In this document: positions 1 to 64,000 of the stretch, one piece after another
Layout of the letters: the number at the start of each line of letters is the position of its first letter
How positions within the stretch are numbered: position 1 is the stretch's first letter
DNA from: SAR324 cluster bacterium
GTDB taxonomy: Bacteria > SAR324 > JACQKK01
Direction: 5' to 3'
Assembly (NCBI GenBank): GCA_022574555.1
Contig: JACZRV010000002.1
Coordinates: 21,995-85,994, forward strand
Length of the DNA stretch: 64,000 nt
Translations under genes and position numbers: made by a program
Notes under the pieces: model-generated
The model's database searches: none
What the model was told of the DNA's origin: nothing
What the model saw: only the letters and a program-made list of their open reading frames with translations

Positions 1-266
1 ACGCCGGTTGTGATCCTTTCCTCGAGCATATCGAGGATATCCCGGGTGATTGCGCTCGACCGGCGGATACCTTCAATTTGTTCGGGAGTCTTGATCGACG
101 CCGTCGCACGCCGCCGAGGGCCGGCCTCCCGGATGGCCGGCCTCGATCGCGTTTCGGGCTGGGCATTGCCGTCTTGCGCCAGATGGCATTTTTTGTATTT
201 TTGGCCAGATCCACACCAACACGGATCGTTTCGGCCGGGTCTCTTTTGGTCTGGGGCGTCTCGCAT
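1..266 (-). CDS. map: Methionine aminopeptidase type I with an N-terminal SEC-C zinc-finger extension. Partial: the C-terminus runs off the window.
   Basis: Minus-strand translation from the ATG at 266-264 gives MRDAPDQKRPGRNDPCWCGSGQKYKKCHL, a SEC-C motif, followed by ASIKTPEQIEGIRRSSAITRDILDMLEERITTG. The second segment matches the Map N-terminus of E. coli (ISIKTPEDIEKMRVAGRLAAEVLEMIEP). The ORF is open to position 1. Confidence 0.55.
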   Translation of the reverse strand, partial: MRDAPDQKRPGRNDPCWCGSGQKYKKCHLAQDGNAQPETRSRPAIREAGPRRRATASIKTPEQIEGIRRSSAITRDILDMLEERITTG

Positions 267-547
267 GGGGAAGCCTGGTGGGGAGAATGAACTCAAGATT
301 ATTTCCGAGCCGTCTTGCGGCAGCGGGTTCGTATCGCGCAACCGGAATATTGAGCCGGTGAAAACGCGGGAACGTGGAAGATGCTACTGATCTAAACGCT
401 ATCAGAGGATTTCCGACATTTCAATCGTCGTTAGATTCGCTACCACCTGCGGGTGATCCAGGCCAATTTTCCAGAGGCGCGGGCAGAAAAGGGATCAGCC
501 CACCCCATATGGTATTTCGGCAGGGAAACTGAAAACTTAAAAAGATA

Positions 548-1129
548 TTGACGGCGAATATTCACAGGCGGACGGTCCTACTGGCTTGGGTGTGCTATGT
601 CCCGATGATCGCTTCGGTCTTCCTGGTTCGTGAACCGGGCGGTCTGCGCATTTCCGACTGGGCATTGCTGACCGAGGGATTTGGAGCCGCGGCATTGGTG
701 GCCACAGGGGTGATGGCCTTTTCCCGCTGGAGCTCGCGCCGCACGGAATGGGGCCGGGACCTATCCCGGGAATTCCATGATTTCCTCGGTGGCTTGAGCT
801 CCCGGCAAATCCTCGTTTTGTCGCTGCTGTCGGCATTTGGCGAAGAGATCCTGTTCCGCGGCGTGATGCAACCCCGTCTCGGATTTTGGCCCACCGCCGC
901 GCTTTTCGCCGGGTTTCATTTTCCGTTTCGCCGGCGGATGGTGCCATGGACGGTATTCGCCGGGGTATTGGGTATCGTTTTGGGCGGTCTCACCGAATGG
1001 TGCGCTTCGTTGTGGCCGCCGATCGCGTTACATTTCGCGATCAATTATTTCAACATCCATGATCTGGCGGGATACCCCCCGCGGGAGGAGACGATCTCCG
1101 GGGAAGCGCAACCGCCTTCAACGCCCTGA
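548..1129 (+). CDS. CPBP-family intramembrane metalloprotease (CAAX protease / Abi domain).
   Basis: Multi-pass hydrophobic protein. It carries the EEILFRG motif and the later FHxxxN and HFAIN motifs typical of CPBP/Abi proteases. Confidence 0.7.
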   Translation: MTANIHRRTVLLAWVCYVPMIASVFLVREPGGLRISDWALLTEGFGAAALVATGVMAFSRWSSRRTEWGRDLSREFHDFLGGLSSRQILVLSLLSAFGEEILFRGVMQPRLGFWPTAALFAGFHFPFRRRMVPWTVFAGVLGIVLGGLTEWCASLWPPIALHFAINYFNIHDLAGYPPREETISGEAQPPSTP

Positions 1130-1436
1130 CGACGCAGGAATCTCCGCTGGCGACCGATGATTGGGTGCCCAACCCGGTCCCGATTTGGCAGGCGCCAGCT
1201 CCCGCTACGCCATCCAGGCCGCCATCGTCCTAGGCGAGCGCCTGGGGATTGCCCCGGACGAGATTCAGGATTTCCTGGGCCGGGAAACGGGGCTGAAATC
1301 CTATGCGGTACTGGGCCGAATCAATCGCTGTAGTGGAACCTACGGATTTCGCGACGATAACCCGCATAAATGGCACAATGATATAAACCTGAATAGGCCA
1401 CGGCCCATTAGACCCTAACTAGGTTGTAGAGGAATT

Positions 1437-1967
1437 ATGAAGCGTCTTCGGCTTTCCATTGCGTTATCCTTTCTTGCAGCGATCACTGCGGTTTCGGCCC
1501 TCGGCGCCGCCGAGACGGTCAAGCCTTTCCGATTGGCGGATCAAGCGGGCCATCCGACCGTCATCGATCGGTCCGATAGATATACGCTGATTACTTTCTA
1601 TCGGGGTGACTGGTGACCCCCTTGCATCGAGCAATTGGTGCAATTGCAAAAATGGCAGTCAGAGTTCAGCGGATTATCGACCCGAGTGGTTGCGATCACC
1701 ACCGACTCTGTCGCCAAGAATGAGCGCATCGCGCAGAGGATTCACATCACCTTTCCCATACTTTCAGATCCGGATGGTTCGACCTTGATGGATCTGGGGA
1801 TGTGGGACGACCGGTGGAAGATTGCATCCTATGGCTATTACCTGCTAGATGAAAATCTCAACGTAGTGAACCATCGGCGTGGTTCCTGGAAACCGACGGA
1901 CCGTGTCAAGGCATTTTTTATGAAAACCATCGCCGATGCCATGGTGAAATCCGCTACCGGCGGGTAG
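1437..1967 (+). CDS. Periplasmic thioredoxin-fold redoxin, peroxiredoxin/AhpC-TSA-like, with an in-frame TGA at 1614-1616 read as selenocysteine in a W-U-P-P-C motif.
   Basis: ATG at 1437 with a signal peptide (MKRLRLSIALSFLAAITAVSALGAAE). The region ITFYRGDW-TGA-PPCIEQLVQLQKW places the TGA exactly where the first Cys of a CxxC redox motif should be. The frame stays open and redoxin-like to 1967 (VVAITTDSV...FPILSDPDGS). Hairpin GCAAT-TGGTGCA-ATTGC at 1631-1647, 15 nt after the TGA. Confidence 0.7.
1631..1647 (+). promoter_or_regulatory. Candidate bacterial SECIS-like hairpin downstream of the UGA at 1614.
   Basis: gcaattggtgcaattgc forms a 5-bp stem with a G/U-containing loop, 15 nt 3' of the in-frame TGA. 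Confidence 0.45.
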
Positions 1968-2049
1968 TTGGATTGACCGCACATTGTGCGGAGCCGCGGA
2001 AATCAAAGGGGCTCATCCCCCGGCTGGCAGCCATCATTGACCATCGCCG

Positions 2050-2673
2050 TTGGATTGCCGGGAAGAGGTCTGCATGTCATTGAGAAAAGTGATCAAGTCC
2101 GGCTTTATCGCCGGTATCCTGGCGGCGCTGGTGTTGCTTGCGTTTCAGCCGCAGCCAGGGTGGGGCATCAAGATTCTCCCGCCAATCAAGATGGCACGCA
2201 GGCCCATGCCGGAGTTCACCAATCAGCATCCGGATGCCTGGGTCAATTCCCGTCCTCTCCAAGTGGCGGACCTCAGGGGAAAGGTAATCCTCATCAAGGT
2301 CTGGACCACCTCGTGAATTAACTGCATTCGCAGCATCCCGTGGGTCCATGGGCTAGAGGAAAAATACGGCGGGCAGGGCCTAATCGTCATTGGGATTCAT
2401 AGCCCCGAGTTTGAGTTCGAAAAGGATCGGGGCCGTGTGGAGCGGTTTGCCCGGAAGTTCAAGATGTCCAATCCCGTCTATATCGACAACGACTTCGCCT
2501 ACTGGAAGGCCCTGAAGAACGAGTACTGGCCGGAATTCTATCTGGTGGACCGCCAGGGCATGATCCGCGGTAAGATCCTCGGCGAAATGCGCGACGAAAC
2601 CGAACGGGCGAAGCGATTCGAATTCGTCCTGAAGGAACTCCTGAAAGAAGAATACCCTGCGGCCACGAAGTAG
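2050..2673 (+). CDS. Membrane-anchored TlpA/DipZ-like thiol:disulfide oxidoreductase with an in-frame TGA at 2314-2316 read as selenocysteine (S-U-I-N-C). The start may be 2074.
   Basis: ORFs 2050-2316 and 2437-2673 are in the same frame and are joined by a single TGA. The sequence KVILIKVWTTS-TGA-INCIRSIPWVHGLEEKYGGQGLIVIGIHSPEF...WPEFYLVDRQG matches the FWTYSCINC motif of DipZ C-terminal / redoxin domains, with Sec replacing the first Cys. There is an N-terminal TM anchor. Confidence 0.7.
2322..2352 (+). promoter_or_regulatory. Candidate SECIS-like hairpins downstream of the UGA at 2314.
   Basis: ctgcattcgcag (2322-2333) is a 4-bp stem. cccgtgggtccatggg (2337-2352) is a 6-bp stem with a G·U pair and a GGUC loop. 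They lie 6 and 21 nt after the TGA. Confidence 0.35.
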
Positions 2674-2840
2674 CGCGCTCCATCTCCTTCCAGCGTCCCG
2701 CCCATCACGCCGGGAACCCCACCTATCCAGCCTATCGCGGCAGCCTTGCAAGAAGCAGCCGTTCACATCCGGCACCACCGTTCACATCTGGAACCACCAT
2801 TCATCGTCCGCGGCCGCACCCCCCGGCGATCGGCCCGCGG

Positions 2841-3728
2841 TCACGACGCCGGCGGCCGGTAGCGGTAAAAACTTTCCAGGATCGCCTGGAGCTGGCCACG
2901 GTCGCCGGCCGGGGCGCATCCTTGGGGGTGGGTGGCGATGCGGCAGAGATCGGCGAACCACTTGTCCTGCCGGGAGATGTTGAATCCGATGGTATTGACG
3001 GTCACCAGGGGAAATTTTTCCTTGGCCTTTAGCACCGAGTCCAGGGTGTAGCGGCTCTTGCCCCAATCCTCGCCGTCGGAGATCACCACGAGCACGGGGA
3101 ACCGCTCACCCGAGCGGTAAGCGGCCTGGTCGCGGCGTTCCGCGAAGATTTCCAAGGATCTGATGATCGCCTGGTAGAGATTGGTGCCGCCCGCGGTTTT
3201 TAACTTGTCTATGGCCTGAATGAGCCGCTCGCGGGTGCGGGAGCCCGGCCGGCCCACGCGGACGAAACCGCTGCGGGTCTCCCCAGGCATCTTCAGCTTG
3301 TGCAAGCGGGTGTTGAACGCCCAGATTTGCGCCCTCGTCTGATCCGACATGCCCTCCACGACCTGTTTCAAGGCGCTCTTGGCCGCCAGCAGCAGGGTGC
3401 CGCTCCCGCCGGGAGCGCGATTGAGCATGGAGTCGGACGTATCGAGCAGAATCACCACGGCCGGATAGCGCGGCCGCTTGGCGGGTTCAGACGGCGGGGC
3501 GCGACGGGCAGCGGGGGGAGGGGGAGGGGCCGGTTGCGGCTGGAGCACCGGTTCCTCGACCGCCGGCGGGGGTGGCGGCTCCGGCTCCGTCACGAACTGG
3601 GTGCCTTCCTCGGAGATGATGTCCTGTTCCAACCCCTGGGCCTGAACCTGCCCGGCGGTCAGCCAACAGACCGAGACGAGACCCGCGAAGGCGCTTGCGA
3701 CAAGTCTAACCGTCATCACCATTCTCAA
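2841..3728 (-). CDS. Secreted von Willebrand factor A (VWA) domain protein with a proline-rich linker.
   Basis: Signal peptide, PPPPP-rich segment, MIDAS motif DTSDSM, and a VWA-like core (LVVISDGEDWG). Confidence 0.75.
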   Translation of the reverse strand: MRMVMTVRLVASAFAGLVSVCWLTAGQVQAQGLEQDIISEEGTQFVTEPEPPPPPAVEEPVLQPQPAPPPPPAARRAPPSEPAKRPRYPAVVILLDTSDSMLNRAPGGSGTLLLAAKSALKQVVEGMSDQTRAQIWAFNTRLHKLKMPGETRSGFVRVGRPGSRTRERLIQAIDKLKTAGGTNLYQAIIRSLEIFAERRDQAAYRSGERFPVLVVISDGEDWGKSRYTLDSVLKAKEKFPLVTVNTIGFNISRQDKWFADLCRIATHPQGCAPAGDRGQLQAILESFYRYRPPAS

Positions 3729-4276
3729 TTCCAGTACCCCGTGTCATGGCACCCCCGACCTTCAGACCGGCCTCCGCGATCATCACAAGCGGCCCTGGGA
3801 AATGCAAGATCGGCCGCGAAAGCCATGAGTCTCGCCCGCCGCAAAGCCCCTGGCCGCGATTAGCCGCAAATGGCCGAAACCACGGAAGCAACGCCGCCCG
3901 CTGATCTCCGAGCGGGGGCCGCCAAGCCCTATAATTTACGATGTACCCGACGGTTATATTGTGGGAAACGCCTCCCGATTGGCCAGTCGTGCGGGTCGAA
4001 GAGTCGCAGCCCTTTCCCCCGCCGATGGTTCGATTTGATTCTGAAACCCGTATTTTTCACACTTCGGGGCACCGTGGAGATGCGAGCGTCTGCGATATCC
4101 CCGAACCCGCCAGTAACCCGCCCGAGTGCAATGCCGCCTAAATGGTGATCCGGAGCGTCCGGAATTACGCCAGTGCGAAAAACATTGCGTGATTTTCAGG
4201 GATGCTCTAGATTTATGGAAACTGATGACCGCCATGGTTGCGCGATTGACCGTGGCTTGAGAGACGGGAATCCGCA

Positions 4277-4663
4277 TTGAAACTGAAAAAACATTACTTC
4301 GCCTTATTGGCTTTGGGCACTGTTTGCATCGTGCTGTGGTGTCAGAGCCTGAGCGCCGCAGCTCATCATATCCCGGCCCACGCGGCCGCCGCACCGCACC
4401 ATGAATCCCACCCCACCCCGGTGGCGCCAACCCCGGAGGAAGGCGATTGCCCGATGCCAGATTGCGGCCGAACGTTCACCATCTCGGCCCATTCTGTGAC
4501 GCTGCCCGCCCCGGTGGAGTTAAACAGCAGCGTCAATTTGGAGCTTCGGGCCACGGCGCGCTATTACAGTATTTCACATCACGTCGTTCACAAATTCGCC
4601 CTCCACGAGAACGAACCCCCTAATAGTTCCCTGGTGCAGCAGGCGGTTCTGATCCGCATTTAG
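4277..4663 (+). CDS. Small secreted His-rich protein of unknown function, possibly copper-related.
   Basis: TTG start with a signal peptide. HHIPAHAAAAPHHESHP and a CPMPDC motif. It lies immediately upstream of the multicopper oxidase. Confidence 0.4.
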   Translation: MKLKKHYFALLALGTVCIVLWCQSLSAAAHHIPAHAAAAPHHESHPTPVAPTPEEGDCPMPDCGRTFTISAHSVTLPAPVELNSSVNLELRATARYYSISHHVVHKFALHENEPPNSSLVQQAVLIRI

Positions 4664-4827
4664 CCCCACCAATCTGATCGCGACCAGACCGAGCCCCGGC
4701 CGTCGCACGACCTCGCCTTGCCCCCAAGGTGCGTCTCTGCGGCGCTTCCCGGCGGATTTTCGCGGATCGTGCGCTTGGCCGCTGGTTTCGTTCTGCCGAC
4801 AAAGCCCATTCAATCCGGAGTTAATCG

Positions 4828-6141
4828 ATGAATTGGAATCGACGAGATTTTTTCAAGAAGGCAGCGGCCTTTGCCGGCGTCGCCGCCGCGGGCGCGGCTT
4901 CGCTGAGTAGGCAGGCCCGTGGGCAAGAGCAACACGACGGTGACCACGTTATGCCGGAAATGGAACAGCCCGAAATGGAACACGACGGCATGGCCGGCGC
5001 CGCGATGGCTGGCGGAGAAGATTACCTGGGAGGGCAGGGGAGCATGATGTTCATGCGCGGACACAACATGATCGGGGCGTTCACCGAGCCCCCCGGTGCG
5101 CCTGCCGACGACGAGGTGGACTACCGCACATTCCGCCTCAACTTCGAGATCGCCGAGCACGAATTGTTGCCCGGAATCACGTTCAAGGCGTTCGCGTTCA
5201 ACGGCCAGATCCCAGGGCCGGAGTTCCGGGTGCAGGAAGGCGAGTGGATCAAGGTGGAAGCCACGAATCGCACCGAGGAGATGCATACCATCCACTGGCA
5301 TGGGGTCGATGTGCCCTACACCATGGACGGCGTGCCCATGATTACTCAGGACCCCATCCATCCGGGCGAAACCTTCGTCTATCGTTTCCAGGCCCGGCCG
5401 GCGGGTACCCGGTTCTATCATTGCCATTGGGGCACGCCCCTGCACATGAGCAGCGCCCTTCACGGCGCATTCATCATCGAATCGGACGACGACCCCATCC
5501 GCCGGGACTATCCCTACAAGCGGGATTACACCCTGGTGCTGGAATCGTGGGATATCGATTTCACTCGCCGGGAAATCAACGCCCTGCTGAAAGGGATGAA
5601 ACAAGTGAACCGGCTGATGGCACAGGGCCGGCTCTCTCCGGCGACCCACGGGTTCTTCCGCAACTTTGCGGAATTCAAAAAGGTCGTGGATTCCGGCGAT
5701 TACATCCCACCTTACGTTCGGGGCGCGGCGCCTTTCCGGCGCTGGCAGCCCAACTTCTTCGGCATCAACGGCAAGTGCTATCCGGCAGTGGATCCACGGT
5801 CGCTCTTGAAGATCAAAGAGGGGGAATGGATCCGCGTGCGGATCATCAACGGGGGCATGGGGCTGCATCATCTTCATTTGCACGGCCACCAATTCGTCCA
5901 CGTCGCCCAAGACGGCAATCCCCTGGAACATCCGCTACGCCTCAACACGATCTCGATCTTTCCGGGCACGACCGCGGACATCATGATCTACGGCGACAAT
6001 CCGGGGTTTTGGACCTTCCACGATCACAATACGCTGCACGCACAGAACAACGGCATCTATCCCGGCGGAATGATCACCCTGCTGATTTACGAGGGCATGG
6101 AGTCCCCGCCCTACGTGCCATCTGTCTCGCTGATCCAATAA
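4828..6141 (+). CDS. Tat-secreted multicopper oxidase, probably of the two-domain type.
   Basis: Twin-arginine signal (RRDFFKKAAAFAG). Copper-ligand motifs HWHG, HCHWGTPLHM, HHLHLHGHQF and FHDHNTLH. Met/His-rich N-terminal segment. Confidence 0.85.
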   Translation: MNWNRRDFFKKAAAFAGVAAAGAASLSRQARGQEQHDGDHVMPEMEQPEMEHDGMAGAAMAGGEDYLGGQGSMMFMRGHNMIGAFTEPPGAPADDEVDYRTFRLNFEIAEHELLPGITFKAFAFNGQIPGPEFRVQEGEWIKVEATNRTEEMHTIHWHGVDVPYTMDGVPMITQDPIHPGETFVYRFQARPAGTRFYHCHWGTPLHMSSALHGAFIIESDDDPIRRDYPYKRDYTLVLESWDIDFTRREINALLKGMKQVNRLMAQGRLSPATHGFFRNFAEFKKVVDSGDYIPPYVRGAAPFRRWQPNFFGINGKCYPAVDPRSLLKIKEGEWIRVRIINGGMGLHHLHLHGHQFVHVAQDGNPLEHPLRLNTISIFPGTTADIMIYGDNPGFWTFHDHNTLHAQNNGIYPGGMITLLIYEGMESPPYVPSVSLIQ

Positions 6142-6168
6142 TCAATTCCCGCCCGCCGGAGGACGACG

Positions 6169-7383
6169 ATGAAACGGAAGTTCTTATTTTTACTCGCCGG
6201 GCTCGCTTTACTGGCGTTTCCGGCCCAAGCACTCGAAGTCGACGAGGTCTCCCTGCCGCGCATTCAATTCGAGGGAGAATTCATCAGCACGATCGACTAT
6301 TTCGAACAGCCCGGCGCCAAGACCGGACCCCGGCTCGCTCCGAACACCAATGACAACAACGTTATTTTCGCATTCGACAAACACCTCTGGAACAGTTCAA
6401 TCGTCGCAGGCATCGTCACGCGAATTCGCCTCGAGGACAACGAAGCGCAGCCCAGGCTGTTCGGGTTCCTGGGCGCCCCGCGATATCGCATCAGCGCGGG
6501 AACGATGCGCCTCCGCAACAACCTGGTGCGCTTCCCCACGGCCCGCGAAGAAGATTTGCTGACTTATACGAACGTCCTGAACGGCTCCCTGGGATTCGAG
6601 ATCGAGGACGATCCAGAGCATCTGTTCGGAGACAACATCGTTTTCGAGTGGTTCTTCCGCCCGTCCTTTTGGCGCGCCGCGGTGTTCTCGGAGAATCGGA
6701 CGCAGACTAAAGTGGAAGACTTCGCGTTGAGAAAGGATGCCCCACCCAACACCCTGGGCTTCTCCATTTCCTACGAAGTCCCGGACGCGGTGAAGTACGA
6801 CTATGTGTTGCGCCGCTTGGGATTCATCTATGACGCCCAAGCGTTGGATCGGCGATCCGGCGACGCGGCGCAATTGTCCAGTCTGCTTCTGGGAGGCGTC
6901 CTGGCCCTCAACGACAATCCAGAGTTCCCCTGGGAGGGCGCGTTCCAGGTCATCACGACCGCGGGCCTCGACGACAGAGATAGCAGCGGTAACGAGGTCG
7001 GCGCGCAGGCCGAAGGTGAACTGAGCCGGGAGGCGGCTACCGCCACGGTATTGTCAGTATTTTACGCCAACCGCAAATACCTCCGCACGCGCTGGGATGT
7101 GGCGCTCACTCTCGCGCGGAAATCCTACCCGGATATCTCCGGCGGAGCTCAATGGACGGCCGCGCCCACGTATCGCTATGCCTTGAGTTCGGGCGTGCAC
7201 CTTATCGCGCAGGTGATCTATACCGATTACGGCGATGGCCTCGCCGAAATCATCGGGCGCGACCGCGACTACCGGATTCAGGTGGGCGTCACGATGTTCG
7301 TCGAGCAGGCGGTGAACGACGAGGTGGTCGACTACGACAGCATCCTCGAGATGGAGCAGGGCAGCCTGTTCCGGGGGTATTAG
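6169..7383 (+). CDS. Secreted protein, possibly an outer-membrane beta-barrel, of unknown function within the copper cluster.
   Basis: Signal peptide. Alternating hydrophobic pattern and a C-terminal aromatic residue (…LFRGY). Lies 27 nt downstream of the MCO. Confidence 0.5.
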   Translation: MKRKFLFLLAGLALLAFPAQALEVDEVSLPRIQFEGEFISTIDYFEQPGAKTGPRLAPNTNDNNVIFAFDKHLWNSSIVAGIVTRIRLEDNEAQPRLFGFLGAPRYRISAGTMRLRNNLVRFPTAREEDLLTYTNVLNGSLGFEIEDDPEHLFGDNIVFEWFFRPSFWRAAVFSENRTQTKVEDFALRKDAPPNTLGFSISYEVPDAVKYDYVLRRLGFIYDAQALDRRSGDAAQLSSLLLGGVLALNDNPEFPWEGAFQVITTAGLDDRDSSGNEVGAQAEGELSREAATATVLSVFYANRKYLRTRWDVALTLARKSYPDISGGAQWTAAPTYRYALSSGVHLIAQVIYTDYGDGLAEIIGRDRDYRIQVGVTMFVEQAVNDEVVDYDSILEMEQGSLFRGY

Positions 7384-7479
7384 GGCTTCGATCCCAAGGC
7401 GTTACCGGAAACACAATCGTGGCGGCGGACCGGGGTTTGCGCCCGCCGCCCTCGATCAACCCAATGGAGGATCACGACG

Positions 7480-8292
7480 ATGATTCCGCACATGATAATT
7501 CCGTTACTTGGGGCTTCCCTGGCCCTGGGATTATGGCTGAACCCAATTTCCGTGCAAGCCGAGGAGGGACACGAGCATGAGGCCTCCGCCGCTGCCGAAG
7601 AACACGAGGAGCAGATGGGTGCCGAAGAAGGCGGGCACGGGCACGAGATGAAAGCCGAGGACAGGAAGCACGAGATGCACGAGAAGGAAGCCGGAGGGCA
7701 CGAGCACGAGATGGAAGCCGAGGCCGAGGGGCATGGGCACGATGAAATGCCCGGTCACGACGCCATGGGTGGCGAAGCCCACATGGACGATGATCGCCTG
7801 GAAATAGACGATGGCCTTGTCCGCGCCAAGTGGTGCCGCGAAACGCTGCTCGAAGGAAAGCTGATGCTGGACGAGACGCAAACTCGGCACTGTATGGCCC
7901 TTGTCTCGCGCCACGAGGGCGCCGGAGGGAATGTGATCGTCGTGCGCATGACCGCCAGCGCGGACAACACGGTCAACCGCTTCGATCCGGCACGGGTGGA
8001 GATCCGGCGTGGCGATACCGTGCGCTGGGTAATGGACTCGGGACCCGTTCACAACGCGGTGGCCTACCCCAACCGCATTCCGTACACGTCCCTCCCTTTC
8101 GAGGGTCCGCTGCTGACCAAGGTGGGGGACGCCTGGAGCCAGACCTTCTTCTTTCCAGGAACTTACGAATACCATTGCCACCCCCACGAGGCCCTGGGAA
8201 TGCGCGGCGTCGTGATCGTGGAGCGGGAATCCCGTCCCGACGAGTTCCGCAAGATACGGGGCGGCGGCGAGGCCGCGCATGCGCACCATTGA
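7480..8292 (+). CDS. Blue-copper cupredoxin (plastocyanin/pseudoazurin-like) with a His/Glu/Met-rich N-terminal extension.
   Basis: Signal peptide. Repeated GHEHE/HEM motifs. Type-1 Cu site YEYHCHPHEALGMRGVV. Confidence 0.8.
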   Translation: MIPHMIIPLLGASLALGLWLNPISVQAEEGHEHEASAAAEEHEEQMGAEEGGHGHEMKAEDRKHEMHEKEAGGHEHEMEAEAEGHGHDEMPGHDAMGGEAHMDDDRLEIDDGLVRAKWCRETLLEGKLMLDETQTRHCMALVSRHEGAGGNVIVVRMTASADNTVNRFDPARVEIRRGDTVRWVMDSGPVHNAVAYPNRIPYTSLPFEGPLLTKVGDAWSQTFFFPGTYEYHCHPHEALGMRGVVIVERESRPDEFRKIRGGGEAAHAHH

Positions 8293-8791
8293 TGGATCAT
8301 TCGCCGCTTCGGTCCATTGGCGCAGGGCAACCGCAAAGTCCCCAACCGCCCATCCCCCGGTTTGATTATAAGCGGTGCGAAGAGCCTGGAGCGTCGCTTC
8401 CCTGGCCTGTCCCGGCTATTCCCGGACATTTTCGGCCTGGGTCTGGGCAGCGGCCGGAACTTCGGTTACAATGGAGAACGAATGGAGGGTTGCTCCTCCG
8501 CCTGAACCATCCTTCGACAGGCTCTGGACAAACTTAGGGCAGGCGTTGGACGGATAGGGCCACACCGCCGCCGAATTTTACAAAACGAAGCCAATTTGAT
8601 TTATAATATCAGTGCATAACATTTCATCCCGGCGCGTCGGCGGGCGCGGGCGTCCCCGCCCCGCCTCCGGCCAGGCGCGGTTGATGTAACGGTTTGCGAG
8701 GGCTTGATCCAGTAGAATTTTGCGCATGGGATTTCCTGCAATTGTCGCCAATCGGTTGGTGGAAGCTCGAATTGAAATATTCGGGTCTTGT

Positions 8792-9931
8792 TCAATCCAC
8801 GGCCAAAGCCCGTTCGAAAACTTCCAGATGTGCCGCCAGGAACCCTTCCCTGGAGAATCGGCGCCGTACCTGATTTCGGCCCTCGGCGCCCAGCCGACGG
8901 CGCAGGCCGGGGTGCGAGGCAAGGGTCGCCAGTTCCTCAGCCAATGCGGCGGCGTCGGGTGAAGCGGCGATGAGCCCGCTGACGCCGTGCCCGATCACTT
9001 CCGGCAGCGCGCCGGTGGGCAACGCCACGACAGGAGTTCCGGCCGACAGGAACTCTACCGCCACACGGCAGATCATCTCGGAGGCGATCGAGGGGATCAC
9101 TCCCATGTCCACGCCGCTCATTATTTGACCCACGTCCTTCCGGTAGCCGAGCCAGGTGACCCTGTCGCCGAGCTGCATCTCGGCGATCCGCCGTTCCAGA
9201 AGCGCGCGATGAGGGGCCTCGCTGGCATAGGCCTTGTTCAAGATGAGAAGATGGGGCTTGGGCAGGGACGGCGGAAGCATTCGCAGGGCTTCGAGAAGGG
9301 TGCCGTGGCCTTTTTCGGGCGCGATCCGGCCCACGACGCCCAGGAGCAGCGCCTCCTCGGGCAGACTCAGTTCTGCGAGCAGAGACTGGCGGGCCGATTG
9401 CCCCACCACCTCGGCAGGCATCGGGGAGGGTGCAGCCGGATAGTAGATGGTGCGGATGCGCTCGGGCGGGACCATGAGGCGGCTTTCCAGCCGCTGCCGG
9501 ATCACGTCGGCGCAAGCGATGACACCTTGGCACCCGCGGCCGTAAAGCCGTCGATTGAGCCAGCCCCTGCGCTCGGCCTGGGCGCCGCCGCGGGTACGAA
9601 CGACCTTCGGCCCGCCCCACCACCTGGCGGCGAACAGGTGCAGTGGAAATTCGGCGGAGCGGAAGACATTTACGACGTCGATCCGCTGCCGCTGCTGGAA
9701 CTCGGTCAGCCGCCTGATAGCGGAACGCCAGCGCCATGGGCTGGCGCCGTCAGGTAGCAATCCGGTGAGGGGAGCAAGGCCGCGCCGATGCAATTCTTGT
9801 GCGTTGCGGGTGCCGGGATGGACCAGCATCCAGACCCCGTGGCCCGCTTCCCGCAACAATTCGGCCAATATCGCCGCGTATTCCGCCTCGGCGTTCCAGT
9901 AGGGAAAGCCGGAACTGATCAGGACATTCAC
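8792..9931 (-). CDS. Glycosyltransferase family 4 (GT-B, RfaG-like).
   Basis: GT4 architecture (…GVVGRIAPEKG…, EFLSAGTPVVA). Its start overlaps the stop of the upstream giant ORF by 4 nt. Confidence 0.8.
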   Translation of the reverse strand: MNVLISSGFPYWNAEAEYAAILAELLREAGHGVWMLVHPGTRNAQELHRRGLAPLTGLLPDGASPWRWRSAIRRLTEFQQRQRIDVVNVFRSAEFPLHLFAARWWGGPKVVRTRGGAQAERRGWLNRRLYGRGCQGVIACADVIRQRLESRLMVPPERIRTIYYPAAPSPMPAEVVGQSARQSLLAELSLPEEALLLGVVGRIAPEKGHGTLLEALRMLPPSLPKPHLLILNKAYASEAPHRALLERRIAEMQLGDRVTWLGYRKDVGQIMSGVDMGVIPSIASEMICRVAVEFLSAGTPVVALPTGALPEVIGHGVSGLIAASPDAAALAEELATLASHPGLRRRLGAEGRNQVRRRFSREGFLAAHLEVFERALAVD

Positions 9932-12900
9932 GCCTCGGACGGCAACTTGGCCGAATCCGATTCCGGTGCGGTCTCCAATCGGTCCAGATCGATGGAGCGG
10001 CCCAAGGTTTCCTGCACCAGGCGGCTGGCGATGGAACCCGGATTGTCCACCATACCCGGGCTGTCGAGGTTGATGATGATGTTGTGCTTTACCGCCTCGA
10101 AATATCGCCCCCGCAGCGCGGCGTCGTCCCGAATGTTGCCCTCGTCAAATTTGCTGATGAAGATCAGGATTAACTGGGGAATGCCATTGAAAAGCGATTC
10201 CTTGGCCTGGATAATATCCAGCGCCTCGTGAAGGCTCAACGTTCCCGGCAGCACCAGGTAGGTGTGGCGGCGCTGCCCCCCTTCCCGCAGCAAATCATCG
10301 CATAATCGCAAGATGCCCTCCGGGTTCGCGGCGGCCAGTTTGTGGAGCGAGATGCTGCTTTCCTCGAATCCTCCCTGCTGCAGGTTGAACCGCACCTGGC
10401 GGTAAAACGCATAGATGGCGGGCAGTACGTTGCCCAGGTGGGCGAACAGGGGATGATCCGGATTCTGACCATAAAAGGCCCCGGAGCGAAATTGGGCCAG
10501 TTGAAACCGGCGGTTGACGGCCCGCTCCAGAAAGTCCCGCTGTATGTTTTCGAAGGAGAGGTTGCCGGCGTTGCGTATAAACGCCAGAGCCCGATTGGTG
10601 GAGGCGATGCGTTCATGAATATTGGGGATCAGATACTTTTTCGCAATGATGCGGTAGGAGGGCAGAAATCGCTCCTCGATCACCCGGGGCAAATCCTCAG
10701 CTTCCCGGGTCAGCTGCTCCACCCGGGCGGAAATGGATTCCACACTCTTTTGCTTGGCCCGCTTTTCCCTCACCGCCTTGCGGAAAGCGCCATAGGCCTT
10801 CTGCATATTCTGGAAATGGGAGACGGGCGTCTGAACATCCTGGAGGTAGCCCTCCAGCGCGCTCATCGCGGTGAGCTGCTCGCCCACGCGCTCCCATTCG
10901 GTTCGTCCCTTGCGATATCCCGCTTCCAGTTGGTTCTCTTCGCCGAGGCTGGCTGGCGGGATATAGGACACCAAAGGCTCCGTGATCTTCTTGCCCATCA
11001 TCCGCTGCAGCCTGGATTGCGCGCCGCGCATTTCCAGCAAAGCCACCTCGTTTTCAGAGGCGTAAAGCTCACCGGCAATCTCCAGCCGGCGTGTATACAA
11101 ACGCGACATGGACGCAGTACGAGAATCTTCGGTTTCCCTCGCCCCGCGAATGATTCCGGCCAGCTCATCGCGGGCCTGTAACAAACGCTCCTCGATCCCG
11201 GCAAGTACGCGAACCGAGGAGCTATCACCCATCTCCTTGCGGTCAGGAAAGGTGATGGAGGAAAGTATGCGGCTGAGATTTTCCCGCACCTCCCCGACTT
11301 GCCTCTGGCTCTGGGAACTGAGCGATTGCAGCTCATCGTCGGTCTGGCCCAGTTCTTCTTTCAGCACGCCCCTGCGTGCGTGCAGATTTTCGATGGCCTG
11401 TGTTGCGTCATCGTCGGATACCTTCGCCAGATCGTTCAGGCGTTCGATCAGCGGGATGAGGCCGGCCTCGGCGCGGACGATCGCCTGCCGCCGGTGGCGA
11501 GCTGCAAGCAGCGGAATATAGGCCCGATGCATGCGCTGGAAGACTTGCAGGTAGGTCTTCAGTTTCTCACGCCGCTGATGCAGATCACGGTTGACCAGAA
11601 GCACCATTTTTTGGATGGCACCCTTGAGTTCCGTGAGAATCTCCACGGAACGCTTGGCCAGCATGCGATCCATCGTCTCGACGTAATCCTCGCCGCCCAA
11701 CAAGGCTTCCGCCGGCATCTCCCGCTCGCCCAAGGCATCGTTGACCACACCCAGAGCTTCGAAATACTTTTGTTCGGCACCGGCCAGAATGAGGGCCTGT
11801 GCATCCAGCTCATGGCGAAATTGGGCGATGTCGTCGTGGTGCTCCTCTTTCAGGCGCCTGTGGACTTCCTGGTAGGCCGGTGAGTTTTTTGCCTCCTCAG
11901 GGTCGCCGATGCGCCGCAGATCTTCCAACTCATGCTTGGCTTCGCCGATGCGATCTTCGAAATAGCGTTCGTAATACGCCATGCCCGGCTGTTCGTCGTA
12001 TTCCTGGCGCCAAAGGTAATTGACGATGGAGAACTGTTCTGCAAGGAATACGCTGAATGCAAAATCGCCATCGGGCGAAGGGGTCTCCGCTTCCGAATGG
12101 GGCAAAACCTCCGACCACGCCATTCCGGGAAGGTGAAATTCCGCCCTGTTCCGTTCGAAATCCGATTCATTGGCGAAAAAGACAAAATCCGGCGACTCGT
12201 CCTGCGCAAAAAACTGGCCGTAAGCGCCGCTTTTCAGATTGGCGATCTGCTTGGCCAACATCGCCGCCTCATTGCACTGGAACAGCTTGACGAAATAGGC
12301 GTCGTGGTCGAAGCTCGTTTGGTCCATGCGGTGGAATTCCGACTCGGAAAATTTGATGAAGACACGGAGCTCGTTGTAGACCGTTTCCAGGTGCTCGGCA
12401 CGCAATTGGTCGTAGGGCGGCGGCTCGCCGCGGGCCCATTCAAGCACAAACGGCAGGCGATGGTTGATCTGGTCCGGGTCGAACGCGCCTGCTCCTTCCC
12501 CGGAAAAGAGTTCCCGCAGAACCGTGGTCAGCAGCTCATAGCGCTCCGCCAACCGGTTTGCTTGGTCGTGGTAGTCCGGGAGTTGATCGATGGAGTCACA
12601 CAGGTAATAGGACTTGTCGCTGGGAATGAATCGGCTGAGACCGAACGGCTTGAGCAGAATTAGCGTTTGCGCGGCCATCGCGCCCAGGCACGCAATTTTG
12701 AGTTGGCCGGCATGTCCTTTGAGCTTCGCCTGTTTGGCCAGGATCTTTTCGTAAACCCGGGACAGGAATAGGCGGCGGATTCCTGCGCGAACGTCCCCGA
12801 ACCGCGGGCGGCCTACTTCGGTCACCACCACCGCGTCAAACGCCAGCGGGTGCCGTTCCTCCCGCTCCGCGCCTGAAGCGGCGGGGGCGCCATTCCCGTG

Positions 12901-14070
12901 GATTTTAAGTGAAGTGACTTCATACAGCGGCATGAAGTCGCGGGAGGGTTTCCACAGAAAGCTGATATGTCCTTCGAAGCAGTTGATGCGGATTGCCCGC
13001 ACCCGCTCCATGAGAATCTCTTCTTCCTCCCGTCCGGGCAGTTTTCGGTAGAACGCCTGAATTTGCGTCGTTGGAATCTCCCGGCCGAGTAGGCCTTTTT
13101 CCTTGAATTGTTCGGAGTAGACCTTTTCCTCGTCCACCCGCACGGCATGAAACGATTCGCCCCGCTCGCTGCCGAAGCGGATGGATTCGATGATGGATAA
13201 AGGCAGATCGACGGTAATCAGCCGATTCTTGAGCTTGGCGGAGACGTCCAGCTCGTCGATGTTGCCCACGCCAAATTGGTGGTACAGCCGTTTCAAGCTG
13301 GCAGGTGTAAAGCATTCGCTGCGGTTCTTGCCCAGGCGTATGCGCAATTGATCGAAGAAGAGTTCGGGGAAGGTAGGATATTTTGGAAGTTCCACCATCA
13401 CCCGGCTCAAATCATCCTGCGAGCGCAACGTGACGGTATCCCCGGATGCGTGAAAGCCCAGTTCGCAAGTCGTGCCTTCCTCGTCGAGCAGATCACCCAA
13501 CAGGGCACGCATCCTGGGAAGCTCTCCGTGCAACAACAATGGGCAGTCCGGATAGCGCCGTTTGATCTCCGGCAACCGGGTGACGACGGCGTGCACGAAT
13601 TGAAAATCTGAATGGAGCTCGATAAGCACGCCGTGCAGGGTTTCCTCGGAGCCCTCCAGCACGCGCTCGATCACCAGATCTGGTGCAAGCTGCCGCGAAC
13701 CCTCCATGATGGGCACGAACATGCGGCGCAGGGGCCGGCGCAGGTCGTCCGGGATGTGGTGGATGGAATACCCGCGGTTGGGATTGACTACGGCCAGCCG
13801 GCCAAAGTCGTACTTGGAAATCGGGGGCACCTTTCCCCGCCGGGCCAACACTTGGGCGTCACGGGCGATTTTCTCGTGCTGGGCCGATTCCAGAGGAATG
13901 AGATCGTAATCGATTTCCATTACCGATCCATTGACGGCGGGCCTGCCGCCTGTGCTCACGTGACCGGGGCGCCGGGGCGCCGATTTCCAAGTACGACTTT
14001 GGCCGCCGCCCGTGGGGATGGTGGCCGGGCCATCGGATTCAGGGACGGGTTTGGCCGCTCCCCCTGACAA
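9928..14070 (-). CDS. Very large (about 1330-1380 aa) uncharacterised cytoplasmic protein with no recognisable catalytic or NTPase motifs. The start is more likely the internal Met at 13920.
   Basis: Continuous 4.1 kb ORF between proA and GT4 with 4-nt and 32-nt overlaps. No Walker A and no TM segments. Charged, coiled-coil-like middle region. Codon usage matches its neighbours. Confidence 0.6.
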   Translation of the reverse strand: MSGGAAKPVPESDGPATIPTGGGQSRTWKSAPRRPGHVSTGGRPAVNGSVMEIDYDLIPLESAQHEKIARDAQVLARRGKVPPISKYDFGRLAVVNPNRGYSIHHIPDDLRRPLRRMFVPIMEGSRQLAPDLVIERVLEGSEETLHGVLIELHSDFQFVHAVVTRLPEIKRRYPDCPLLLHGELPRMRALLGDLLDEEGTTCELGFHASGDTVTLRSQDDLSRVMVELPKYPTFPELFFDQLRIRLGKNRSECFTPASLKRLYHQFGVGNIDELDVSAKLKNRLITVDLPLSIIESIRFGSERGESFHAVRVDEEKVYSEQFKEKGLLGREIPTTQIQAFYRKLPGREEEEILMERVRAIRINCFEGHISFLWKPSRDFMPLYEVTSLKIHGNGAPAASGAEREERHPLAFDAVVVTEVGRPRFGDVRAGIRRLFLSRVYEKILAKQAKLKGHAGQLKIACLGAMAAQTLILLKPFGLSRFIPSDKSYYLCDSIDQLPDYHDQANRLAERYELLTTVLRELFSGEGAGAFDPDQINHRLPFVLEWARGEPPPYDQLRAEHLETVYNELRVFIKFSESEFHRMDQTSFDHDAYFVKLFQCNEAAMLAKQIANLKSGAYGQFFAQDESPDFVFFANESDFERNRAEFHLPGMAWSEVLPHSEAETPSPDGDFAFSVFLAEQFSIVNYLWRQEYDEQPGMAYYERYFEDRIGEAKHELEDLRRIGDPEEAKNSPAYQEVHRRLKEEHHDDIAQFRHELDAQALILAGAEQKYFEALGVVNDALGEREMPAEALLGGEDYVETMDRMLAKRSVEILTELKGAIQKMVLLVNRDLHQRREKLKTYLQVFQRMHRAYIPLLAARHRRQAIVRAEAGLIPLIERLNDLAKVSDDDATQAIENLHARRGVLKEELGQTDDELQSLSSQSQRQVGEVRENLSRILSSITFPDRKEMGDSSSVRVLAGIEERLLQARDELAGIIRGARETEDSRTASMSRLYTRRLEIAGELYASENEVALLEMRGAQSRLQRMMGKKITEPLVSYIPPASLGEENQLEAGYRKGRTEWERVGEQLTAMSALEGYLQDVQTPVSHFQNMQKAYGAFRKAVREKRAKQKSVESISARVEQLTREAEDLPRVIEERFLPSYRIIAKKYLIPNIHERIASTNRALAFIRNAGNLSFENIQRDFLERAVNRRFQLAQFRSGAFYGQNPDHPLFAHLGNVLPAIYAFYRQVRFNLQQGGFEESSISLHKLAAANPEGILRLCDDLLREGGQRRHTYLVLPGTLSLHEALDIIQAKESLFNGIPQLILIFISKFDEGNIRDDAALRGRYFEAVKHNIIINLDSPGMVDNPGSIASRLVQETLGRSIDLDRLETAPESDSAKLPSEA

Positions 14071-15355
14071 TCCATTTCATCGAGGTAAGCCCTTCCAGGG
14101 CGAATGGTCCGCGGACGTGGAGGCGCTGGGTGCTGATTCCGATCTCCGCTCCCAGGCCGAATTGGTTGCCATCGGTGAATTGGGTCGACGCGTTGTGCAT
14201 CACCGCGGCTGCGTCCACTTCGCGCAAGAAACGGCTGGCCACCTCGGCGTCTCGAGTGAAAACGGCCTCGGTGTGTTGCAGCGAATGTCGCCGGATATGA
14301 TCGATCGCCTCGTCGAGGGAATCCACCGTGCGCACCGCCAGAATGTAATCGAGGAATTCCGTATCGTAGTCCTGGGTTGGATCGACCGCTTTCACGAGCC
14401 CCTCGGGCATCGCGCCGCCGAACACGGGCAATGACCGCTGATCCGCCCGCACCTCCACCGGGGGATCGGTTTCCGCCAGCCGCCGGGCCAGGGGTTCTCC
14501 CACCGGAAGCAGGGCCTCCTTGTGCAGCAAAAGCGTGTCCAGGGCGTTGCAGATGGAGACACGGCGGGTCTTGGAATTCATTACCAGTTCGACGGCCTGG
14601 GCCGCGTCCACATCCGCGTCGACATACGCGTGTACCACCGAGGCGCCCGTTTCGATCACGGGAACGAGCGCATTTTCGATGGCGAAGCGGATCAGGGATT
14701 GACCCCCTCGGGGGATGATGACGTCGATCAGACCTCGCATGCGCAGAAAGGCTCCGGTAACCGCCCGGTCCGGCGAATCGAGCAACTGCACGGCCTCCGG
14801 AGACCGGCCGTCCTGCTCCAGGGCCTTCCGCATGGTGGCCACGATGGCGCGATTGGAGTGAAGGGCGTCCGATCCGCCTTTGAGAACGACCGCATTACCG
14901 GCTTTGAGGCAGAGCACCGTGGCGTCGACGGTTACGTTGGGCCGGGATTCGTAGATCAGGCCCACCACGCCCAAGGATGTGCGCACCCGCTCGATTTGCA
15001 GGCCTGTGGGGCGATCACGCCGGTCGATCACCTGACCGACCGGGTCCTGCAGAGCGATCACCTCGCCGATTTCGCCGCAAATGGCATCGATGCGGCGTTC
15101 CGTGAGGAGCAGCCGGTCCAGCTTATTTCCCAGTCCGGCCCGCTCGCCGGCTTGCATGTCCTTGGCATTGGCCGCGAGGATATGCGGTGTCGCCCGCCTC
15201 AGTGAATCCGCGATGCGGCCCAGCAAACCGTTCTTGGCCTCGGTACCCAGGGTGGATAGCGCGATAGCGGCCTGTTTGGCCGCCTGAGCCCTTTCCCGGA
15301 CATAGGCGAACTGCTCCGACTCGGTTTCCGGGCGTACGTTTCTCTCCACCTTCAC
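14039..15355 (-). CDS. proA: Gamma-glutamyl phosphate reductase (glutamate-5-semialdehyde dehydrogenase).
   Basis: Full-length ProA-like sequence (VIPRGG, aldehyde-dehydrogenase fold motifs, about 438 aa). Confidence 0.9.
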   Translation of the reverse strand: MKVERNVRPETESEQFAYVRERAQAAKQAAIALSTLGTEAKNGLLGRIADSLRRATPHILAANAKDMQAGERAGLGNKLDRLLLTERRIDAICGEIGEVIALQDPVGQVIDRRDRPTGLQIERVRTSLGVVGLIYESRPNVTVDATVLCLKAGNAVVLKGGSDALHSNRAIVATMRKALEQDGRSPEAVQLLDSPDRAVTGAFLRMRGLIDVIIPRGGQSLIRFAIENALVPVIETGASVVHAYVDADVDAAQAVELVMNSKTRRVSICNALDTLLLHKEALLPVGEPLARRLAETDPPVEVRADQRSLPVFGGAMPEGLVKAVDPTQDYDTEFLDYILAVRTVDSLDEAIDHIRRHSLQHTEAVFTRDAEVASRFLREVDAAAVMHNASTQFTDGNQFGLGAEIGISTQRLHVRGPFALEGLTSMKWIVRGSGQTRP

Positions 15356-15403
15356 GGCCGCCTCCGTCGCTCAGTCCGATCATCCATGTCAATTATAACG
15401 ACA

Positions 15404-16435
15404 TCAAGCATCAGTGAGTTCCCGGCGCACGATGCGCGCCCCTTCCACCATCGCGTGCAGCTTGCGTTTGCACACCCAACGGGGCGTATCCCAAAATCCG
15501 CAGTCCGGATTGACGACCAGCTTTTCCGCCGGCACGTGCTCCAGGGCCTTGCGGATGCGTACGGCCACGTCCTCCGCCGTTTCGGCCCGGAACGCCTTGA
15601 CGTCGATGGCCCCGAACCCCAGTTCCATCCCGTCGGGGAGATGCTTACAAAGCTCGATTTCCGCCATTTCCCGATTGGCGAACTCCAGCACCAGCTGCCT
15701 CGCGTTGGCTTTCCACACGTGTGGAAAAAGGTGGCGGTAGGTGCGCGGCGCTGCGAAGGTCTTGTTGTTCAGGTTGCCGAAGCAGACGTGCAGCGCGATC
15801 TTGGCTTCGACCCCCTCAACGGTTGCGTTGAAAAGTTCGATCCAGGGCTCGGCCTCGCCTTTGCGCATGGCGAAGATGGGCTCGTCGATCTGAATGAAGT
15901 CCGCGCCGATGGCCACCAACCGCTTCAACTCCGTATTGACGATACCCCGCAGGTCGTCCAGCAACGCCTCTTTGGATCGATACACCTCTCCCCGGCGCAA
16001 CGGAATGGCCAGGGTCATCGGGCCGGGGCAGGTGGCTTTCATGGGCCGATCCGTCGCCCGCCGCGCGAGCTCGAAATCCTCCACGATCCCCAGTCCGTTG
16101 GGCGCGGTGATGCGCTCGACAGCTACATACGGCGCTTCGGAATCCCAATGGGGCGCCCCCAGCTTGCGGGTGGGTTCCAGCCGCTCCAGACCGGCCAACC
16201 TATCGAAGAAGCCGAGAATGAAGTTCACCCTGCGCATCTCGCCGTCGCTGATGATGTCGACGCCGGCCTCGATCTGGTCCCGGATCGCCATCATGGTGGC
16301 GTCCTGGAGAGTCTCCTCGACATCGGTGACACCGAACCGGCCCTGGGCCATGCCCTCCCGGGCGTGCCAAAGCCAACTCGGCAGGCCGTGGCTGCCGATG
16401 ACGGACGTGGGCAGGAGGTGGTTGGGTTGCTTCAT
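15404..16435 (-). CDS. Cobalamin-independent methionine synthase (MetE) C-terminal catalytic-domain family protein.
   Basis: About 343 aa. Motifs of MetE-like / UroD-fold catalytic domains (IQIDEPIF, NPDCGF, zinc-ligand His/Cys/Glu pattern). Confidence 0.7.
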   Translation of the reverse strand: MKQPNHLLPTSVIGSHGLPSWLWHAREGMAQGRFGVTDVEETLQDATMMAIRDQIEAGVDIISDGEMRRVNFILGFFDRLAGLERLEPTRKLGAPHWDSEAPYVAVERITAPNGLGIVEDFELARRATDRPMKATCPGPMTLAIPLRRGEVYRSKEALLDDLRGIVNTELKRLVAIGADFIQIDEPIFAMRKGEAEPWIELFNATVEGVEAKIALHVCFGNLNNKTFAAPRTYRHLFPHVWKANARQLVLEFANREMAEIELCKHLPDGMELGFGAIDVKAFRAETAEDVAVRIRKALEHVPAEKLVVNPDCGFWDTPRWVCKRKLHAMVEGARIVRRELTDA

Positions 16436-16627
16436 CGGGTCACTCGGCTGAACGGCATTCCAACGGAGCTGAGTCTCGTCTCAATTTCAGATTTCCCGGG
16501 TTTGATCATTTGCCCCCGACTCGTTTCACCGTCGTGGGCCCACACGATTACGGTGTCCGGGCCGCGGTCGAACCCGGCGCGGCCGCCGTCAATCGTATTC
16601 CACGGCGATGGCCTCCATCCGGCGGCA

Positions 16628-17395
16628 TCAACTCGGCGACATGCGCAGCGCACCATCGAGACGGATGGTTTCCCCATTCAGCATAGGTGAGTTGAGGATG
16701 TACTTCACCATGGCCGCGTATTCGGGCGGCTGGCCCAGCCGTGGGGGAAACGGCACCTGGGCCGAAAGTGATGCTTTGGCCTCCTCCGACAGTCCTCCCA
16801 ACAAGGGCGTCTCGAATAGACCCGGGGCGATGCACACGGCCCGGATGCCGCGTGCGGCCAGATCCCGGGCGATGGGAAGGGTCATGCCGGCGATGGCGGC
16901 CTTGGATGCGCTGTAGGCGACCTGACCGATCTGTCCGTCAAAGGCGGCGATCGAAGCGGTGGTGACGATCACACCCCGTTCCCCGTCGGCGTTAGGCTCG
17001 TTTTGCATCATGGCTTCGGCAGCCAGACGCAGCGTGTTGAACGTGCCCACCAGATTGACGTCGATGATCCGGGTGAATTCCGCCAAGGGCATGGCCCCGT
17101 CGCGGCCGACCACCCGCTTTGCGGCGCCGATACCGGCGCAACAGATCCCGAAGTGGAGCGCGCCGAAATGATCGAGAGCATCCTTTACGGCCGCCCGGAT
17201 GCCCGCCTCGTCGGTGACGTCGGCCCGGCAAAATCGCGCCGCGGCGCCCAACTCGGCAGCCAGCGCCTGGCCCTTGGCTTCGTCGCGATCCAAAATGACG
17301 ACCCGCCCGCCGTCCGCGGCGATGGTGCGGGCCGTCGCTTCTCCCAATCCCGATGCGCCGCCTGAAATCAGGGCGACATGGTCCTCGATTTCCAT
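16628..17395 (-). CDS. Short-chain dehydrogenase/reductase (3-hydroxyacyl-CoA dehydrogenase type-2-like).
   Basis: TGxxxGxG motif (ISGGASGLG) and the YxxxK catalytic motif (YSASK). Confidence 0.85.
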
Positions 17396-17742
17396 TCTTG
17401 GGCTCGATACCTCCGATCGTGAAGGCACGACTAGGGATTCATCGAATTGCGTGCTATATGAACCGCCTGGAATTATTCAGTATTCCCTTCGGGAAGTAAA
17501 CGCATATTCCGCTTTCCGGCGATTTCGGCGCGGGCAGAATCGGTCGAGATGATGGCCGGAAAACCCACGCTGCGAACCCCGCGCTGCCGGCACCGCGTTT
17601 TGCGGATAAGGGTGATATATTAGCCGGTATCAGCGTGTAAACGCGACAGGGGCGGAGACCCGCCGCGGCATGGCGGAACGGTGGGCGAATTGGCCGCGAT
17701 CGTCGCGGCGAGCGCCAATATCATCAGCGAGGTCAACCGGCG

Positions 17743-19746
17743 GTGCAAAAACTGGAACAATTGATTTGGTCCGTCGCACTGCTGTCGTCCGTGGGCCTAC
17801 TGATGGTCTATGCCTATGTGCCGCAATGGCTTCCATGGGACACCAGCGCATTCGATATTTCCATGGACGGTGCGGTCTCCGACTGGCCCTTTTACGGGCG
17901 CGATGCGGGCGGCACCCGCTACTCGCCCCTGGATCAAATCAACCGCGAAAACGTCCTCTTCTTGGAGGAGGCTTGGACCTATCGCACGGGAGACTACGCC
18001 GACGGATCGGACGGCCGGCAAAAAACCACCTTCCAGGCCACACCGATCCTGGTCGACGGCACGCTTTATTTCAGCACTGTTTACGGACGAGTGATCGCGC
18101 TGGATCCGGAAAGCGGCGAAGCGCGTTGGACGTACGATCCGGGGATGGATCGTGACGTGAGCTTTTCCGACCTCGCGTCGCGGGGGGTTGCCACTTGGGT
18201 CGATGACCGGCGCCGCACCGGGGAGCCGTGCCGACGCAGAATATTCGTGGGCACCTACGATGCGCGGCTGATCGCTCTCGACGCGGCGGCGGGCGAGCCT
18301 TGCACCGACTTCGGCGTGGGGGGGCAGGTCGACTTGACCGTGGGCATTCGCAACGTAAGGCCAGGACACTACGGCGTTACTTCTCCGCCGGCCGTTATCG
18401 GCGATCTGGTCGTGGTGGGCTCGGCCATCGGTGACAATGGGGCGGTGGAGATGGCAGACGGCTCCGTCCGAGCCTACGACGCCCGCGATGGCACCCTGCG
18501 ATGGCGCTGGGAACCGGTGCCCCGGCACCCGGCCGACCCGGCCCGCGATACCTGGAAAGGAGATGCCGCTGACAAGACCGGGGCGGCCAACGCCTGGTCC
18601 ATCCTTTCCGTAGATGCCGCCCGGGACCTGGTTTTCGTGCCCACCAGTAGCGCCAGCCCCGATTTCTACGGCGGCGAGCGGTTGGGCAGCAACTCTTACG
18701 CGAATTCGGTGGTGGCGTTGCGCGGATCGACGGGCGAGGTCGTGTGGCACTACCAACTCGTGCACCACGATCTGTGGGATTACGACCTGCCCGCACAGCC
18801 GGTGTTGCTCGATGTCAAGAAGGACGGTGTGGAAATACCGGCGGTGGCCCAGGCCACCAAGATGGGATTTCTCTTCCTGCTCCACCGGGAGACGGGCCAG
18901 CCGATCTTTCCCGTCGAGGAGCGCCCGGTGCCCCAATCCACGGTGCCGGGGGAAGAGACTTGGCCCACCCAACCTTTTCCCACCCACCCTCCGCCGTTGG
19001 CACCCACCAGGCTGACCCCCGACGATGCGTGGGGGCTCACACCGTGGGACCGCGGGTGGTGCCGGGATAAATTGGAGCGGCACCGCAACGAGGGTATCTT
19101 CACGCCGCCGAGCCTGGGGGGCAGCATCCAGTCACCCGGCATTGCCGGTGGGTCCAATTGGGGCGGACTGGCCTTCGAACCCAACCGAGGCGTGGTCGTG
19201 CTCAACATGACTCACATGCCCTATGTGGTGCAATTGATTCCCATCGAGGACTTCGAGGCCGAGCGGGCCCAGGCGCCCAAGGACACCGAATTCGCTCCGC
19301 AAGCGGGCACGCCCTACGGCATGAGCCGCGCGCCTCTGCTTTCGCCCCTGGGTCTGCCTTGCATCCAGCCGCCGTGGGGTACCCTGGCCGCGGTGGATTT
19401 GGGGAGTGGAGAAGTGAAATGGGAGGTGCCCCTGGGCACGATACGGGATATCGCCCCGGTGCCGCTGCCCATCGAATGGGGAACACCGAGTTTGGGCGGC
19501 CCCATCGTGACCGCGGGGGGGCTGATCTTCATCGGCGCAGCCATGGACGACTACCTGCGGGCCTTCGATATCGAAACGGGGGAGGAGCTATGGAAAGCCC
19601 GCCTCCCGGCCGGCGGTCAGGCCACACCGATGACCTACCGGCTCACGCCTTCCAGCCGCCAATTCGTGGTGATCGCTGCCGGCGGGCACGGCAGGCTGGG
19701 CACCACCATCGGCGATCATCTCGTGGCCTTCGCCCTGCCGGAGTGA
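17743..19746 (+). CDS. Membrane-anchored PQQ-dependent dehydrogenase (glucose/quinate dehydrogenase family).
   Basis: N-terminal TM helix. PQQ beta-propeller repeats (W-motifs). Similar to the periplasmic domain of quinoprotein glucose dehydrogenase. Confidence 0.8.
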   Translation: MQKLEQLIWSVALLSSVGLLMVYAYVPQWLPWDTSAFDISMDGAVSDWPFYGRDAGGTRYSPLDQINRENVLFLEEAWTYRTGDYADGSDGRQKTTFQATPILVDGTLYFSTVYGRVIALDPESGEARWTYDPGMDRDVSFSDLASRGVATWVDDRRRTGEPCRRRIFVGTYDARLIALDAAAGEPCTDFGVGGQVDLTVGIRNVRPGHYGVTSPPAVIGDLVVVGSAIGDNGAVEMADGSVRAYDARDGTLRWRWEPVPRHPADPARDTWKGDAADKTGAANAWSILSVDAARDLVFVPTSSASPDFYGGERLGSNSYANSVVALRGSTGEVVWHYQLVHHDLWDYDLPAQPVLLDVKKDGVEIPAVAQATKMGFLFLLHRETGQPIFPVEERPVPQSTVPGEETWPTQPFPTHPPPLAPTRLTPDDAWGLTPWDRGWCRDKLERHRNEGIFTPPSLGGSIQSPGIAGGSNWGGLAFEPNRGVVVLNMTHMPYVVQLIPIEDFEAERAQAPKDTEFAPQAGTPYGMSRAPLLSPLGLPCIQPPWGTLAAVDLGSGEVKWEVPLGTIRDIAPVPLPIEWGTPSLGGPIVTAGGLIFIGAAMDDYLRAFDIETGEELWKARLPAGGQATPMTYRLTPSSRQFVVIAAGGHGRLGTTIGDHLVAFALPE

Positions 19747-19768
19747 GCCATCGGCGGGGCACCCCGCA

Positions 19769-19838
19769 CCGTGCCGACAGTACCGTGCCGACAGTACCGT
19801 GCGAATAGTACCGTGCGAATAGTACCGTGCGGCCATGC
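19769..19838. repeat. Tandem 14-bp repeat, about 5 units of (ccgtgccgacagta)/(ccgtgcgaatagta), between the PQQ-dehydrogenase gene and glyA.
   Basis: Direct inspection: ccgtgccgacagta x2, ccgtgcgaatagta x2, then a partial unit. Confidence 0.8.
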
Positions 19839-20027
19839 CCTGCGGCCAATACCATGCGAACTGAGCCGGTGCCCGTCGTGCGGTTACGCCGCCGCCCGCG
19901 CCCAATGATTCTTGCATTCGGACGAATATGCGCCATGATGGACGGGCCGCCGCGCGGGCGCACGTGGAGAGGCGCCCCAGGCAGCCGCCCTATCGATTGC
20001 AACCGCCGCCTACGGAGAATTCCAAAT

Positions 20028-21332
20028 ATGAAATACGACGCCCTGCCGGCTACCGATCCGGAAGTCTTCGATATCCTGTCGGGAGAGGCCACCCGTGAAT
20101 CCGAAGGATTGGAGTTGATCCCCTCGGAAAACTACGCTTCCCAGGCCGTGTTGGAGGCGTTGGGCACGCTGATGACCAACAAGTACTCCGAGGGAACTCC
20201 CGGCAGGCGCTATTACGGGGGTCAGACCTACACCGACCAGATCGAATCGTTGGCCATCGAACGGGCCAAGGCACTTTTCGGCTGCGATCACGCAAATGTC
20301 CAGCCCCTTTCCGGCGCGGCGGCCAACCTGGTGGTCTTCTCGTCGTGGCTGGAAATCGGCGATACGGTGCTGGCCATGGATCTATCGCACGGAGGCCATC
20401 TGACCCACGGCGCACCCGTGACCTTCGCCGCCAAGGCCTACAATTTCATCCGTTATAAGATGAAGGATGTGGCCACGGGCGCCATCGACTACGATGATCT
20501 GGAAGCGCTGGCCCTGGAGCACCGGCCCAAGATCATCCTGGCCGGCTTCTCCGCCTATCCGCGGGAGCTGGACTATGGCCGTTTCGCCCGCATCGCGGAA
20601 AAGGTGGGCGCGATGGCCATGGCCGACATGGCCCACATCGCCGGGCTGATCGCCGGTAAGGTGCTGGCCAACCCGTTCGACCACGGCTTTCACGTGATGA
20701 CCACCACCACCCACAAAAGTCTGCGCGGCCCGCGGGGGGCCATGGTGCTCAGCCAGGGCAAGGTGGGCAACCCCTTGCGGGCTCCCGGGAAAACCCTGGA
20801 GAACCTGCCCACCCTCATCGACCGGGCCGTCTTTCCGGGGCTGCAAGGCGGGCCACACATGAACAAGATCATGGCCATCGCCGTCGCGCTGCGCGAGGCG
20901 GCCACGCCGCAGTTCGCCGATTATTCCCGCCAAATTCTGCGCAACGCCAAGGTGTTGGCGGAAACCCTCATGGAGCGGGGCTGCCAACTGATCACCAACG
21001 GCACGGACAATCACCTGATGCTGATCGATACGATGGGTTCTTTCGGCAAGACCGGCAAGGAGATGCAGGAACGGTTGGAAGCGGTGGGCATCACCCTCAA
21101 CAAGAACGCCATACCCGACGATCCCCTGCCTCCCTTCAAAGCCTCCGGCGTTCGCCTGGGTACACCTGCCCTCACCTCGCGCGGACTGTTGGAGCCGCAC
21201 ATGGAGCGCATCGCTGCGTGGATCGCCCAGGTGGGCAAGGGGGAAGGCGACCCCGACGCCATCCGCCGTGAAGTGCGCGATCTGTGCCTGGCCCACCCCA
21301 TCCCCAGCGGGCCGGTGGAGCGGGGTAATTGA
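20028..21332 (+). CDS. glyA: Serine hydroxymethyltransferase.
   Basis: MKYDALPATDPEVFD…LIPSENY…; the PLP-lysine region TTTHKSLRGPRG; about 434 aa. The upstream GTG at 19827 is probably not the true start. Confidence 0.95.
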   Translation: MKYDALPATDPEVFDILSGEATRESEGLELIPSENYASQAVLEALGTLMTNKYSEGTPGRRYYGGQTYTDQIESLAIERAKALFGCDHANVQPLSGAAANLVVFSSWLEIGDTVLAMDLSHGGHLTHGAPVTFAAKAYNFIRYKMKDVATGAIDYDDLEALALEHRPKIILAGFSAYPRELDYGRFARIAEKVGAMAMADMAHIAGLIAGKVLANPFDHGFHVMTTTTHKSLRGPRGAMVLSQGKVGNPLRAPGKTLENLPTLIDRAVFPGLQGGPHMNKIMAIAVALREAATPQFADYSRQILRNAKVLAETLMERGCQLITNGTDNHLMLIDTMGSFGKTGKEMQERLEAVGITLNKNAIPDDPLPPFKASGVRLGTPALTSRGLLEPHMERIAAWIAQVGKGEGDPDAIRREVRDLCLAHPIPSGPVERGN

Positions 21333-21419
21333 ATTTTGGCAGCGAACGTAGGGGCGCACGGCGGTGCGCCCGGTGGTGGGGGATGTCTCGAATGACGGGC
21401 GCACCGCCGTGCGCCCCTA

Positions 21420-23063
21420 CTAATCCCGGCCGCTGCGCCGTACACGCAGCAGGTAGTGGAAGTCCAGGTATCCGCCGGCATCCCAATTCAAATAGCCGTG
21501 CCGGTCCGCGACTTCCAGATAGAACGCGTCGCCGGTCAGGCTGTGGGTAAATTTCTTCGCGTTGCCGAGGTGGATCGTCTTCTTCAGGAACCCCCCTTGG
21601 TCGTAGATGCGTATCACTGGCTGCAGGTTGGTGCGGCCCAGCCGGTACCATTCGATTTCGATCTCCTCACCGGGTTGCAACACATCGCCGAGAAAGATAT
21701 CCGCGTCGCCCCGGGAATCGACGTGACCGTAGATCATCGCGCCGAAACCGATGGGATTGGCCCGGTCGAACCTGCCGTTGTCTTCCAGTTCGGCGAAGGT
21801 GGGGCCCCAATCCTCCAGTTCTGGGTGGGCGGCGATCAAATCCTCGAACAGCCCCGCCACCATCGGTGTGCGCAGGGGCGGCGGGAAGGGCACCATCTCA
21901 TGGTTTTCCAGGTTGGGTCGCCGATGAACGCGCATCTCGAGCGTATCGTTGTGCCAATAGACCCGGCGCACCTGAAATGCGCCGAACTCCCTCCCGCTCA
22001 ATTCCGCTTCCAGTGATGCGCGATCTCCCGGGTAGACACCTTCGTAGGTGACCCATTTATCGGCGAGGCGGGAGAGCACGAATCCCTCGAACAGGCTGTT
22101 CGGGCGAAAGAAGTCGCGTTCGAACGTCTCCTCATCGTAGAGCGAGTGCAACCCCAGCACCCGCAGACGCAAGATTTCGCCCCCGGCGCTCCAGGCCTCG
22201 GGTTCCCCGATGCGGCCCGGTTGCATCTGCGCCAGGGCGGGTTCGATCACGCTCCGCATCACCGCTTCCACCAGCGCGGAAGTGACGGGCGACAGGGGCG
22301 GCAGGGGATCGCGTGCGGGTTGTTCGATAGAAGCCAGCAGCGCCCCTGTGCGCACCAGATAAAAAGCAGCGCTCAGGACCGTCCGTGACTCCTGATCGTC
22401 GTCCGTGGGCGTTCGGGTCGCCAAAACCAACACCGCCGGCGCGCCGGGGGCGATCCGCGCCAGCAACGCTCGCCGGGCCATGCGGCCGGTGAAGGGGCTG
22501 GCCAAAAGCGAAACGTCGCGCGCCTCGATCGCAGATTGCGCCGCCACGTCGAAATTCAAAAGTGCCAGCCTTTCCGTCAAGGCGGCAAACGCCGCCTCGC
22601 GCACGGAAGCCGAGGCCAGCAGCGGGTCGTTGCGGGGATACAGAATAGCCAGCCGCCGTTTGCGATCCCCCAGGATAGGCAGGGAGAGTTCCCTCAGATC
22701 GGCCACGAGCGCGGGCCGATCGACCTGGGCTTCCAATGCGGCGTAGTATTGCGTGCGGTCCAGGGATGTTTCGAGCTTGCGAATCCGGTAGGAACTGATG
22801 TACCGGTCCAGCCGGGAGAGGATGCGCCGTTTGAGATCGCCCCGATATAGTTGGAGCCATTCGGCAGCGACCAGCGACCGGAGCGCTTCGCGTACGACGG
22901 CCTCCTGGGCCAGCCGCACGGCGCGCAGCCGGGCGTCGTCGAGATCGTCCTCGAAGATGGGAACCCGTGCCTCTCCGTTGCGCGTGATCAGCCGTTCCTG
23001 GGCCGTGAGGGCGCCCCCCAGGAGCAAAACGGCCAACGACAGTATCAGTACGGGTTTCCTCAT
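21420..23063 (-). CDS. Secreted hypothetical protein, 547 aa.
   Basis: Signal peptide MRKPVLILSLAVLLLGGALTAQE. No recognisable domain. Last gene of a three-gene secreted-protein cluster. Confidence 0.6.
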   Translation of the reverse strand: MRKPVLILSLAVLLLGGALTAQERLITRNGEARVPIFEDDLDDARLRAVRLAQEAVVREALRSLVAAEWLQLYRGDLKRRILSRLDRYISSYRIRKLETSLDRTQYYAALEAQVDRPALVADLRELSLPILGDRKRRLAILYPRNDPLLASASVREAAFAALTERLALLNFDVAAQSAIEARDVSLLASPFTGRMARRALLARIAPGAPAVLVLATRTPTDDDQESRTVLSAAFYLVRTGALLASIEQPARDPLPPLSPVTSALVEAVMRSVIEPALAQMQPGRIGEPEAWSAGGEILRLRVLGLHSLYDEETFERDFFRPNSLFEGFVLSRLADKWVTYEGVYPGDRASLEAELSGREFGAFQVRRVYWHNDTLEMRVHRRPNLENHEMVPFPPPLRTPMVAGLFEDLIAAHPELEDWGPTFAELEDNGRFDRANPIGFGAMIYGHVDSRGDADIFLGDVLQPGEEIEIEWYRLGRTNLQPVIRIYDQGGFLKKTIHLGNAKKFTHSLTGDAFYLEVADRHGYLNWDAGGYLDFHYLLRVRRSGRD

Positions 23064-23093
23064 GACGCCGTCAGATAGACCTCAACTATGAGA

Positions 23094-24344
23094 CTATGAG
23101 CGCAAGTAACTCCGCAGTTCGTCCCGCAGCAGCCGGATCACGAGCAGGGCCTCGGCACCGGTCAAGGGGTCGAGGGGCTTGAACAGGCCGCGGATACCCT
23201 CTTTGGGTTTCATCAGGTTGCGGGTCACGACCGTCTGGACGGCGTTGAAATAGGGCAGGTCGTTGCGCACGTCGGGATAGGGGGAGACCTGTCCGATGAA
23301 CTTGGTGCGCACGCCGGTCTCGCCCGTGACTTTGACCAGGATGTCCTCCACCATCATGGCGAACTCCGCCCTCGTAATGTCGGCGTCGGGATTGAAGCGA
23401 TGGGCCGGGTCCGGCTCCAAACCCACCACACCGAGCCTCAATATTTCCTCGATATCACTGCGGAGAGGATGATCGGCAATATCGGTCGCCTGGGGCGCTC
23501 GTTGAATGGAGTCGGCCTCGAAATCGGTTTGGTCCGATGGTTGGAAACTCGTATCCACCTGCGCCCCGCCGCGAGTGTACAAGCGTTCCAAAAGCAGCTC
23601 TTCGACGAACAGCGCGGCGATATCGGCCCGTTTCATCGCTTCCAGAAATGCCACGGCTTGGCCGTGCCGTGTGCCCGGGCGGGCACGCTGCACCATTTGC
23701 ACCACGGCCAGCTCTTCATCGGCTTCCTTGGTTTTGCCCGCGTCCAGTTCCAGTACCCGCTCGTACAGATCACTGGCCTGATCGAGCTGAAAAGCCGTGC
23801 GATAGGCGCGTGCCATATAGTAATAGGGATGCGGGTCGCGAATCCCGCCTTCGGTGTCGATGGCGTCCTCGAAGTGGTCTTCGGCCTCTTCCAGCCAATC
23901 GTCGGGGGTGCCAGTCAACGTGTACATGCGGACGGCGGCCACGTGAACGCCCCGTTCTTCCTCGGGTGTATCGGCGTTGCCGCGGGCTTGGTCAATCAGA
24001 TCGTCGGCCTGCTCAGCAATGGCTTCCCGCTGCTCGGCGCTGATGCCAAATTCCGTGGCGCCGTGAGCGACCACGACGGCCTTGCCGGCTTGGGCCAGGG
24101 CGAATTCCCGATCCAGGCTGAGAGCCAGATCGAACTCCCGCTGGGCCTGCTCCCATTTGCGTGCGTCAATGGCGTCGTTGCCGCGCAGGGTATGATGCTC
24201 CGGGGTGTCCAACGCTCCCCGGGCGGAACGCGGGGCGGGTGCGCAGCCCGCCGCGACCAGGCACGATCCGATGGCCAAGCCAAGGACTGCCCGCCAGATT
24301 GATTCGCTGGAAATTCGGGTGATGCGATGGGATTTCGGGTTCAT
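23094..24344 (-). CDS. Lipoprotein with an N-terminal TPR-like helical region and a C-terminal SLH-like domain.
   Basis: Signal peptide with lipobox-like …AIGSC. The C-terminal segment …ITRAEFAMMVEDIL… fits the SLH consensus. Confidence 0.55.
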   Translation of the reverse strand: MNPKSHRITRISSESIWRAVLGLAIGSCLVAAGCAPAPRSARGALDTPEHHTLRGNDAIDARKWEQAQREFDLALSLDREFALAQAGKAVVVAHGATEFGISAEQREAIAEQADDLIDQARGNADTPEEERGVHVAAVRMYTLTGTPDDWLEEAEDHFEDAIDTEGGIRDPHPYYYMARAYRTAFQLDQASDLYERVLELDAGKTKEADEELAVVQMVQRARPGTRHGQAVAFLEAMKRADIAALFVEELLLERLYTRGGAQVDTSFQPSDQTDFEADSIQRAPQATDIADHPLRSDIEEILRLGVVGLEPDPAHRFNPDADITRAEFAMMVEDILVKVTGETGVRTKFIGQVSPYPDVRNDLPYFNAVQTVVTRNLMKPKEGIRGLFKPLDPLTGAEALLVIRLLRDELRSYLRS

Positions 24345-24387
24345 TGGGCGCCTCCATTGAAAAGGCCGATTCGGGTGTCCGTGTGGA

Positions 24388-25266
24388 TCAATCCAAGACG
24401 ATCAACACCCGCGATTCCCGCATGAAATTTTGGCCCTGAGCGATCTGACGCAGCGCATCGGCATCGGCCTGATCGATCACCAGGTCGGCCATGTTCGCTC
24501 CTTTGGCTTCCAGAGCCTTGATCAGCAAAGGATTGCCCTTCACCCGGTCATTCGTGGTCGCGGCCTCGATGTCCTTGGCGTAACCCACGATGCCTTGTGA
24601 TACGGCATATTCACGGCTTACATAAGCCGAGCCATACACTTCCCTGCCTTCCGGGTCCAGCACCTTGGGCGACATGGCCGGCAGTACGCCGGTGCCTTTC
24701 GCGTCGATGATCAGGCCCGTGTACATACGCTGGGTATTGATCTTGACCGCGGCGGCTCTGGCATCATTGGGAGGCCTGAGTTGCTGTGGCGGCCCCGAGA
24801 TATAGAGTTCCACCGGCACCACTTCCCTTAAATTGGCGGTCATCGTCAACGATATGCTGCCGTCGGAAAAATACTTCGGTTGCCCGACAAGCCGCAAGCT
24901 GGCCAGTTTGCCCTGTACGCGGGAGATGACCTTGTCGTCCAGTAACATGGCCTGCTGCATGGTCGTTTCCCCCGTGATGCTGACGCCTTTGATCAGTTCC
25001 AAGAGGTTGCGCGCCGCGTCGACCTTGGCTGCCCGCTGGGCGCTGATATTTTTTTGCGCCTCGGATTTGGCCCATTGGGCGGGGGCACCCAACCCCAGCG
25101 CAAAAGCGATTCCTGCATCCCAGTCGATACAGTCGACGTCGGTATTCTCGTCGCAGGGTAGATCTCCACCGCCCTGAGCCCAAAGGGCGGGCGGGGCCGG
25201 CGAAACCAGCGCCATAGCGAACAGGGGAATAACGATCAGGCATATAAGGAAGGCCTTGATGTTCAT
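24388..25266 (-). CDS. Secreted hypothetical protein, 292 aa.
   Basis: Signal peptide. No recognisable domain. Shares an identical 17-nt leader with the downstream SLH gene. Confidence 0.55.
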   Translation of the reverse strand: MNIKAFLICLIVIPLFAMALVSPAPPALWAQGGGDLPCDENTDVDCIDWDAGIAFALGLGAPAQWAKSEAQKNISAQRAAKVDAARNLLELIKGVSITGETTMQQAMLLDDKVISRVQGKLASLRLVGQPKYFSDGSISLTMTANLREVVPVELYISGPPQQLRPPNDARAAAVKINTQRMYTGLIIDAKGTGVLPAMSPKVLDPEGREVYGSAYVSREYAVSQGIVGYAKDIEAATTNDRVKGNPLLIKALEAKGANMADLVIDQADADALRQIAQGQNFMRESRVLIVLD

Positions 25267-25883
25267 CTGCCGCCTCCATTGAAAAGGAACTTCTAGCGGT
25301 CACAACTGCTGAAAAGTGCGCTCGCGCGACGAGTAACAGCGTTCCGGTGTGCGGTTATGCAATGCAGGGGAAGGATTCATCGGCACGGAGCCACGATACA
25401 ATGCTGACGCCAAGATACTGTGCAACGCGCGCCCTGTCAATCCGAATTATCGCAACCAATTGTAAACACAGCGTATAATCTTACAGAATATCTTCCCCGG
25501 CCTAATATTACCTGGTTTTTACCCACATCGAATCCGCAATACCCGCTGGCGCGACGTTTCCTCGTGCTCCGTGTCGATCGTGAGAGAAGCCCCGGCATCG
25601 CTTCACAGATTCCAAATTACGATCGTTCGCCCCCTATGAATGGCGGATGCCGTCTCCACGGAATAGATCCAGACAGCGCTGGAATAGGGCGTTGCATCCA
25701 GTCTGTCCGTTGACATCGAGCCACCTGACCGTTAAGTTGACCCACCTGGAAATCCCTGTCCGTCGGCGATTTCCGGCTATTCCATCCCCCACGGTCTCCC
25801 CCAGGCAAGGGGAAATCCCGCCGCCCAGGCATCGTTAGGTAGTTGCTGAAACCCAGGTAGTCGCTGAACAGAGGTCACGAGCT

Positions 25884-27596
25884 ATGGAAGACAAACTCCT
25901 CCGGGTCGACATGACGAATCTTTCCGTTGTGGAAGAGCCCTTCCCGGATGATTGGCGCTACCTGGGGGGCAGAGCCCTTTCGGCCAGGATTCTCCTGGAA
26001 GGCCAGGATCCGGCATGCGATCCCCTGGGTGCCGAAGCCTTGCTGGTGTTGGCGCCGGGGATCCTCAGCGGTTCGATGGCGCCCACCTCGGGCCGCATAT
26101 CCATCGGCGCGAAGAGCCCTCTTACGGGCCGCATCAAGGAAGCCAATTCCGGAGGTCAAGCGGGTCAGCACCTGATGCGGCTGGGCTATCGGGCCCTGAT
26201 TGTCCGAGGTAAGCCAACCGACCCGGACCAGCGCTGGGTATTGGAGATCGGCGAAGAAGGTGTGCACCTTATCGAAAAATCGGAGCTCAAGGGCATGCGC
26301 AATTATCCAGCGGCCGAGGCGTTGCTGCAAGGCAAGGACAAGCGCGCCTCAACGGTGATCTGCGGGCCCGCGGGCGAGATGGGTCTGACCGGGGCCACGA
26401 TCGCGCTGACCGATATGGATCATCGCTATCCCACCCGCCACGCGGCCCGCGGGGGGCTCGGTGCGGTGATGGGATCCAAGGGACTCAAGGCCATCACCAT
26501 CGATCCGGGCCGCGCCAAGTTTCGCCGGCCGGCCCGCGAACAGGCGTTCAAGACGCTCTTTCAGACCTTCGCCAAGGAATACCGGGCCGGCAAGCAGCCC
26601 CTGAAAAACGGCACCGCGACGGTCGTGCCCGTGGCCAATATGCTTTCCACCCTGCCCACCCGCAACCGCCGGGCCATGCAGTACGATAAACACGAGGGGC
26701 TGGACGGGGCCAAGATCCTGGCGAACTACGAGACCCGGGGGGGCAAGCAGCACGGATGCATGTCGGGCTGCATCGTCCAATGCTCCAACATTATCAACGA
26801 CCCGGATGGCCACTACATCACGTCGGCCCTGGAATTCGAGACCCTGGGCATGCTGGGCTCCAATTGCGATATCGGCGATCTGGATGTCGTGGCCCGCTTG
26901 GACCGGCTGTGCGACGATCTGGGTCTGGACACAATCGAAACCGGTGGCGCCATTGCCGTGGCCATGGAAGCCGGGGCGCTTTCCTTCGGTGACGCTGGCG
27001 CCATGATCGAATTGCTCGACAAAGAAATCGAAGCGGCCACGCCCTTGGGCCAAGCTGTGGGCAACGGCGTGGTCGCCACCTGCGAAGCCTACGGCGCCAT
27101 GAATCGGGTGCCCGCGATCGGCGGGCAGGGTATCCCGGCGTGGGAACCGCGGACGCTGCCGGTGACGGCCATCACGTATGCGACCAGCGCGATGGGTGCG
27201 GACCACACCGCCGGGCTGGTGACCCGCACCAAAAATCCCGACGCCGCCCAGGCTTCGCAGTTCGCCCAGGTGGTGAACATGGTTTGCGATTCATCGGGGT
27301 TCTGCCAGTTTCAAATTCTGCGTTTGGAAGACCTGCGCCAGTTTTACAACGCCATCTTCGGCGTTGATTGGGACGGCGCGGAGATCTATCATCACGGATT
27401 CGCCGCACTGCAGGACGAATGGGAATTCAACCGGCGCGCCGGCTTCACCCTCGACGATAGCGACCTCCCCGACTGGATGAGGGAGGAAAAAGTACCCAGT
27501 AACGACGCGGTGTATCAAGCCACCCGCGACGTATTGGAGCGCGTCTTTACGGAAAACTACGACGATTCAGCCCTCAAGATCCGCGCCAGCGGCTGA
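25884..27596 (+). CDS. Aldehyde:ferredoxin oxidoreductase family protein (tungsten/molybdopterin, AOR).
   Basis: AOR N-terminal domain (…LTGRIKEANSGGQAG…) and the C-terminal AFOR domain. About 570 aa. Confidence 0.8.
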   Translation: MEDKLLRVDMTNLSVVEEPFPDDWRYLGGRALSARILLEGQDPACDPLGAEALLVLAPGILSGSMAPTSGRISIGAKSPLTGRIKEANSGGQAGQHLMRLGYRALIVRGKPTDPDQRWVLEIGEEGVHLIEKSELKGMRNYPAAEALLQGKDKRASTVICGPAGEMGLTGATIALTDMDHRYPTRHAARGGLGAVMGSKGLKAITIDPGRAKFRRPAREQAFKTLFQTFAKEYRAGKQPLKNGTATVVPVANMLSTLPTRNRRAMQYDKHEGLDGAKILANYETRGGKQHGCMSGCIVQCSNIINDPDGHYITSALEFETLGMLGSNCDIGDLDVVARLDRLCDDLGLDTIETGGAIAVAMEAGALSFGDAGAMIELLDKEIEAATPLGQAVGNGVVATCEAYGAMNRVPAIGGQGIPAWEPRTLPVTAITYATSAMGADHTAGLVTRTKNPDAAQASQFAQVVNMVCDSSGFCQFQILRLEDLRQFYNAIFGVDWDGAEIYHHGFAALQDEWEFNRRAGFTLDDSDLPDWMREEKVPSNDAVYQATRDVLERVFTENYDDSALKIRASG

Positions 27597-27681
27597 GAAA
27601 TTCGATCCGTTCCATCAGCCTCTGGGGCTCGCCGTGCCCCGCAGCGGACGGTTTCCATCGATCCACATCCCACGGGAATTG

Positions 27682-28884
27682 ATGACCACTCCCGAAACCC
27701 GCCGAATCTATCGCCAACAATTCACGCTCAAATACGGGTGCAACCCCCATCAGTCCCCCGCGTCGGTGCACAGCGTCGACGGCGCATCGCTCCCGTTCCG
27801 GGTGCTCAATGGAGCGCCAGGATATATCAATCTGCTGGACGCTCTGAACGCCTGGCAACTCGTTGTCGAACTCCGGGAATCCCTGCACCTGCCGGCGGCG
27901 GCCTCGTTCAAGCATGTGAGCCCTGCGGGGGCGGCGGTGGCCGTGCCCCTTTCGGAAACCCTGGAGGCCGCCTACGAAGTGGGCGGCAAGGATCTCACGC
28001 CCCAGGCCCTGGCCTATTTAAGGGCCAGGCAGGCCGATCCCAAATCCTCCTTCGGCGACTTCGCCGCATTGAGCGACACGGTGGATGAAGCCACCGCCCT
28101 CGTGCTCAAGACCGAGGTCAGCGACGGATTGATCGCGCCCGGTTACGACTCCAAAGCCCTCGAAATCCTGAAAGCCAAGAAGGGGGGAAAGTACATCGTT
28201 TTGGAGGGCGATCCCGCCTACCGGGCACCCGAAGTGGAATACAAGGAAGTATTCGGCGTCGCGCTCTCCCAGAAACGAAACACGGCCCGCATCACCAGGG
28301 AGGGTCTCGGCCAACCGGTTACCGACGCCCAGCAGCTCAGCGACGATGCCGTTCGCGATTTGATACTGGCCGCCATCACTCTGAAATACACCCAATCCAA
28401 CTCGGTCGGCTTCGCCCTGGACGGGCAGATGATCGGCGTGGGCGCCGGTCAGCAAAGCCGGGTCGACTGCACGCGGCTGGCCGGCAGCAAGGCCGGCGTC
28501 TGGTTCCTGCGCCAACACCCCAAGGTGCTCGCATTGGCTTTCAAACCAGGAACCAAGCGTGCCGACCGCACCAACGGCCGCGTGCGCTACATCGAAGGAG
28601 ATATTACGCCCAGGGAACGTGCGGTCTGGGAAGGATTGTTCGCGCGGCCGGCTCCGCAATGGGGCCAGGGGGAGAGAGAAACTTGGCTTACCGGACTGAA
28701 AGACGTGTCCCTGGCTTCAGATGCCTTTTTCCCCTTTCCCGATAGTATTGACCAAGCCGCGAAGCGGGGCGTAAGGTATATCTGGCAGCCGGGTGGGAGC
28801 GTAGCCGACCCGCAGGTGATCGAAGCCTGCAATGAGTACGGCATGGCAATGGTATTCTCCGGTACTCGGCTTTTCCATCACTGA
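27682..28884 (+). CDS. purH: Stand-alone AICAR formyltransferase: the PurH transformylase domain without the IMP cyclohydrolase domain.
   Basis: KYGCNPHQ (compare PurH RYGENPHQ), FKHVSPAGAA (compare FKHTNPCG), and the C-terminus SDAFFPFPDSIDQAAKRGVRYIWQPGGSVAD…MVFSGTRLFHH, which closely matches the PurH C-terminus. Confidence 0.8.
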   Translation: MTTPETRRIYRQQFTLKYGCNPHQSPASVHSVDGASLPFRVLNGAPGYINLLDALNAWQLVVELRESLHLPAAASFKHVSPAGAAVAVPLSETLEAAYEVGGKDLTPQALAYLRARQADPKSSFGDFAALSDTVDEATALVLKTEVSDGLIAPGYDSKALEILKAKKGGKYIVLEGDPAYRAPEVEYKEVFGVALSQKRNTARITREGLGQPVTDAQQLSDDAVRDLILAAITLKYTQSNSVGFALDGQMIGVGAGQQSRVDCTRLAGSKAGVWFLRQHPKVLALAFKPGTKRADRTNGRVRYIEGDITPRERAVWEGLFARPAPQWGQGERETWLTGLKDVSLASDAFFPFPDSIDQAAKRGVRYIWQPGGSVADPQVIEACNEYGMAMVFSGTRLFHH

Positions 28885-28951
28885 GGGGATTCCGCCGCCA
28901 TTTATTGACGGTACAACAATCCTGCAAGGGACCAGACAGACTGGCAGACCG

Positions 28952-29308
28952 ATGGAAGCCACGGAAAAACCGACGCAACAGACGGCTCCCCGAGATATTG
29001 TCATTACCAATGTATCGCTGGAGTATGGCAACATCGAGGCCTGGACCAACGTCATCGCCAGCTATACTCAGAAACACCCCGATCACGAGGTGCTGATTTT
29101 CTACGAGGGGGTGCGGGTGATGAGTATGGTGTCGCTATTCAAGAGGGAATCAGATTTGAGCCGGCACGCATTCAAAATGGCGGTATCGGCTTCCGACGGG
29201 AACTGGCGTGACGTTCCCAAGCTCTATCGCTACCTCGTAGAAGGGGCCGGCCCGAACTTTCAGCAATTCATCGAAAAGGAAATCCACCAGGTGCTGAAGC
29301 TATTTTGA
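28952..29308 (+). CDS. Hypothetical protein, about 118 aa.
   Basis: ORF with a start at MEATEKPTQQ. No recognisable motif. Confidence 0.35.
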   Translation: MEATEKPTQQTAPRDIVITNVSLEYGNIEAWTNVIASYTQKHPDHEVLIFYEGVRVMSMVSLFKRESDLSRHAFKMAVSASDGNWRDVPKLYRYLVEGAGPNFQQFIEKEIHQVLKLF

Positions 29309-29501
29309 TCGACGCCTCGACTCGGGCCACACGAAATTTCCTGGGGCCGCAGCAACCGTGTCGACAGATGGCTTCTCGCTTGAAGGTGCGCTCCGCATCG
29401 CATAGCCGGTGGTGATGAAATTTCCTTTTCGGCCGATCCGCATCGCCGAGTCGACCCGCCAGTCGACGCAGATCGTTCCGCCACGCCGTTCGCGCCAGGC
29501 C

Positions 29502-30236
29502 ATGCCCTACCAGCTCCCCCCCGATCCGGCGAAATCCGCCTACGTACGGACGCGCTTTGACGCGATTGCTCACCGTTACGATCTGTTCAACGACCTCATT
29601 ACACAAGGGCAGCACCGGCGGTGGAAACGGGTGCTGATCCAACGGCTGAAATTGCAAAAAGGTGCACGGGTGCTGGACCTGTGTTGCGGCACCGGCGACA
29701 TTGCTCTGCGTTGCGCGACCCGGCTTGGCGGCCAGGGCCAAGTGGTGGGACTCGATTTTTCTCCGAACATGCTTCGTATCGCCGCTACGCGGAGGGCCAG
29801 CAGCGGCGTGGAGGAATCAATCGGCTTTATCAGCGGAGACGCGATGGCGCTACCCTTCCGCGCCAACGAGTTCGACGCCGTAACGATTGGCTACGGACTG
29901 CGCAACGTGGCGGATATCGGGGTGTGCCTTGCGGAAGTCGTGCGCGTGCTCAAACCCGGCGGCATGCTGGCGTCGTTGGACGTGGGCAAGACGCGGCCCA
30001 TATTGCTGCGGCCGTTGGTGGCGTTCTATTTTTTTCGCATCGTACCCCTGATCGGGCGCTTGTTACTGCCGGGAGAGGAGATGTTCAGCTACCTCCCCCA
30101 CTCCTCGGTGGGCTACCCACATCAGGACCGGCTTGTGGAAATCCTTGCTGCCCACGGATTTACCCATGTCGAACTGGTTGAATTTCTCGGTGGGGCATCT
30201 GTGATCCACATTGCCCGCAAAGCGGGGCCTCTTTAA
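29502..30236 (+). CDS. ubiE: Ubiquinone/menaquinone biosynthesis C-methyltransferase.
   Basis: Class I SAM-MTase motif VLDLCCGTGD and UbiE-like N- and C-terminal regions. About 244 aa. Confidence 0.85.
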   Translation: MPYQLPPDPAKSAYVRTRFDAIAHRYDLFNDLITQGQHRRWKRVLIQRLKLQKGARVLDLCCGTGDIALRCATRLGGQGQVVGLDFSPNMLRIAATRRASSGVEESIGFISGDAMALPFRANEFDAVTIGYGLRNVADIGVCLAEVVRVLKPGGMLASLDVGKTRPILLRPLVAFYFFRIVPLIGRLLLPGEEMFSYLPHSSVGYPHQDRLVEILAAHGFTHVELVEFLGGASVIHIARKAGPL

Positions 30237-32230
30237 CCGGCCTGACCCGTGCTGGGCACCGGTTCACGATCCTGCAGATCGGAAATTTCCACGATCAGCG
30301 GCAGATAGACATGCTCGCCGGCTTTCAGCTGTCTCCCGATCAGTTCGGGGTTCTGTTGGTAGAACAACCACATGGGGACATTGTTGGATTGTGCGATGAG
30401 CCACACCGTATCACCGCGCCGTACGCGAATTTTGGTCATTTCCGTTACCGCGTATGTGGAGAAAAAGTCTTCCTCGCGGCTGCGGTGAAATTCCATCCTC
30501 CGGCGGAGGAAGCTGTCGTTGGTTTCGGGGGTGATGGGTACTCTGATCCGGTCGCCGGGCCGTAATGCGCGCCCGACCGTGTAATCGTTGAATCCGCGAA
30601 TGGCGCGGGTCGGTACCCCAGCCCAATCCGCGTAATGGCCCAATGTCTCCCCATAGGCGGAGACGATTTCACCCTGATTGGAGGGCACGTTGTCGAAATG
30701 AAGATCGAGATCCTGGAACAGCGAAGCCCCTTCCGCTATCTGGAAGGCAATACCGCTCGGTATCGTTTCGCTCCAGGCCGAGCGGGCGGCAGCCGGGAGG
30801 GGGCGCCTCGCTGTGGCGCTGGGAACGGCCACGGTGGTACTCGCAACGGCGGCGGTGCGTTGCTTGGCCGAAGCCGCCGCCGATCCCTTTCCGGGGATGA
30901 GCAGCCGCTGTCCCGGCCGGATGCGGCGATAGGCCGATATATTGTTCGCTCGAGCGATTAGCTGCCACGACACGTTGAAGCGCCGGCCGATATCGTAGAG
31001 GGTGTCGCCCCGCGCCACGATAACTTCCGTGGTGCGCCTCTGCCGGCGGTGCTGCTCTGATTTGGGGACGGTGGCCAAAAAGGTCTCCGGATCGCGATCA
31101 TGCGGAATGCGCAACGTGTAGCCCTTGGGCATGTACTTGGTACTTTGCAGAACCGGGGGGCGTAGGCTCAGATTCAACGCCGCCAGTTGGTCCCGGCTCA
31201 CGTTCAGTAACCGGGCGGCCAACTGAAAGTCCATGTAGAACTGAAGTTTCACCGACCGGCTTTTCACCGGAGGATCGATCGTGAGCGGACCGAAGTACCT
31301 CGTGGGGTTTTTGGCGACTTCCCGGGCCGCAAGAAATTCCGCGTAGAAATTCTTACTCGCAAATTTGAATAATCGGCAGCCGCATCGGATGATGAGAGGA
31401 GTCAATTCTGAGGTGCCCATTTTCTTGACGATCCGCACCAGATTCTGCCGGCCGTGGTTATATGCGGTAATGGCCACAGGCCAGTTGCTGAAATAGCTAT
31501 AGTTGCTCTTGAGGAATTTCGCGGCGGCACGTGTGGATATGAAGGGGTCCAGCCGCTCGTCCACCTCGTAGCCGATATTCATGTACATCTTGCCGGTGCC
31601 CCGAGTGAACTGCCAGATTCCAGCAGCGCCCGCCTTGGAATACGTGTGATAATTGAATGACGACTCGACATGGGGCAGGTAGGCCAGATCTTCCGGCACG
31701 CCGTGTTCCTGCAAGATGGCCTTGATGCGACCGAGGTAGGCTCCCGAGACGATGAGACCCTTCTCGAACCGGTCCGCCAGACCTCTTTGGAACCGGACAC
31801 TGCCGGCCGCTTCGCGTAATCTGTCCGAGTCGACGTCATTGGGAAAACGGGCCAGCAGGTCGCGCTGGGGCCTGTCTAAAGGACGGTGTTGATCGAGCGC
31901 GTCGGCCAGACCTCGCAGAGCGATGCTCACCTCTTTTTTTCCTTTGCGGATTATTCTGTGCTGTTGGCGCCTCGTGAGGTCGCCGAACAGGAGTTTGTCG
32001 TAAACCGGTTGGGTGAGCGCTCCATCGTGCAGGAGGCCCCCGTTGGAGTGCACCTCGGTGAAGATTCGAATCCAAAACGCTTTTTGGCGGTCGATCAGGG
32101 GGGACGACGGAAAGTCCTGCCGCAGCGAGGAGTCGGCCAGGGCCTGCCGCAGCGAAGGGCCGCCCAAGGCAAATGCCAAACCCGGAATGGTCCACAATAC
32201 CGCGAGCAGCATTATCCAACGGAGTAACAT
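30233..32230 (-). CDS. mltD: Membrane-bound lytic murein transglycosylase D-like (SLT domain plus two LysM domains).
   Basis: SLT catalytic region (…AGAAGIWQFTRGTGKMY…) and two LysM repeats (RGDTLYDIGRRFNVS…, RRGDTVWLIAQSNNV…). Confidence 0.8.
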   Translation of the reverse strand: MLLRWIMLLAVLWTIPGLAFALGGPSLRQALADSSLRQDFPSSPLIDRQKAFWIRIFTEVHSNGGLLHDGALTQPVYDKLLFGDLTRRQQHRIIRKGKKEVSIALRGLADALDQHRPLDRPQRDLLARFPNDVDSDRLREAAGSVRFQRGLADRFEKGLIVSGAYLGRIKAILQEHGVPEDLAYLPHVESSFNYHTYSKAGAAGIWQFTRGTGKMYMNIGYEVDERLDPFISTRAAAKFLKSNYSYFSNWPVAITAYNHGRQNLVRIVKKMGTSELTPLIIRCGCRLFKFASKNFYAEFLAAREVAKNPTRYFGPLTIDPPVKSRSVKLQFYMDFQLAARLLNVSRDQLAALNLSLRPPVLQSTKYMPKGYTLRIPHDRDPETFLATVPKSEQHRRQRRTTEVIVARGDTLYDIGRRFNVSWQLIARANNISAYRRIRPGQRLLIPGKGSAAASAKQRTAAVASTTVAVPSATARRPLPAAARSAWSETIPSGIAFQIAEGASLFQDLDLHFDNVPSNQGEIVSAYGETLGHYADWAGVPTRAIRGFNDYTVGRALRPGDRIRVPITPETNDSFLRRRMEFHRSREEDFFSTYAVTEMTKIRVRRGDTVWLIAQSNNVPMWLFYQQNPELIGRQLKAGEHVYLPLIVEISDLQDREPVPSTGQAG

Positions 32231-32395
32231 GCAAATCCTCCATTTTTCATGCGGCGTCAGGTCACACGACGCGCATTGGTAACCGATCCCTAAATCGGAT
32301 TTCCTTCACCGGCAAATCCTCGACGGTAAAACAGTACCTCTGATATCGCGGAATAGCCGCGCCACCTTGAGCGCAGGTTTCTGCCGATCGCGATC

Positions 32396-33424
32396 TCACT
32401 TCTCTGCTGCTTGTTTCGCAATTTTCCTTCCTCCTGTAATGACCTTTTTAGCCTGGCGGGGACTGATCTTCACCAGGAAGCGGGTGTGGGAGGAGAGAGC
32501 CTGCCACTGCGAGGCCCCCCCGCGATACAGTTTGATCCACGACCGGGGTTCCTCCTCGTCACCGAATATACGCGCTTCCAAGTCAGGCGTGCGGCTTTCA
32601 TCCTCTTCGGCGAGGGATTCGTCCAGGTAGTCCACAACCCGCAGCTTGGCTAACTCGGCGATCCACTCGGCGATCTGCTCGTCGCCTTCCGAGCCGTCCG
32701 GATCGATGCCCCATTCGCTTGGTCCATCCTGCGATTCAGGCAATTTCCAAAGGTTAACAGTGTCTTGGCCCATCTGCAAATCGATCCTGCGCGCGGTGCC
32801 GATTGGTTCGGCCAAGATGCGCCCATCGAGCAGGCGTTGCTTGCCGCGCATCAGGCTGTTGAGCAAAGACGCACGGAGGAGATAGACCGTGCCGCTCGCC
32901 GGGTGGTGGACATAACGATAGATTTTTCCATAGGTCAGGGCACCCAACTCCAATCGCAAGGCCTCACCGCCATCCGTCGTCTCAATCTGGAGGAAATGTT
33001 CGTCGTTGGGGAAACCGAATGCTTCGCCGTCGAGGCCGGTCAGCTTACCGATGCGTCGATGGGCGACGAGAGCGGTCAAATTCTCCACGGCCTTCTCCAC
33101 GGAAGCACCGCCTTTGAACCGTCGCGCCGCCGGCTTTTTTTCCTCGTCTTCCGATTTCCCACCGGGTGTGGATCTGTCGGGCTTATGGTGAGTGACCCAT
33201 ACGAAGGGTGATTCACCTTCCTCGTGGGATTGGGGTTCCAGTACCACCTCGCCCTTTTCCGTGCGAAAGGTGATGGTGCGCACGGCGGAGGTATTTACGC
33301 GCCACACTTCGATTGATTGGTCGGCCGATGAGGGCAACTCCTTGGGAGGGTGCGCCAGGTAGTAGGCCCATGCCAGCGAACCCACGATGAGCAACGCCAG
33401 GATCGCAACTGATCTAGGCATCAC
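32396..33424 (-). CDS. DUF4340-like protein (GldG-associated accessory protein).
   Basis: N-terminal TM anchor. Sits at the typical position immediately downstream of a GldG-like gene, with an 11-nt overlap. Confidence 0.5.
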   Translation of the reverse strand: MMPRSVAILALLIVGSLAWAYYLAHPPKELPSSADQSIEVWRVNTSAVRTITFRTEKGEVVLEPQSHEEGESPFVWVTHHKPDRSTPGGKSEDEEKKPAARRFKGGASVEKAVENLTALVAHRRIGKLTGLDGEAFGFPNDEHFLQIETTDGGEALRLELGALTYGKIYRYVHHPASGTVYLLRASLLNSLMRGKQRLLDGRILAEPIGTARRIDLQMGQDTVNLWKLPESQDGPSEWGIDPDGSEGDEQIAEWIAELAKLRVVDYLDESLAEEDESRTPDLEARIFGDEEEPRSWIKLYRGGASQWQALSSHTRFLVKISPRQAKKVITGGRKIAKQAAEK

Positions 33425-35309
33425 CGCTCCTTCGCGGTGCTTGCCCGCGAAGCCGGGTCAGCACGCCGCCCGCCAGCAGGATCAGCAAGGGTACGGCGAA
33501 CACGGGAAGATAGAACCAGACCAGCTCGTCGCCTTTTACGTGCTGCATCTTCAGATCCTCACCCTTTTCGGGCAGTCCCGCGGGTTGCTCCTCGACGGCC
33601 AACCAGGAGATGCCCTCGATCAATGCCAATTGGTTCGCGCGATTTTGGATGAACAAATCGGAAGCGACATCGGCATCGGCGAAAGCCAGGATGCGCATTT
33701 CCGGGTTATCTTCTTCACCATCGTCCGCGTCTCCGCTGGATTTCGGGGCTATCGCCGCCACGAGAATCGGTTCGATGCGCTGCTCCGAGTCCCTATCGAA
33801 TTCGAAGTTTCCGTTCTTGTCGCTCCACGACCCGGGCATGCCTTTGATGGTCTCCCGGACTCGCACATTGGGTTGGGGCCGGCTTTTGCTCCAAGCTCCC
33901 GAAACGAGGAAGAGCAACGGAAGTTGGTTTGCAGTGCGCCGCAGCTTGGCAACGGAGGGGTGGGACATGTATCTCGCCGTCGCCAATAGCGCGTGATCGG
34001 CCTTTGTGTGGGTGCGCCGGCCGAATATGCGGTCGTTGGCGTGAACCACGGGCGAATATATTAGACCATAGCCCGCCAGCAACGCTTGCAAGCGGGGGGA
34101 TCGCTCCTGGTCCGAATCGGGTACGCGGCCTTGTCCCGCCGGACGTGGTTCGAGGAAGATCATCAACCGGCCGCCACGATCCAAATAGCGCTGCAGCGCA
34201 TCGATTTCCACCTGCTGAAACGGCGCTTCGGGGCCGATCACCAGAACCAATCCGGCGTCGTCGGGGACGTCGCTCCCCAATCCCTGGGAAAGTCCTAGGG
34301 ATTTAACCTTGTAGTTGAGCGCCTTCAGCAGTTTTTCCAGTCCCTTCACTCGGCTGGATTTTGGGATCTCCGTATCGGTTTCGTTGCGCTCCCCATGCCC
34401 CACCGTCAGATAGGCGGTGCGTTTTTCGCGGGTGACTTTGAGTAATTTCGTGAAAAAGGTGTGGTCGAACTGGGCCAAGTCCGAGCGCGCCTTTTGCAGA
34501 TCCAACCCCATGTTGATGGTCTCTACGGAATCATCCCGCTTGAAGGAAATGATCCCGTTTTTGCGCCCCTTGAACTCTCGTGCTTCGCGGGGATGAAGTT
34601 CCGCATCGTAGTACGCGATTTCCAGGTATGGGGATTGGCCCTGCAAGAGCAAAAAGTAGTCGTGCAGGACGCTTTGCACAGCATTGTCATTGGGAAAAAA
34701 GAGGGCCAGCGCGACCGGGGCGTCCAGATTAGCCACCAATTGCCGCGTCGCCTCGCTGGGCTGGGTCGTCTTGAAATACCCCAGGTCCCACTGCCAGGGA
34801 AGGCGGGCGCCGACGAAGTTCAGGGTGACGATCAGCACCAGTAGGAGACCCAGACTCAGACCAGCGTTGCGGGCCATGCGCAGCCGGCGGGATTCCCACC
34901 GCGCGGCGTTTGACTGAGACAAGAGCGCGGCCTCGATGAACACGTACAAGACGGCGCCCATAACCAGGGCCAGGGCCCAGCCCCAACTGAGGATCGCCGT
35001 CCAGTCCGGCCCATCCCGCCCGGCAGTGGCGGGCAGGGCCAGGCCGCCGAAATAGAGCATCGCCGCAACGCCGAACAGCGCCGCCGGCCACACCGGGCTG
35101 AGCGCCGAGGTGCGATGGGATGCGGATGCCTTCTCCATCCGCAGGGAGGCCAACACGTTCCAGACGAGCGCTGCGCACAGCAGCAGTACGGCGATTCCGG
35201 AAAGATAGGGCCGCGCCGGCTCGGCGCGCCAAATGTGTTCCCCGAACACGATGAAGACGCCCGCCAATAGAGGGATGATGGGGCGTAACCCACGAAGCCA
35301 GTTTCTCAT
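33414..35309 (-). CDS. GldG-like ABC-transporter auxiliary component with several N-terminal TM helices and a C-terminal TM helix.
   Basis: Large periplasmic domain between TM segments. ATGA overlap with the upstream ABC-2 permease. Operon order is ATPase, permease, GldG-like, DUF4340. Confidence 0.6.
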   Translation of the reverse strand: MRNWLRGLRPIIPLLAGVFIVFGEHIWRAEPARPYLSGIAVLLLCAALVWNVLASLRMEKASASHRTSALSPVWPAALFGVAAMLYFGGLALPATAGRDGPDWTAILSWGWALALVMGAVLYVFIEAALLSQSNAARWESRRLRMARNAGLSLGLLLVLIVTLNFVGARLPWQWDLGYFKTTQPSEATRQLVANLDAPVALALFFPNDNAVQSVLHDYFLLLQGQSPYLEIAYYDAELHPREAREFKGRKNGIISFKRDDSVETINMGLDLQKARSDLAQFDHTFFTKLLKVTREKRTAYLTVGHGERNETDTEIPKSSRVKGLEKLLKALNYKVKSLGLSQGLGSDVPDDAGLVLVIGPEAPFQQVEIDALQRYLDRGGRLMIFLEPRPAGQGRVPDSDQERSPRLQALLAGYGLIYSPVVHANDRIFGRRTHTKADHALLATARYMSHPSVAKLRRTANQLPLLFLVSGAWSKSRPQPNVRVRETIKGMPGSWSDKNGNFEFDRDSEQRIEPILVAAIAPKSSGDADDGEEDNPEMRILAFADADVASDLFIQNRANQLALIEGISWLAVEEQPAGLPEKGEDLKMQHVKGDELVWFYLPVFAVPLLILLAGGVLTRLRGQAPRRSGDA

Positions 35310-36034
35310 TCCCGCCATACCCGCGACTCGAGGGAGCGCACCGCGCACTCCAAAAAGAAGATCGTTACGCCGCAATAGTAGATGACGTCCCGAAAGTGAA
35401 GCGTGCCTCGGGAGAAGGTGCGGAAGTGCAAATTGTGCAAAGCCAGATAATACATCAATCCCTTCAGCGGCTCATCGGTAATGCGGGCGATCATCCAGGT
35501 GATCAGCAAAAGCACCACCATCAACGCCCCAATGGTGCCCGCCATGAGCTGGGACTGACTCCAAGACGAAGCCAGCAGCGCGATGGCGATGCAGGCGGAC
35601 CCCAGAAGAAGCAGGCCCAGGTAGCCGGTCATGATTTGCAGCACCGAAATCTTGCCGTTGATGAAGACCAGCGCCGGAAGATACAGCGAAACCAGCAGCA
35701 AGACGCCGAAAAAGGCCAAGGCCGATAGAAACTTACCCCAAACCACCTCTCGTTCCGTTACGGGCGCGGTTTGCAGGAGCACCAGGGTATGGGTCTGCCG
35801 TTCTTCCGCGATCAGCCTCATCGCCAGGATGACCGCGGCCACCATGACCATGCCACTGGAGTAATAGAAGTAATCGGCGAGCACGTCCTGCGAAAATTTG
35901 GCCTCTCTGCCCAGGGCGTAAATATTAAAAAGCAGCCCGCTGATGAGCAGATAGGCCGCGAGAATGAGATAACCGGAAAAGGTCGCGAAGTATGCACCGA
36001 ATTCCCGCCGGGCGATCAGCAAAATCTTGCTCAT
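35306..36034 (-). CDS. ABC-2 family permease (GldF-like).
   Basis: Six-TM hydrophobic protein. ATGA overlap with the upstream ATPase gene. Confidence 0.7.
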   Translation of the reverse strand: MSKILLIARREFGAYFATFSGYLILAAYLLISGLLFNIYALGREAKFSQDVLADYFYYSSGMVMVAAVILAMRLIAEERQTHTLVLLQTAPVTEREVVWGKFLSALAFFGVLLLVSLYLPALVFINGKISVLQIMTGYLGLLLLGSACIAIALLASSWSQSQLMAGTIGALMVVLLLITWMIARITDEPLKGLMYYLALHNLHFRTFSRGTLHFRDVIYYCGVTIFFLECAVRSLESRVWRE

Positions 36035-36981
36035 GACGGCTCCGATCCCCCTCCTTCCAGCAATTGGAGCATGAGATGCTCCAGCCCGTGGCGCTCCTCG
36101 CGCAACTCCAAGAGGCCCAAGCCACCCTCGACACACATGCGGCCCACTTGTTCACGTATGTCCTGCTCGGTAGTGATGCTGGCGGATATGAGTTCGCTCC
36201 CCTTCCGGCCATCGAAGGGCTCGATGACCATCTCGATGTTCCCCAGGGGCGCCAGCACCTCTTTGAGCCGATCGCTCGTGCCCCTGATCAGCAGGCTCAG
36301 CCGGCGCCGGTGCAGCAGTTCGCTGCGGATCTCGTCTTCCCGGCCTTGGGCCTTGATGGTGCCCTCATCCAACAGAATCACCCGTTCGCAGATCTGAGTC
36401 ACCTCGGACAGGATATGGCTGGAGAAAAGCACGGTGTGCTGGTTTTTCAAGGAGAGGATCAGATCCCGGATCTGGACGATTTGTATGGGGTCCAGACTGG
36501 CCATCGGTTCATCCAGCAAAACCACTGGCGGCGAGTGGATGATGGCCTGAGCGATTCCGACCCGTTGCTGATAACCCTTGGCCAACGTCCCCAGCCGCTG
36601 GGTGGCCACCTCTTTCAAGCCGGTATAATACACCGCTTTGATTACTCGATTCTCGGTTTGCTCACTCGGCACACCCCTCAGACGACACGCAAAGCGCAGA
36701 TAATTCGAGACAGTCATCTCACCGTATAAGGGTGGAATCTCCGGCAAATAACCGATTTTGGCGCGCGCGGCGATGCTGTTGTCCTCGACCGATTGCCCGT
36801 CGATCATGGCTTGCCCTTCGGTCGGGAGCAGCTGCCCGCTAAGGATTTTGAGAATCGTCGTCTTGCCGGCGCCATTTTTGCCGACCAATCCCACGATCTC
36901 TCCCTGGCCGATCCGGAACGAGCAGCGATCCAGCGCGCGTCGCGCGCCGTAGTACTTGGTCAATTCGGTGACTTCGATCAT
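36031..36981 (-). CDS. ABC transporter ATP-binding protein (GldA-like).
   Basis: Walker A GKNGAGKTT, the LSGGQ-like signature, and Walker B VVLLDEP. Confidence 0.85.
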   Translation of the reverse strand: MIEVTELTKYYGARRALDRCSFRIGQGEIVGLVGKNGAGKTTILKILSGQLLPTEGQAMIDGQSVEDNSIAARAKIGYLPEIPPLYGEMTVSNYLRFACRLRGVPSEQTENRVIKAVYYTGLKEVATQRLGTLAKGYQQRVGIAQAIIHSPPVVLLDEPMASLDPIQIVQIRDLILSLKNQHTVLFSSHILSEVTQICERVILLDEGTIKAQGREDEIRSELLHRRRLSLLIRGTSDRLKEVLAPLGNIEMVIEPFDGRKGSELISASITTEQDIREQVGRMCVEGGLGLLELREERHGLEHLMLQLLEGGGSEPS

Positions 36982-37261
36982 CCTGGACAAATCCGTGATT
37001 GCGGAGCCGGCTTCCCGACAGAGCTTCCCGATAGAGGGAAAACCGGTTACCCGGATATCATTGGCACTGGATTTTGCACGGCAATGGATTCTGCGGGCCA
37101 AATCCGGCGGTGTCAATAGATCGCATTAACAAGATCGCATTAACAGCCGGCTGTCCCTCGGCGGGGTTCAGCATGCCCGTGGCCGCCAATCCGAACCGCG
37201 GTGGAACGGGACGTTGAGGGGAAACGCGACACGCTCGCCGGGTTCATCCGCCGGTGCAATG

Positions 37262-37552
37262 TTAATTTTTGTTGAGGGATTTTACGATTTCCTGCCGCCA
37301 GACGTTGGAAGGATAGAACGTCACCACTCGGCGCGGCGAAATCTCGTATTCTTCCTTCGTCTTCGGATTGCGGCCGATACGGGATTTTTTTTCTCGCACC
37401 TTCCATTGACCGAATCCACTGATCAGAACGGGTTCGCCTTCCGTCAGGGTGCTTTTGACGAGATGGAGTATCCCCTCCACTTGGTCGCTGGCATCCGTGT
37501 GAGAAAGGCCCAACTTGAGTTCGATGGCACGTACGATGTCGGCCTTGACCAT
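37262..37552 (-). CDS. HU/IHF-family DNA-binding protein (integration host factor subunit-like).
   Basis: GFGQWKVREKKSRIGRNPKTKEEYEISPRRVVTFYPS matches the IHF/HU arm motif GRNPKTGE…ARRVVTF. Confidence 0.8.
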   Translation of the reverse strand: MVKADIVRAIELKLGLSHTDASDQVEGILHLVKSTLTEGEPVLISGFGQWKVREKKSRIGRNPKTKEEYEISPRRVVTFYPSNVWRQEIVKSLNKN

Positions 37553-37759
37553 CCCCGGTTTCCTCTCCAATCAATATTTTCCATTTGTGATTTCAAGCAA
37601 ATAGTAGAATGCCGGGCCGGATGTCAAGGGTTCAGATTCGCTAAGGGAGGTTTGCCGGTGTGCGCCGGCCCCTAACTGGCTCCATTAGGGGAGAAGCGCA
37701 ATATGCAATCTCGCCGATAATATGCGATTGGGTTGGGTTGGCGCGCCCTTGGTGGCCGA

Positions 37760-38269
37760 TTAATAGCTTCTGCGGAAACCGGTATTGTGGCACTTCGGGC
37801 AAGGAGGAATGCGGGTGGCCGCGTCGAAGACCAGTTGCTGGGAACACTGGGTACAGGTAAGGGTGCCCGGCCCGGCCACCTCTCCTGTTTTATACGCGAG
37901 CCGCTCATCAAGCTTGCTGGCGAACGAGTCGAGTTGGCTCCCTGCTTTTTGCGCCATGCGCTGCACCAATCCCATGACACCGGCTCCAATGCGATTCAGA
38001 TCCAGACTGCGCCGCGTCTGGTCTCCTGCCTGTCGCACGGCCTCCTGGAAATCTCGGCGGAGAAATTCGGTTACTTTGGGAATGTCCTCGGCGTAATGGT
38101 CCTTAAGTTGCCGAGCCCATTCGCGGGATTCCTTCAACGCCTTCTCGAAACTTTCCTCGGTCAAGGCACCCGCTTTTTCCAGGTTGCGGCGGAAGACCCG
38201 GTTCATTTTTTCATATAGGGTCTCCAGGGTATCCCTGCTCGGGTCATCGTTTTTTTGATTTTCACTCAT
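37760..38269 (-). CDS. Zinc-ribbon-containing hypothetical protein.
   Basis: C-terminal CTQCSQQ…CPKCHN. Confidence 0.45.
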   Translation of the reverse strand: MSENQKNDDPSRDTLETLYEKMNRVFRRNLEKAGALTEESFEKALKESREWARQLKDHYAEDIPKVTEFLRRDFQEAVRQAGDQTRRSLDLNRIGAGVMGLVQRMAQKAGSQLDSFASKLDERLAYKTGEVAGPGTLTCTQCSQQLVFDAATRIPPCPKCHNTGFRRSY

Positions 38270-38929
38270 CCTTGCCTCGTCGGGGACAAATCGCATCATC
38301 AGTGGCGATTTACCAGGGAGCCAAGCGTTCAGGGGCCGCGGTGGCATGTGTGCCGAGGTAAATCGCCGCATTGTTCCTCAGTATATCACTCCATCCGTGC
38401 CTAATGCACCCGGTGCGCACCTCGTATATTAAGATCGCCTCAACCCGGAAAATCTGCCCATGCTGTCGCGTGCGGCCACCAGGATCTGGTTATAGTCCAA
38501 GGGAGACAATATGCACAGAGCGCGCAGCGGAATGCCCCGCTGAAGGGCCGTGGCAGCCCATGATCCTTGACATGAGACACGGATAATTCTAAGAATTCTA
38601 GAATCGGTCTTGAATTTAATTTACGGCCAGGATTGTTGTGCCGCGCGCAGCGAAGAATTCCGATGAGAACGTCCGTATATTGTGCGGCTGGACGCCACAC
38701 CCGAAATTCTTCCCGGCGCCCATGATGAAATACGAGAGGGCCGGGAATTTTTAAGACCGCTGTAGTACTGTTGGAGTGAAGGGGGACGGGAAACCATGCG
38801 GCCGGCACCGCAGACCGGTTCCGGACGCAGCCGCTATCGAGGGTTGGGCGTTCCTTCCGCACGCTCGCCACGTGCGGCGGCCATCTGCGATAGTGGCGTC
38901 GACCCTCCCAAATTTCGCCGGCGAGATTC

Positions 38930-40147
38930 ATGAGTGAGCCCAGCACACCGGTCCGATTGGCGGAGCGGATGTCCCAACTCCCCGATTATTTGTTCGGTCA
39001 GATCAATGCCTTGCGTCAGAAGAAGCGGCGTGAGGGGATGGACCTGATCGATATGTCGATGGGCAATCCCATCGATCCCACGCCCCAACCGATCGTGGAT
39101 AAGTTGGTGGAGGTGGTGCAGGACCGGCGCAATCACCGATACTCCGTATCCGAAGGGATCTTCAACCTGCGTAACGAATTGGCCAAGTATTATCTCGCCC
39201 GATTCGATGTGGTGCTGAATCCCGACGAGGAGATTATTTTCACCATCGGCTCCAAGGAGGGATTTTCTCATCTCTGCCTGGCGCTGATCGGTCCGGGTGA
39301 CACAGCCATCGTTCCGGCGCCTGCGTACCCGATCCACTCCTACAGCGTCATCCTGGCCGGAGGCAATATCGTCAGGCTGCGTATCGAAGACGACGAGGCG
39401 TTTTGCCGCGACGTCGCGCGGGTCTGCTCCAACCACACCCCGGCGCCCAAGGTGGTGTTTCTCAACTACCCCCATAATCCCACGGGTAAGTGTGTGGAAC
39501 TGGAATTTTTTCGCGAGATGGTGCGCCTGGCCAAACGCTACGATTTCATCATTGTACACGATTTCGCTTACAGCCGTATCACCTACGACGGATATCAGGC
39601 ACCGTCCTTCCTGGAGGTGGAAGGCGCGAAGGAAGTGGGCTGCGAATTCGGCACCATGTCCAAGGCATTCAACATGGCGGGATGGCGAATCGGCTATGCC
39701 ATGGGCAACCGGCACATCATCCAGGCCCTGGGACGGATCAAGGGCTACTACGACTATGGTATTTTCCAGGCGATCCAGATCGCCTCGATCATCGCCCTAC
39801 GCGATTGCCAGGAATATGTGGAGCAGCAGGTAGAAGTGTATCGCCGCCGGCGAGCCGTCATCCTGGACGGGCTCGAGCAGTCCGGCTGGGAGGTCGAATC
39901 GCCCCGTGGCGGCATGTTCGTCTGGGTCAAGATCCCAGAGCGTTGGTGCGATGAGGGCAGTTTCGCCTTTACACTGCGGTTGATGGACGAGGCCCACGTG
40001 GTGGTTTCGCCCGGAGCGGGGTTCGGCCCGGAAGGGGAGGGCTACTTGCGGATGGCCTTGGTGGAGAACGAGAAGCGGCTGCGTCAGGGCATGCGCAGCC
40101 TTCGTGCGGCTTTCTCCATCCAGCTTCCAGTGAAGAAAGCCCTCTAG
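38930..40147 (+). CDS. alaC: PLP-dependent aminotransferase class I, AlaC/YfdZ-like alanine transaminase.
   Basis: High similarity along its length to E. coli AlaC, including SKAFNMAGWRIGY (the PLP-Lys region). Confidence 0.85.
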   Translation: MSEPSTPVRLAERMSQLPDYLFGQINALRQKKRREGMDLIDMSMGNPIDPTPQPIVDKLVEVVQDRRNHRYSVSEGIFNLRNELAKYYLARFDVVLNPDEEIIFTIGSKEGFSHLCLALIGPGDTAIVPAPAYPIHSYSVILAGGNIVRLRIEDDEAFCRDVARVCSNHTPAPKVVFLNYPHNPTGKCVELEFFREMVRLAKRYDFIIVHDFAYSRITYDGYQAPSFLEVEGAKEVGCEFGTMSKAFNMAGWRIGYAMGNRHIIQALGRIKGYYDYGIFQAIQIASIIALRDCQEYVEQQVEVYRRRRAVILDGLEQSGWEVESPRGGMFVWVKIPERWCDEGSFAFTLRLMDEAHVVVSPGAGFGPEGEGYLRMALVENEKRLRQGMRSLRAAFSIQLPVKKAL

Positions 40148-40290
40148 AAAGCATGCCCGCGTCCCGGAGCCCTCTCATGGCGACCGCTGGGCCGCTCTAA
40201 GCTATCATTGGCCCTGTAGAGATATTATCGGCACAAATTCTACTGGCATAGATCTTACCTACGCATAATTTAATCTCTTTGGGTCTAATT

Positions 40291-40357
40291 CCCCGCCGCT
40301 TGCGGCGTAAGGGAAGTAGAAATTTCGATACCGGATACCCCGCCGCTTGCGGCGGGG
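40291..40357. repeat. Two copies of the hairpin-forming element CCCCGCCGCTTGCGGCG(GGG) in the alaC-ppdK intergenic region.
   Basis: ccccgccgcttgcggcg at 40291-40307 and ccccgccgcttgcggcgggg at 40338-40357. Each contains the palindrome cgccgc-tt-gcggcg. Confidence 0.7.
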
Positions 40358-40457
40358 TCATTCATTCGAGCGCCATGCGAAGCCCGGCATTCCAATGCCA
40401 ATCCGTTTGAGCATCCGGGTTGATGTTCCCAGGCCATAAGGCCGCTTCGCAAAGGAT

Positions 40458-43118
40458 GTGCAGGGCATGGAAAACGCGAGCACCGAACCGATGATCGTCA
40501 CTTTCGGTCTGGGGGAATCCTCAACCGCCGTGGGGCGGAAAACGGACCTGGGGGAGAAGGCTTGGGCCATGATGGAGTTGGCCGCTTTGGGCGCGCCTAT
40601 TCCCCCCGGTATCATTCTCACCGCGCCCCTCTGCGGCATTTATCTCTCCAACGGCAATACCCTGCCCGAGGGATTCGAAAGTTCCCTGGCGCGCGAGTTG
40701 GAGAGGTTGACCGGGAAAAACGGCCGGCGGTTCGGCGACGAAAAAAATCCAATGCTGGTCTCGCTTCGCTCCAGCCCCTATGTGCCGATGCGCTACGCCT
40801 TGAAAACGGTGGTCAACATCGGCATCAACGAGGAGATCGTCCGTGGCTGGGCCGATGGTTCTGTGGAGGCCCGCTTCGCCTGGGACGCCTATCGCCGGTT
40901 TCTCCGCTCCTACGGCGAGCAGGTCACGGGGCTCCAGCCGGAGGCTTTTGATGAGGCAGCGGAAGACCTTTTCAGCCGCGATGGCGTGGAAGACGATACC
41001 GGTTTGGACGCCGAGGCCATGGAGGAGATGGCCCAGGCCTTTCTGGCGGTATATTCCCGCGGCGGCGCCGAGCCTCCGCCCAGCGATCCCATGACCCAGC
41101 TCGTCCGCGCCATCGAGACTGGCTTTCGCGAGTGGGATAAGCCCGCGACAGAGGAATACCGGCTTTCCTTGGGTTTGGAGGGGCTGCCGGGAAACGCGCT
41201 TCTCATACAATCCATGGTATTCGGCACCGCGCCGGGTATTTCGGGAGCAGGCCGGTTTCTTTCCCGTCATCCCGTCACCGGCGAAAAGACGCTCAACGGA
41301 AAGTATCTCTCGGCCGCAATGGGCACGGACCTCACCGCCGGGACGCGGATGGCCGAACCCCTGGAATCGCTTTTCAAGGAGGCACCCCAACTGCGGGAGC
41401 AGATCGTCGACTGGCAGGGAAAGATCGAACGCCACTTCCATGATGCCCGGGAAGTGCACTTCGCCGTAGAGGATGGTCGGCTGGCATTTTTGCTGACGCT
41501 GCCCGCCCCACGGTCCGGCAAGGCGGGCCTGAAAATCGCTCTGGACATGGTCGATGAAGGGTTGGCCACCGAGCGGCAGGCGCTGAAGCATCTCGATCCT
41601 TTGTTGCTCAACGAGTTCCTTCATCCCATTCTCGATCCGCAGGCGGCGAAGAATCCCCTCACGCGGGGCTTGCCCGCCTCGCCCGGTTCGGCAGTGGGAC
41701 AGGTGGTCTTCTTTGCCGAACAGGTCGAGGACCTGGCCGCCCAAGGGGTGAAGACGATCCTGGTTCGTCACGAGACCACGCCGGAAGACATCGGCGGACT
41801 GAACCTGGCGCAAGGTATCCTCACGGTGACCGGCGGGCTCACCTCCCACGCGGCGGTGGTGGCGCGGGGGATGGGCAAATGCTGCATCGTGGGCGTGTCC
41901 GGGATCGAGCTGAATTATCATTTGCAGGAAATGACCATCGGTGAAACCACGGTGCGCCGCCTGGATTGGATCAGCCTGGACGGCAGCACCGGCCAAGTGT
42001 ACCTGGGGCAACTGCCCCAGATTCAGACTGGCCTGGAAGGCGCTCCGGCCCGCCTGTTGGAGTGGGCCGACCGGCATCGAACGCTCGGAGTCCGGGCCAA
42101 CGCCGATAATGCCAAGGATGCCGCGCACGCTCTCGAACTCGGCGCGGAGGGCATCGGGTTGTGCCGCACCGAGCACATGTTCTTCGAGATCGATCGCATT
42201 CCCCTGTTCCGCAAGATGATCCTGGCGATGGATCACGTGGGCCGCTCCGCCGCCCTGGCCGATCTGATGCCCCTGCAACGCAAGGACTTCATGGATCTGT
42301 TCCGGGTGATGGACGGCCGCCCGGTGACCATCCGCCTGCTCGACCCGCCGCTTCACGAGTTTCTGCCCCGAGGCATCCGTTCCCAGAACAGGATAGCCAA
42401 AGCGATGGGCATCACGGTGGACCTGATCCAAAAGCGGATCGAGATGCTGATGGAGACCAACCCCATGTTGGGTCATCGGGGGTGCCGGCTGGCCATCACC
42501 TATCCCGAAATTTACCAGATGCAAGTGCGCGCCATCGTGGAGGCGGCCTGCATTGTCACCAAGGAGGGGGTCGCCGTCGAACCGGAGATCATGGTGCCGC
42601 TCGTCTCCACCGCCCGTGAACTGGACGCCATCCGCAGACAAATCGATCCCCTCGTGCAGCAGGTCATGGCGGAGATGGACGAATCCTTTCCCATCGCCGT
42701 GGGCACCATGCTGGAAACCCCCCGTGCGGCGGTCTGCGCCCGGACCATTGCCCGCCGGGCGGATTTTTTCTCCTTCGGTACGAACGACCTGACTCAAATG
42801 AGCTTCGGGTTTTCCCGCGACGATGCCGGTATCTTTCTGCCGACCTACATCGAGCAGGGCATCCTGGATAAAGACCCCTTCGTCGAGCTCGATTACGCTG
42901 GCGTGGGCGGGTTGATGCGCATGGCGATCGAGATGGGCCGCGAAGGCAATCCCGACATCAAGTTCGGCATCTGCGGCGAACACGGAGGCGACCCCGCCTC
43001 GGTGCGCTTTTCGCACCGCATGGGACTCGACTATGTGAGCTGCTCACCCTACCGGATTCCCATCGCGCGCCTCGCCGCGGCCCAGGCCGCCGTTTTGGCG
43101 GAAGAAGATCCTCCGTGA
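40458..43118 (+). CDS. ppdK: Pyruvate, phosphate dikinase.
   Basis: About 886 aa. Catalytic His motif GGLTSHAAVVARGMGKCCIVG and the C-terminal PEP-utilising TIM-barrel domain. Confidence 0.9.
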   Translation: MQGMENASTEPMIVTFGLGESSTAVGRKTDLGEKAWAMMELAALGAPIPPGIILTAPLCGIYLSNGNTLPEGFESSLARELERLTGKNGRRFGDEKNPMLVSLRSSPYVPMRYALKTVVNIGINEEIVRGWADGSVEARFAWDAYRRFLRSYGEQVTGLQPEAFDEAAEDLFSRDGVEDDTGLDAEAMEEMAQAFLAVYSRGGAEPPPSDPMTQLVRAIETGFREWDKPATEEYRLSLGLEGLPGNALLIQSMVFGTAPGISGAGRFLSRHPVTGEKTLNGKYLSAAMGTDLTAGTRMAEPLESLFKEAPQLREQIVDWQGKIERHFHDAREVHFAVEDGRLAFLLTLPAPRSGKAGLKIALDMVDEGLATERQALKHLDPLLLNEFLHPILDPQAAKNPLTRGLPASPGSAVGQVVFFAEQVEDLAAQGVKTILVRHETTPEDIGGLNLAQGILTVTGGLTSHAAVVARGMGKCCIVGVSGIELNYHLQEMTIGETTVRRLDWISLDGSTGQVYLGQLPQIQTGLEGAPARLLEWADRHRTLGVRANADNAKDAAHALELGAEGIGLCRTEHMFFEIDRIPLFRKMILAMDHVGRSAALADLMPLQRKDFMDLFRVMDGRPVTIRLLDPPLHEFLPRGIRSQNRIAKAMGITVDLIQKRIEMLMETNPMLGHRGCRLAITYPEIYQMQVRAIVEAACIVTKEGVAVEPEIMVPLVSTARELDAIRRQIDPLVQQVMAEMDESFPIAVGTMLETPRAAVCARTIARRADFFSFGTNDLTQMSFGFSRDDAGIFLPTYIEQGILDKDPFVELDYAGVGGLMRMAIEMGREGNPDIKFGICGEHGGDPASVRFSHRMGLDYVSCSPYRIPIARLAAAQAAVLAEEDPP

Positions 43119-44329
43119 ACACGATTCCCCTGCTGTGGCAGCTCTACAAGTACATGCCGCCCGAGCACTACGGGGCCCTGGCGGAGTGGCATCTGTGGGG
43201 CGTGTTGGGGTTATTGGGCGTGCTGGCGGCGGTGGGTCTGCATTACCTGATCGGTCACGTTTTCCGATTTTACCGCATCGCCGGCAGGCCCTCATCCTGG
43301 CTGGCTGCGCCCACGTTTCCCGTACTGCTCATCGGTCTGTTCTCATTGCTGGGCACCTATTTGCTCGGCATGGGCGCCCAGGAGCTGGCGTGGCGGGCGC
43401 TCGAGACCGCCGAGTCGATCCCGCAACCTTCGGCTGGGGAGAATGCCCTCGGTCAAGTCTTGCCCGAGAGCACACCCAATCCCCGCATTCCGCATTCCCC
43501 GTTGGAGCCGCTTCCGCCGGCTGAGAGGGTTCCGGCTCCGGCCCCTGGTCCGTCCACTCCTGGTGCCACGCAGCAGCCGCCTGCTGCGGAATTGGCCCCT
43601 TTTAACCCCATCGCGAAGAGCCCTCCCGCACCGCTCACGGCTCAGATAGGCCGCCTGCTGCTCGCGCCCGCATTCGACGCCGCTCATGACGCTGAAGGGG
43701 AGGAGCCCACGCGAGCCCAGATCGCCGCGGCGATCCAAGCCATCGCCTCGGAAGATCTGCGGCTGGCCTACCAGGCCCCATCCCCAGAGCCGGTGCCAGG
43801 GATAGCGCCGGCGGGAGCTGGGCCACCCGAAGCGATACCGGCGGGAGCTAGGCCACCCGCAGCGAACCCGGCCGAGGAGCGGGTCGGATCCCTGCTGTTG
43901 GCCATGGTGCGTCTGTGGCTGACCGACACCGGTCAATCGTGGCCCACCGGTCTGGCGATCGCTGAATCGCGGGGTGCTGCGGATTCCGACGGCCAGGCCC
44001 CTTTCCTGCTGGGCGAATTCGTGCCCGCCCTGATCGGCGAGATCGGCGAGGACGATGCCCTGCCCCGAATCGGCTGGGAGCACGTGGCCGGCACGCGCTT
44101 CGTGGAATACGTGCTGCAGCCCCTGCTGACGGAATACTTCGTCTACTCCGCGGTGACCGCCGCTGCTTTGGTGCTGCTGATCATGGTGGCTTATCTCGCC
44201 GGGTTGATGCGCCTGCGCCGCTGGGCCGACCGCCGCGCCATGACAAAATCAAGGGCCAAATCCAAGGCCACCCTGCCCGCCATACGCACCGAGCCCGCGC
44301 CCCCCGCACAACCACTCAGCGCACCCTGA
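43115..44329 (+). CDS. Proline-rich membrane protein of unknown function.
   Basis: 4-nt overlap with the ppdK stop. Two N-terminal TM helices, a long Pro/Ala-rich segment and a C-terminal TM helix. Confidence 0.5.
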   Translation: MNTIPLLWQLYKYMPPEHYGALAEWHLWGVLGLLGVLAAVGLHYLIGHVFRFYRIAGRPSSWLAAPTFPVLLIGLFSLLGTYLLGMGAQELAWRALETAESIPQPSAGENALGQVLPESTPNPRIPHSPLEPLPPAERVPAPAPGPSTPGATQQPPAAELAPFNPIAKSPPAPLTAQIGRLLLAPAFDAAHDAEGEEPTRAQIAAAIQAIASEDLRLAYQAPSPEPVPGIAPAGAGPPEAIPAGARPPAANPAEERVGSLLLAMVRLWLTDTGQSWPTGLAIAESRGAADSDGQAPFLLGEFVPALIGEIGEDDALPRIGWEHVAGTRFVEYVLQPLLTEYFVYSAVTAAALVLLIMVAYLAGLMRLRRWADRRAMTKSRAKSKATLPAIRTEPAPPAQPLSAP

Positions 44330-44419
44330 CCTGCCCCATGCCCTGCCTTATGTTACACGGAAGGCGGCCCATCCACATAAGGCGCGAGCTCCCAACCTCA
44401 CGAATAACCAGACAAGTTC

Positions 44420-47107
44420 TCAGAACTGATCCATAACCTCATGTAATTTCTCGGACAATGTGGCCGAAACGAAAGGCTTCTGGATGAAGGCGTTGCAACC
44501 GCGATCCATGATTAGCTGTGCCGGTCCATCGAGGCTGTAGCCACTTGAGAGGAGCACCTTTACGTCCGAATTGAGAGCCTTCAGTTTGTCAAATACGTCG
44601 CCACCGCCCATTCCCGGCATAATCACGTCCAGAATAACCAGGTCCACCTTGTCCATGTATTTCTCATAGATTTCAAGGGCATCGTCGCCGGAATTTGCAC
44701 TCAATACGTTGTATCCAAGCTTTTCGAGAGTTCGTCTCATCCCGATAGCTATATCCTCCTCATCATCCACGAAGAGAATTGTGCCCGTACCTTTTCGCTC
44801 CCTAGGCTTTGGCACCTCTTTAACCTGCACGACTTCGCCTTCCGTTGCCGGCAGGTGAATTTCGAATATCGATCCTTCGCCGACATGGCTTTCAACGTTA
44901 ACGATACCTCGGTGATTCTCTATAATTCCGTACGCGGATGCCAGACCCAACCCAGAGTGGCTGGCCATCCCCTTTGTTGTGAAAAACGGCTCGAAAATCC
45001 TGCCTAGGGTATCCTGGTCCATTCCCGCGCCGGTGTCTGTGATTGATAATTTGACGTATTGGCCAGGTGCCAGCTCGAATAAGCTTGCAAAATGATCGTC
45101 AACTATCAAATTCTCAGTTTTAACAGTAAGTTCCCCACCATCCGGCATGGCCTCCGATGCGTTTAAAAGAATGTTCAGTAAAACTTGCTCGATTTGATTT
45201 TGATCGCCCCGAATTTCTCGAAGATGACTTTCAATATTATAAGTTGCCCGAATATTCTTATGCGTCCCCAATACCAAAGTAACCATTGTTTCGACGAGTT
45301 GATTTAGATCAATCGATTTGACCACATATTTACCACCACTTGCGAAACCGAGAAGTTGACCAGTCAGGGCAGCACCTCTCTCGATGCTTTGCTGGACAGC
45401 AATGAGGATTTCATAATTCGGATGGCTGGCATCCATATCGGCCCCGAGAATCGATATACTACCCGAGATGATCTGGAGCAAATTATTGAAGTTGTGGGCA
45501 ATGCCTCCTGCCAGGGTGCCGACAGCTTCCATCTTCTGAGATTGCCGGAGCCGAGCTTCCAATAATTTCATTTCCGTAATATTTATGATTGTTGCCTGAT
45601 CTGCCAGTTGACCATCCCAAAGAATTTTTTGAGAGAATATGCGTATGGTAATTTCATTGCCAAGCCGAGTAAAAGCGTTAACCTCATATTGGCTTGGCGC
45701 CTCCCGCCCTTCTGCCCGGTCTTTCCTGATTTTTAGGAACCTGTCCCGATCGATATCGGCCACATGGTCTAAAACTGACTTTCCAATCATATCTTCAATC
45801 TTTTCATATTCGTACATCATTGCGACGGCGCGATTTGCGAAAATAATACGTCCGTTAATATGCACAATGATTCCTTGCACTGAACCCTCCACCAAATTGC
45901 GGAATCTCCGTTCACTCTCCTGTAGTGCCACTTCTGCCGTTTTGCGCTCCGTGATATCGGAAAAAATGACTTGGACCAATTTTTCGCCGTTCCAGTTGAC
46001 GACGCTAGCCCTTGTTTCCGCCCAAAACTCCTTTCCATCTTTTCTGAGCCAACGAGATTCGTGTTTGGAGGGTGCAATATTATTCTCGATGCGGGCTTTC
46101 CCATATTTTTTTAGCCGATCGATCTCCTCCGGATGAAAGCACGGCGCTATATCACCTTGTGTAATTATTTCTTCAGATGACTCAAAGCCGAACATGGTGG
46201 CCATAGCCTGATTCGCAAAAACAACATGAGTGATGTCGCGCATGATGGCCATTCCTTGGGCCATCTCACCCACCAAACCTCTGAACATCAGCTCGCTGTC
46301 GATGAGTTTTTCTTCGGCAGCTTCTAACCGGGTCACGATCTCGGCGATTCCTATGATTCGATAGGGCACCATGGGCTCCGCCTGGCCCTTCATCTCTACC
46401 GGAGTCAGGGCCTCGGTATCGATGTAGGGGGCGATCAGCCGGTTGGTGTCCGGGCTGACCAAAACGGTGTCGGCCTCGGCATGGCTCGCCAGCCGGGCGC
46501 CGGTGTTGACCGTATCGCCGGTGATGCCGAAGGTGCCGTCGCGGCGGTCCTCGGTGCCGGTGACGATCAGCCCGGTGGCGATGCCGGAATGGAGCCGCAG
46601 TGGCGCGCCGATCTTTTCTTCCACCTCGGGGCTCATGGCCCGCACCATCTCGTGCAGGTCGCGGGCGGCCCGCACGGCGCGCACGGGGTCGTCCTCGTGG
46701 GCGGTGGGGATGCCGAACAGGGCCAGCACCTCGTCTCCCACGAATTGGTTGACGATGCCCCCGTGCCCCTCCACGATGCGCACCGCCTCGGCCTTGATCC
46801 GCCCCACGATGCCCCGCACCTCCTCGGGATCGAGGCGTTCGTTCATGGCCGTGTAGCCGGAGAGGTCGGAAAACAGGACCGTAGCCTGGCGGCGTTCGCC
46901 TTCGGGCGGGTGGGTCGCCTCGGCTGGTGGCGGTTTTGTGATGGTTTCGGCGGACTGGGAGAGATCGTGACCGCACCCGTCGCAGAATGCCGCGTTGGAG
47001 CGGAGAGGGCGCTGACAGTTGGGGCAGGCCAGCACAAGACGGACACCGCATTTGTAGCAGAAGGCGGCATCACCAGCGTTGTCTGATCCGCAGACGGAAC
47101 AATCCAT
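44420..47107 (-). CDS. Multidomain signalling protein: double zinc-ribbon, class III adenylate/guanylate cyclase, PAS x2, histidine kinase (HisKA + HATPase), and receiver domain.
   Basis: CxxC x4 N-terminus; cyclase core (ATVLFSDLSGYT…FVGDEVLALFG); PAS cores; H-box GIAHNFNNLL; the G-box-like segment LGLASAYGIIENHRG; REC domain (ILFVDDEED…VILDVIMPG). Confidence 0.8.
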   Translation of the reverse strand: MDCSVCGSDNAGDAAFCYKCGVRLVLACPNCQRPLRSNAAFCDGCGHDLSQSAETITKPPPAEATHPPEGERRQATVLFSDLSGYTAMNERLDPEEVRGIVGRIKAEAVRIVEGHGGIVNQFVGDEVLALFGIPTAHEDDPVRAVRAARDLHEMVRAMSPEVEEKIGAPLRLHSGIATGLIVTGTEDRRDGTFGITGDTVNTGARLASHAEADTVLVSPDTNRLIAPYIDTEALTPVEMKGQAEPMVPYRIIGIAEIVTRLEAAEEKLIDSELMFRGLVGEMAQGMAIMRDITHVVFANQAMATMFGFESSEEIITQGDIAPCFHPEEIDRLKKYGKARIENNIAPSKHESRWLRKDGKEFWAETRASVVNWNGEKLVQVIFSDITERKTAEVALQESERRFRNLVEGSVQGIIVHINGRIIFANRAVAMMYEYEKIEDMIGKSVLDHVADIDRDRFLKIRKDRAEGREAPSQYEVNAFTRLGNEITIRIFSQKILWDGQLADQATIINITEMKLLEARLRQSQKMEAVGTLAGGIAHNFNNLLQIISGSISILGADMDASHPNYEILIAVQQSIERGAALTGQLLGFASGGKYVVKSIDLNQLVETMVTLVLGTHKNIRATYNIESHLREIRGDQNQIEQVLLNILLNASEAMPDGGELTVKTENLIVDDHFASLFELAPGQYVKLSITDTGAGMDQDTLGRIFEPFFTTKGMASHSGLGLASAYGIIENHRGIVNVESHVGEGSIFEIHLPATEGEVVQVKEVPKPRERKGTGTILFVDDEEDIAIGMRRTLEKLGYNVLSANSGDDALEIYEKYMDKVDLVILDVIMPGMGGGDVFDKLKALNSDVKVLLSSGYSLDGPAQLIMDRGCNAFIQKPFVSATLSEKLHEVMDQF

Positions 47108-47280
47108 GGCGCGGTCCCGGCTATATGTAACGTCAATTTGGCCGCTCGGACCAGCGGGCGAAGTTTAACGAGTTCCGTCCAAGGCGTTGTGGCGAGACCC
47201 TAGCCCGAACATATCACGAAAAGACGGGGCGAAATCAAGGAAACCATTCCCACCGTCCGAGATGGTGTCTTAGCCGCTGC

Positions 47281-48084
47281 TCAGAATTTGATCCTGCCCT
47301 CGGTGGGACTGGAGGCGGCGGCGTAGGATTTACGGGGGATGCGGCCGGCCAGATGGGCCTTGCGGCCGGCCTCGCAGGCCTGGCGCATGGCCTGGGCCAT
47401 CAATACGGGATCGCGGGCGCTGGCCACGGCGGTATTGAGCAGCACGCCGTCGCACCCCAGTTCCATGGCCACCGCCACGTCGGAGGCGGTGCCCACGCCG
47501 GCATCGACGATGACCGGTACGCGCACCAGATCGCGGATGAGGGAGATGTTATAGGGGTTGAGGATGCCCATGCCCGATCCGATGGGAGAACCCAGGGGCA
47601 TCACCGCAATACAGCCCAGGTCCGCCAGCTTTTTACAGATGATGGGATCGTCCGTGCAATAGGGCATCACATGGAAGCCCTTCTCCACCAGGATGCGGGC
47701 GCCCTCCAGCACTTTCTCCGCGTCGGGGTAGAGCGTGTCTTCGTCGGCGATAATCTCCAGTTTGATGAAATCGGTGCCCAGGGCCTCCCGTGCCAGCTCG
47801 GCGGTGAGCAAGGCGTCGCGCACCGTGTGGCAACCGGCGGTGTTGGGGAGGAGCTGGTAGCCCTCCTTGCGCAGCAGGCTGATCAGGTTTCCGCCCGTGG
47901 GGTCGTCCAGGTTCACGCGCCGGATGGCCACCGTCACCATTTGCGCCCCGCCGGCCCGCAGAGCCTTGAGCAGCACATCGTGGTTGGGATAGCGGGCGGT
48001 GCCCATGATCAACCGGGAATCGTAGGTTGTCCCGGCCAGGATCAAGTGATCGCCCGTGGCTTCCGATATGGGTAATTCCATCAT
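47281..48084 (-). CDS. thiG: Thiazole synthase.
   Basis: Strong similarity to ThiG (…LPNTAGCHT…KLEII…[10 protein letters not shown]…). The start at MMELP overlaps the thiS stop (ATGA). Confidence 0.9.
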
Positions 48085-48287
48085 CCCCCTTGAGTGGCCT
48101 GCACGATTTCCAGGGCATCGCCGGGTGCCACCTGCTTGCCGCCCCATTGCTCCCGCCGCACCAGCTCACCATTGAGCGCCACGGCGATCCCGCCTGCGGC
48201 ATCGGGCAACGCGAGTTGCCTCAGCAAGGCCTCCAGGGAAAGCGGCTCGCTAATTTCGTGGGCTTTTCCGTTTACTGTGATTTCCAT
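48081..48287 (-). CDS. thiS: Sulfur-carrier protein ThiS.
   Basis: 68 aa ending in …ATQGG with a C-terminal Gly-Gly. Immediately upstream of thiG. Confidence 0.8.
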
Positions 48288-48359
48288 CGGGGGAGAAGCC
48301 GGCTACGGACTCCGAGCCGGATAATCTTTTCTCGCGAATGACGCCCCGGCGGCGGGGTT

Positions 48360-48387
48360 GTAGGGACACGGCATGCCGTGTCCCTAC
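48360..48387. repeat. Perfect 28-nt palindrome GTAGGGACACGGCATGCCGTGTCCCTAC, copy 1 of a repeated element.
   Basis: Exact inverted repeat with a GCATGC core, 70-100 nt upstream of the thiS start. A near-identical half-palindrome occurs at 59124-59142. Confidence 0.8.
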
Positions 48388-48669
48388 GTACGCCCAATTT
48401 ATACAGGCATTGCATCCGGTCGCATAAAAACGAACCCTTGACCCGCTGTACCGCCTGCCCAATCGAGGAGGCGGGAGGACGAGTCCTCCCGCAATATGCC
48501 TTTTGTGACGAGCCTTTACAAATCCAGCATACATGGAAAGTCCGGGATACGGAACGCGGCAACGGCAGAAATTGGCAAGTCCACGAGGAGATGGTAATTT
48601 TGAGGTAAAATGACTCGAATCGGTACGCCTCCTCCTGGGGCGACCCAGACGAGATGGCCGAAGTTGCCT

Positions 48670-48729
48670 GACGCCACGATGTCTGACGCGACGGTGTCTG
48701 ACGCCACGGTGTCTAACGCAACGCTATCT
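48670..48729. repeat. Four tandem 15-bp direct repeats (gacgccacgRtgtct) about 55 nt upstream of the ior start codon.
   Basis: gacgccacgatgtct / gacgcgacggtgtct / gacgccacggtgtct / aacgcaacgctatct. Confidence 0.8.
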
Positions 48730-48784
48730 GCCCGCAACATAGAGACCGGCGATCGAAGTCGAACGACCGGAACTGGAGACAGGG

Positions 48785-51700
48785 ATGAATGAACGCGCTT
48801 TTTCACTCGAGGACAAGTATCGGGTAACCGAGGGACGGATCGCCATCACCGGCGTTCAGGCACTGGTACGAATTCCCATGGATCAGCGCCGCCGCGACGT
48901 GGCGGCGGGATTGAACACGGCCACCTACATCAGCGGATACCAGGGATCGCCCTTGGGCGAATTCGACAAGCAGATTCAGGCTGCCCGCGCTCTGCTCAAA
49001 GAACACCACGTGGTTTGGCAGCCGGGGATCAACGAGGAGATCGCGGCCACGTCGGTATACGGGACGCAGCTGCTGGATAGCTTCCCGGAGCCCAAGTACG
49101 ATGGCGTGCTGGGGATGTGGTACGGCAAGTCCCCGGGTGTGGACCGGACGATGGATGCGTTCAAGCACGGCAATTTCCTGGGCACGTCCAAGTACGGCGG
49201 GGCATTGGCCCTGGGTGGCGATGACCATGCCTGCAAGAGCTCCACGCTCCCCAACTCCAGCGATGTGGCGTTCTATGACGCCAATTTCCCGACGCTTTAT
49301 CCCGGCAATCCCCAGGAGGTATTGGAGTATGGGCTGCACGGGTTCGCCATGTCCCGTTACTCGGGACTGTGGGTAGCGATCAAGGTGGTGACCAACGTCG
49401 CCGACGGCGGCGGGATTATCGATGTCTATCCCGAGATGGCCCTCAGCGTGATACCCGAGCTTGAGATCAACGGCTGGCCGTTCGAGAAATCCCAGGACAT
49501 AGCCCTCATCCCCCCCAACAGCATCGAAACCGAGCGCCAGATACACTACGAGCGCATGCTGGCCGCCACGGCCTATGCCCGTATCAACGGCTTGAATCGC
49601 ATCGTCGTGCAGAGCGGCAGCGACCGCATCGGATTGATTTCCGCCGGAAAGGCCTATTACGACCTGGTGCAGGCTCTGGAAATGCTGGGGCTGGGCGAAG
49701 AGGACCTGCGGCAGGCCGGGATCCGGCTGTTCAAGATGGGAATGATCAGCCCCATCGAGACCGGCACCCTGGTGGAATTTGCCGACGGGCTGGAGGAAAT
49801 CATCGTGGTGGAGGAAAAGCGCGGCTTCATGGAGACCCTGATTCGCAGCGCGCTCTACAATCATCCCCGGCGGCCCTCGGTCTATGGCAAGTTCGACAAG
49901 CATGATCGAACCCTGTTCCCCATCCATAGCGAGCTCCAGGTGGACCAGATCGCCCGCATCCTGGCCCATTACTTCGCCGAAAAGCTGGGGCGCGTGGACC
50001 TGGTGGAACGGGCCAAGTGGCTCTTCGACATCGATGAGCGCAAATACGAGGAAGTAGAAGGACGCACGCCTTATTTTTGCAGCGGCTGTCCTCACAATAC
50101 CTCCACCAATCTGCCCGAAGGCGCCATAGCCGGAGGCGGCATCGGATGCCATGCCATGGCCATCTGGATGGATCGCGGGATCGCCTACTTTACGCAGATG
50201 GGCGGGGAGGGGGCGCCCTGGATGGGGCTCTTCCCGTTTACCCAAAAAGACCATTTCTTCCAGAACATCGGCGACGGCACCTATAGTCATTCCGGCAGTA
50301 AATCCCTCGAAGCCTGCATCGCCTCGGGGGTCAATATGACCTTCAAGATCCTATACAACTCGTCGTCGGCTATGACCGGCGGTCAAGCGGTGGTGGGCCA
50401 GCTTTCCACGACCGATCTGGCCCACAAGCTGGTGCGTGAAGGGGTCACCGAGGTGGTGATCGTGCCGGAGGACATGGGCCGCTATTCCCGAAAAAAGATC
50501 GGCGAAAAGATTCGGGTGGCGCCCAAGAGCGGCTACAACAAGGTCATGCTGGAAATGCAGAAGGTCAAGGGAGTCAGCATCATCATCTTCGATCAGCAAT
50601 GCGCGGCGGAAAAACGCCGGCAGCGCAAGCGGGGAATCCTGGAGACCCCGCCCCAACGGGTCTATATCAATGAAGCCGTCTGCGAGGGGTGTGGCGATTG
50701 CGGCGTTAAATCCAATTGCCTGTCGGTCATGCCCTTCGAAACCGGGTACGGCCGTAAGACCCGCATCCACCAAAGCTCGTGCAACATGGACTACTCGTGC
50801 CTGAAGGGCGACTGTCCCGCCTTCATGACGGTCGAGTTGGGCCATGGAACGCGCATAGGGACGAAGGAGGGGTTTGCCTCGCCCCTGGGGGCCGACCTGC
50901 CCGAGCCGGCAACGAAAGCCGATTGCAAGGTGCCCTACACGATCATGCTGGTGGGCATCGGCGGCACGGGGGTGCTGACCGTCGATGCGCTGCTGGTCAC
51001 CGCCGCGCTGATCGATGGAAAGTATGCGCTGCATCTGGACCAAACCGGCCTGGCGCAAAAGGGCGGCCCGGTGCTTTCCAATTTCATCATCAGCGATGAA
51101 CCTCTGAACCGTGCCAACAAGATTGCGGCTGGAGAGACCGACACCCTGCTGGCCTTCGATTTTCTCGCGGCGGTATCCCAGGACAACCTGAACCGGTACC
51201 ATCCCGACCGCACGCGGGCCGTGATCAATTCGGCGACCAGCCCCACGGGGAACACGGTGCGGAATATTCATGCCCAACTGCCCGCCTTGGAGTTTATGCA
51301 GAAGAGGATCGGTGCCTATCTGCGGCCCGATGGGAACACGACGGTGCCGGTGGAAAGGATCGTTGACGGGCTGTTCGGCAACAGTCTGTCCGGCAACGTC
51401 TTCATGGTGGGTCTGGCCTACCAGTCCGGCTTGATTCCCCTCGCCGCCCAATCCATTGAAGCTGCCATCGAGGCCAACGGCGTGGCCGTCAACCAGAACA
51501 TCCAGGCGTTTCGCTGGGGCCGCAAGTATCAGTTCGACCCACGGGCCGTGGATTCGTTGTCGAGTGGCGACTCGAAATCCGCCGATCCCCGCGCCGAGGC
51601 CCTGGCCAGACTGCGCGAATTCGCGCCGAACCGCGTTTCCGATTTTGAGAAACTCGCGGCCAAGATTCCAGGCGCGGAGGCCCTGGCGCAACTGCTCTAC

Positions 51701-52324
51701 CCACGGCTGGCCGATCTCATCCTCTACCAGAATCCGCAATATGCGGCGAAATACCTGGATTACGTGCTGGCCGTGGCCAGCGAGGAACGGCGCAACACAG
51801 CCGGCCGGACGGGACTGGCCGAAGCGGTGGCCCGCTGGTATTTCAAGCTGCTCGCTTACAAGGACGAATACGAGGTGGCCCGGCTTTGGGTTCAGCACGC
51901 CGCGTGGCGCGACGCCAAGGCTGCCTACGAGGGTCCCCTCAAACGGTATTACCAGCTTCATCCACCCATCCTGCGGGCTATGGGAATGAACCGGAAAATC
52001 AAGCTGGGCGAATGGTTCACGCCTGTGCTGAAGGGTCTGGCGAGCCTGAAATTTCTCCGGGGCACGGCACTGGACCCGTTCGGCTACGCCAAAGCCCGGC
52101 GCGAAGAGCGCAGACTCATCGGCTGGTACCGCGACATGGTCGATTCGCTGCTGCCGGCGTTGAACCACGAAAATCACGCTCTTGCCGTCGAGATCGCCTC
52201 CCTGCCGGACAACATCCGCGGCTATGAGTCGGTCAAGGAACGAATGATCGCGGAGACGGAAGAAGAGGCGGAACGGTTGCAAGAGGCCTATCGCAATCCG
52301 CAACAGACTCGCATGGCGATCTGA
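48785..52324 (+). CDS. Indolepyruvate:ferredoxin oxidoreductase, fused alpha-beta form (2-oxoacid:ferredoxin oxidoreductase family).
   Basis: 1179 aa. N-terminal …GVQALVRIP…GYQGSPLG, TPP-binding GDGTYSHSG, and ferredoxin-like CEGCGDCGVKSNC…C…C motifs. Confidence 0.9.
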   Translation: MNERAFSLEDKYRVTEGRIAITGVQALVRIPMDQRRRDVAAGLNTATYISGYQGSPLGEFDKQIQAARALLKEHHVVWQPGINEEIAATSVYGTQLLDSFPEPKYDGVLGMWYGKSPGVDRTMDAFKHGNFLGTSKYGGALALGGDDHACKSSTLPNSSDVAFYDANFPTLYPGNPQEVLEYGLHGFAMSRYSGLWVAIKVVTNVADGGGIIDVYPEMALSVIPELEINGWPFEKSQDIALIPPNSIETERQIHYERMLAATAYARINGLNRIVVQSGSDRIGLISAGKAYYDLVQALEMLGLGEEDLRQAGIRLFKMGMISPIETGTLVEFADGLEEIIVVEEKRGFMETLIRSALYNHPRRPSVYGKFDKHDRTLFPIHSELQVDQIARILAHYFAEKLGRVDLVERAKWLFDIDERKYEEVEGRTPYFCSGCPHNTSTNLPEGAIAGGGIGCHAMAIWMDRGIAYFTQMGGEGAPWMGLFPFTQKDHFFQNIGDGTYSHSGSKSLEACIASGVNMTFKILYNSSSAMTGGQAVVGQLSTTDLAHKLVREGVTEVVIVPEDMGRYSRKKIGEKIRVAPKSGYNKVMLEMQKVKGVSIIIFDQQCAAEKRRQRKRGILETPPQRVYINEAVCEGCGDCGVKSNCLSVMPFETGYGRKTRIHQSSCNMDYSCLKGDCPAFMTVELGHGTRIGTKEGFASPLGADLPEPATKADCKVPYTIMLVGIGGTGVLTVDALLVTAALIDGKYALHLDQTGLAQKGGPVLSNFIISDEPLNRANKIAAGETDTLLAFDFLAAVSQDNLNRYHPDRTRAVINSATSPTGNTVRNIHAQLPALEFMQKRIGAYLRPDGNTTVPVERIVDGLFGNSLSGNVFMVGLAYQSGLIPLAAQSIEAAIEANGVAVNQNIQAFRWGRKYQFDPRAVDSLSSGDSKSADPRAEALARLREFAPNRVSDFEKLAAKIPGAEALAQLLYPRLADLILYQNPQYAAKYLDYVLAVASEERRNTAGRTGLAEAVARWYFKLLAYKDEYEVARLWVQHAAWRDAKAAYEGPLKRYYQLHPPILRAMGMNRKIKLGEWFTPVLKGLASLKFLRGTALDPFGYAKARREERRLIGWYRDMVDSLLPALNHENHALAVEIASLPDNIRGYESVKERMIAETEEEAERLQEAYRNPQQTRMAI

Positions 52325-52416
52325 AATCCCTGCCGGGCGACGCGCGCACCCGGTACGCAAATCGAAGCGGTGCGGGCTCTCGACGCGACCGGCACATCTT
52401 TCATCGGCGGAACGAC

Positions 52417-53466
52417 ATGATTCCGAAAAGTTTACCCGTGGCGATCGGCCCATTCGCCTTGGCCCTGATCCTGTTTGCGGCCCTCGTCTGGATCACCGCG
52501 GGCGCTCCGCTCGCCGTTGGCGCCGAGAGCCCGGCCAACACTTTGGTAGGGCGGGTCGACGGCGATCCGATCTACCGGGAGGACCTGCACGACAAGGAAA
52601 TCGCCGAGACGAGACAGAAACTATACGATCTGGAGCGGTCTTCGTTACGGGAAAAAAGTCTGGCGCTGCTCCGCGAAAAACATCCCGGCGAGTTTCCCGT
52701 GCCCAAGGTCACCATCCGTGAGGATGACATTCGTAATTTCTACAAATCGGCCGACCTCGGCCGGCAAGGAACCCTGGAAGAACTCGAGGATCGCATCCGG
52801 GATTATCTGGAAATCCGTAAGCTCGCCGATATCGACGAATTGCAGTACCAGACGGCGTTCGCGCAGGGTTACATCGAATCCTTCCTGAAACCGCCCCAGG
52901 TTTATCTGGTCGAGTTGGCTAACGTCGATCGGGCCGCGGTGAAGGGTAATGAAACAGCGCTGGTACGGATCGTCGAGTTCTCGGATTTCCAGTGCCCTTT
53001 CTGCAACCGGGCGCGGCCCGTGGTGCAACAGGTGCTGGAGAAGTATGCGGGACGCGTGCATTTGACCTATCGCCACCTGCCATTGGATCGCATCCATCCC
53101 CGCGCGCGGGAATTGGCCGAGGCCGCGGAATGTGCCGCCGATCAAGGCAGATTCTGGCCTTTCCACGATACCATATTCGACAATTTGGATTCGTTGGCCA
53201 CGGCGGATCTGACGGAATTCGCCGGCAAGGCACAGGTGGAGGATCTGAAAGCGTTCGATGCCTGCGTGCGATCGCACCGGTTCGCCGACCGTGTGGAGGA
53301 AGACCTGCGAGCCGCCGATCGATTGGGCATTGGAGGCACGCCCACCTTTTTTATTGGGCGCCGAGGCGAAAATGGTATGCTGCAAGGCGTGCTTCTGGAA
53401 GGAGCGCAACCCTTTAAGGCATTCCAGGATTCCATCGACCGTATTCTGGCGGGAGAATCAAACTGA
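52417..53466 (+). CDS. DsbA-family thiol:disulfide oxidoreductase with an N-terminal membrane anchor and a helical domain.
   Basis: CPFC active site in FSDFQCPFCNR. DsbA fold (…GIGGTPTFFIG…). Confidence 0.75.
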   Translation: MIPKSLPVAIGPFALALILFAALVWITAGAPLAVGAESPANTLVGRVDGDPIYREDLHDKEIAETRQKLYDLERSSLREKSLALLREKHPGEFPVPKVTIREDDIRNFYKSADLGRQGTLEELEDRIRDYLEIRKLADIDELQYQTAFAQGYIESFLKPPQVYLVELANVDRAAVKGNETALVRIVEFSDFQCPFCNRARPVVQQVLEKYAGRVHLTYRHLPLDRIHPRARELAEAAECAADQGRFWPFHDTIFDNLDSLATADLTEFAGKAQVEDLKAFDACVRSHRFADRVEEDLRAADRLGIGGTPTFFIGRRGENGMLQGVLLEGAQPFKAFQDSIDRILAGESN

Positions 53467-53814
53467 CGCAGCGAGTCGGACCGGCATCACGAATCATCAC
53501 CAAGCCACCCCCGGACGGGAAAAACCCCTGGCCGGTTCCAACGCTCAGCCAACGTTGTCATCCTTTTCTGGGACAGTACACCCTGGCGCCGTCATTTCCG
53601 GCGGGATATCCGCCGCAATCCGCGATTCGTCGAATATTTTGCCCGGCTCAATTTCCCCGCGAAACCAACAGCCGTCCGATGGGTCCAGTGGCGCCGATCG
53701 GGTGACGTGGTAAGCGATATTCGTAGCCCGATTTCCAATGACCGAATCAGCCATTGCGATGATGTCCGCCAATACAGACCGCGCAACCAAATCCGAAAAA
53801 GTGTGCAGACGGCA

Positions 53815-55125
53815 ATGAAATATCGCACGGTCGGAATCCTGGGGTTTATTTACCTGGCGATATTGTTCCTGCTGTCTGTGGGCTGGGAATACCTCTTCGA
53901 GGACATCGTCAATCCGCACCTCATAGCGGATTACCAACCCGAAGATGCCCTGGAACGATGGGAATTCATCATTACCGCAACGATACTCTCGGCCGTCGCG
54001 ATGATCCTCCCTGGAATCTTACTGGTCAAAAACATCGCCGCCCGCAGGCGGACAGAAGAATACTATGAGCGCTTGAATTCAATTCTGCAGGCCACGCCGG
54101 ACATAATCATTATCTCGAGACGCTCCGGCGTCCCCATCTTCATGAACCGTGCGGCCCGGACTACGTTTGGGATCACCAACGAGGAAGACATACCGAAATT
54201 CCGTTTCATCGATTCCCATTCTGCCCAGTCCCGCAAGACAGTGCTCGACGTGGGAATCCCTACCGCTCTGGAAAAAGGACTGTGGGTAGGCGAGAGCGAA
54301 CTGATCGACGGCCAGGGACGATGTATCCCGGTTTCCGAGGTAATCCTCGCCTCCCGGGGAGCGGACGGCAAGATCGAGTATCTGTCGGGCATTTGCCGGG
54401 ACATCACGCCCCACAAGGAAGTCGAACGCCTCAAAAGCGATCTGATCGGCATCGTATCCCACGAGCTGCGGACGCCACTGACCTCCATACAAAGCGCGAT
54501 CAGCATGCTCGGAAGGGAGATTGCACCCGATTTGCCCTCCGACGCGGCCGAGATGCTGCAAATAGCCGAATCCAATACTCGACGCCTCGTGCGGCTTGTG
54601 AACGATATCCTCGATCTGGAAAAAATCGATAACGACAGACTGGAGCTGATCACCGAACGAATCGATTTCCGCACCCTTGTGACGGAGACGCTCCTCGATA
54701 TGACCCCGATGGCGAGCGAGTCCGAGGTGAGATTGATTCACGAAATCGATGAGCAGTTGGTGGTAGAGGGCGACAAAGATCGGCTGGCCCAGGTGATCAC
54801 CAATCTGGTGGGCAACGCGATCAAATTCTCCCGGCGTGGCGGCACGATCACCGTGCGGGCCAAGAACGAAGCCGATGGGCAGGTGCGCCTATCCGTCGAG
54901 GATCAAGGCCCGGGAATTGATGAGCGAAACATTTCCAGGCTGTTCGATAAATTCCAACAGTTCGGCGACCCACCCAAAGGAGGCAAGCAGGGCAGTGGAC
55001 TGGGATTGGCCATTTCCAAGGCCATCATCGATCAGCACGGCGGTAAAATCGGTGTGGATACCGAAATGGGGCGGGGAAGTACTTTCTATTTTATCTTGCC
55101 CCGGTTCCCCGAACAGCCTTCGTAA
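53815..55125 (+). CDS. Membrane sensor histidine kinase with a PAS domain.
   Basis: Two TM helices. H-box SHELRTPLTSI. N/G-boxes (LVGNAIKFS, GSGLGLAISK). Confidence 0.8.
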   Translation: MKYRTVGILGFIYLAILFLLSVGWEYLFEDIVNPHLIADYQPEDALERWEFIITATILSAVAMILPGILLVKNIAARRRTEEYYERLNSILQATPDIIIISRRSGVPIFMNRAARTTFGITNEEDIPKFRFIDSHSAQSRKTVLDVGIPTALEKGLWVGESELIDGQGRCIPVSEVILASRGADGKIEYLSGICRDITPHKEVERLKSDLIGIVSHELRTPLTSIQSAISMLGREIAPDLPSDAAEMLQIAESNTRRLVRLVNDILDLEKIDNDRLELITERIDFRTLVTETLLDMTPMASESEVRLIHEIDEQLVVEGDKDRLAQVITNLVGNAIKFSRRGGTITVRAKNEADGQVRLSVEDQGPGIDERNISRLFDKFQQFGDPPKGGKQGSGLGLAISKAIIDQHGGKIGVDTEMGRGSTFYFILPRFPEQPS

Positions 55126-55290
55126 CCGAGCAACCGAGCAACCGATCGTTCATCCGCGCGAGGCGCCCAGACAAACGAGATCCCGTGGTACGAGAACAAC
55201 CGGCAGGGTGGATGCAAAACCAGTTTGGAAGGGTCTGGAACGGAAGGTCCGCCACCGCCTGCGAAGGCTAGGGCGTGTGCCGGAATAAAG

Positions 55291-55515
55291 CTAAATCAAA
55301 CCCTGGGCTTTCAACACGCGGTACGCGCCCTTGCGGTCCAGGATTTTCAGCCCCTTGGCGCTCATCTTGACCTTGACATAGCGCTTGAGTTCCGGCAGGT
55401 AGATCCGTTTTTTGACGATGTTCACCTTTTGGACGTGACGGCTTTTGTTATTGGCGTGGGATACGCGATTGCCGCTCAGCCCTGTCTTATTGGTGATCTG
55501 ACACTTTCTCGACAT
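55291..55515 (-). CDS. rpmB: 50S ribosomal protein L28.
   Basis: MSRKCQITNKTGLSGNRVSHANNKSRHVQKVNIVKKRIYLPELKRYVKVKMSAKGLKILDRKG matches the L28 consensus. Confidence 0.9.
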   Translation of the reverse strand: MSRKCQITNKTGLSGNRVSHANNKSRHVQKVNIVKKRIYLPELKRYVKVKMSAKGLKILDRKGAYRVLKAQGLI

Positions 55516-55600
55516 CGGCTTCCTGTCTGCTGGGGTAACGGGCTTTAACCTTTCTTTATTAGCTCGATACCTGCTTATTGTCAAATTATGCGGCACGCTC

Positions 55601-56701
55601 ATGAACCGCCGGCAGCAGTTTGAGCGTGCAATCGGCCGGCAATCGCCCGCGGTGAGACAATTTCTAAAAAGAGCGCCAATGCCTGAACGGCTCCTGCTGA
55701 TCCAATTGCGGCGCATCGGCGACGTCCTGATGACCACGCCGGCCGTGCGGGCGTTGGGACAGGCGTTTCCGGAGGCCCGGCTGGTCTATATTACCGAACC
55801 CTCCGGGGCTGAGGTATTGAGAAACAATCCGCACATCGACGAAATCTGGCCGGTCAGCCCCAAGCCGGGATGGAGCGAGATTCTGCGGTTGGTGAGGCGC
55901 ATGCGCCGCCGCCGGTTCGATATCGCGATCGATTTCTATTCTCAGCCCAAGAGCGCCGTGCTGACCCGATTGAGCGGCGCGCCCCGGCGCATCGGATTCG
56001 ATTTGCGGGGCCGCCGCTGGGCTTATACCGAGCCCGTCGAGAAACCACCGGGCCGGCGTTATTCCGCCTTCCACAAGGAAGCCCTGCTGGCACCCTTGGG
56101 GGTAGCGCTGGATGGGCCGTTGCCGGAAATATATCCCGGCGCCGAGCAGCGGGCCTGGGCCGATGCGCTGCTCGCAAGCCTGGGAGTCTCGCATGGGGAT
56201 TTCCTGGTGGCGCTGCTGCCGGTTTCGCGCCAGCCCTACAAGGTGTGGCCGTTGGATCGCTGGGCCCGGCTGGCGGATTGGCTGATCGAAACCACCGGCG
56301 CGAAGGTGCTTCCCTTGTGGGGGCCGGGAGAGGAATCGTTCGTCGTAGGCGTGCGCGGGGCGATGCACGCGTCGATGCTGCCTGATTACCCCATCCCCGA
56401 CCTGCTGCAGATGGCCGCCCTGCTCGATCGGGCCGGCCTGTACGTGGGCAACGACGCCGGACCCCGTCATATCGCCATCGCCGTGGGCACGCCCACCGTG
56501 GGTGTTTTCGGCAGGCCGTGGCCTGAAAACTGGACGCCGCCCGGGGATAGCCGCCATCGTGTCGTGGCCCACGATCCGGGCTGCAAATCGAACTGCACTT
56601 ACCCGCGCTGCGGCCATTTGAATTGTATCAACGGTGTGACGTATGATGACGTTCTTCGAGAAACCCAACTTGCAGTGGAGGACTTGGCTCATGGCCATTA
56701 A
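55601..56701 (+). CDS. Glycosyltransferase family 9 (ADP-heptose:LPS heptosyltransferase-like). The start may be 55679.
   Basis: LLIQLRRIGDVLMTTPAVRAL N-terminal signature of the heptosyltransferase family. Confidence 0.8.
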   Translation: MNRRQQFERAIGRQSPAVRQFLKRAPMPERLLLIQLRRIGDVLMTTPAVRALGQAFPEARLVYITEPSGAEVLRNNPHIDEIWPVSPKPGWSEILRLVRRMRRRRFDIAIDFYSQPKSAVLTRLSGAPRRIGFDLRGRRWAYTEPVEKPPGRRYSAFHKEALLAPLGVALDGPLPEIYPGAEQRAWADALLASLGVSHGDFLVALLPVSRQPYKVWPLDRWARLADWLIETTGAKVLPLWGPGEESFVVGVRGAMHASMLPDYPIPDLLQMAALLDRAGLYVGNDAGPRHIAIAVGTPTVGVFGRPWPENWTPPGDSRHRVVAHDPGCKSNCTYPRCGHLNCINGVTYDDVLRETQLAVEDLAHGH

Positions 56702-57308
56702 GTTCGATTCCGATCGTCTCATCCGCCTGCTCGAGCAATCCGTCGAGCGATGGCACGCCGCGCCTCTGGTGCACGACGCCCGCGAGCCGTTTCTCCAACA
56801 GGTGAGCATACTTCACGGATACAATTTCCAGATATGGCACGAGGAGGACCAAGCCCGCAAAACCGGGGCCGGCGACGATGAAATCGGCCGCGTCAAGCGC
56901 CGTATCGACCCGCTCAATCAATACCGCAACGACGCCATGGAAGCACTGGACGAGCACGTCTTGTCCCAGTTGCAGAACGACGGCGTGGAAGCACCTGAGG
57001 CTGCACCCCTTCACTCCGAGGCGGTGGGCAATATCGTCGATCGCCTCTCCATACTCTCCCTGAAGGCCTACCACATGGCGGAGGAAACGCGGCGCGAGGA
57101 TGCCGGTGGAGCCCATTGCCGCGAGTGCGAAACAAAACTGAGGGTGTTGCAGGAACAACGCGCCGATCTGGCCAAGGCGTTGGAGGATTTGGGAGCGGAC
57201 CTGTCCCAGGGACGCAAGCGGTTCAAGGTCTATCGCCAGATGAAGATGTACAACGACCCCAATCTCAATCCCGTGCTTTATGGGGCTGTACCAGAGGATT
57301 CGGTCTGA
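56691..57308 (+). CDS. DUF4254-like protein commonly paired with GT9 heptosyltransferases.
   Basis: Overlaps the GT9 3' end by 11 nt. Helical protein containing CRECETKLRVL. Confidence 0.45.
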   Translation: MAIKFDSDRLIRLLEQSVERWHAAPLVHDAREPFLQQVSILHGYNFQIWHEEDQARKTGAGDDEIGRVKRRIDPLNQYRNDAMEALDEHVLSQLQNDGVEAPEAAPLHSEAVGNIVDRLSILSLKAYHMAEETRREDAGGAHCRECETKLRVLQEQRADLAKALEDLGADLSQGRKRFKVYRQMKMYNDPNLNPVLYGAVPEDSV

Positions 57309-57450
57309 TGAGCAGACTTGGCGCTACGTGCGGAATTTTGACGTAGTTTCCTCCAGCCGGTAGCCTCATACACAAGACAAATTATTCGCATGTGCGAACC
57401 CAGTCCACCCGAGTGTACCCATTCTTCCCGAATTTCTCCCGGCAATCGTC

Positions 57451-57885
57451 ATGAGTGAAGTCACCACCACAGATGGCAGCCGTGCCCTGCGCCGGCTGGC
57501 CCAGAGAGTGGAGACCGTCGCCACCGGCGGTTTCAAGATCACCTATCTCCCCATGAAACTGACCGTCGAGGCCGGACCGCCCGACCTCGACGCTCACCAC
57601 GAAGGGCAGCCCGGATCCCTGCTCGACATTGCGCTGAAAAACGATATCGAGATCGATCACTCCTGCGGGGGCTTCACGGCCTGTTCCACCTGCCACGTTA
57701 TCGTGCGGGAAGGACTGGAATCTTGCAACGAGACTACGGAGGATGAGGACGACATGCTCGACGAGGCGCCGGGATTGACTCTCAATTCCCGCCTGGCCTG
57801 CCAATGCGTCCCCGATGGCTCGGTCGACATCGTGGTGGAAATCCCCGCCTGGAATCGCAACCTGGCCAAGGAAAGCTCCCACTGA
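57451..57885 (+). CDS. fdx: [2Fe-2S] ferredoxin (adrenodoxin/ISC Fdx-like).
   Basis: Cys ligands in HSCGGFTACSTCHV … LACQC. Confidence 0.8.
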   Translation: MSEVTTTDGSRALRRLAQRVETVATGGFKITYLPMKLTVEAGPPDLDAHHEGQPGSLLDIALKNDIEIDHSCGGFTACSTCHVIVREGLESCNETTEDEDDMLDEAPGLTLNSRLACQCVPDGSVDIVVEIPAWNRNLAKESSH

Positions 57886-58110
57886 ACGCACGAAGGCCAT
57901 TCGCTTGCGCCCAACACGCGGGCGCAATCCGGATTCAGTTTGAGCGAATGTGGGCGGACGTTCAGGGCCACAGCATGTGGGAATCGCCTTGGCCCTGGCT
58001 AATCTCGCCAGGCCGGCATGCCAGTCGGCATGACCCCGTCATCTGCGATTGCCAGCGCGCCAATGCGCGCGATGACGAGGCCCCCTCGCATCGGAGAGGG
58101 ATCAGTCCGC

Positions 58111-58923
58111 TTACGGCTTCCGCGCAGTAAAGTTGATCCCCACGGTGCCGAAAGCCTCCGCGTTCGAGCTTTGGGGCGCCCCGGCGAACACCTCGGCTTT
58201 CCAGGTAATCGCGAAATCCTCGAACCCAGCGGCTTTGACCACGGCTGCAAGCTCTGCTTCCAGCAGAGCGCCCGCGATTCACCCGGTCCAGAGATCGATC
58301 TTTTGCTTGGCCGATTCGGGAACCTGCCTGTTCACCATGATGTCGGCCATCTGAAAACGGCCCCCCGGCTTGAGCATGCGAAATATTTCTTTGTAGGCGC
58401 CCAGCTTGTTGGGGCAAAGGTTGACCACGCCATTGGAAATAACCACATCGGCCCAGCCGTCGCCGACGGGTGTTTCCTCCAGGTAGCCCATCTTGAATTC
58501 CAAATGCGGAATTTGCATCTTCCCTTGCCACATGCGGGCTTTATCCAGCATTTCATCGGTCATGTCGATTCCGATCACGGCGCCCGCTGGGCCGACCTGA
58601 TGGGCCGCGATGAAACTATCGATACCGGCACCGCAGCCCAGGTCGACAACCCTTTCCCCCGGTTGCAGCAACCCGATGCTGAACGGATTGCCCGTGCCCG
58701 CGAACGACTCCACGACGCCCTCGGGGATGCCTTCCAGCCACTCGTCCTGATATTCGACGATCTTCGCCAAAGCCCGGCCGGTGTGGAAGTGAAAACCCTT
58801 GTTGGGATTCGCTGCGACTTCCCGATACTCCTTCTTGATCGCGGATCTCAGAGTTTCCTGGTCCAACCCTTCGGGAACTTTTACCGCTTCCATGATTTGC
58901 CTCCTCACCGATGGTGATCTCAC
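58111..58923 (-). CDS. ArsM-like SAM-dependent methyltransferase (arsenite methyltransferase family) with an in-frame TGA at 58279-58281 read as selenocysteine.
   Basis: Class I MTase motif VVDLGCGAGID. The sequence …QKIDLWTG-TGA-IAGALLEAELAAVVKAAGFEDFAITWK… aligns with the ArsM/AS3MT LWGEC(L/I)GGAL motif, with Sec in place of the conserved catalytic Cys. The frame continues 55 codons to TAA at 58111. Hairpin GCTCTGC-TGGAA-GCAGAGC starts 9 nt after the UGA. Confidence 0.7.
58251..58269 (-). promoter_or_regulatory. Candidate SECIS-like hairpin for the ArsM-like selenoprotein.
   Basis: Minus strand gcucugc-uggaa-gcagagc: a 7-bp perfect stem with a UGGAA loop, 9 nt after the UGA. Confidence 0.5.
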
Positions 58924-59123
58924 GTCTTATGCGCGGCCCAGGGGCCGGACGCACAGCACATAATATACCTGCATTTTATTCAATCTGCCACGGATGGATG
59001 GCATTGGGCGGCAGGATCAGTTTTTCCGGTCCTGCACTCGAAAAACGAAACGCAAACCGGACCAAACTTCACTCACCGCGCAGACCTTGTTGTCCACCAG
59101 CCCCTCCGCCAGTCCGATGGCCC

Positions 59124-59142
59124 GGACACGGCATGCCTGTCC
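59124..59142. repeat. Copy 2 of the GGACACGGCATGCC(G)TGTCC palindromic element, followed by a …CGTCCCTACGCCC… motif also present in copy 1.
   Basis: ggacacggcatgcctgtcc at 59124-59142, located between gnd and the ArsM-like gene. It shares 19 of 20 nt with the core at 48364-48383. Confidence 0.7.
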
Positions 59143-59194
59143 TGAGCCTGCCGAATGGGCCGCGTCCCTACGCCCGGACCTCAGCTTCGGTGGC

Positions 59195-60601
59195 TCAATC
59201 CCACTGGGTGTGGAACGTGCCGTCCTTGTCGATGCGCTGGTAGGTGTGGGCGCCGAAGAGATCCCGTTGGGCCTGCACCAGGTTGGCCGGCAGCCGCTCG
59301 GAGCGGTAGGCGTCGTAGTAGGCCAGGGAACCGCTGGTGGCCGGCATGGGCACCCCCGCCTTGATGACCGCCGTGACGACACGGCGCCAGGTATCCAGCC
59401 GCTGGGCGATGGCCTCCTTGAAGAAGGGGTCGACCAGCAAGTTGGGCAAGTCGGGATCGCGGCGGAACGCCTCCTGGATCGAGCCCAGGAACCGCGCCCG
59501 GATGATGCACCCGCCCTTCCAGATGCGCGCGATCTCGCCGAAGGGCAGGTTCCAGTCGCGTTCCCGGGAAGCCGTGCGCAACATGACCATGCCCTGGGCA
59601 TAGCTGCATGTCTTGGCGCAGTAAAGCGCGGCTCGCACCGCGTCGATCAGTTCCCGTTTGGACATGCCGATATCGGCCGATTCGCCGCCGGCCAGCACCT
59701 TGGCCGCGGCCAGCCGCTCGTCGCGATAAGCGGAGACGATGCGTGCATCGACGGCCGAGGAGATGGTGGGAATGGCGACGCCGATTTCGGCGGCGTCCTG
59801 CACCGTCCATTTGCCGGTGCCCTTCATGGAGGCGGAGTCCATGATCTTGTCCACCACGTAGCCGCCGTCATCGTCCTTTTTGCGGAAGATGCGGGCGGTG
59901 ATCTCGATCAGATACGATTCCAGTTCGCCCGAGTTCCACTCGTCGAAGACGTCGGCCAATTCCTCGTTGGAGAGCCCCCCCAGCCGCCGCAGCACGTCAT
60001 AGGCCTCGGCGATGAGTTGCATGTCGCCGTACTCGATGCCGTTGTGCACCATTTTTACATAATGGCCCGCGCCGCCCGGGCCGATATGGGTCACGCAGGG
60101 GCCGTCGTCCACCTGGGCAGCGATCTTCTCCAGGGATGGGGCCAGGTTCTTGTAGGCATCGGCCGATCCGCCGGGCATCAGGCTGGGTCCCCAGAGCGCG
60201 CCTTCCTCGCCGCCGCTGACGCCCATGCCGGTGAAGTGAAAGCCCTTGGCGGAAATCTCGGCCTCGCGCCGGTCGGTATCGCCGTAATAGGAGTTTCCGC
60301 ATTCGATGATGATGTCCCCCGGCTCCATCACCGCGCACAGCTGTTCCAGCACGGAATCGACCGGTTTGCCGGCCGGCACGAGAATGAAGGTCTTGCGCGG
60401 CCGCTCCAGCTTATCCGCCACCTCCCGCCAATTGGCGGCGCCGACGATGTTCTTGCCCTTACCCGGGCCATCGAGGAACCGCCGCACGGCATCCTGATTG
60501 ATGTCGAACCCCACCCCGGAAAATCCGTTTCGCTCCAGGTTCATCATTAGGTTGGCGCCCATCACACCCAACCCGATCATGGCTATTTTCTGCTTTTCCA
60601 T
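59195..60601 (-). CDS. gnd: 6-phosphogluconate dehydrogenase (decarboxylating).
   Basis: N-terminal NAD(P) fold IGLGVMGANL. 468 aa. High similarity throughout. Confidence 0.95.
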   Translation of the reverse strand: MEKQKIAMIGLGVMGANLMMNLERNGFSGVGFDINQDAVRRFLDGPGKGKNIVGAANWREVADKLERPRKTFILVPAGKPVDSVLEQLCAVMEPGDIIIECGNSYYGDTDRREAEISAKGFHFTGMGVSGGEEGALWGPSLMPGGSADAYKNLAPSLEKIAAQVDDGPCVTHIGPGGAGHYVKMVHNGIEYGDMQLIAEAYDVLRRLGGLSNEELADVFDEWNSGELESYLIEITARIFRKKDDDGGYVVDKIMDSASMKGTGKWTVQDAAEIGVAIPTISSAVDARIVSAYRDERLAAAKVLAGGESADIGMSKRELIDAVRAALYCAKTCSYAQGMVMLRTASRERDWNLPFGEIARIWKGGCIIRARFLGSIQEAFRRDPDLPNLLVDPFFKEAIAQRLDTWRRVVTAVIKAGVPMPATSGSLAYYDAYRSERLPANLVQAQRDLFGAHTYQRIDKDGTFHTQWD

Positions 60602-60744
60602 CGTTCGCTCCTTCTCGTGGGGTTATTTTATCCGTTTGAGTAACTTGAAATTTCTTTGTCGTTGGTAACCGCCCATAAGCGCAGATGAACACAGTTACTG
60701 AGGTTAGTAGAGTACCCTTGCCCGAGTGGTTAATCGCATCTGGA

Positions 60745-61485
60745 TTATTCGGTGGATTTCAGTTGCCGTACAGCAGCCCGGTCGCAGAAAAGATGGCATT
60801 CCAGGGCGTCGTCGCGCAGCAGGGTCTGCGAGGGCAGCCGCTTCGGCTGCAGGGGGCCTTCCAGAATCTCTTGCAGAATCGCCGCCTTGCCTTCGCCCAC
60901 CGCCAAAAACATCAGCCGCCGGGCCCGCCGCAATTCGGGGAAGGTGAGCGTGAGCCGGTCGCTGCCGTCGGGGGCCCGATTGGCCACGCAGCGGCGCTCG
61001 GCTTCGTCCAGGGCGGCCTTGTTCAGTGCGATACCGTCGGGAAAGAGAGACGCAGTATGACCGTCTCCCCCAATGCCCAGCAAGGCCACGTCGATCCTTC
61101 CGTCGTCTCCCAAAACGTCCCGCACCACCTGCTCATAGTCCCGGGCCGCGGCGGTGGGATCGGGGTTTTCCCCCGCCATCGGAAACACCCGGGGTTGTGC
61201 CTTCAGCCGCTCCAGCAGCGCCGCGCGCACCATGCCGTGGTTCGAATCGGCATGATCCGGCGGCACGCAGCGCTCATCGCCGTAGAGGAAATCCACCCGC
61301 GGCCAATCGAGTTGCGAAGTTTCGGCCCACAGGCGGTAGATCTCCGGCGGCGTGGAGCCCCCGGCCAGGGAGACCACGAATCGCTCCCGCGCGGCAAGTG
61401 CGTCGCGGCCCCACGAATCGAGCTGTTCCGTGACCGCCCGCGCGTTGGATGCGGGGTCATCATGGATCGCGAGATGCAGGGCCAT
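60745..61485 (-). CDS. pgl: 6-phosphogluconolactonase (DevB type).
   Basis: GGSTP…LLGIGGDGHTASLFP motif. Confidence 0.85.
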   Translation of the reverse strand: MALHLAIHDDPASNARAVTEQLDSWGRDALAARERFVVSLAGGSTPPEIYRLWAETSQLDWPRVDFLYGDERCVPPDHADSNHGMVRAALLERLKAQPRVFPMAGENPDPTAAARDYEQVVRDVLGDDGRIDVALLGIGGDGHTASLFPDGIALNKAALDEAERRCVANRAPDGSDRLTLTFPELRRARRLMFLAVGEGKAAILQEILEGPLQPKRLPSQTLLRDDALECHLFCDRAAVRQLKSTE

Positions 61486-61494
61486 TCGCGCTCC

Positions 61495-62670
61495 TCACCG
61501 ATTCCAGGCTTGCGCCTCGACCAGGCGGGCCGCGGATTGCAGGGCCTCGGCGTAGAGGGGGTCGGTTCCCGGGCCACTCAGGCCCGCCACCAACAGCTCG
61601 GGATCGCTCCAGCCATAGAGCGGCAGTCGTTGCTCGTTGCGGAGGGGGCTTTCCAGGGCCACGTGCAGCGCATCCACCTGGTACAGCGCGAACAGTTTGC
61701 CGCCGGCGCGGATTTCCACGGCCAACAGACCGTCGTGGCCGCCTTCACCCTCACGCACGGAAAACTCGACCGCATATCCACCATTATTTCCGCTGGCGCC
61801 CGGCTTGGCATTCCAACGCCAATCGTCGCTCCCGCCGCCGGTTTCGGCCACCTTCACTGAAGGCGCGCCCAGGCGGGAAAGCAGCCAGCCCAGCATGAGC
61901 AAGCCAGTATTCCGGCCTGCGGGCGCCGCCTCGACGCGCAGGCTTTCCACCTTCTGCAACAACTCGGCTTGTCCGGGAGGATCGAAAAGTCCGGCCAGCA
62001 GGTATCGCACGGGATTGAGCCGCATCCAGCCCAAGTCGATGAAATAGGCTTGCGTTTCCTCGACCAGGGCTTTCATGTCGGTCAGGGCATTTTCGCCGCC
62101 GCCGGTCTGGGTATCCACCAGGATGCGGTCGCTCAAATTCAGCAGTTGCCCCAGCAGGCGGCCTCTGTGCGGAAGTGCGCCCAGCCAGACCAGGGCCACG
62201 GGCAGGTCCGGGACCAGTAGCGCCCGTACCAGCGCGGGGAAGTGTTTGCCGCCGGCATCGCCGTATCCGGTGAGGCGGATCTCCTCCGTGCTGACCTGCC
62301 TTTTGCCCCCCGATGCCACGTGGCACAGGGTCGATACCCAGCACTGCACGTCACCGGCGCCGGCGGGTTTTTCCCCGGCCGGCCGGGTGGTCAGGCGGAT
62401 GGTGCGCGATGGCACTCCGGGCGCGGCCTCGGCGAGCATTCCGTCCACCTTCTTCACCCGCGTTTCGCCGGATTCGGACGGCTGGTAGACCACCAGGTTC
62501 CAGAGGCAGGCGCGGGTGAGCCCGCCGGACCCGTCCGCCGCAGCGTCCTCGCCGGCTTGGCGCCAGAGAGCCGCCAACGCTTTTTCCGCCTGATCCAGGG
62601 CCACCGGCTGGCCCTGGGAATAGGAGACCGGAGCACTATGCTGCGGAGGATTGGGCGCCGGGGCGCTCAC
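61495..62670 (-). CDS. opcA: Probable glucose-6-phosphate dehydrogenase assembly protein OpcA.
   Basis: About 390-aa ORF between zwf and pgl with 4-nt and 9-nt spacing. The identification rests mainly on gene context and size. Confidence 0.5.
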   Translation of the reverse strand: MSAPAPNPPQHSAPVSYSQGQPVALDQAEKALAALWRQAGEDAAADGSGGLTRACLWNLVVYQPSESGETRVKKVDGMLAEAAPGVPSRTIRLTTRPAGEKPAGAGDVQCWVSTLCHVASGGKRQVSTEEIRLTGYGDAGGKHFPALVRALLVPDLPVALVWLGALPHRGRLLGQLLNLSDRILVDTQTGGGENALTDMKALVEETQAYFIDLGWMRLNPVRYLLAGLFDPPGQAELLQKVESLRVEAAPAGRNTGLLMLGWLLSRLGAPSVKVAETGGGSDDWRWNAKPGASGNNGGYAVEFSVREGEGGHDGLLAVEIRAGGKLFALYQVDALHVALESPLRNEQRLPLYGWSDPELLVAGLSGPGTDPLYAEALQSAARLVEAQAWNR

Positions 62671-64000
62671 GGAGTTCTCCAGCTTATGCCTTCCCCGAGC
62701 AGCTCATCGGCTTCCACCGGCCCCCAACTGCCTGCCTCGAAGAGGGGAATCTGCTTTTTTTTCTGCTGGCGCCAGGCCTCGTGGATACGGCTGATGAAGC
62801 TCCAGGAGGCTTCCACCTCGTCGTCGCGCGTGAACAGGGTGCTGTCGCCCAGCATGGCGTCCAGGATCAGCCGCTCATAGGCCTCCGGCGGCTCGGCGCC
62901 GAAGGAGGTGCCATAGCGGAATTCCATGTTGACCGGGGCGATATCGGTGGTGGGGCCGGGCACCTTGGAACCGAAGTGCAACGAAATGCCCTCGTCGGGC
63001 TGAATGCGGATGGAAAGCACATTGCGCACCGGCCCCCGCCCGCCATCGGAGCCGAAGACCTGGTGGGGCGCATGACGATAGTGGATGGCGATCTCGGTGA
63101 CCCGCTTGGGCATCCGTTTGGCCGAGCGGAGATAGATGGGCACATTGGCCCAGCGCCAATTGTCCACGTACAGCTTCAGCGCCACGTAGGTTTCCGTAGT
63201 CGAGCCGGGATCGACACCGGGCTCCTGACGGTAACCCGCGACAGACTCGCCCAAAACGTGACCCGACGTGTACTGGGCGCGCACGACGAACTCGTCCATT
63301 TTATCGAGCGGAATGGTACGCAGGGAGCGGAGGAATTTCACCTTCTCGTCACGCACGGCATCGGAATCCATCGAAACGGGCGGCTCCATGCCCATCAGGC
63401 TCATCACCTGGAACAGGTGATTCTGCACCATATCCCGCAGGATGCCCGCCTCCTCGTAGTAGGCCCCGCGGCCCTCCATTCCAATCGATTCGGCTCCGGT
63501 GATCTGGATGTGGTCCACGTAGCGGTTGTTCCACAACGGTTCGAAGATGCCGTTGCCGAACCGGAAGACGAGCATGTTCTGCACCGTCTCCTTGCCCAGA
63601 TAATGGTCGATGCGGAAGATCTGCACCTCGCGGAAGACCTGCTTGAGCTGACGGTTCAGGGTCCGGGCCGTCTCCAAATCGCGGCCGAAAGGCTTTTCCA
63701 CGATGATGCGCGCAAAGGGGCTGTAAGACCGGGTCACCAGACCCGCCTCGCCCAGGTTCTTGATGATCTCCGGGTAGGCCGAGGGGGGCGTGGAGAGGTA
63801 GAAAAGCCGATTGGCCGGGACGCCGAGCGAGGTGTCGATCTCTTCCAGCCGCGCCTTGAGGGTGGTGTAGGCGGCCGGGTCGTCGAAGGAGCCCTGGTGA
63901 TAGTAGATGGCGTCGGCCAACGTGGCCCAAAGGGTGTCGTCGACGGGCCGCAGCCGGGTAAACTGGTCGCAGCCCTCCCGCATCTTCTGCCGGAAACCCT
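62667..64000 (-). CDS. zwf: Glucose-6-phosphate 1-dehydrogenase. Partial: the N-terminus lies beyond the window edge.
   Basis: EKPFGRDL, RIDHYLGKE and the conserved C-terminal domain. Confidence 0.9.
   Translation of the reverse strand, partial: GFRQKMREGCDQFTRLRPVDDTLWATLADAIYYHQGSFDDPAAYTTLKARLEEIDTSLGVPANRLFYLSTPPSAYPEIIKNLGEAGLVTRSYSPFARIIVEKPFGRDLETARTLNRQLKQVFREVQIFRIDHYLGKETVQNMLVFRFGNGIFEPLWNNRYVDHIQITGAESIGMEGRGAYYEEAGILRDMVQNHLFQVMSLMGMEPPVSMDSDAVRDEKVKFLRSLRTIPLDKMDEFVVRAQYTSGHVLGESVAGYRQEPGVDPGSTTETYVALKLYVDNWRWANVPIYLRSAKRMPKRVTEIAIHYRHAPHQVFGSDGGRGPVRNVLSIRIQPDEGISLHFGSKVPGPTTDIAPVNMEFRYGTSFGAEPPEAYERLILDAMLGDSTLFTRDDEVEASWSFISRIHEAWRQQKKKQIPLFEAGSWGPVEADELLGEGISWRTP

What the first reader, a model, noticed from the sequence alone, without database searches (positions are those of the whole stretch)
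48360..59170. Dispersed palindromic element GGACACGGCATGCC(G)TGTCC present at least twice, both times upstream of minus-strand genes
Copy 1 is a perfect 28-nt palindrome (GTAGGGACACGGCATGCCGTGTCCCTAC, 48360-48387), 70-100 nt upstream of thiS. Copy 2 (59124-59142) lacks one G but keeps the arms. It lies about 200 nt upstream of the ArsM-like selenoprotein gene, and the downstream motif CGTCCCTACGCCC is also shared. A 14-bp-arm palindrome with a GCATGC core could be an operator for a dimeric regulator, a REP/BIME-type element, or a restriction-modification-related site. I looked for the TPP-riboswitch CUGAGA box upstream of thiS and did not find it. Thiamine regulation of thiSG may therefore be protein-mediated here.
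Basis: seen in the sequence. Interest (0 to 1): 0.5.

Follow-up and report, generated by a model that had tools for sequence, protein, structure and literature searches.

The report
GTAG-footed REP palindrome, not an operator
The palindrome upstream of thiS is an ordinary copy of a small selfish DNA hairpin (a "REP" element, spread by a domesticated transposase) found with identical sequence in bacteria of many phyla, and nothing supports it being a thiamine regulatory site.

Summary
A perfect 28-nt palindrome, GTAGGGACACGGCATGCCGTGTCCCTAC, sits 72 nt upstream of thiS. A decayed second copy lies 52 nt downstream of the gnd stop codon.

It is not an operator. The exact 20-mer core occurs in at least 120 stretches from about 70 genome assemblies of 15 or more phylum-level groups, always with unrelated flanks. 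In 84% of copies it carries a GTAG "foot" on one or both sides. Copies are 63% intergenic, against 12% for random positions, and are depleted in divergent promoter regions. In 8 of the 120 loci the copy lies beside or in frame inside a REP-associated tyrosine transposase gene (NHxH, WQ and YIxNNP motifs).

This matches the "double foot" REP of TnpA_REP subclass 2.4 described by Quentin et al. 2018: GT[AG]G, then a stem whose bottom is three G-C pairs, then C[TC]AC, with REPs inserted inside the tnpA_REP gene.

The window also holds a second GTAG REP family as an inverted dimer (REPIN) at 21348-21420.

This is a new member of a known kind and of low interest. The one curiosity is that the REP sequence is identical across phyla while the associated transposases are only 35-59% identical.

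The parts
48360..48387 (.). Intact 'double foot' REP, family A: GTAG + GGACACGG-CATG-CCGTGTCC + CTAC. It lies in the 497-bp divergent spacer between thiS (minus strand) and the 1179-aa POR/DUF6537 gene (plus strand).
   Evidence: Searches show the perfect palindrome. One search gives a 12-bp hairpin, DNA dG -14.1 kcal/mol, z -5.6. In one search it is identical in six contigs of the same species.
59124..59171 (-). Decayed family A REP relic. The palindrome core has a 1-nt deletion (59124-59142). About 21 nt of unrelated sequence separate it from its GTCCCTAC foot (59164-59171), which reads GTAGGGAC on the minus strand. It lies 52 nt downstream of the gnd stop and about 200-230 nt upstream of the methyltransferase start.
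   Evidence: Searches show the non-chance match. One search shows no significant hairpin (dG -3.4, z -0.5). One search shows it conserved in strain contig L129.
21348..21371 (+). REP family B, left unit of an inverted dimer: GTAG + GGGCGCACGGCGGTGCGCCC.
21397..21420 (-). REP family B, right unit of the inverted dimer. With the left unit it forms a head-to-head REPIN with the GTAG feet outward. The CTA of its foot is the TAG stop codon of the minus-strand ORF 21420-23063.
   Evidence: One search shows the dimer folding as one 25-bp hairpin, DNA dG -40.2 kcal/mol, z -8.2. Searches find the exact 24-mer in at least 120 metagenome stretches, 3 of them inside or at RAYT-like ORFs.

Best explanation
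The palindrome is a repetitive extragenic palindrome (REP) of the GTAG-tagged superfamily. More precisely, it is the 'double foot' type that goes with subclass 2.4 TnpA_REP transposases (RAYT group 4).

Proposed mechanism: when the DNA is single-stranded, for example on the lagging-strand template, the unit folds into a hairpin. The hairpin has an 8-9-bp stem whose bottom is G-C pairs, a 2-4-nt loop, and a GTAG tetranucleotide at its foot. A HUH/Y1 tyrosine transposase encoded elsewhere in the genome recognises the hairpin plus GTAG, then cleaves and rejoins it, which spreads copies into extragenic DNA.

The copy upstream of thiS is one such insertion. The copy downstream of gnd is a decayed one. 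The dimer at 21348-21420 is a second family of the same system. Any effect on thiS, such as a stable hairpin in or next to its 5' UTR, would be a by-product and not a dedicated operator.

Shown here: the sequence anatomy, the distribution, the extragenic bias and the association with RAYT genes in other genomes.
Inferred: that a RAYT exists in this genome, and that it processes this REP. No subclass 2.4 enzyme has been assayed here or in the papers I read.
For: (1) Anatomy. GTAG lies directly at the foot of a perfect hairpin, with three G-C pairs at the stem bottom and CTAC at the other end. [quoted passage not shown] (2) Spread. The exact 20-mer is in at least 120 stretches from about 70 assemblies of 15 or more phylum-level groups, with unrelated flanks. 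Roughly 0.5 matches are expected by chance in 596 Gb (my arithmetic).
(3) Feet. Of 139 copies, 41 have GTAG on the left only, 48 have CTAC on the right only, 28 have both and 22 have neither.
(4) Location. 63% are intergenic against 12% for random positions in the same loci. Divergent spacers hold 8 of 75 (background 18%) and convergent spacers 23 of 75 (background 19%).
(5) Transposase link. RAYT-like ORFs occur in 8 of 120 loci. They match Pfam Y1_Tnp above its cut-off and have NCBIfam REP_Tyr_transpos as best hit at E about 1e-17. Their motifs NH[VLIF]H, WQ and YIxNNP equal those of subclass 2.4 in Table 1 of PMC6006769. The REP flanks these genes (L028, L033, L098, L105) or lies in frame between HuH and Y (L084, L027, L081, L007, L105), which is the feature reported as unique to subclass 2.4.
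(6) Dimers. Inverted head-to-head dimers occur in L018 and L022, and a tandem pair in L070.
(7) Variants. Related variants keep the pairing: 5 of 6 two-substitution stem variants and 6 of 8 four-substitution stem variants are fully compensated.
(8) Second family. The window itself holds a second GTAG REP family as a REPIN between convergent genes. That family too lies inside RAYT-like ORFs elsewhere.
Against: - No RAYT-like ORF is present in the 64-kb window (hmmsearch of six-frame translations). The rest of the genome is not available.
- Only one intact and one decayed copy of family A lie in 64 kb, so high copy number in this genome is not shown.
- All six contigs of the same species carry copy 1, so there is no empty-site polymorphism to demonstrate insertion.
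- Copy 1 sits in a divergent spacer, the rarest context for this element.
- The NCBIfam score (about 62 bits) is below that model's equivalog cut-off of 80.
- Biochemical processing has been shown for other TnpA_REP groups (PMC3479197, PMC8266576), not for subclass 2.4.
Confidence: 0.85

Rival explanations
1. Operator for a dimeric transcription factor that controls thiSG, and perhaps the methyltransferase gene, replacing the missing TPP riboswitch.
For: The 28-bp element has perfect dyad symmetry and lies 72 nt upstream of the thiS ATG. There is no TPP riboswitch. A TATAAA(T) at 48397-48403 on the thiS strand, which I read by eye and which one search did not call, would place a transcription start next to the palindrome.
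Against: The same sequence sits beside unrelated genes in 15 or more phylum-level groups. None of the 120 loci has thiS nearby. The element is depleted in divergent promoter spacers. Most copies carry an asymmetric single GTAG foot. It lies inside and beside RAYT genes. Copy 2 is decayed, closer to the 3' end of gnd, and about 130 nt upstream of the only promoter-like site found.
Confidence: 0.04
2. It is a REP by origin, but this copy has been co-opted. As a very stable stem-loop at or near the 5' end of the thiS transcript, it would modulate mRNA stability or transcription. This is not exclusive of the best explanation.
For: The RNA fold of the thiS leader gives a 12-bp hairpin as the dominant element (leader MFE -52.6 kcal/mol, z -4.45). 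The element and its flanks are invariant in six strain contigs. REPs are reported to affect mRNA stability and termination (abstract of PMC3733652).
Against: The six contigs are almost identical throughout (91% mean column identity, with differences mostly at contig ends and one indel), so their invariance carries no weight. No transcription start data exist and no sigma-70-like promoter was called. The hairpin does not pair with the start-codon region in the predicted fold.
Confidence: 0.1
3. A restriction-modification or other sequence-specific target site (GCATGC core), or the end of an IS200/IS605-type or MITE element.
For: The core GCATGC is a 6-bp palindrome of the kind many type II enzymes recognise (general knowledge). 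IS200/IS605 ends also carry hairpins (PMC6006769 abstract).
Against: Conservation extends over 24-28 nt with a GTAG foot, far beyond a 6-bp site. Loop variants such as CACG, CGTG and CTTG occur with intact stems. Flanks are unrelated on both sides, so there is no longer element. The adjacent genes are RAYT-type (NHxH, WQ, YIxNNP), not class 1 TnpA_IS200 (DH[VI]H), and I did not notice a longer IS element around the copies, though I did not search specifically for tnpB.
Confidence: 0.01

Closest known systems
'Double foot' and canonical long REPs associated with TnpA_REP subclass 2.4 (Quentin et al. 2018, BMC Genomics 19:475, PMC6006769), equal to RAYT group 4 of Bertels et al. 2017.
   Same: GT[AG]G foot directly at the hairpin; three G-C pairs at the stem bottom; C[TC]AC at the other end; cognate genes with NH[IFV]H, WQ and YIxNNP motifs; REPs flanking the gene and inserted in frame between HuH and Y; scattered over many phyla (searches compared).
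   Different: This exact sequence was not found in the searchable literature. No cognate gene lies in the window. Base-for-base identity of one REP across 15 or more phylum-level groups is not stated in the parts of that paper I read.
GTAG-tagged REP superfamily (Di Nocera, De Gregorio and Rocco 2013, BMC Genomics 14:522, PMC3733652).
   Same: A 20-40-bp stem-loop tagged by GTAG; singles, head-to-head dimers and clusters; mostly between unidirectional and convergent ORFs; the GTAG end supplying a TAG stop codon, as at 21420; some families shared by distant organisms; occasional in-frame intragenic copies.
   Different: That survey found GTAG repeats in Proteobacteria, Cyanobacteria, Chloroflexi and the PVC group. 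Here the same unit is also in Bacteroidota, Bacillota, Acidobacteriota, Fibrobacterota, Patescibacteria and others. I could not see their Figure 1, so I cannot say whether this family equals one of GTAG-1 to GTAG-24.
E. coli REP/BIME with TnpA_REP (RayT/YafM), and the perfect-palindrome REPs of S. maltophilia and Marinomonas (PMC3479197, PMC8266576).
   Same: The proposed mechanism is the same: a HUH/Y1 enzyme binds the folded single-stranded hairpin plus a 5' GTAG. Perfect-palindrome REPs form a recognised second group (abstract of PMC8266576).
   Different: E. coli REPs are imperfect palindromes with a bulge and belong to subclass 2.2 (DHLH, WE, YIHYNP). The enzymes assayed are not subclass 2.4. 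REP insertion inside the transposase gene is reported only for subclass 2.4.

Membership tests
GTAG-tagged REP (rule of Quentin 2018; Di Nocera 2013) | GTAG or GTGG tetranucleotide 0-2 nt 5' of a fully paired stem of at least 7 bp, with a loop of 2-5 nt | tested here: met
   Copy 1 has GTAG at 0 nt, a stem GGACACGG(C) of 8-9 bp and a loop of 2-4 nt. The rule was read.
GTAG-tagged REP | Repeated many times within one genome (tens to hundreds of copies) | not testable with these tools
   Only 64 kb of the source genome is available: 1 intact and 1 decayed copy of family A, plus 2 units of family B.
GTAG-tagged REP | Predominantly extragenic, favouring unidirectional or convergent spacers | tested here: met
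   All units in the window are extragenic. Across loci, 63% are intergenic against 12% for random positions, with the divergent context depleted (using crude greedy ORF calls).
GTAG-tagged REP | Occurs as inverted dimers (BIME/REPIN) as well as single units | tested here: met
   Family A: head-to-head dimers in L018 (1615/1667) and L022 (5304/5356). Family B: a dimer in the window at 21348-21420.
REPtron of TnpA_REP subclass 2.4 (RAYT group 4) | A cognate tyrosine transposase gene with HuH = NH[IFV]H, WQ and YIxNNP motifs, flanked by the REP | tested here: met
   Met in other genomes: 8 of 120 loci, with motifs as in the Table 1 text. For the window's own genome this was not testable. None lies in the 64 kb.
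REPtron of TnpA_REP subclass 2.4 | [quoted passage not shown] | tested here: met
   L084, L027, L081 and L007 encode VGTRHAVSL or TDTACRVPT right after NHxH. In L105 the ORF is frameshifted at the REP.
REPtron of TnpA_REP subclass 2.4 | Stem bottom of three consecutive G-C pairs, and a 'double foot' GT[AG]G ... C[TC]AC | tested here: met
   GTAG-GGG...CCC-CTAC in copy 1. 28-29 of 139 copies elsewhere are double-footed.
REP/RAYT system | The enzyme binds and cleaves the folded single-stranded REP | not testable with these tools
   This needs an in vitro cleavage and strand-transfer assay. It has been shown for other subclasses only (PMC3479197, PMC8266576).
Transcription-factor operator or regulon site | Copies lie at promoters of functionally related genes within a lineage | tested here: not met
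   Neighbouring genes are unrelated across phyla. There is no thiS in the 120 loci, and divergent spacers are depleted.
TPP (THI-box) riboswitch upstream of thiS | Match to Rfam TPP model RF00059 | tested here: not met
   No hit at gathering score in the window and none at E<=10 in 48200-48850.

The most novel reading that the evidence does not exclude
Two REP sequences in this window, family A (GTAG-GGACACGGCATGCCGTGTCC) and family B (GTAG-GGGCGCACGGCGGTGCGCCC), may belong to a small set of 'pan-bacterial' REPs. They are identical to the base in genomes of 15 or more phylum-level groups with 32-66% G+C, although the RAYT proteins next to them are only 35-59% identical. One possible cause is that subclass 2.4 REPtrons carry their REP inside the transposase reading frame, so that enzyme and substrate transfer horizontally as one gene. 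Another is that recognition by this subclass constrains the hairpin almost absolutely. Either would contrast with the vertically inherited, lineage-specific REPIN/RAYT pairs described in Pseudomonas.
Probability: 0.4. Interest if true: 0.5.

Novelty: new member of a known kind. Interest (0 to 1): 0.22.

Why it matters
For this window, it removes a false lead: the palindrome gives no evidence for a protein regulator of thiamine synthesis. It also explains three separate hairpin features (48360, 59124, 21348-21420) as one REP system. More generally, the data show how widely a single REP sequence of the subclass 2.4 type is shared among phyla, including gut Bacteroidota. That is useful for annotation, because these units create spurious small ORFs with peptides such as VGTRHAVSLQ or RDTACRVPT, as seen. 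It may also bear on whether this RAYT subclass still moves horizontally.

Tried and rejected
- TPP riboswitch or any other Rfam family near thiS: nothing.
- Sigma-70 promoter and terminator scans around both copies: no promoter call near copy 1; one weak promoter-like site about 130 nt from copy 2; no terminator at either element.
- Empty-site test: contigs with identical ThiS or Fer2 proteins all come from near-identical strains and all keep both copies. The only more diverged contig (L131) ends 12 nt before copy 2.
- Exact look-ups of gnd, the 1179-aa gene product and the methyltransferase were not on record, so the source organism stayed unidentified.
- RAYT in the window: none.
- Regulon test: no thiS, and no consistent thiG or methyltransferase neighbourhood.
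- Phage vector idea: only 2 matches in 2.9 million viral contigs.
- Literature search for the exact 20-mer: no paper.
- The hope that family B would be lineage-specific and lead to the window's relatives failed. It is as widespread as family A.
- My first probe for RAYTs was the E. coli YafM sequence written from memory. It served only as bait, and the hits were verified with Pfam and NCBIfam.
Full report
**1. Observation**

The plus strand at 48360-48387 reads GTAGGGACACGGCATGCCGTGTCCCTAC, a perfect 28-nt palindrome. No shuffle of the window produced the 20-nt core, even with three mismatches allowed.

It lies in a 497-bp spacer between two divergent genes. These are thiS (48081-48287, minus strand, followed by thiG) and a 1179-aa POR/DUF6537 gene starting at 48785. 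The distance to the thiS ATG is 72 nt.

The second copy, 59124-59142, reads GGACACGGCATGCC-TGTCC. It shares the 14-mer exactly (3 matches against 0.11 expected). GTCCCTAC follows 21 nt further on, and this composite pattern has zero chance expectation.

The motif 'CGTCCCTACGCCC' is shared only as GTCCCTACG plus ACGCCC.

As single-stranded DNA, copy 1 forms a 12-bp hairpin with a 4-nt loop (-14.1 kcal/mol, z -5.6). The copy 2 core does not fold better than shuffles (-3.4 kcal/mol, z -0.5).

Copy 2 is 52 nt downstream of the gnd stop (59195) and about 200-230 nt upstream of the methyltransferase start.

**2. Distribution elsewhere**

My arithmetic gives about 0.5 matches expected by chance in 596 Gb.

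By their record titles, these stretches come from about 70 assemblies. They include Bacteroidota (many gut MAGs), Chloroflexota, Desulfobacterota (Electrothrix), Bacillota, Acidobacteriota, Fibrobacterota, Cyanobacteriota, Patescibacteria, Atribacterota, Gemmatimonadota, Armatimonadota, Calditrichota, Poribacteria, WOR-3 and a gammaproteobacterium. Locus G+C ranges from 32% to 66%.

Lining up the 139 copies shows that the flanks are unrelated. What is conserved beyond the 20-mer is a tetranucleotide foot: GTAG on the left only in 41 copies, CTAC on the right only in 48, both in 28, and neither in 22.

Some copies form head-to-head inverted pairs with the feet outward (L018 1615/1667, L022 5304/5356). 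Others form tandem runs (L033, L070).

With crude greedy ORF calls, 63% of copies are intergenic against 12% for random positions in the same loci. Among intergenic copies, divergent spacers are under-represented (8 of 75, background 18%) and convergent spacers over-represented (23 of 75, background 19%).

Near-variants in the same loci mostly keep the pairing. Examples are GGACTCGGCATGCCGAGTCC, GGGCACGGCATGCCGTGCCC and GGTCAGGGCATGCCCTGACC. Five of six variants with two stem changes, and six of eight with four, are fully compensated.

A catalogue of all GTAG-tagged perfect hairpins in these loci shows about 70 further units. Nearly all start GG(A/G)C.

**3. The associated gene**

I used an E. 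coli YafM sequence recalled from memory purely as bait. I then built an HMM from the hits and found RAYT-like ORFs in 8 of the 120 loci.

They match Pfam Y1_Tnp above its cut-off. Their best NCBIfam hit is 'REP-associated tyrosine transposase' at E about 1e-17, which is below that model's equivalog cut-off. They carry the motifs NH[VLIF]H, WQ and YIxNNP.

The REP flanks these genes in L028 (both sides), L033 (five tandem units just upstream), L098 (abutting the 3' end) and L105. In L084, L027, L081 and L007 it lies inside the reading frame just after the HuH motif. There it is read as VGTRHAVSL or TDTACRVPT, depending on frame and orientation. In L105 the ORF is split into two frames at the internal REP.

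No such ORF lies in the 64-kb window.

**4. Comparison with the literature**

Di Nocera et al. 2013 defined a superfamily of REPs tagged by GTAG. They occur as singles, head-to-head dimers or clusters, mostly between unidirectional and convergent ORFs. Their ends sometimes supply a TAG stop codon, and they are often next to RAYT genes.

Quentin et al. 2018 classified the enzymes. Their subclass 2.4 (RAYT group 4) has exactly the motifs NH[IFV]H, WQ and YIxNNP. [quoted passage not shown] Its REPs have three G-C pairs at the stem bottom, and some have GT[AG]G at one end and C[TC]AC at the other ('double foot'). Uniquely, its REPs are inserted in frame within the tnpA_REP gene between HuH and Y.

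Every one of these points was met by the data above before I read the paper. The element is therefore a member of a described kind. The exact sequence is not in the searchable literature.

**5. The window has more of the same**

A scan for GTAG-tagged hairpins in the window found a second family at 21348-21420: GTAGGGGCGCACGGCGGTGCGCCC, 25 nt, then GGGCGCACCGCCGTGCGCCCCTAC. This is a head-to-head dimer (REPIN) that folds into one 25-bp hairpin (-40.2 kcal/mol, z -8.2).

It sits between convergent ORFs, and its CTAC foot supplies the TAG stop of the minus-strand ORF.

The exact 24-mer is in at least 120 metagenome stretches. In 3 of them it lies within or at a RAYT-like ORF. The source genome therefore hosts at least two REP families of this system.

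**6. Mechanism**

Best explanation, confidence about 0.85: these are REPs. When single-stranded they fold, and a HUH/Y1 TnpA_REP recognises the hairpin plus GTAG foot and cleaves and rejoins it, spreading copies into extragenic DNA.

Binding and cleavage of folded single-stranded REPs, with dependence on GTAG and the stem, have been shown for E. coli, S. maltophilia and Marinomonas enzymes (PMC3479197; PMC8266576). For subclass 2.4 this is an inference.

Copy 1 is an intact singleton. Copy 2 is a relic: a 1-nt deletion, with its foot displaced by about 21 nt. The exact history of copy 2 is unresolved.

**7. The regulatory reading**

However, the palindrome is not thi-specific. None of the 120 loci has thiS, and one weak ThiG-like ORF lies 1.1 kb from a copy. 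Two orthologous Aggregatilineales loci have a methyltransferase, with the element downstream of it.

If the thiS transcript starts upstream of 48387, the hairpin would dominate the 5' leader and could affect mRNA stability. A possible TATAAA at 48397-48403 was read by eye and was not called by the scan. This is untested and secondary.

**8. What could not be done**

Contigs with identical ThiS or Fer2 come from ENA metagenomes and are 11 kb or shorter. All keep both copies, so there is no empty site to show insertion.

Genome-wide copy number and the presence of a RAYT in this organism remain open.

**9. Curiosity**

The RAYT-like proteins next to the identical REP are only 35-59% identical to each other. 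The REP itself is identical across 15 or more phylum-level groups, and only 2 matches occur in 2.9 million viral contigs.

Whether this reflects horizontal spread of REPtrons that carry their REP inside the gene, or extreme constraint on the recognised hairpin, is unresolved. It is the only part of this finding with some novelty.

**10. Verdict**

This is a new member of a known kind and of low interest.

Noticed in passing
window 21348-21420: A second GTAG REP family forms a head-to-head inverted dimer (REPIN): GTAGGGGCGCACGGCGGTGCGCCC, 25 nt, then its reverse complement. It lies between convergent ORFs, and its CTAC foot supplies the TAG stop of ORF 21420-23063. The exact unit is widespread in metagenomes and sometimes lies inside RAYT-like ORFs.
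   Followed up: yes
window 48668-48723: A 15-nt tandem repeat (CTGACGCCACGGTGT, 3.7 copies) lies in the thiS/POR spacer. One strain contig (L122) lacks 30 nt, that is two units, so the array is length-polymorphic within the species.
   Followed up: partly
window 48476-48493: Another perfect hairpin, GGGAGGAC-GA-GTCCTCCC, lies in the same spacer. It is conserved in all strain contigs apart from one variable base just outside the stem. It has no GTAG foot and its function is unknown.
   Followed up: no
L105 2299-2834 (minus strand): The RAYT-like ORF is split into two reading frames exactly at its internal REP (...VGTRHAVSV | RDTACRV...). This suggests a frameshifted pseudogene or an assembly error at the palindrome.
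   Followed up: partly
L131 (contig end), equivalent to window ~59112: The only clearly diverged strain contig covering the methyltransferase-gnd spacer ends 12 nt before copy 2. This is consistent with an assembly break at a repeat or a strain-variable site.
   Followed up: no
window 48250-48562, minus-strand ORFs: Spurious ORFs of 94 and 96 aa read through the palindrome and encode VGTRHAVSLQ and RRDTACRVPT. Such REP-derived peptides can seed false 'hypothetical protein' families in databases.
   Followed up: no
window 58279-58923 and L129 1629-2411: The methyltransferase (ArsM-like) ORF ends at a TGA, and a 43-aa ORF is called just downstream in L129. No SECIS or read-through analysis was done.
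   Followed up: no
whole window: No tRNA, riboswitch or any other Rfam family reaches its gathering score in 64 kb.
   Followed up: partly
L098 828-1636 (Ca. Electrothrix marina contig): One REPtron carries three different REP variants: family A abutting the 3' end of the gene, GTAGGGGCACGGCGCGCCGTGCCCCTAC inside the gene, and GTAGGGGCAGGCCCCTGTGCCTGCCC 82 nt upstream.
   Followed up: partly

What the first reader, a model, noticed from the sequence alone, without database searches (positions are those of the whole stretch)
58111..58923. ArsM-like methyltransferase with selenocysteine replacing the conserved catalytic cysteine (LWTG-U-IAGAL), plus a textbook SECIS hairpin
The annotated minus-strand ORF stops at a TGA (58279-58281) in the middle of what should be an arsenite-methyltransferase-type domain. 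Reading through gives U-IAGALLEAELAAVVKAAGFEDFAITWKAEVFAGAPQSSNAEAFGTVGINFTARKP, then TAA at 58111. The junction DLWTG-U-IAGAL aligns with the LWGEC(L/I)GGAL motif that carries the essential As(III)-binding Cys of ArsM/AS3MT. A perfect 7-bp stem with a UGGAA loop begins 9 nt after the UGA. The N-terminal Cys pair of canonical ArsM is absent here (SFAGTGNP instead of YGCGSP). The substrate may therefore not be arsenite. A Sec-dependent methyltransferase for a metalloid or chalcogen substrate would be an unusual enzyme.
Basis: partly seen in the sequence, partly recalled or inferred. Interest (0 to 1): 0.85.

Follow-up and report, generated by a model that had tools for sequence, protein, structure and literature searches.

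The report
Selenocysteine ArsM-like methyltransferase, truncated in annotation
The apparent stop codon in the middle of this SAR324 methyltransferase gene almost certainly encodes selenocysteine, but this kind of selenoprotein has been catalogued since 2007, so it is a correctly spotted, mis-annotated member of a known family rather than a new kind of enzyme.

Summary
A minus-strand ORF (ATG 58893) meets TGA at 58279-58281. The frame continues for 55 codons to TAA 58111-58113. A 7-bp hairpin with a UGGAA loop starts 9 nt after the UGA. Comparative evidence shows the UGA is recoded. All 84 close relatives examined, from about ten phyla, have TGA at this codon, none has a stop in the next 53 codons, and the coding signature is the same before and after the TGA. 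The hairpin codons are fixed at synonymous sites in TGA forms but not in Cys forms that encode the same peptide. Full-length homologues have Cys at this position (LWTG-C-IAGALLE), which aligns with the As(III)-binding Cys224 of CmArsM. This is already known. "Arsenite methyltransferase" with a UxxG Sec motif is listed in selenoproteome catalogues (2007, 2008, 2016, 2026), and NCBIfam holds three related Sec fusion models. It lacks three of the four ArsM cysteines, carries an invariant FHFHTGR motif, fails NCBI's arsenite-methyltransferase cut-off, is sometimes fused to TusA, and often sits beside rhodanese, DsrE or TusA genes. Its substrate is therefore unproven and may not be arsenite. GenBank annotates this gene as a truncated 204-aa protein.

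The parts
58111..58893 (-). Complete selenoprotein gene: ATG 58893-58891, Sec codon TGA 58281-58279 (residue 205), stop TAA 58113-58111; 260-aa ArsM-like SAM-dependent methyltransferase of the FHFHTGR subfamily
   Evidence: sequence, translation; Pfam Methyltransf_31/11/25; NCBIfam; PDB ArsM hits; GenBank MCH8841473.1 is the 204-aa truncated call
58279..58281 (-). UGA codon read as selenocysteine (U205); aligns with Cys of LWTG-C-IAGALLE in Cys homologues and with CmArsM C224
   Evidence: TGA at this codon in 84 of 84 close relatives
58251..58269 (-). SECIS hairpin: 5' arm GCUCUGC 58269-58263, loop UGGAA 58262-58258 (the U-A can close it to a GGA triloop), 3' arm GCAGAGC 58257-58251; the loop starts 16 nt after the UGA
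   Evidence: fixed synonymous codons in Sec forms but not in Cys forms; RNAalifold consensus with 98.3% of cells paired and compensatory changes at one pair; bSECIS criteria
58270..58278 (-). 9-nt spacer AUCGCGGGC between the UGA and the SECIS stem (codons Ile-Ala-Gly)
   Evidence: same spacing in all 84 TGA forms
58114..58278 (-). Read-through segment of 55 codons. It encodes the last helix and the last two beta-strands of the methyltransferase fold and ends ...INFTARKP, like short canonical bacterial ArsMs (...AFIRARKP)
   Evidence: coding signature and 0 of 84 with a stop; AlphaFold secondary structure of Cys homologue P0008
58774..58794 (-). Invariant FHFHTGR motif (residues 34-40), occupying the region where canonical ArsM has its N-terminal Cys (C44 region)
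   Evidence: FHFHTG in 82 of 84 Sec forms
58414..58416 (-). Cys160 codon (TGC) in NLCPNK, five residues after the position of ArsM C174 (which is Gly here); present in one clade of 25 Sec forms including this one; a possible partner thiol for Sec205
58900..58906 (-). Shine-Dalgarno-like GAGGAGG, 6 nt before the ATG
   Evidence: read directly
58962..58991 (-). Sigma-70-like promoter match (GTGGCA-18-TATATT), about 70 nt upstream of the ATG; a consensus match only

Best explanation
This is a genuine selenoprotein gene of a SAR324 bacterium.

Translation (inferred from comparative evidence and the established bacterial mechanism): the hairpin 58269-58251, 9 nt after UGA 58281-58279, acts as a bacterial SECIS. 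SelB carrying Sec-tRNA(Sec) binds it and inserts selenocysteine at residue 205. This gives a 260-aa protein, not the annotated 204-aa fragment.

Protein (shown): a class I SAM-dependent methyltransferase whose closest structurally characterised relatives are the arsenite methyltransferases ArsM/AS3MT. It belongs to a distinct sister subfamily, called FHFH-type here. This subfamily keeps only one of the four ArsM cysteines, the C224 position, and that position is Sec or Cys.

Chemistry (inferred by homology): in ArsM, C224 holds the substrate atom next to the SAM methyl group. Sec205 is therefore most likely the residue that covalently binds or activates a soft metalloid or chalcogen substrate for methyl transfer. 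Cys160 (NLCP) is a possible second ligand in this clade.

Substrate (not established): my split is about 35% a sulfur or selenium species handed over by TusA/DsrE/rhodanese-type carriers, about 30% arsenite or methylarsenite, and the rest something else.
For: Recoding:
- 84 of 84 relatives from SAR324, Acidobacteriota, Gemmatimonadota, Chloroflexota, Actinomycetota, Eisenbacteria, Nitrospinota, Myxococcota, Desulfuromonadales and Betaproteobacteria have TGA at this codon.
- None has a stop in the next 53 codons. Divergence per codon position is 0.17/0.18/0.50 after the TGA and 0.23/0.17/0.54 before it. The tail is 74% identical to the window's, against 64% for the segment before the TGA.
- Cys homologues read LWTG-C-IAGALLE.

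SECIS:
- In Sec forms the stem codons are fixed: Ala GCT 76/76, Leu CTG 73/76, Ala GCA 70/76, Glu GAG 76/76. Cys forms encoding the same IAGALLE peptide use GCG 16, GCT 9, GCC 2 and so on. Mean hairpin energy is -13.0 (Sec) vs -5.6 kcal/mol (Cys).
- RNAalifold recovers the stem. 98.3% of cells are paired, against 30-51% when partners are slid. One pair shows GC to CG, UA and UG changes that also alter an amino acid.
- The geometry fits the published bSECIS model.

Fold:
- The AlphaFold model of a 65%-identical Cys homologue has pLDDT 91.9. A helix and two beta-strands lie after the Cys/Sec position.
- The top 13 PDB fold matches are all ArsM/AS3MT.

Subfamily:
- C72 is Thr in 80 of 84 Sec forms, C174 is Gly in 82 of 84, and FHFHTG is present in 82 of 84.
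- NF008823 scores are 211-236 bits, against 340-342 for canonical ArsMs (cut-off 263).
- TusA fusions occur.
- Rhodanese, DsrE, TusA or rhodanese-metallo-beta-lactamase neighbours are present in 17 of 82 Sec loci.
Against: - No SelA, SelB, SelD or tRNA-Sec lies in the 64-kb window, and the rest of the genome could not be reached. The only outside hint is that two SAR324 single-cell genomes were reported to carry SelD (PMC5029168).
- There is no experimental evidence of Sec insertion for this gene.
- The window's own locus has no sulfur-trafficking or ars neighbours. It lies after zwf-pgl-gnd and opposite a ferredoxin, so context says nothing about its substrate.
- The sulfur-gene association holds for only about a fifth of loci.
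Confidence: 0.85

Rival explanations
1. It is a true arsenite (or methylarsenite) methyltransferase, as the literature label 'arsenite methyltransferase selenoprotein' implies. Sec205 together with Cys160 would replace the C174/C224 pair.
For: The closest solved structures are ArsM/AS3MT. The motif around the Sec (LWTG-U-IAGALLE) is almost letter-for-letter that of canonical bacterial ArsMs (WTG-C-IAGALLE), and the C-terminal ...RARKP is shared. JGI labels many members arsenite methyltransferase. In this clade a Cys lies five residues after the C174 position. Catalogues file the family under PRK11873/NF008823 (PMC13188914, PMC2398784).
Against: Three of the four defining cysteines are absent across the subfamily, and 37 of 84 Sec forms have neither the NLCP Cys nor a tail Cys, leaving one Sec as the only candidate ligand. 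The field's working definition needs at least 3 of 4 cysteines (PMC5552862). All tested members fall below NCBI's curated cut-off. Plain ArsR neighbours accompany the canonical ArsMs, not the FHFH type (9 of 28 Cys-form loci, all of them canonical four-cysteine ArsMs, vs 4 of 82 Sec loci). No ars genes lie near the window gene.
Confidence: 0.3
2. It methylates a chalcogen species, such as sulfane sulfur/persulfide, sulfide, selenide or a selenium adduct, that is tethered to Sec205 and delivered by TusA/DsrE/rhodanese-type carriers. It would be part of reactive sulfur or selenium handling.
For: Many Cys forms and at least one Sec form (L071) carry a C-terminal TusA fusion. Recurrent neighbours are ArsR-HTH fused to rhodanese (12 loci), rhodanese-metallo-beta-lactamase (8), DsrE (8), TusA (4) and OsmC (10). 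P0011 sits in a TusA-DsrE-MTase-DUF3179 cluster with an HTH-rhodanese gene. A single nucleophilic Sec/Cys suits persulfide or selenosulfide chemistry better than three-thiol As(III) chelation.
Against: The association covers only 17 of 82 Sec loci and is absent from the window. No member has been characterised. No such activity is known for ArsM relatives, and a literature search found nothing. The role of the invariant His-x-His is unexplained.
Confidence: 0.35
3. His35, His37 and Sec205 form a metal site (as Sec ligates Ni, Mo or W in other selenoenzymes) that activates a thiol-like substrate, by analogy with zinc-dependent thiol methyltransferases.
For: FHFHTGR is invariant and replaces the N-terminal Cys region that closes over the active site in ArsM.
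Against: This is pure inference. No distances could be measured, there are no metal data, and no fourth ligand has been identified.
Confidence: 0.1
4. The TGA is a real stop: either a natural 204-aa short form or a pseudogene, with the hairpin arising by chance from the GALLEAEL codons.
For: GenBank and most gene callers annotate 204 aa. The single-sequence fold z-score is unremarkable. No Sec machinery is in the window.
Against: 84 of 84 relatives keep TGA followed by an open, codon-patterned and more conserved tail. Synonymous sites in the stem are fixed only in TGA forms. The truncated product would lack two core beta-strands. The tail is homologous to the end of ArsM.
Confidence: 0.03

Closest known systems
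'Arsenite (S-adenosyl)methyltransferase' selenoprotein family of the selenoproteome catalogues (Fomenko et al. 2007 Science 315:387; Zhang & Gladyshev 2008, PMC2398784; Peng et al. 2016, PMC5029168; Zhang et al. 2026, PMC13188914 Table 1, motif UxxG)
   Same: Sec lies in a UxxG motif (U-I-A-G here) at the Cys that corresponds to mouse AS3MT C207. The domain resembles PRK11873/NF008823. The family is bacterial, has many Cys homologues, and was found in marine metagenomes.
   Different: I could not retrieve the catalogue's representative (WP_011987699.1), so I cannot say whether it is FHFH-type or a four-cysteine ArsM. The window protein scores below the NF008823 cut-off (221.6 vs 263).
Canonical ArsM/AS3MT (CmArsM 4fr0/6cx6, CrArsM 5evj, human AS3MT 8xt7; short bacterial ArsMs such as L087 and L100)
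   Same: Same fold (TM 0.62-0.74). Same SAM motifs. Near-identical WTG-[C/U]-IAGALLE motif and ...RARKP C-terminus.
   Different: The C44 region is FHFHTGR, C72 is Thr and C174 is Gly. There are no ars-operon neighbours. The C-terminal domain of the eukaryotic enzymes is absent. None of the top 120 canonical-ArsM homologues is truncated at this codon, against 47 of 120 for the FHFH-type query.
NCBIfam selenoprotein fusion models NF041537 (ArsM/AhpD, UU), NF041536 (ArsM/DUF2284, UU) and NF047649 (methyltransferase/UXPK-star) (Haft & Tolstoy 2025, cited in PMC13188914)
   Same: These are the best NCBIfam matches over the methyltransferase domain (209-231 bits), with the same UxxG Sec. FHFH-type proteins match them better than canonical ArsMs do. 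The Cys-bearing C-terminal tail seen in 22 relatives resembles the U-x-P-K tail.
   Different: The window protein is a single-domain, single-Sec protein ending ARKP-stop, far below the models' cut-offs (460-575 bits). No standalone model appears to cover it.
E. coli fdhF-type bacterial SECIS and the bSECIS consensus model
   Same: A hairpin inside the coding sequence just after the UGA, with a 7-bp upper stem, a loop fitting N1-G-G-N-N2, 16 nt from the UGA to the loop, and energy below -7.5 kcal/mol.
   Different: The sequence is unrelated to fdhF, there is no bulged U, and the spacing is at the short end of the allowed range. No Rfam family matches.

Membership tests
Bacterial selenoprotein gene | In-frame UGA at a position where homologues have Cys | tested here: met
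   LWTG-U-IAGALLE vs LWTG-C-IAGALLE in full-length homologues
Bacterial selenoprotein gene | [quoted passage not shown] | tested here: met
   58251-58269(-): 7-bp stem, UGGAA loop, 16 nt spacing; mean -13.0 kcal/mol; conserved at synonymous sites and by compensatory change
Bacterial selenoprotein gene | Sequence after the UGA evolves as coding sequence | tested here: met
   Codon-position divergence 0.17/0.18/0.50; 0 of 84 with a stop in 53 codons
Bacterial selenoprotein gene | Genome encodes SelA, SelB, SelD and tRNA-Sec | not testable with these tools
   None in the 64-kb window; the rest of the source contig and genome was not retrievable; SelD reported in two SAR324 single-cell genomes (PMC5029168)
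Bacterial selenoprotein gene | Selenium demonstrated in the protein | not testable with these tools
   Needs 75Se labelling or mass spectrometry
Canonical arsenite methyltransferase ArsM/AS3MT | Class I SAM-dependent methyltransferase fold of the ArsM type | tested here: met
   Pfam Methyltransf_31/11/25; Foldseek top 13 hits are ArsM/AS3MT
Canonical arsenite methyltransferase ArsM/AS3MT | At least 3 of the 4 conserved cysteines (CmArsM C44, C72, C174, C224; criterion of PMC5552862) | tested here: not met
   Only the C224 position is kept (as Sec); C72 is Thr, C174 is Gly, and the C44 region is FHFHTGR
Canonical arsenite methyltransferase ArsM/AS3MT | Reaches the curated NCBIfam NF008823 cut-off (263 bits) | tested here: not met
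   221.6 bits for the window protein and 211-236 for seven other FHFH-type proteins; 340-342 for canonical ArsMs
Canonical arsenite methyltransferase ArsM/AS3MT | ars-type genomic context (ArsR, ArsC, Acr3/ArsB) | tested here: not met
   Neighbours are zwf-pgl-gnd and a 2Fe-2S ferredoxin; plain ArsR neighbours go with canonical ArsMs
Canonical arsenite methyltransferase ArsM/AS3MT | Methylates As(III) | not testable with these tools
   Biochemical assay needed
'Arsenite methyltransferase' selenoprotein family of the catalogues | Sec in a UxxG motif within a PRK11873-like domain | tested here: met
   U-I-A-G; NF008823 E = 1.3e-65 over residues 12-236; motif as listed in PMC13188914 Table 1
'Arsenite methyltransferase' selenoprotein family of the catalogues | Same subfamily as the catalogue's representative WP_011987699.1 | not tested
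   The accession could not be fetched with these tools
NCBIfam fusion selenoproteins (NF041537, NF041536, NF047649) | Second domain or tail carrying a second Sec; score above 460-575 bits | tested here: not met
   The protein ends ARKP-TAA with no second TGA; scores 209-231 bits

The most novel reading that the evidence does not exclude
The widespread selenoprotein filed for two decades as 'arsenite methyltransferase' may in fact be a separate ArsM-like subfamily. It has a single Sec/Cys, an invariant His-x-His, and optional TusA or Cys-tail appendages. Under this reading it does not methylate arsenite but a sulfur or selenium species delivered by persulfide carriers, which would make it a selenium-dependent chalcogen methyltransferase.
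Probability: 0.3. Interest if true: 0.6.

Novelty: new member of a known kind. Interest (0 to 1): 0.33.

Why it matters
- **Annotation:** this gene, and dozens of homologues in public databases, is recorded as a 204-aa fragment. In at least one assembly an orphan 43-aa ORF is also called for the tail. The invariant nucleotide string TGA-ATY-GCN-GGN-GCTCTGCTGGARGCAGAG is a simple marker that would fix these records.
- **Biology:** the subfamily is one of the more widespread bacterial selenoproteins, yet no member has a demonstrated substrate. It lacks the arsenic-binding cysteines and often travels with sulfur-carrier genes, so the 'arsenite' label may be misleading studies that count arsM genes in metagenomes.
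- **Limits:** none of this makes the window's gene itself surprising to a selenoprotein specialist.

Tried and rejected
1. **Partner cysteine:** I thought the 'NLCP' Cys might co-vary with Sec as an obligatory partner. Rejected: TGA forms carry T, M, C, V, A, L, I or F at that position. It marks one clade only.
2. **Lower stem:** the longer lower stem in the window's own minimum-energy fold is not conserved. RNAalifold keeps only the 8-bp upper helix.
3. **Rfam:** no match in 57900-59000 even at E <= 10.
4. **tRNA-Sec nearby:** none next to the gene in 60 related loci, which is uninformative.
5. **Sec machinery and other selenoproteins in the window:** none found.
6. **Rest of the source contig (87 kb):** gnd is not on record, and the methyltransferase returned only a 2.8-kb contig.
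7. **Model coordinates:** not exposed, so active-site distances could not be measured.
8. **Haft & Tolstoy 2025 (mSystems):** not in the held library, so its view of the fusion families is known only through the 2026 review.
9. **Literature on ArsM-like, TusA or persulfide methylation:** nothing relevant found. BSepDB and the Olavius symbiont paper do not mention this family.
10. **Scope of the genome scan:** it used FHFH-specific peptide patterns, so '84 of 84 TGA' describes the nearest relatives, not the Sec/Cys ratio of the whole family.

Full report
**The observation.** On the minus strand an ORF runs from ATG 58893-58891 to TGA 58281-58279. A GAGGAGG lies 6 nt upstream of that ATG, and an alternative GTG lies at 58923. 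The same frame continues for 55 codons (IAGALLEAELAAVVKAAGFEDFAITWKAEVFAGAPQSSNAEAFGTVGINFTARKP) to TAA 58113-58111. Nine nucleotides after the UGA comes GCUCUGC-UGGAA-GCAGAGC (58269-58251). Folded alone, the region is not unusual for this G+C content (z = -0.78), so its significance has to come from comparison.

**What the protein is.** With Cys in place of the stop, the 260-aa product matches Pfam class I methyltransferase domains. Its best PDB relatives are the arsenite methyltransferases CrArsM and CmArsM (E = 5.5e-30 and 1e-27). In those alignments the stop falls on the Cys of ...GEC(L)(A/G)GAL, which is CmArsM C224, one of the As(III) ligands. The best NCBIfam matches are three curated selenoprotein 'exception' models (ArsM/AhpD, ArsM/DUF2284 and methyltransferase/UXPK-star) and the arsenite methyltransferase subfamily NF008823. 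All score below their cut-offs.

**Evidence that the UGA is read through.** A homology search returned two kinds of relatives. One kind is full length at about 260-290 aa (some about 360 aa with a TusA domain) and reads LWTG-C-IAGALLE. The other kind, 47 of the top 120, is exactly 203-215 aa and ends at LWTG. I fetched DNA for 80 representative genomes plus others.
- Every one of 84 such genes has TGA at that codon. They come from SAR324, Acidobacteriota, Gemmatimonadota, Chloroflexota, Actinomycetota, Eisenbacteria, Nitrospinota, Myxococcota, Desulfuromonadales and Betaproteobacteria.
- None has a stop in the following 53 codons.
- Pairwise divergence by codon position is 0.17/0.18/0.50 after the TGA and 0.23/0.17/0.54 before it.
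- The tail is more conserved than the upstream segment (74% vs 64% identity to the window).
- An AlphaFold model of a 65%-identical Cys homologue (pLDDT 91.9) places a helix and the last two beta-strands of the sheet after this residue. A 204-aa product would therefore be an incomplete fold.

**Evidence that the hairpin is a SECIS.**
- The stem is made from the codons for A-L-L-E-A-E. In Sec forms those codons are essentially fixed: GCT 76/76, CTG 73/76, CTG 73/76, GCA 70/76 and GAG 76/76.
- Among the 30 Cys forms, the 27 that encode the same IAGALLE peptide use GCG/GCT/GCC, CTG/CTC/TTG and so on. 25 of the 30 Cys forms have 2-5 of 7 pairs. Mean hairpin energy is -13.0 kcal/mol for Sec forms and -5.6 for Cys forms.
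- 82 of 84 Sec forms have a perfect 7-bp stem in the same register.
- RNAalifold on 53 distinct sequences recovers an 8-bp helix with a GGA triloop. 98.3% of cells are paired, against 30-51% when partners are slid. One pair changes from G-C to C-G, U-A and U-G in three genomes, each time also changing an amino acid.
- The geometry fits the published bacterial SECIS model: 7-bp stem, loop U-G-G-A-A fitting N1-G-G-N-N2, and 16 nt from the UGA to the loop (PMC13188914).
- A few Cys forms (L088, L106, L096, L098, L102) retain 6-7 of 7 pairs, which look like fossil SECIS elements. A neighbour-joining tree needs at least nine Sec/Cys switches.

**What could not be shown.** The window has no tRNA genes and no SelA, SelB or SelD. 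The remainder of the source genome was out of reach. The source is a SAR324 MAG. GenBank MCH8841473.1 annotates the gene as a 204-aa 'methyltransferase domain-containing protein'. Two SAR324 single-cell genomes were reported to carry SelD (PMC5029168).

**Relation to what is known.** This is not a new kind of selenoprotein.
- 'Arsenite methyltransferase' (PRK11873/NF008823, motif UxxG) appears in the 'experimentally verified' block of the 2026 catalogue, citing Fomenko et al. 2007.
- The GOS survey lists 8 Sec and 245 Cys sequences for it.
- A 2016 genome survey ranks it 11th among bacterial selenoprotein families, with 39 organisms.
- Fomenko et al. used this Sec/Cys pair to point to mouse AS3MT C157 and C207 (PMC4211708).

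**What is distinctive about the subfamily.**
- All 84 Sec forms lack three of the four ArsM cysteines. FHFHTG is present in 82, C72 is Thr in 80 and C174 is Gly in 82.
- Canonical bacterial ArsMs recovered in the same scan have CC, GCGNP and SNC motifs as well as WTG-C-IAGALLE, and they sit beside ArsR.
- Canonical ArsMs score 340-342 bits against NF008823, whereas every FHFH-type protein scores 211-236 bits (cut-off 263). The FHFH type matches the methyltransferase part of the Sec fusion models better than canonical ArsMs do.
- None of the top 120 homologues of a canonical ArsM is truncated at this codon.
- The Sec forms fall into three classes: a Cys in NLCP (25 forms, including the window; one clade), a conserved Cys on a C-terminal tail ...EW..AL.C..P (22 forms), or neither (37 forms).

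**Context and likely function.** No neighbour is universal. Recurrent neighbours are an ArsR-type HTH fused to rhodanese (12 loci), an MFS transporter (14), rhodanese-metallo-beta-lactamase (8), DsrE (8), TusA (4), OsmC (10) and tandem paralogues (8). 17 of 82 Sec loci have at least one sulfur-carrier gene. TusA is also fused to many Cys forms and to one Sec form. The window's own gene lies after zwf-pgl-gnd and opposite a ferredoxin, probably with its own promoter, so local context says nothing about its substrate.

I conclude that Sec205 is the substrate-holding nucleophile of an ArsM-like methyltransferase whose substrate is unproven. A sulfur or selenium species seems slightly more likely than arsenite, but neither has been tested.

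**Verdict.** It is wrong about rarity. This is a new, mis-annotated member of a known selenoprotein family, with a worthwhile open question about what that family really methylates.

Noticed in passing
L084 5192-6801 (ENA ERZ26052130 ctg19865l); also L052: One genome carries a Sec copy and a Cys copy of this methyltransferase in tandem. L052 carries two Sec copies. Eight loci in all have tandem paralogues.
   Followed up: partly
L088, L106 (7 of 7 pairs); L096, L098, L102 (6 of 7 pairs): Some Cys-form genes still carry the SECIS-like hairpin after TGC/TGT. These look like recent Sec-to-Cys conversions that left a fossil SECIS.
   Followed up: partly
P0005, P0006 (JGI metagenome proteins): Both have Trp at the Sec position (LWTG-W-IAGALLE) and nest inside a Sec clade. 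Either TGA was translated with a different genetic code by the pipeline, or TGA mutated to TGG. The DNA was not checked.
   Followed up: no
C-termini of L051, L056, L057, L060, L064, L065, L080, L034, L072 and others: 22 Sec forms have a roughly 20-residue tail (D/E)EW..AL(N/S/A)C..P with a conserved Cys. This resembles the U-x-P-K tail that names NCBIfam NF047649. L071 is a Sec form fused to TusA.
   Followed up: partly
window 58111-58242 (-); L112 1056-1187: Gene callers annotate the end of the read-through segment as a separate 43-aa ORF starting at a GTG. This is an artefact of not recognising the Sec codon.
   Followed up: yes
window 17743-19746 (+): A full-length PQQ-dependent methanol/ethanol dehydrogenase-type propeller (Pfam PQQ, 814 bits) in a SAR324 genome, followed by SHMT (19827-21332).
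   Followed up: no
window 9928-14070 (-) and 21420-23063 (-): Large ORFs of 1380 aa and 547 aa with high GC3 and no Pfam match at E <= 1e-5 (the 547-aa ORF was also checked at E <= 1e-3).
   Followed up: no
window 4828-8292 (+): A multicopper oxidase (4828-6141), a 404-aa protein with no Pfam hit (6169-7383) and a plastocyanin/azurin-like protein (7480-8292) lie in a row.
   Followed up: no
window 25884-27596 (+) and 48785-52324 (+): An aldehyde:ferredoxin oxidoreductase (AFOR_N/AFOR_C) and a 1179-aa POR/TPP/DUF6537 protein (indolepyruvate-ferredoxin-oxidoreductase-like). Both are enzyme types typical of anaerobes, in the same window as the PQQ dehydrogenase.
   Followed up: no
window 57451-57885 (+): The 2Fe-2S ferredoxin convergent with the methyltransferase is called as 144 aa in most assemblies but as 110 aa in the GenBank record.
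   Followed up: no
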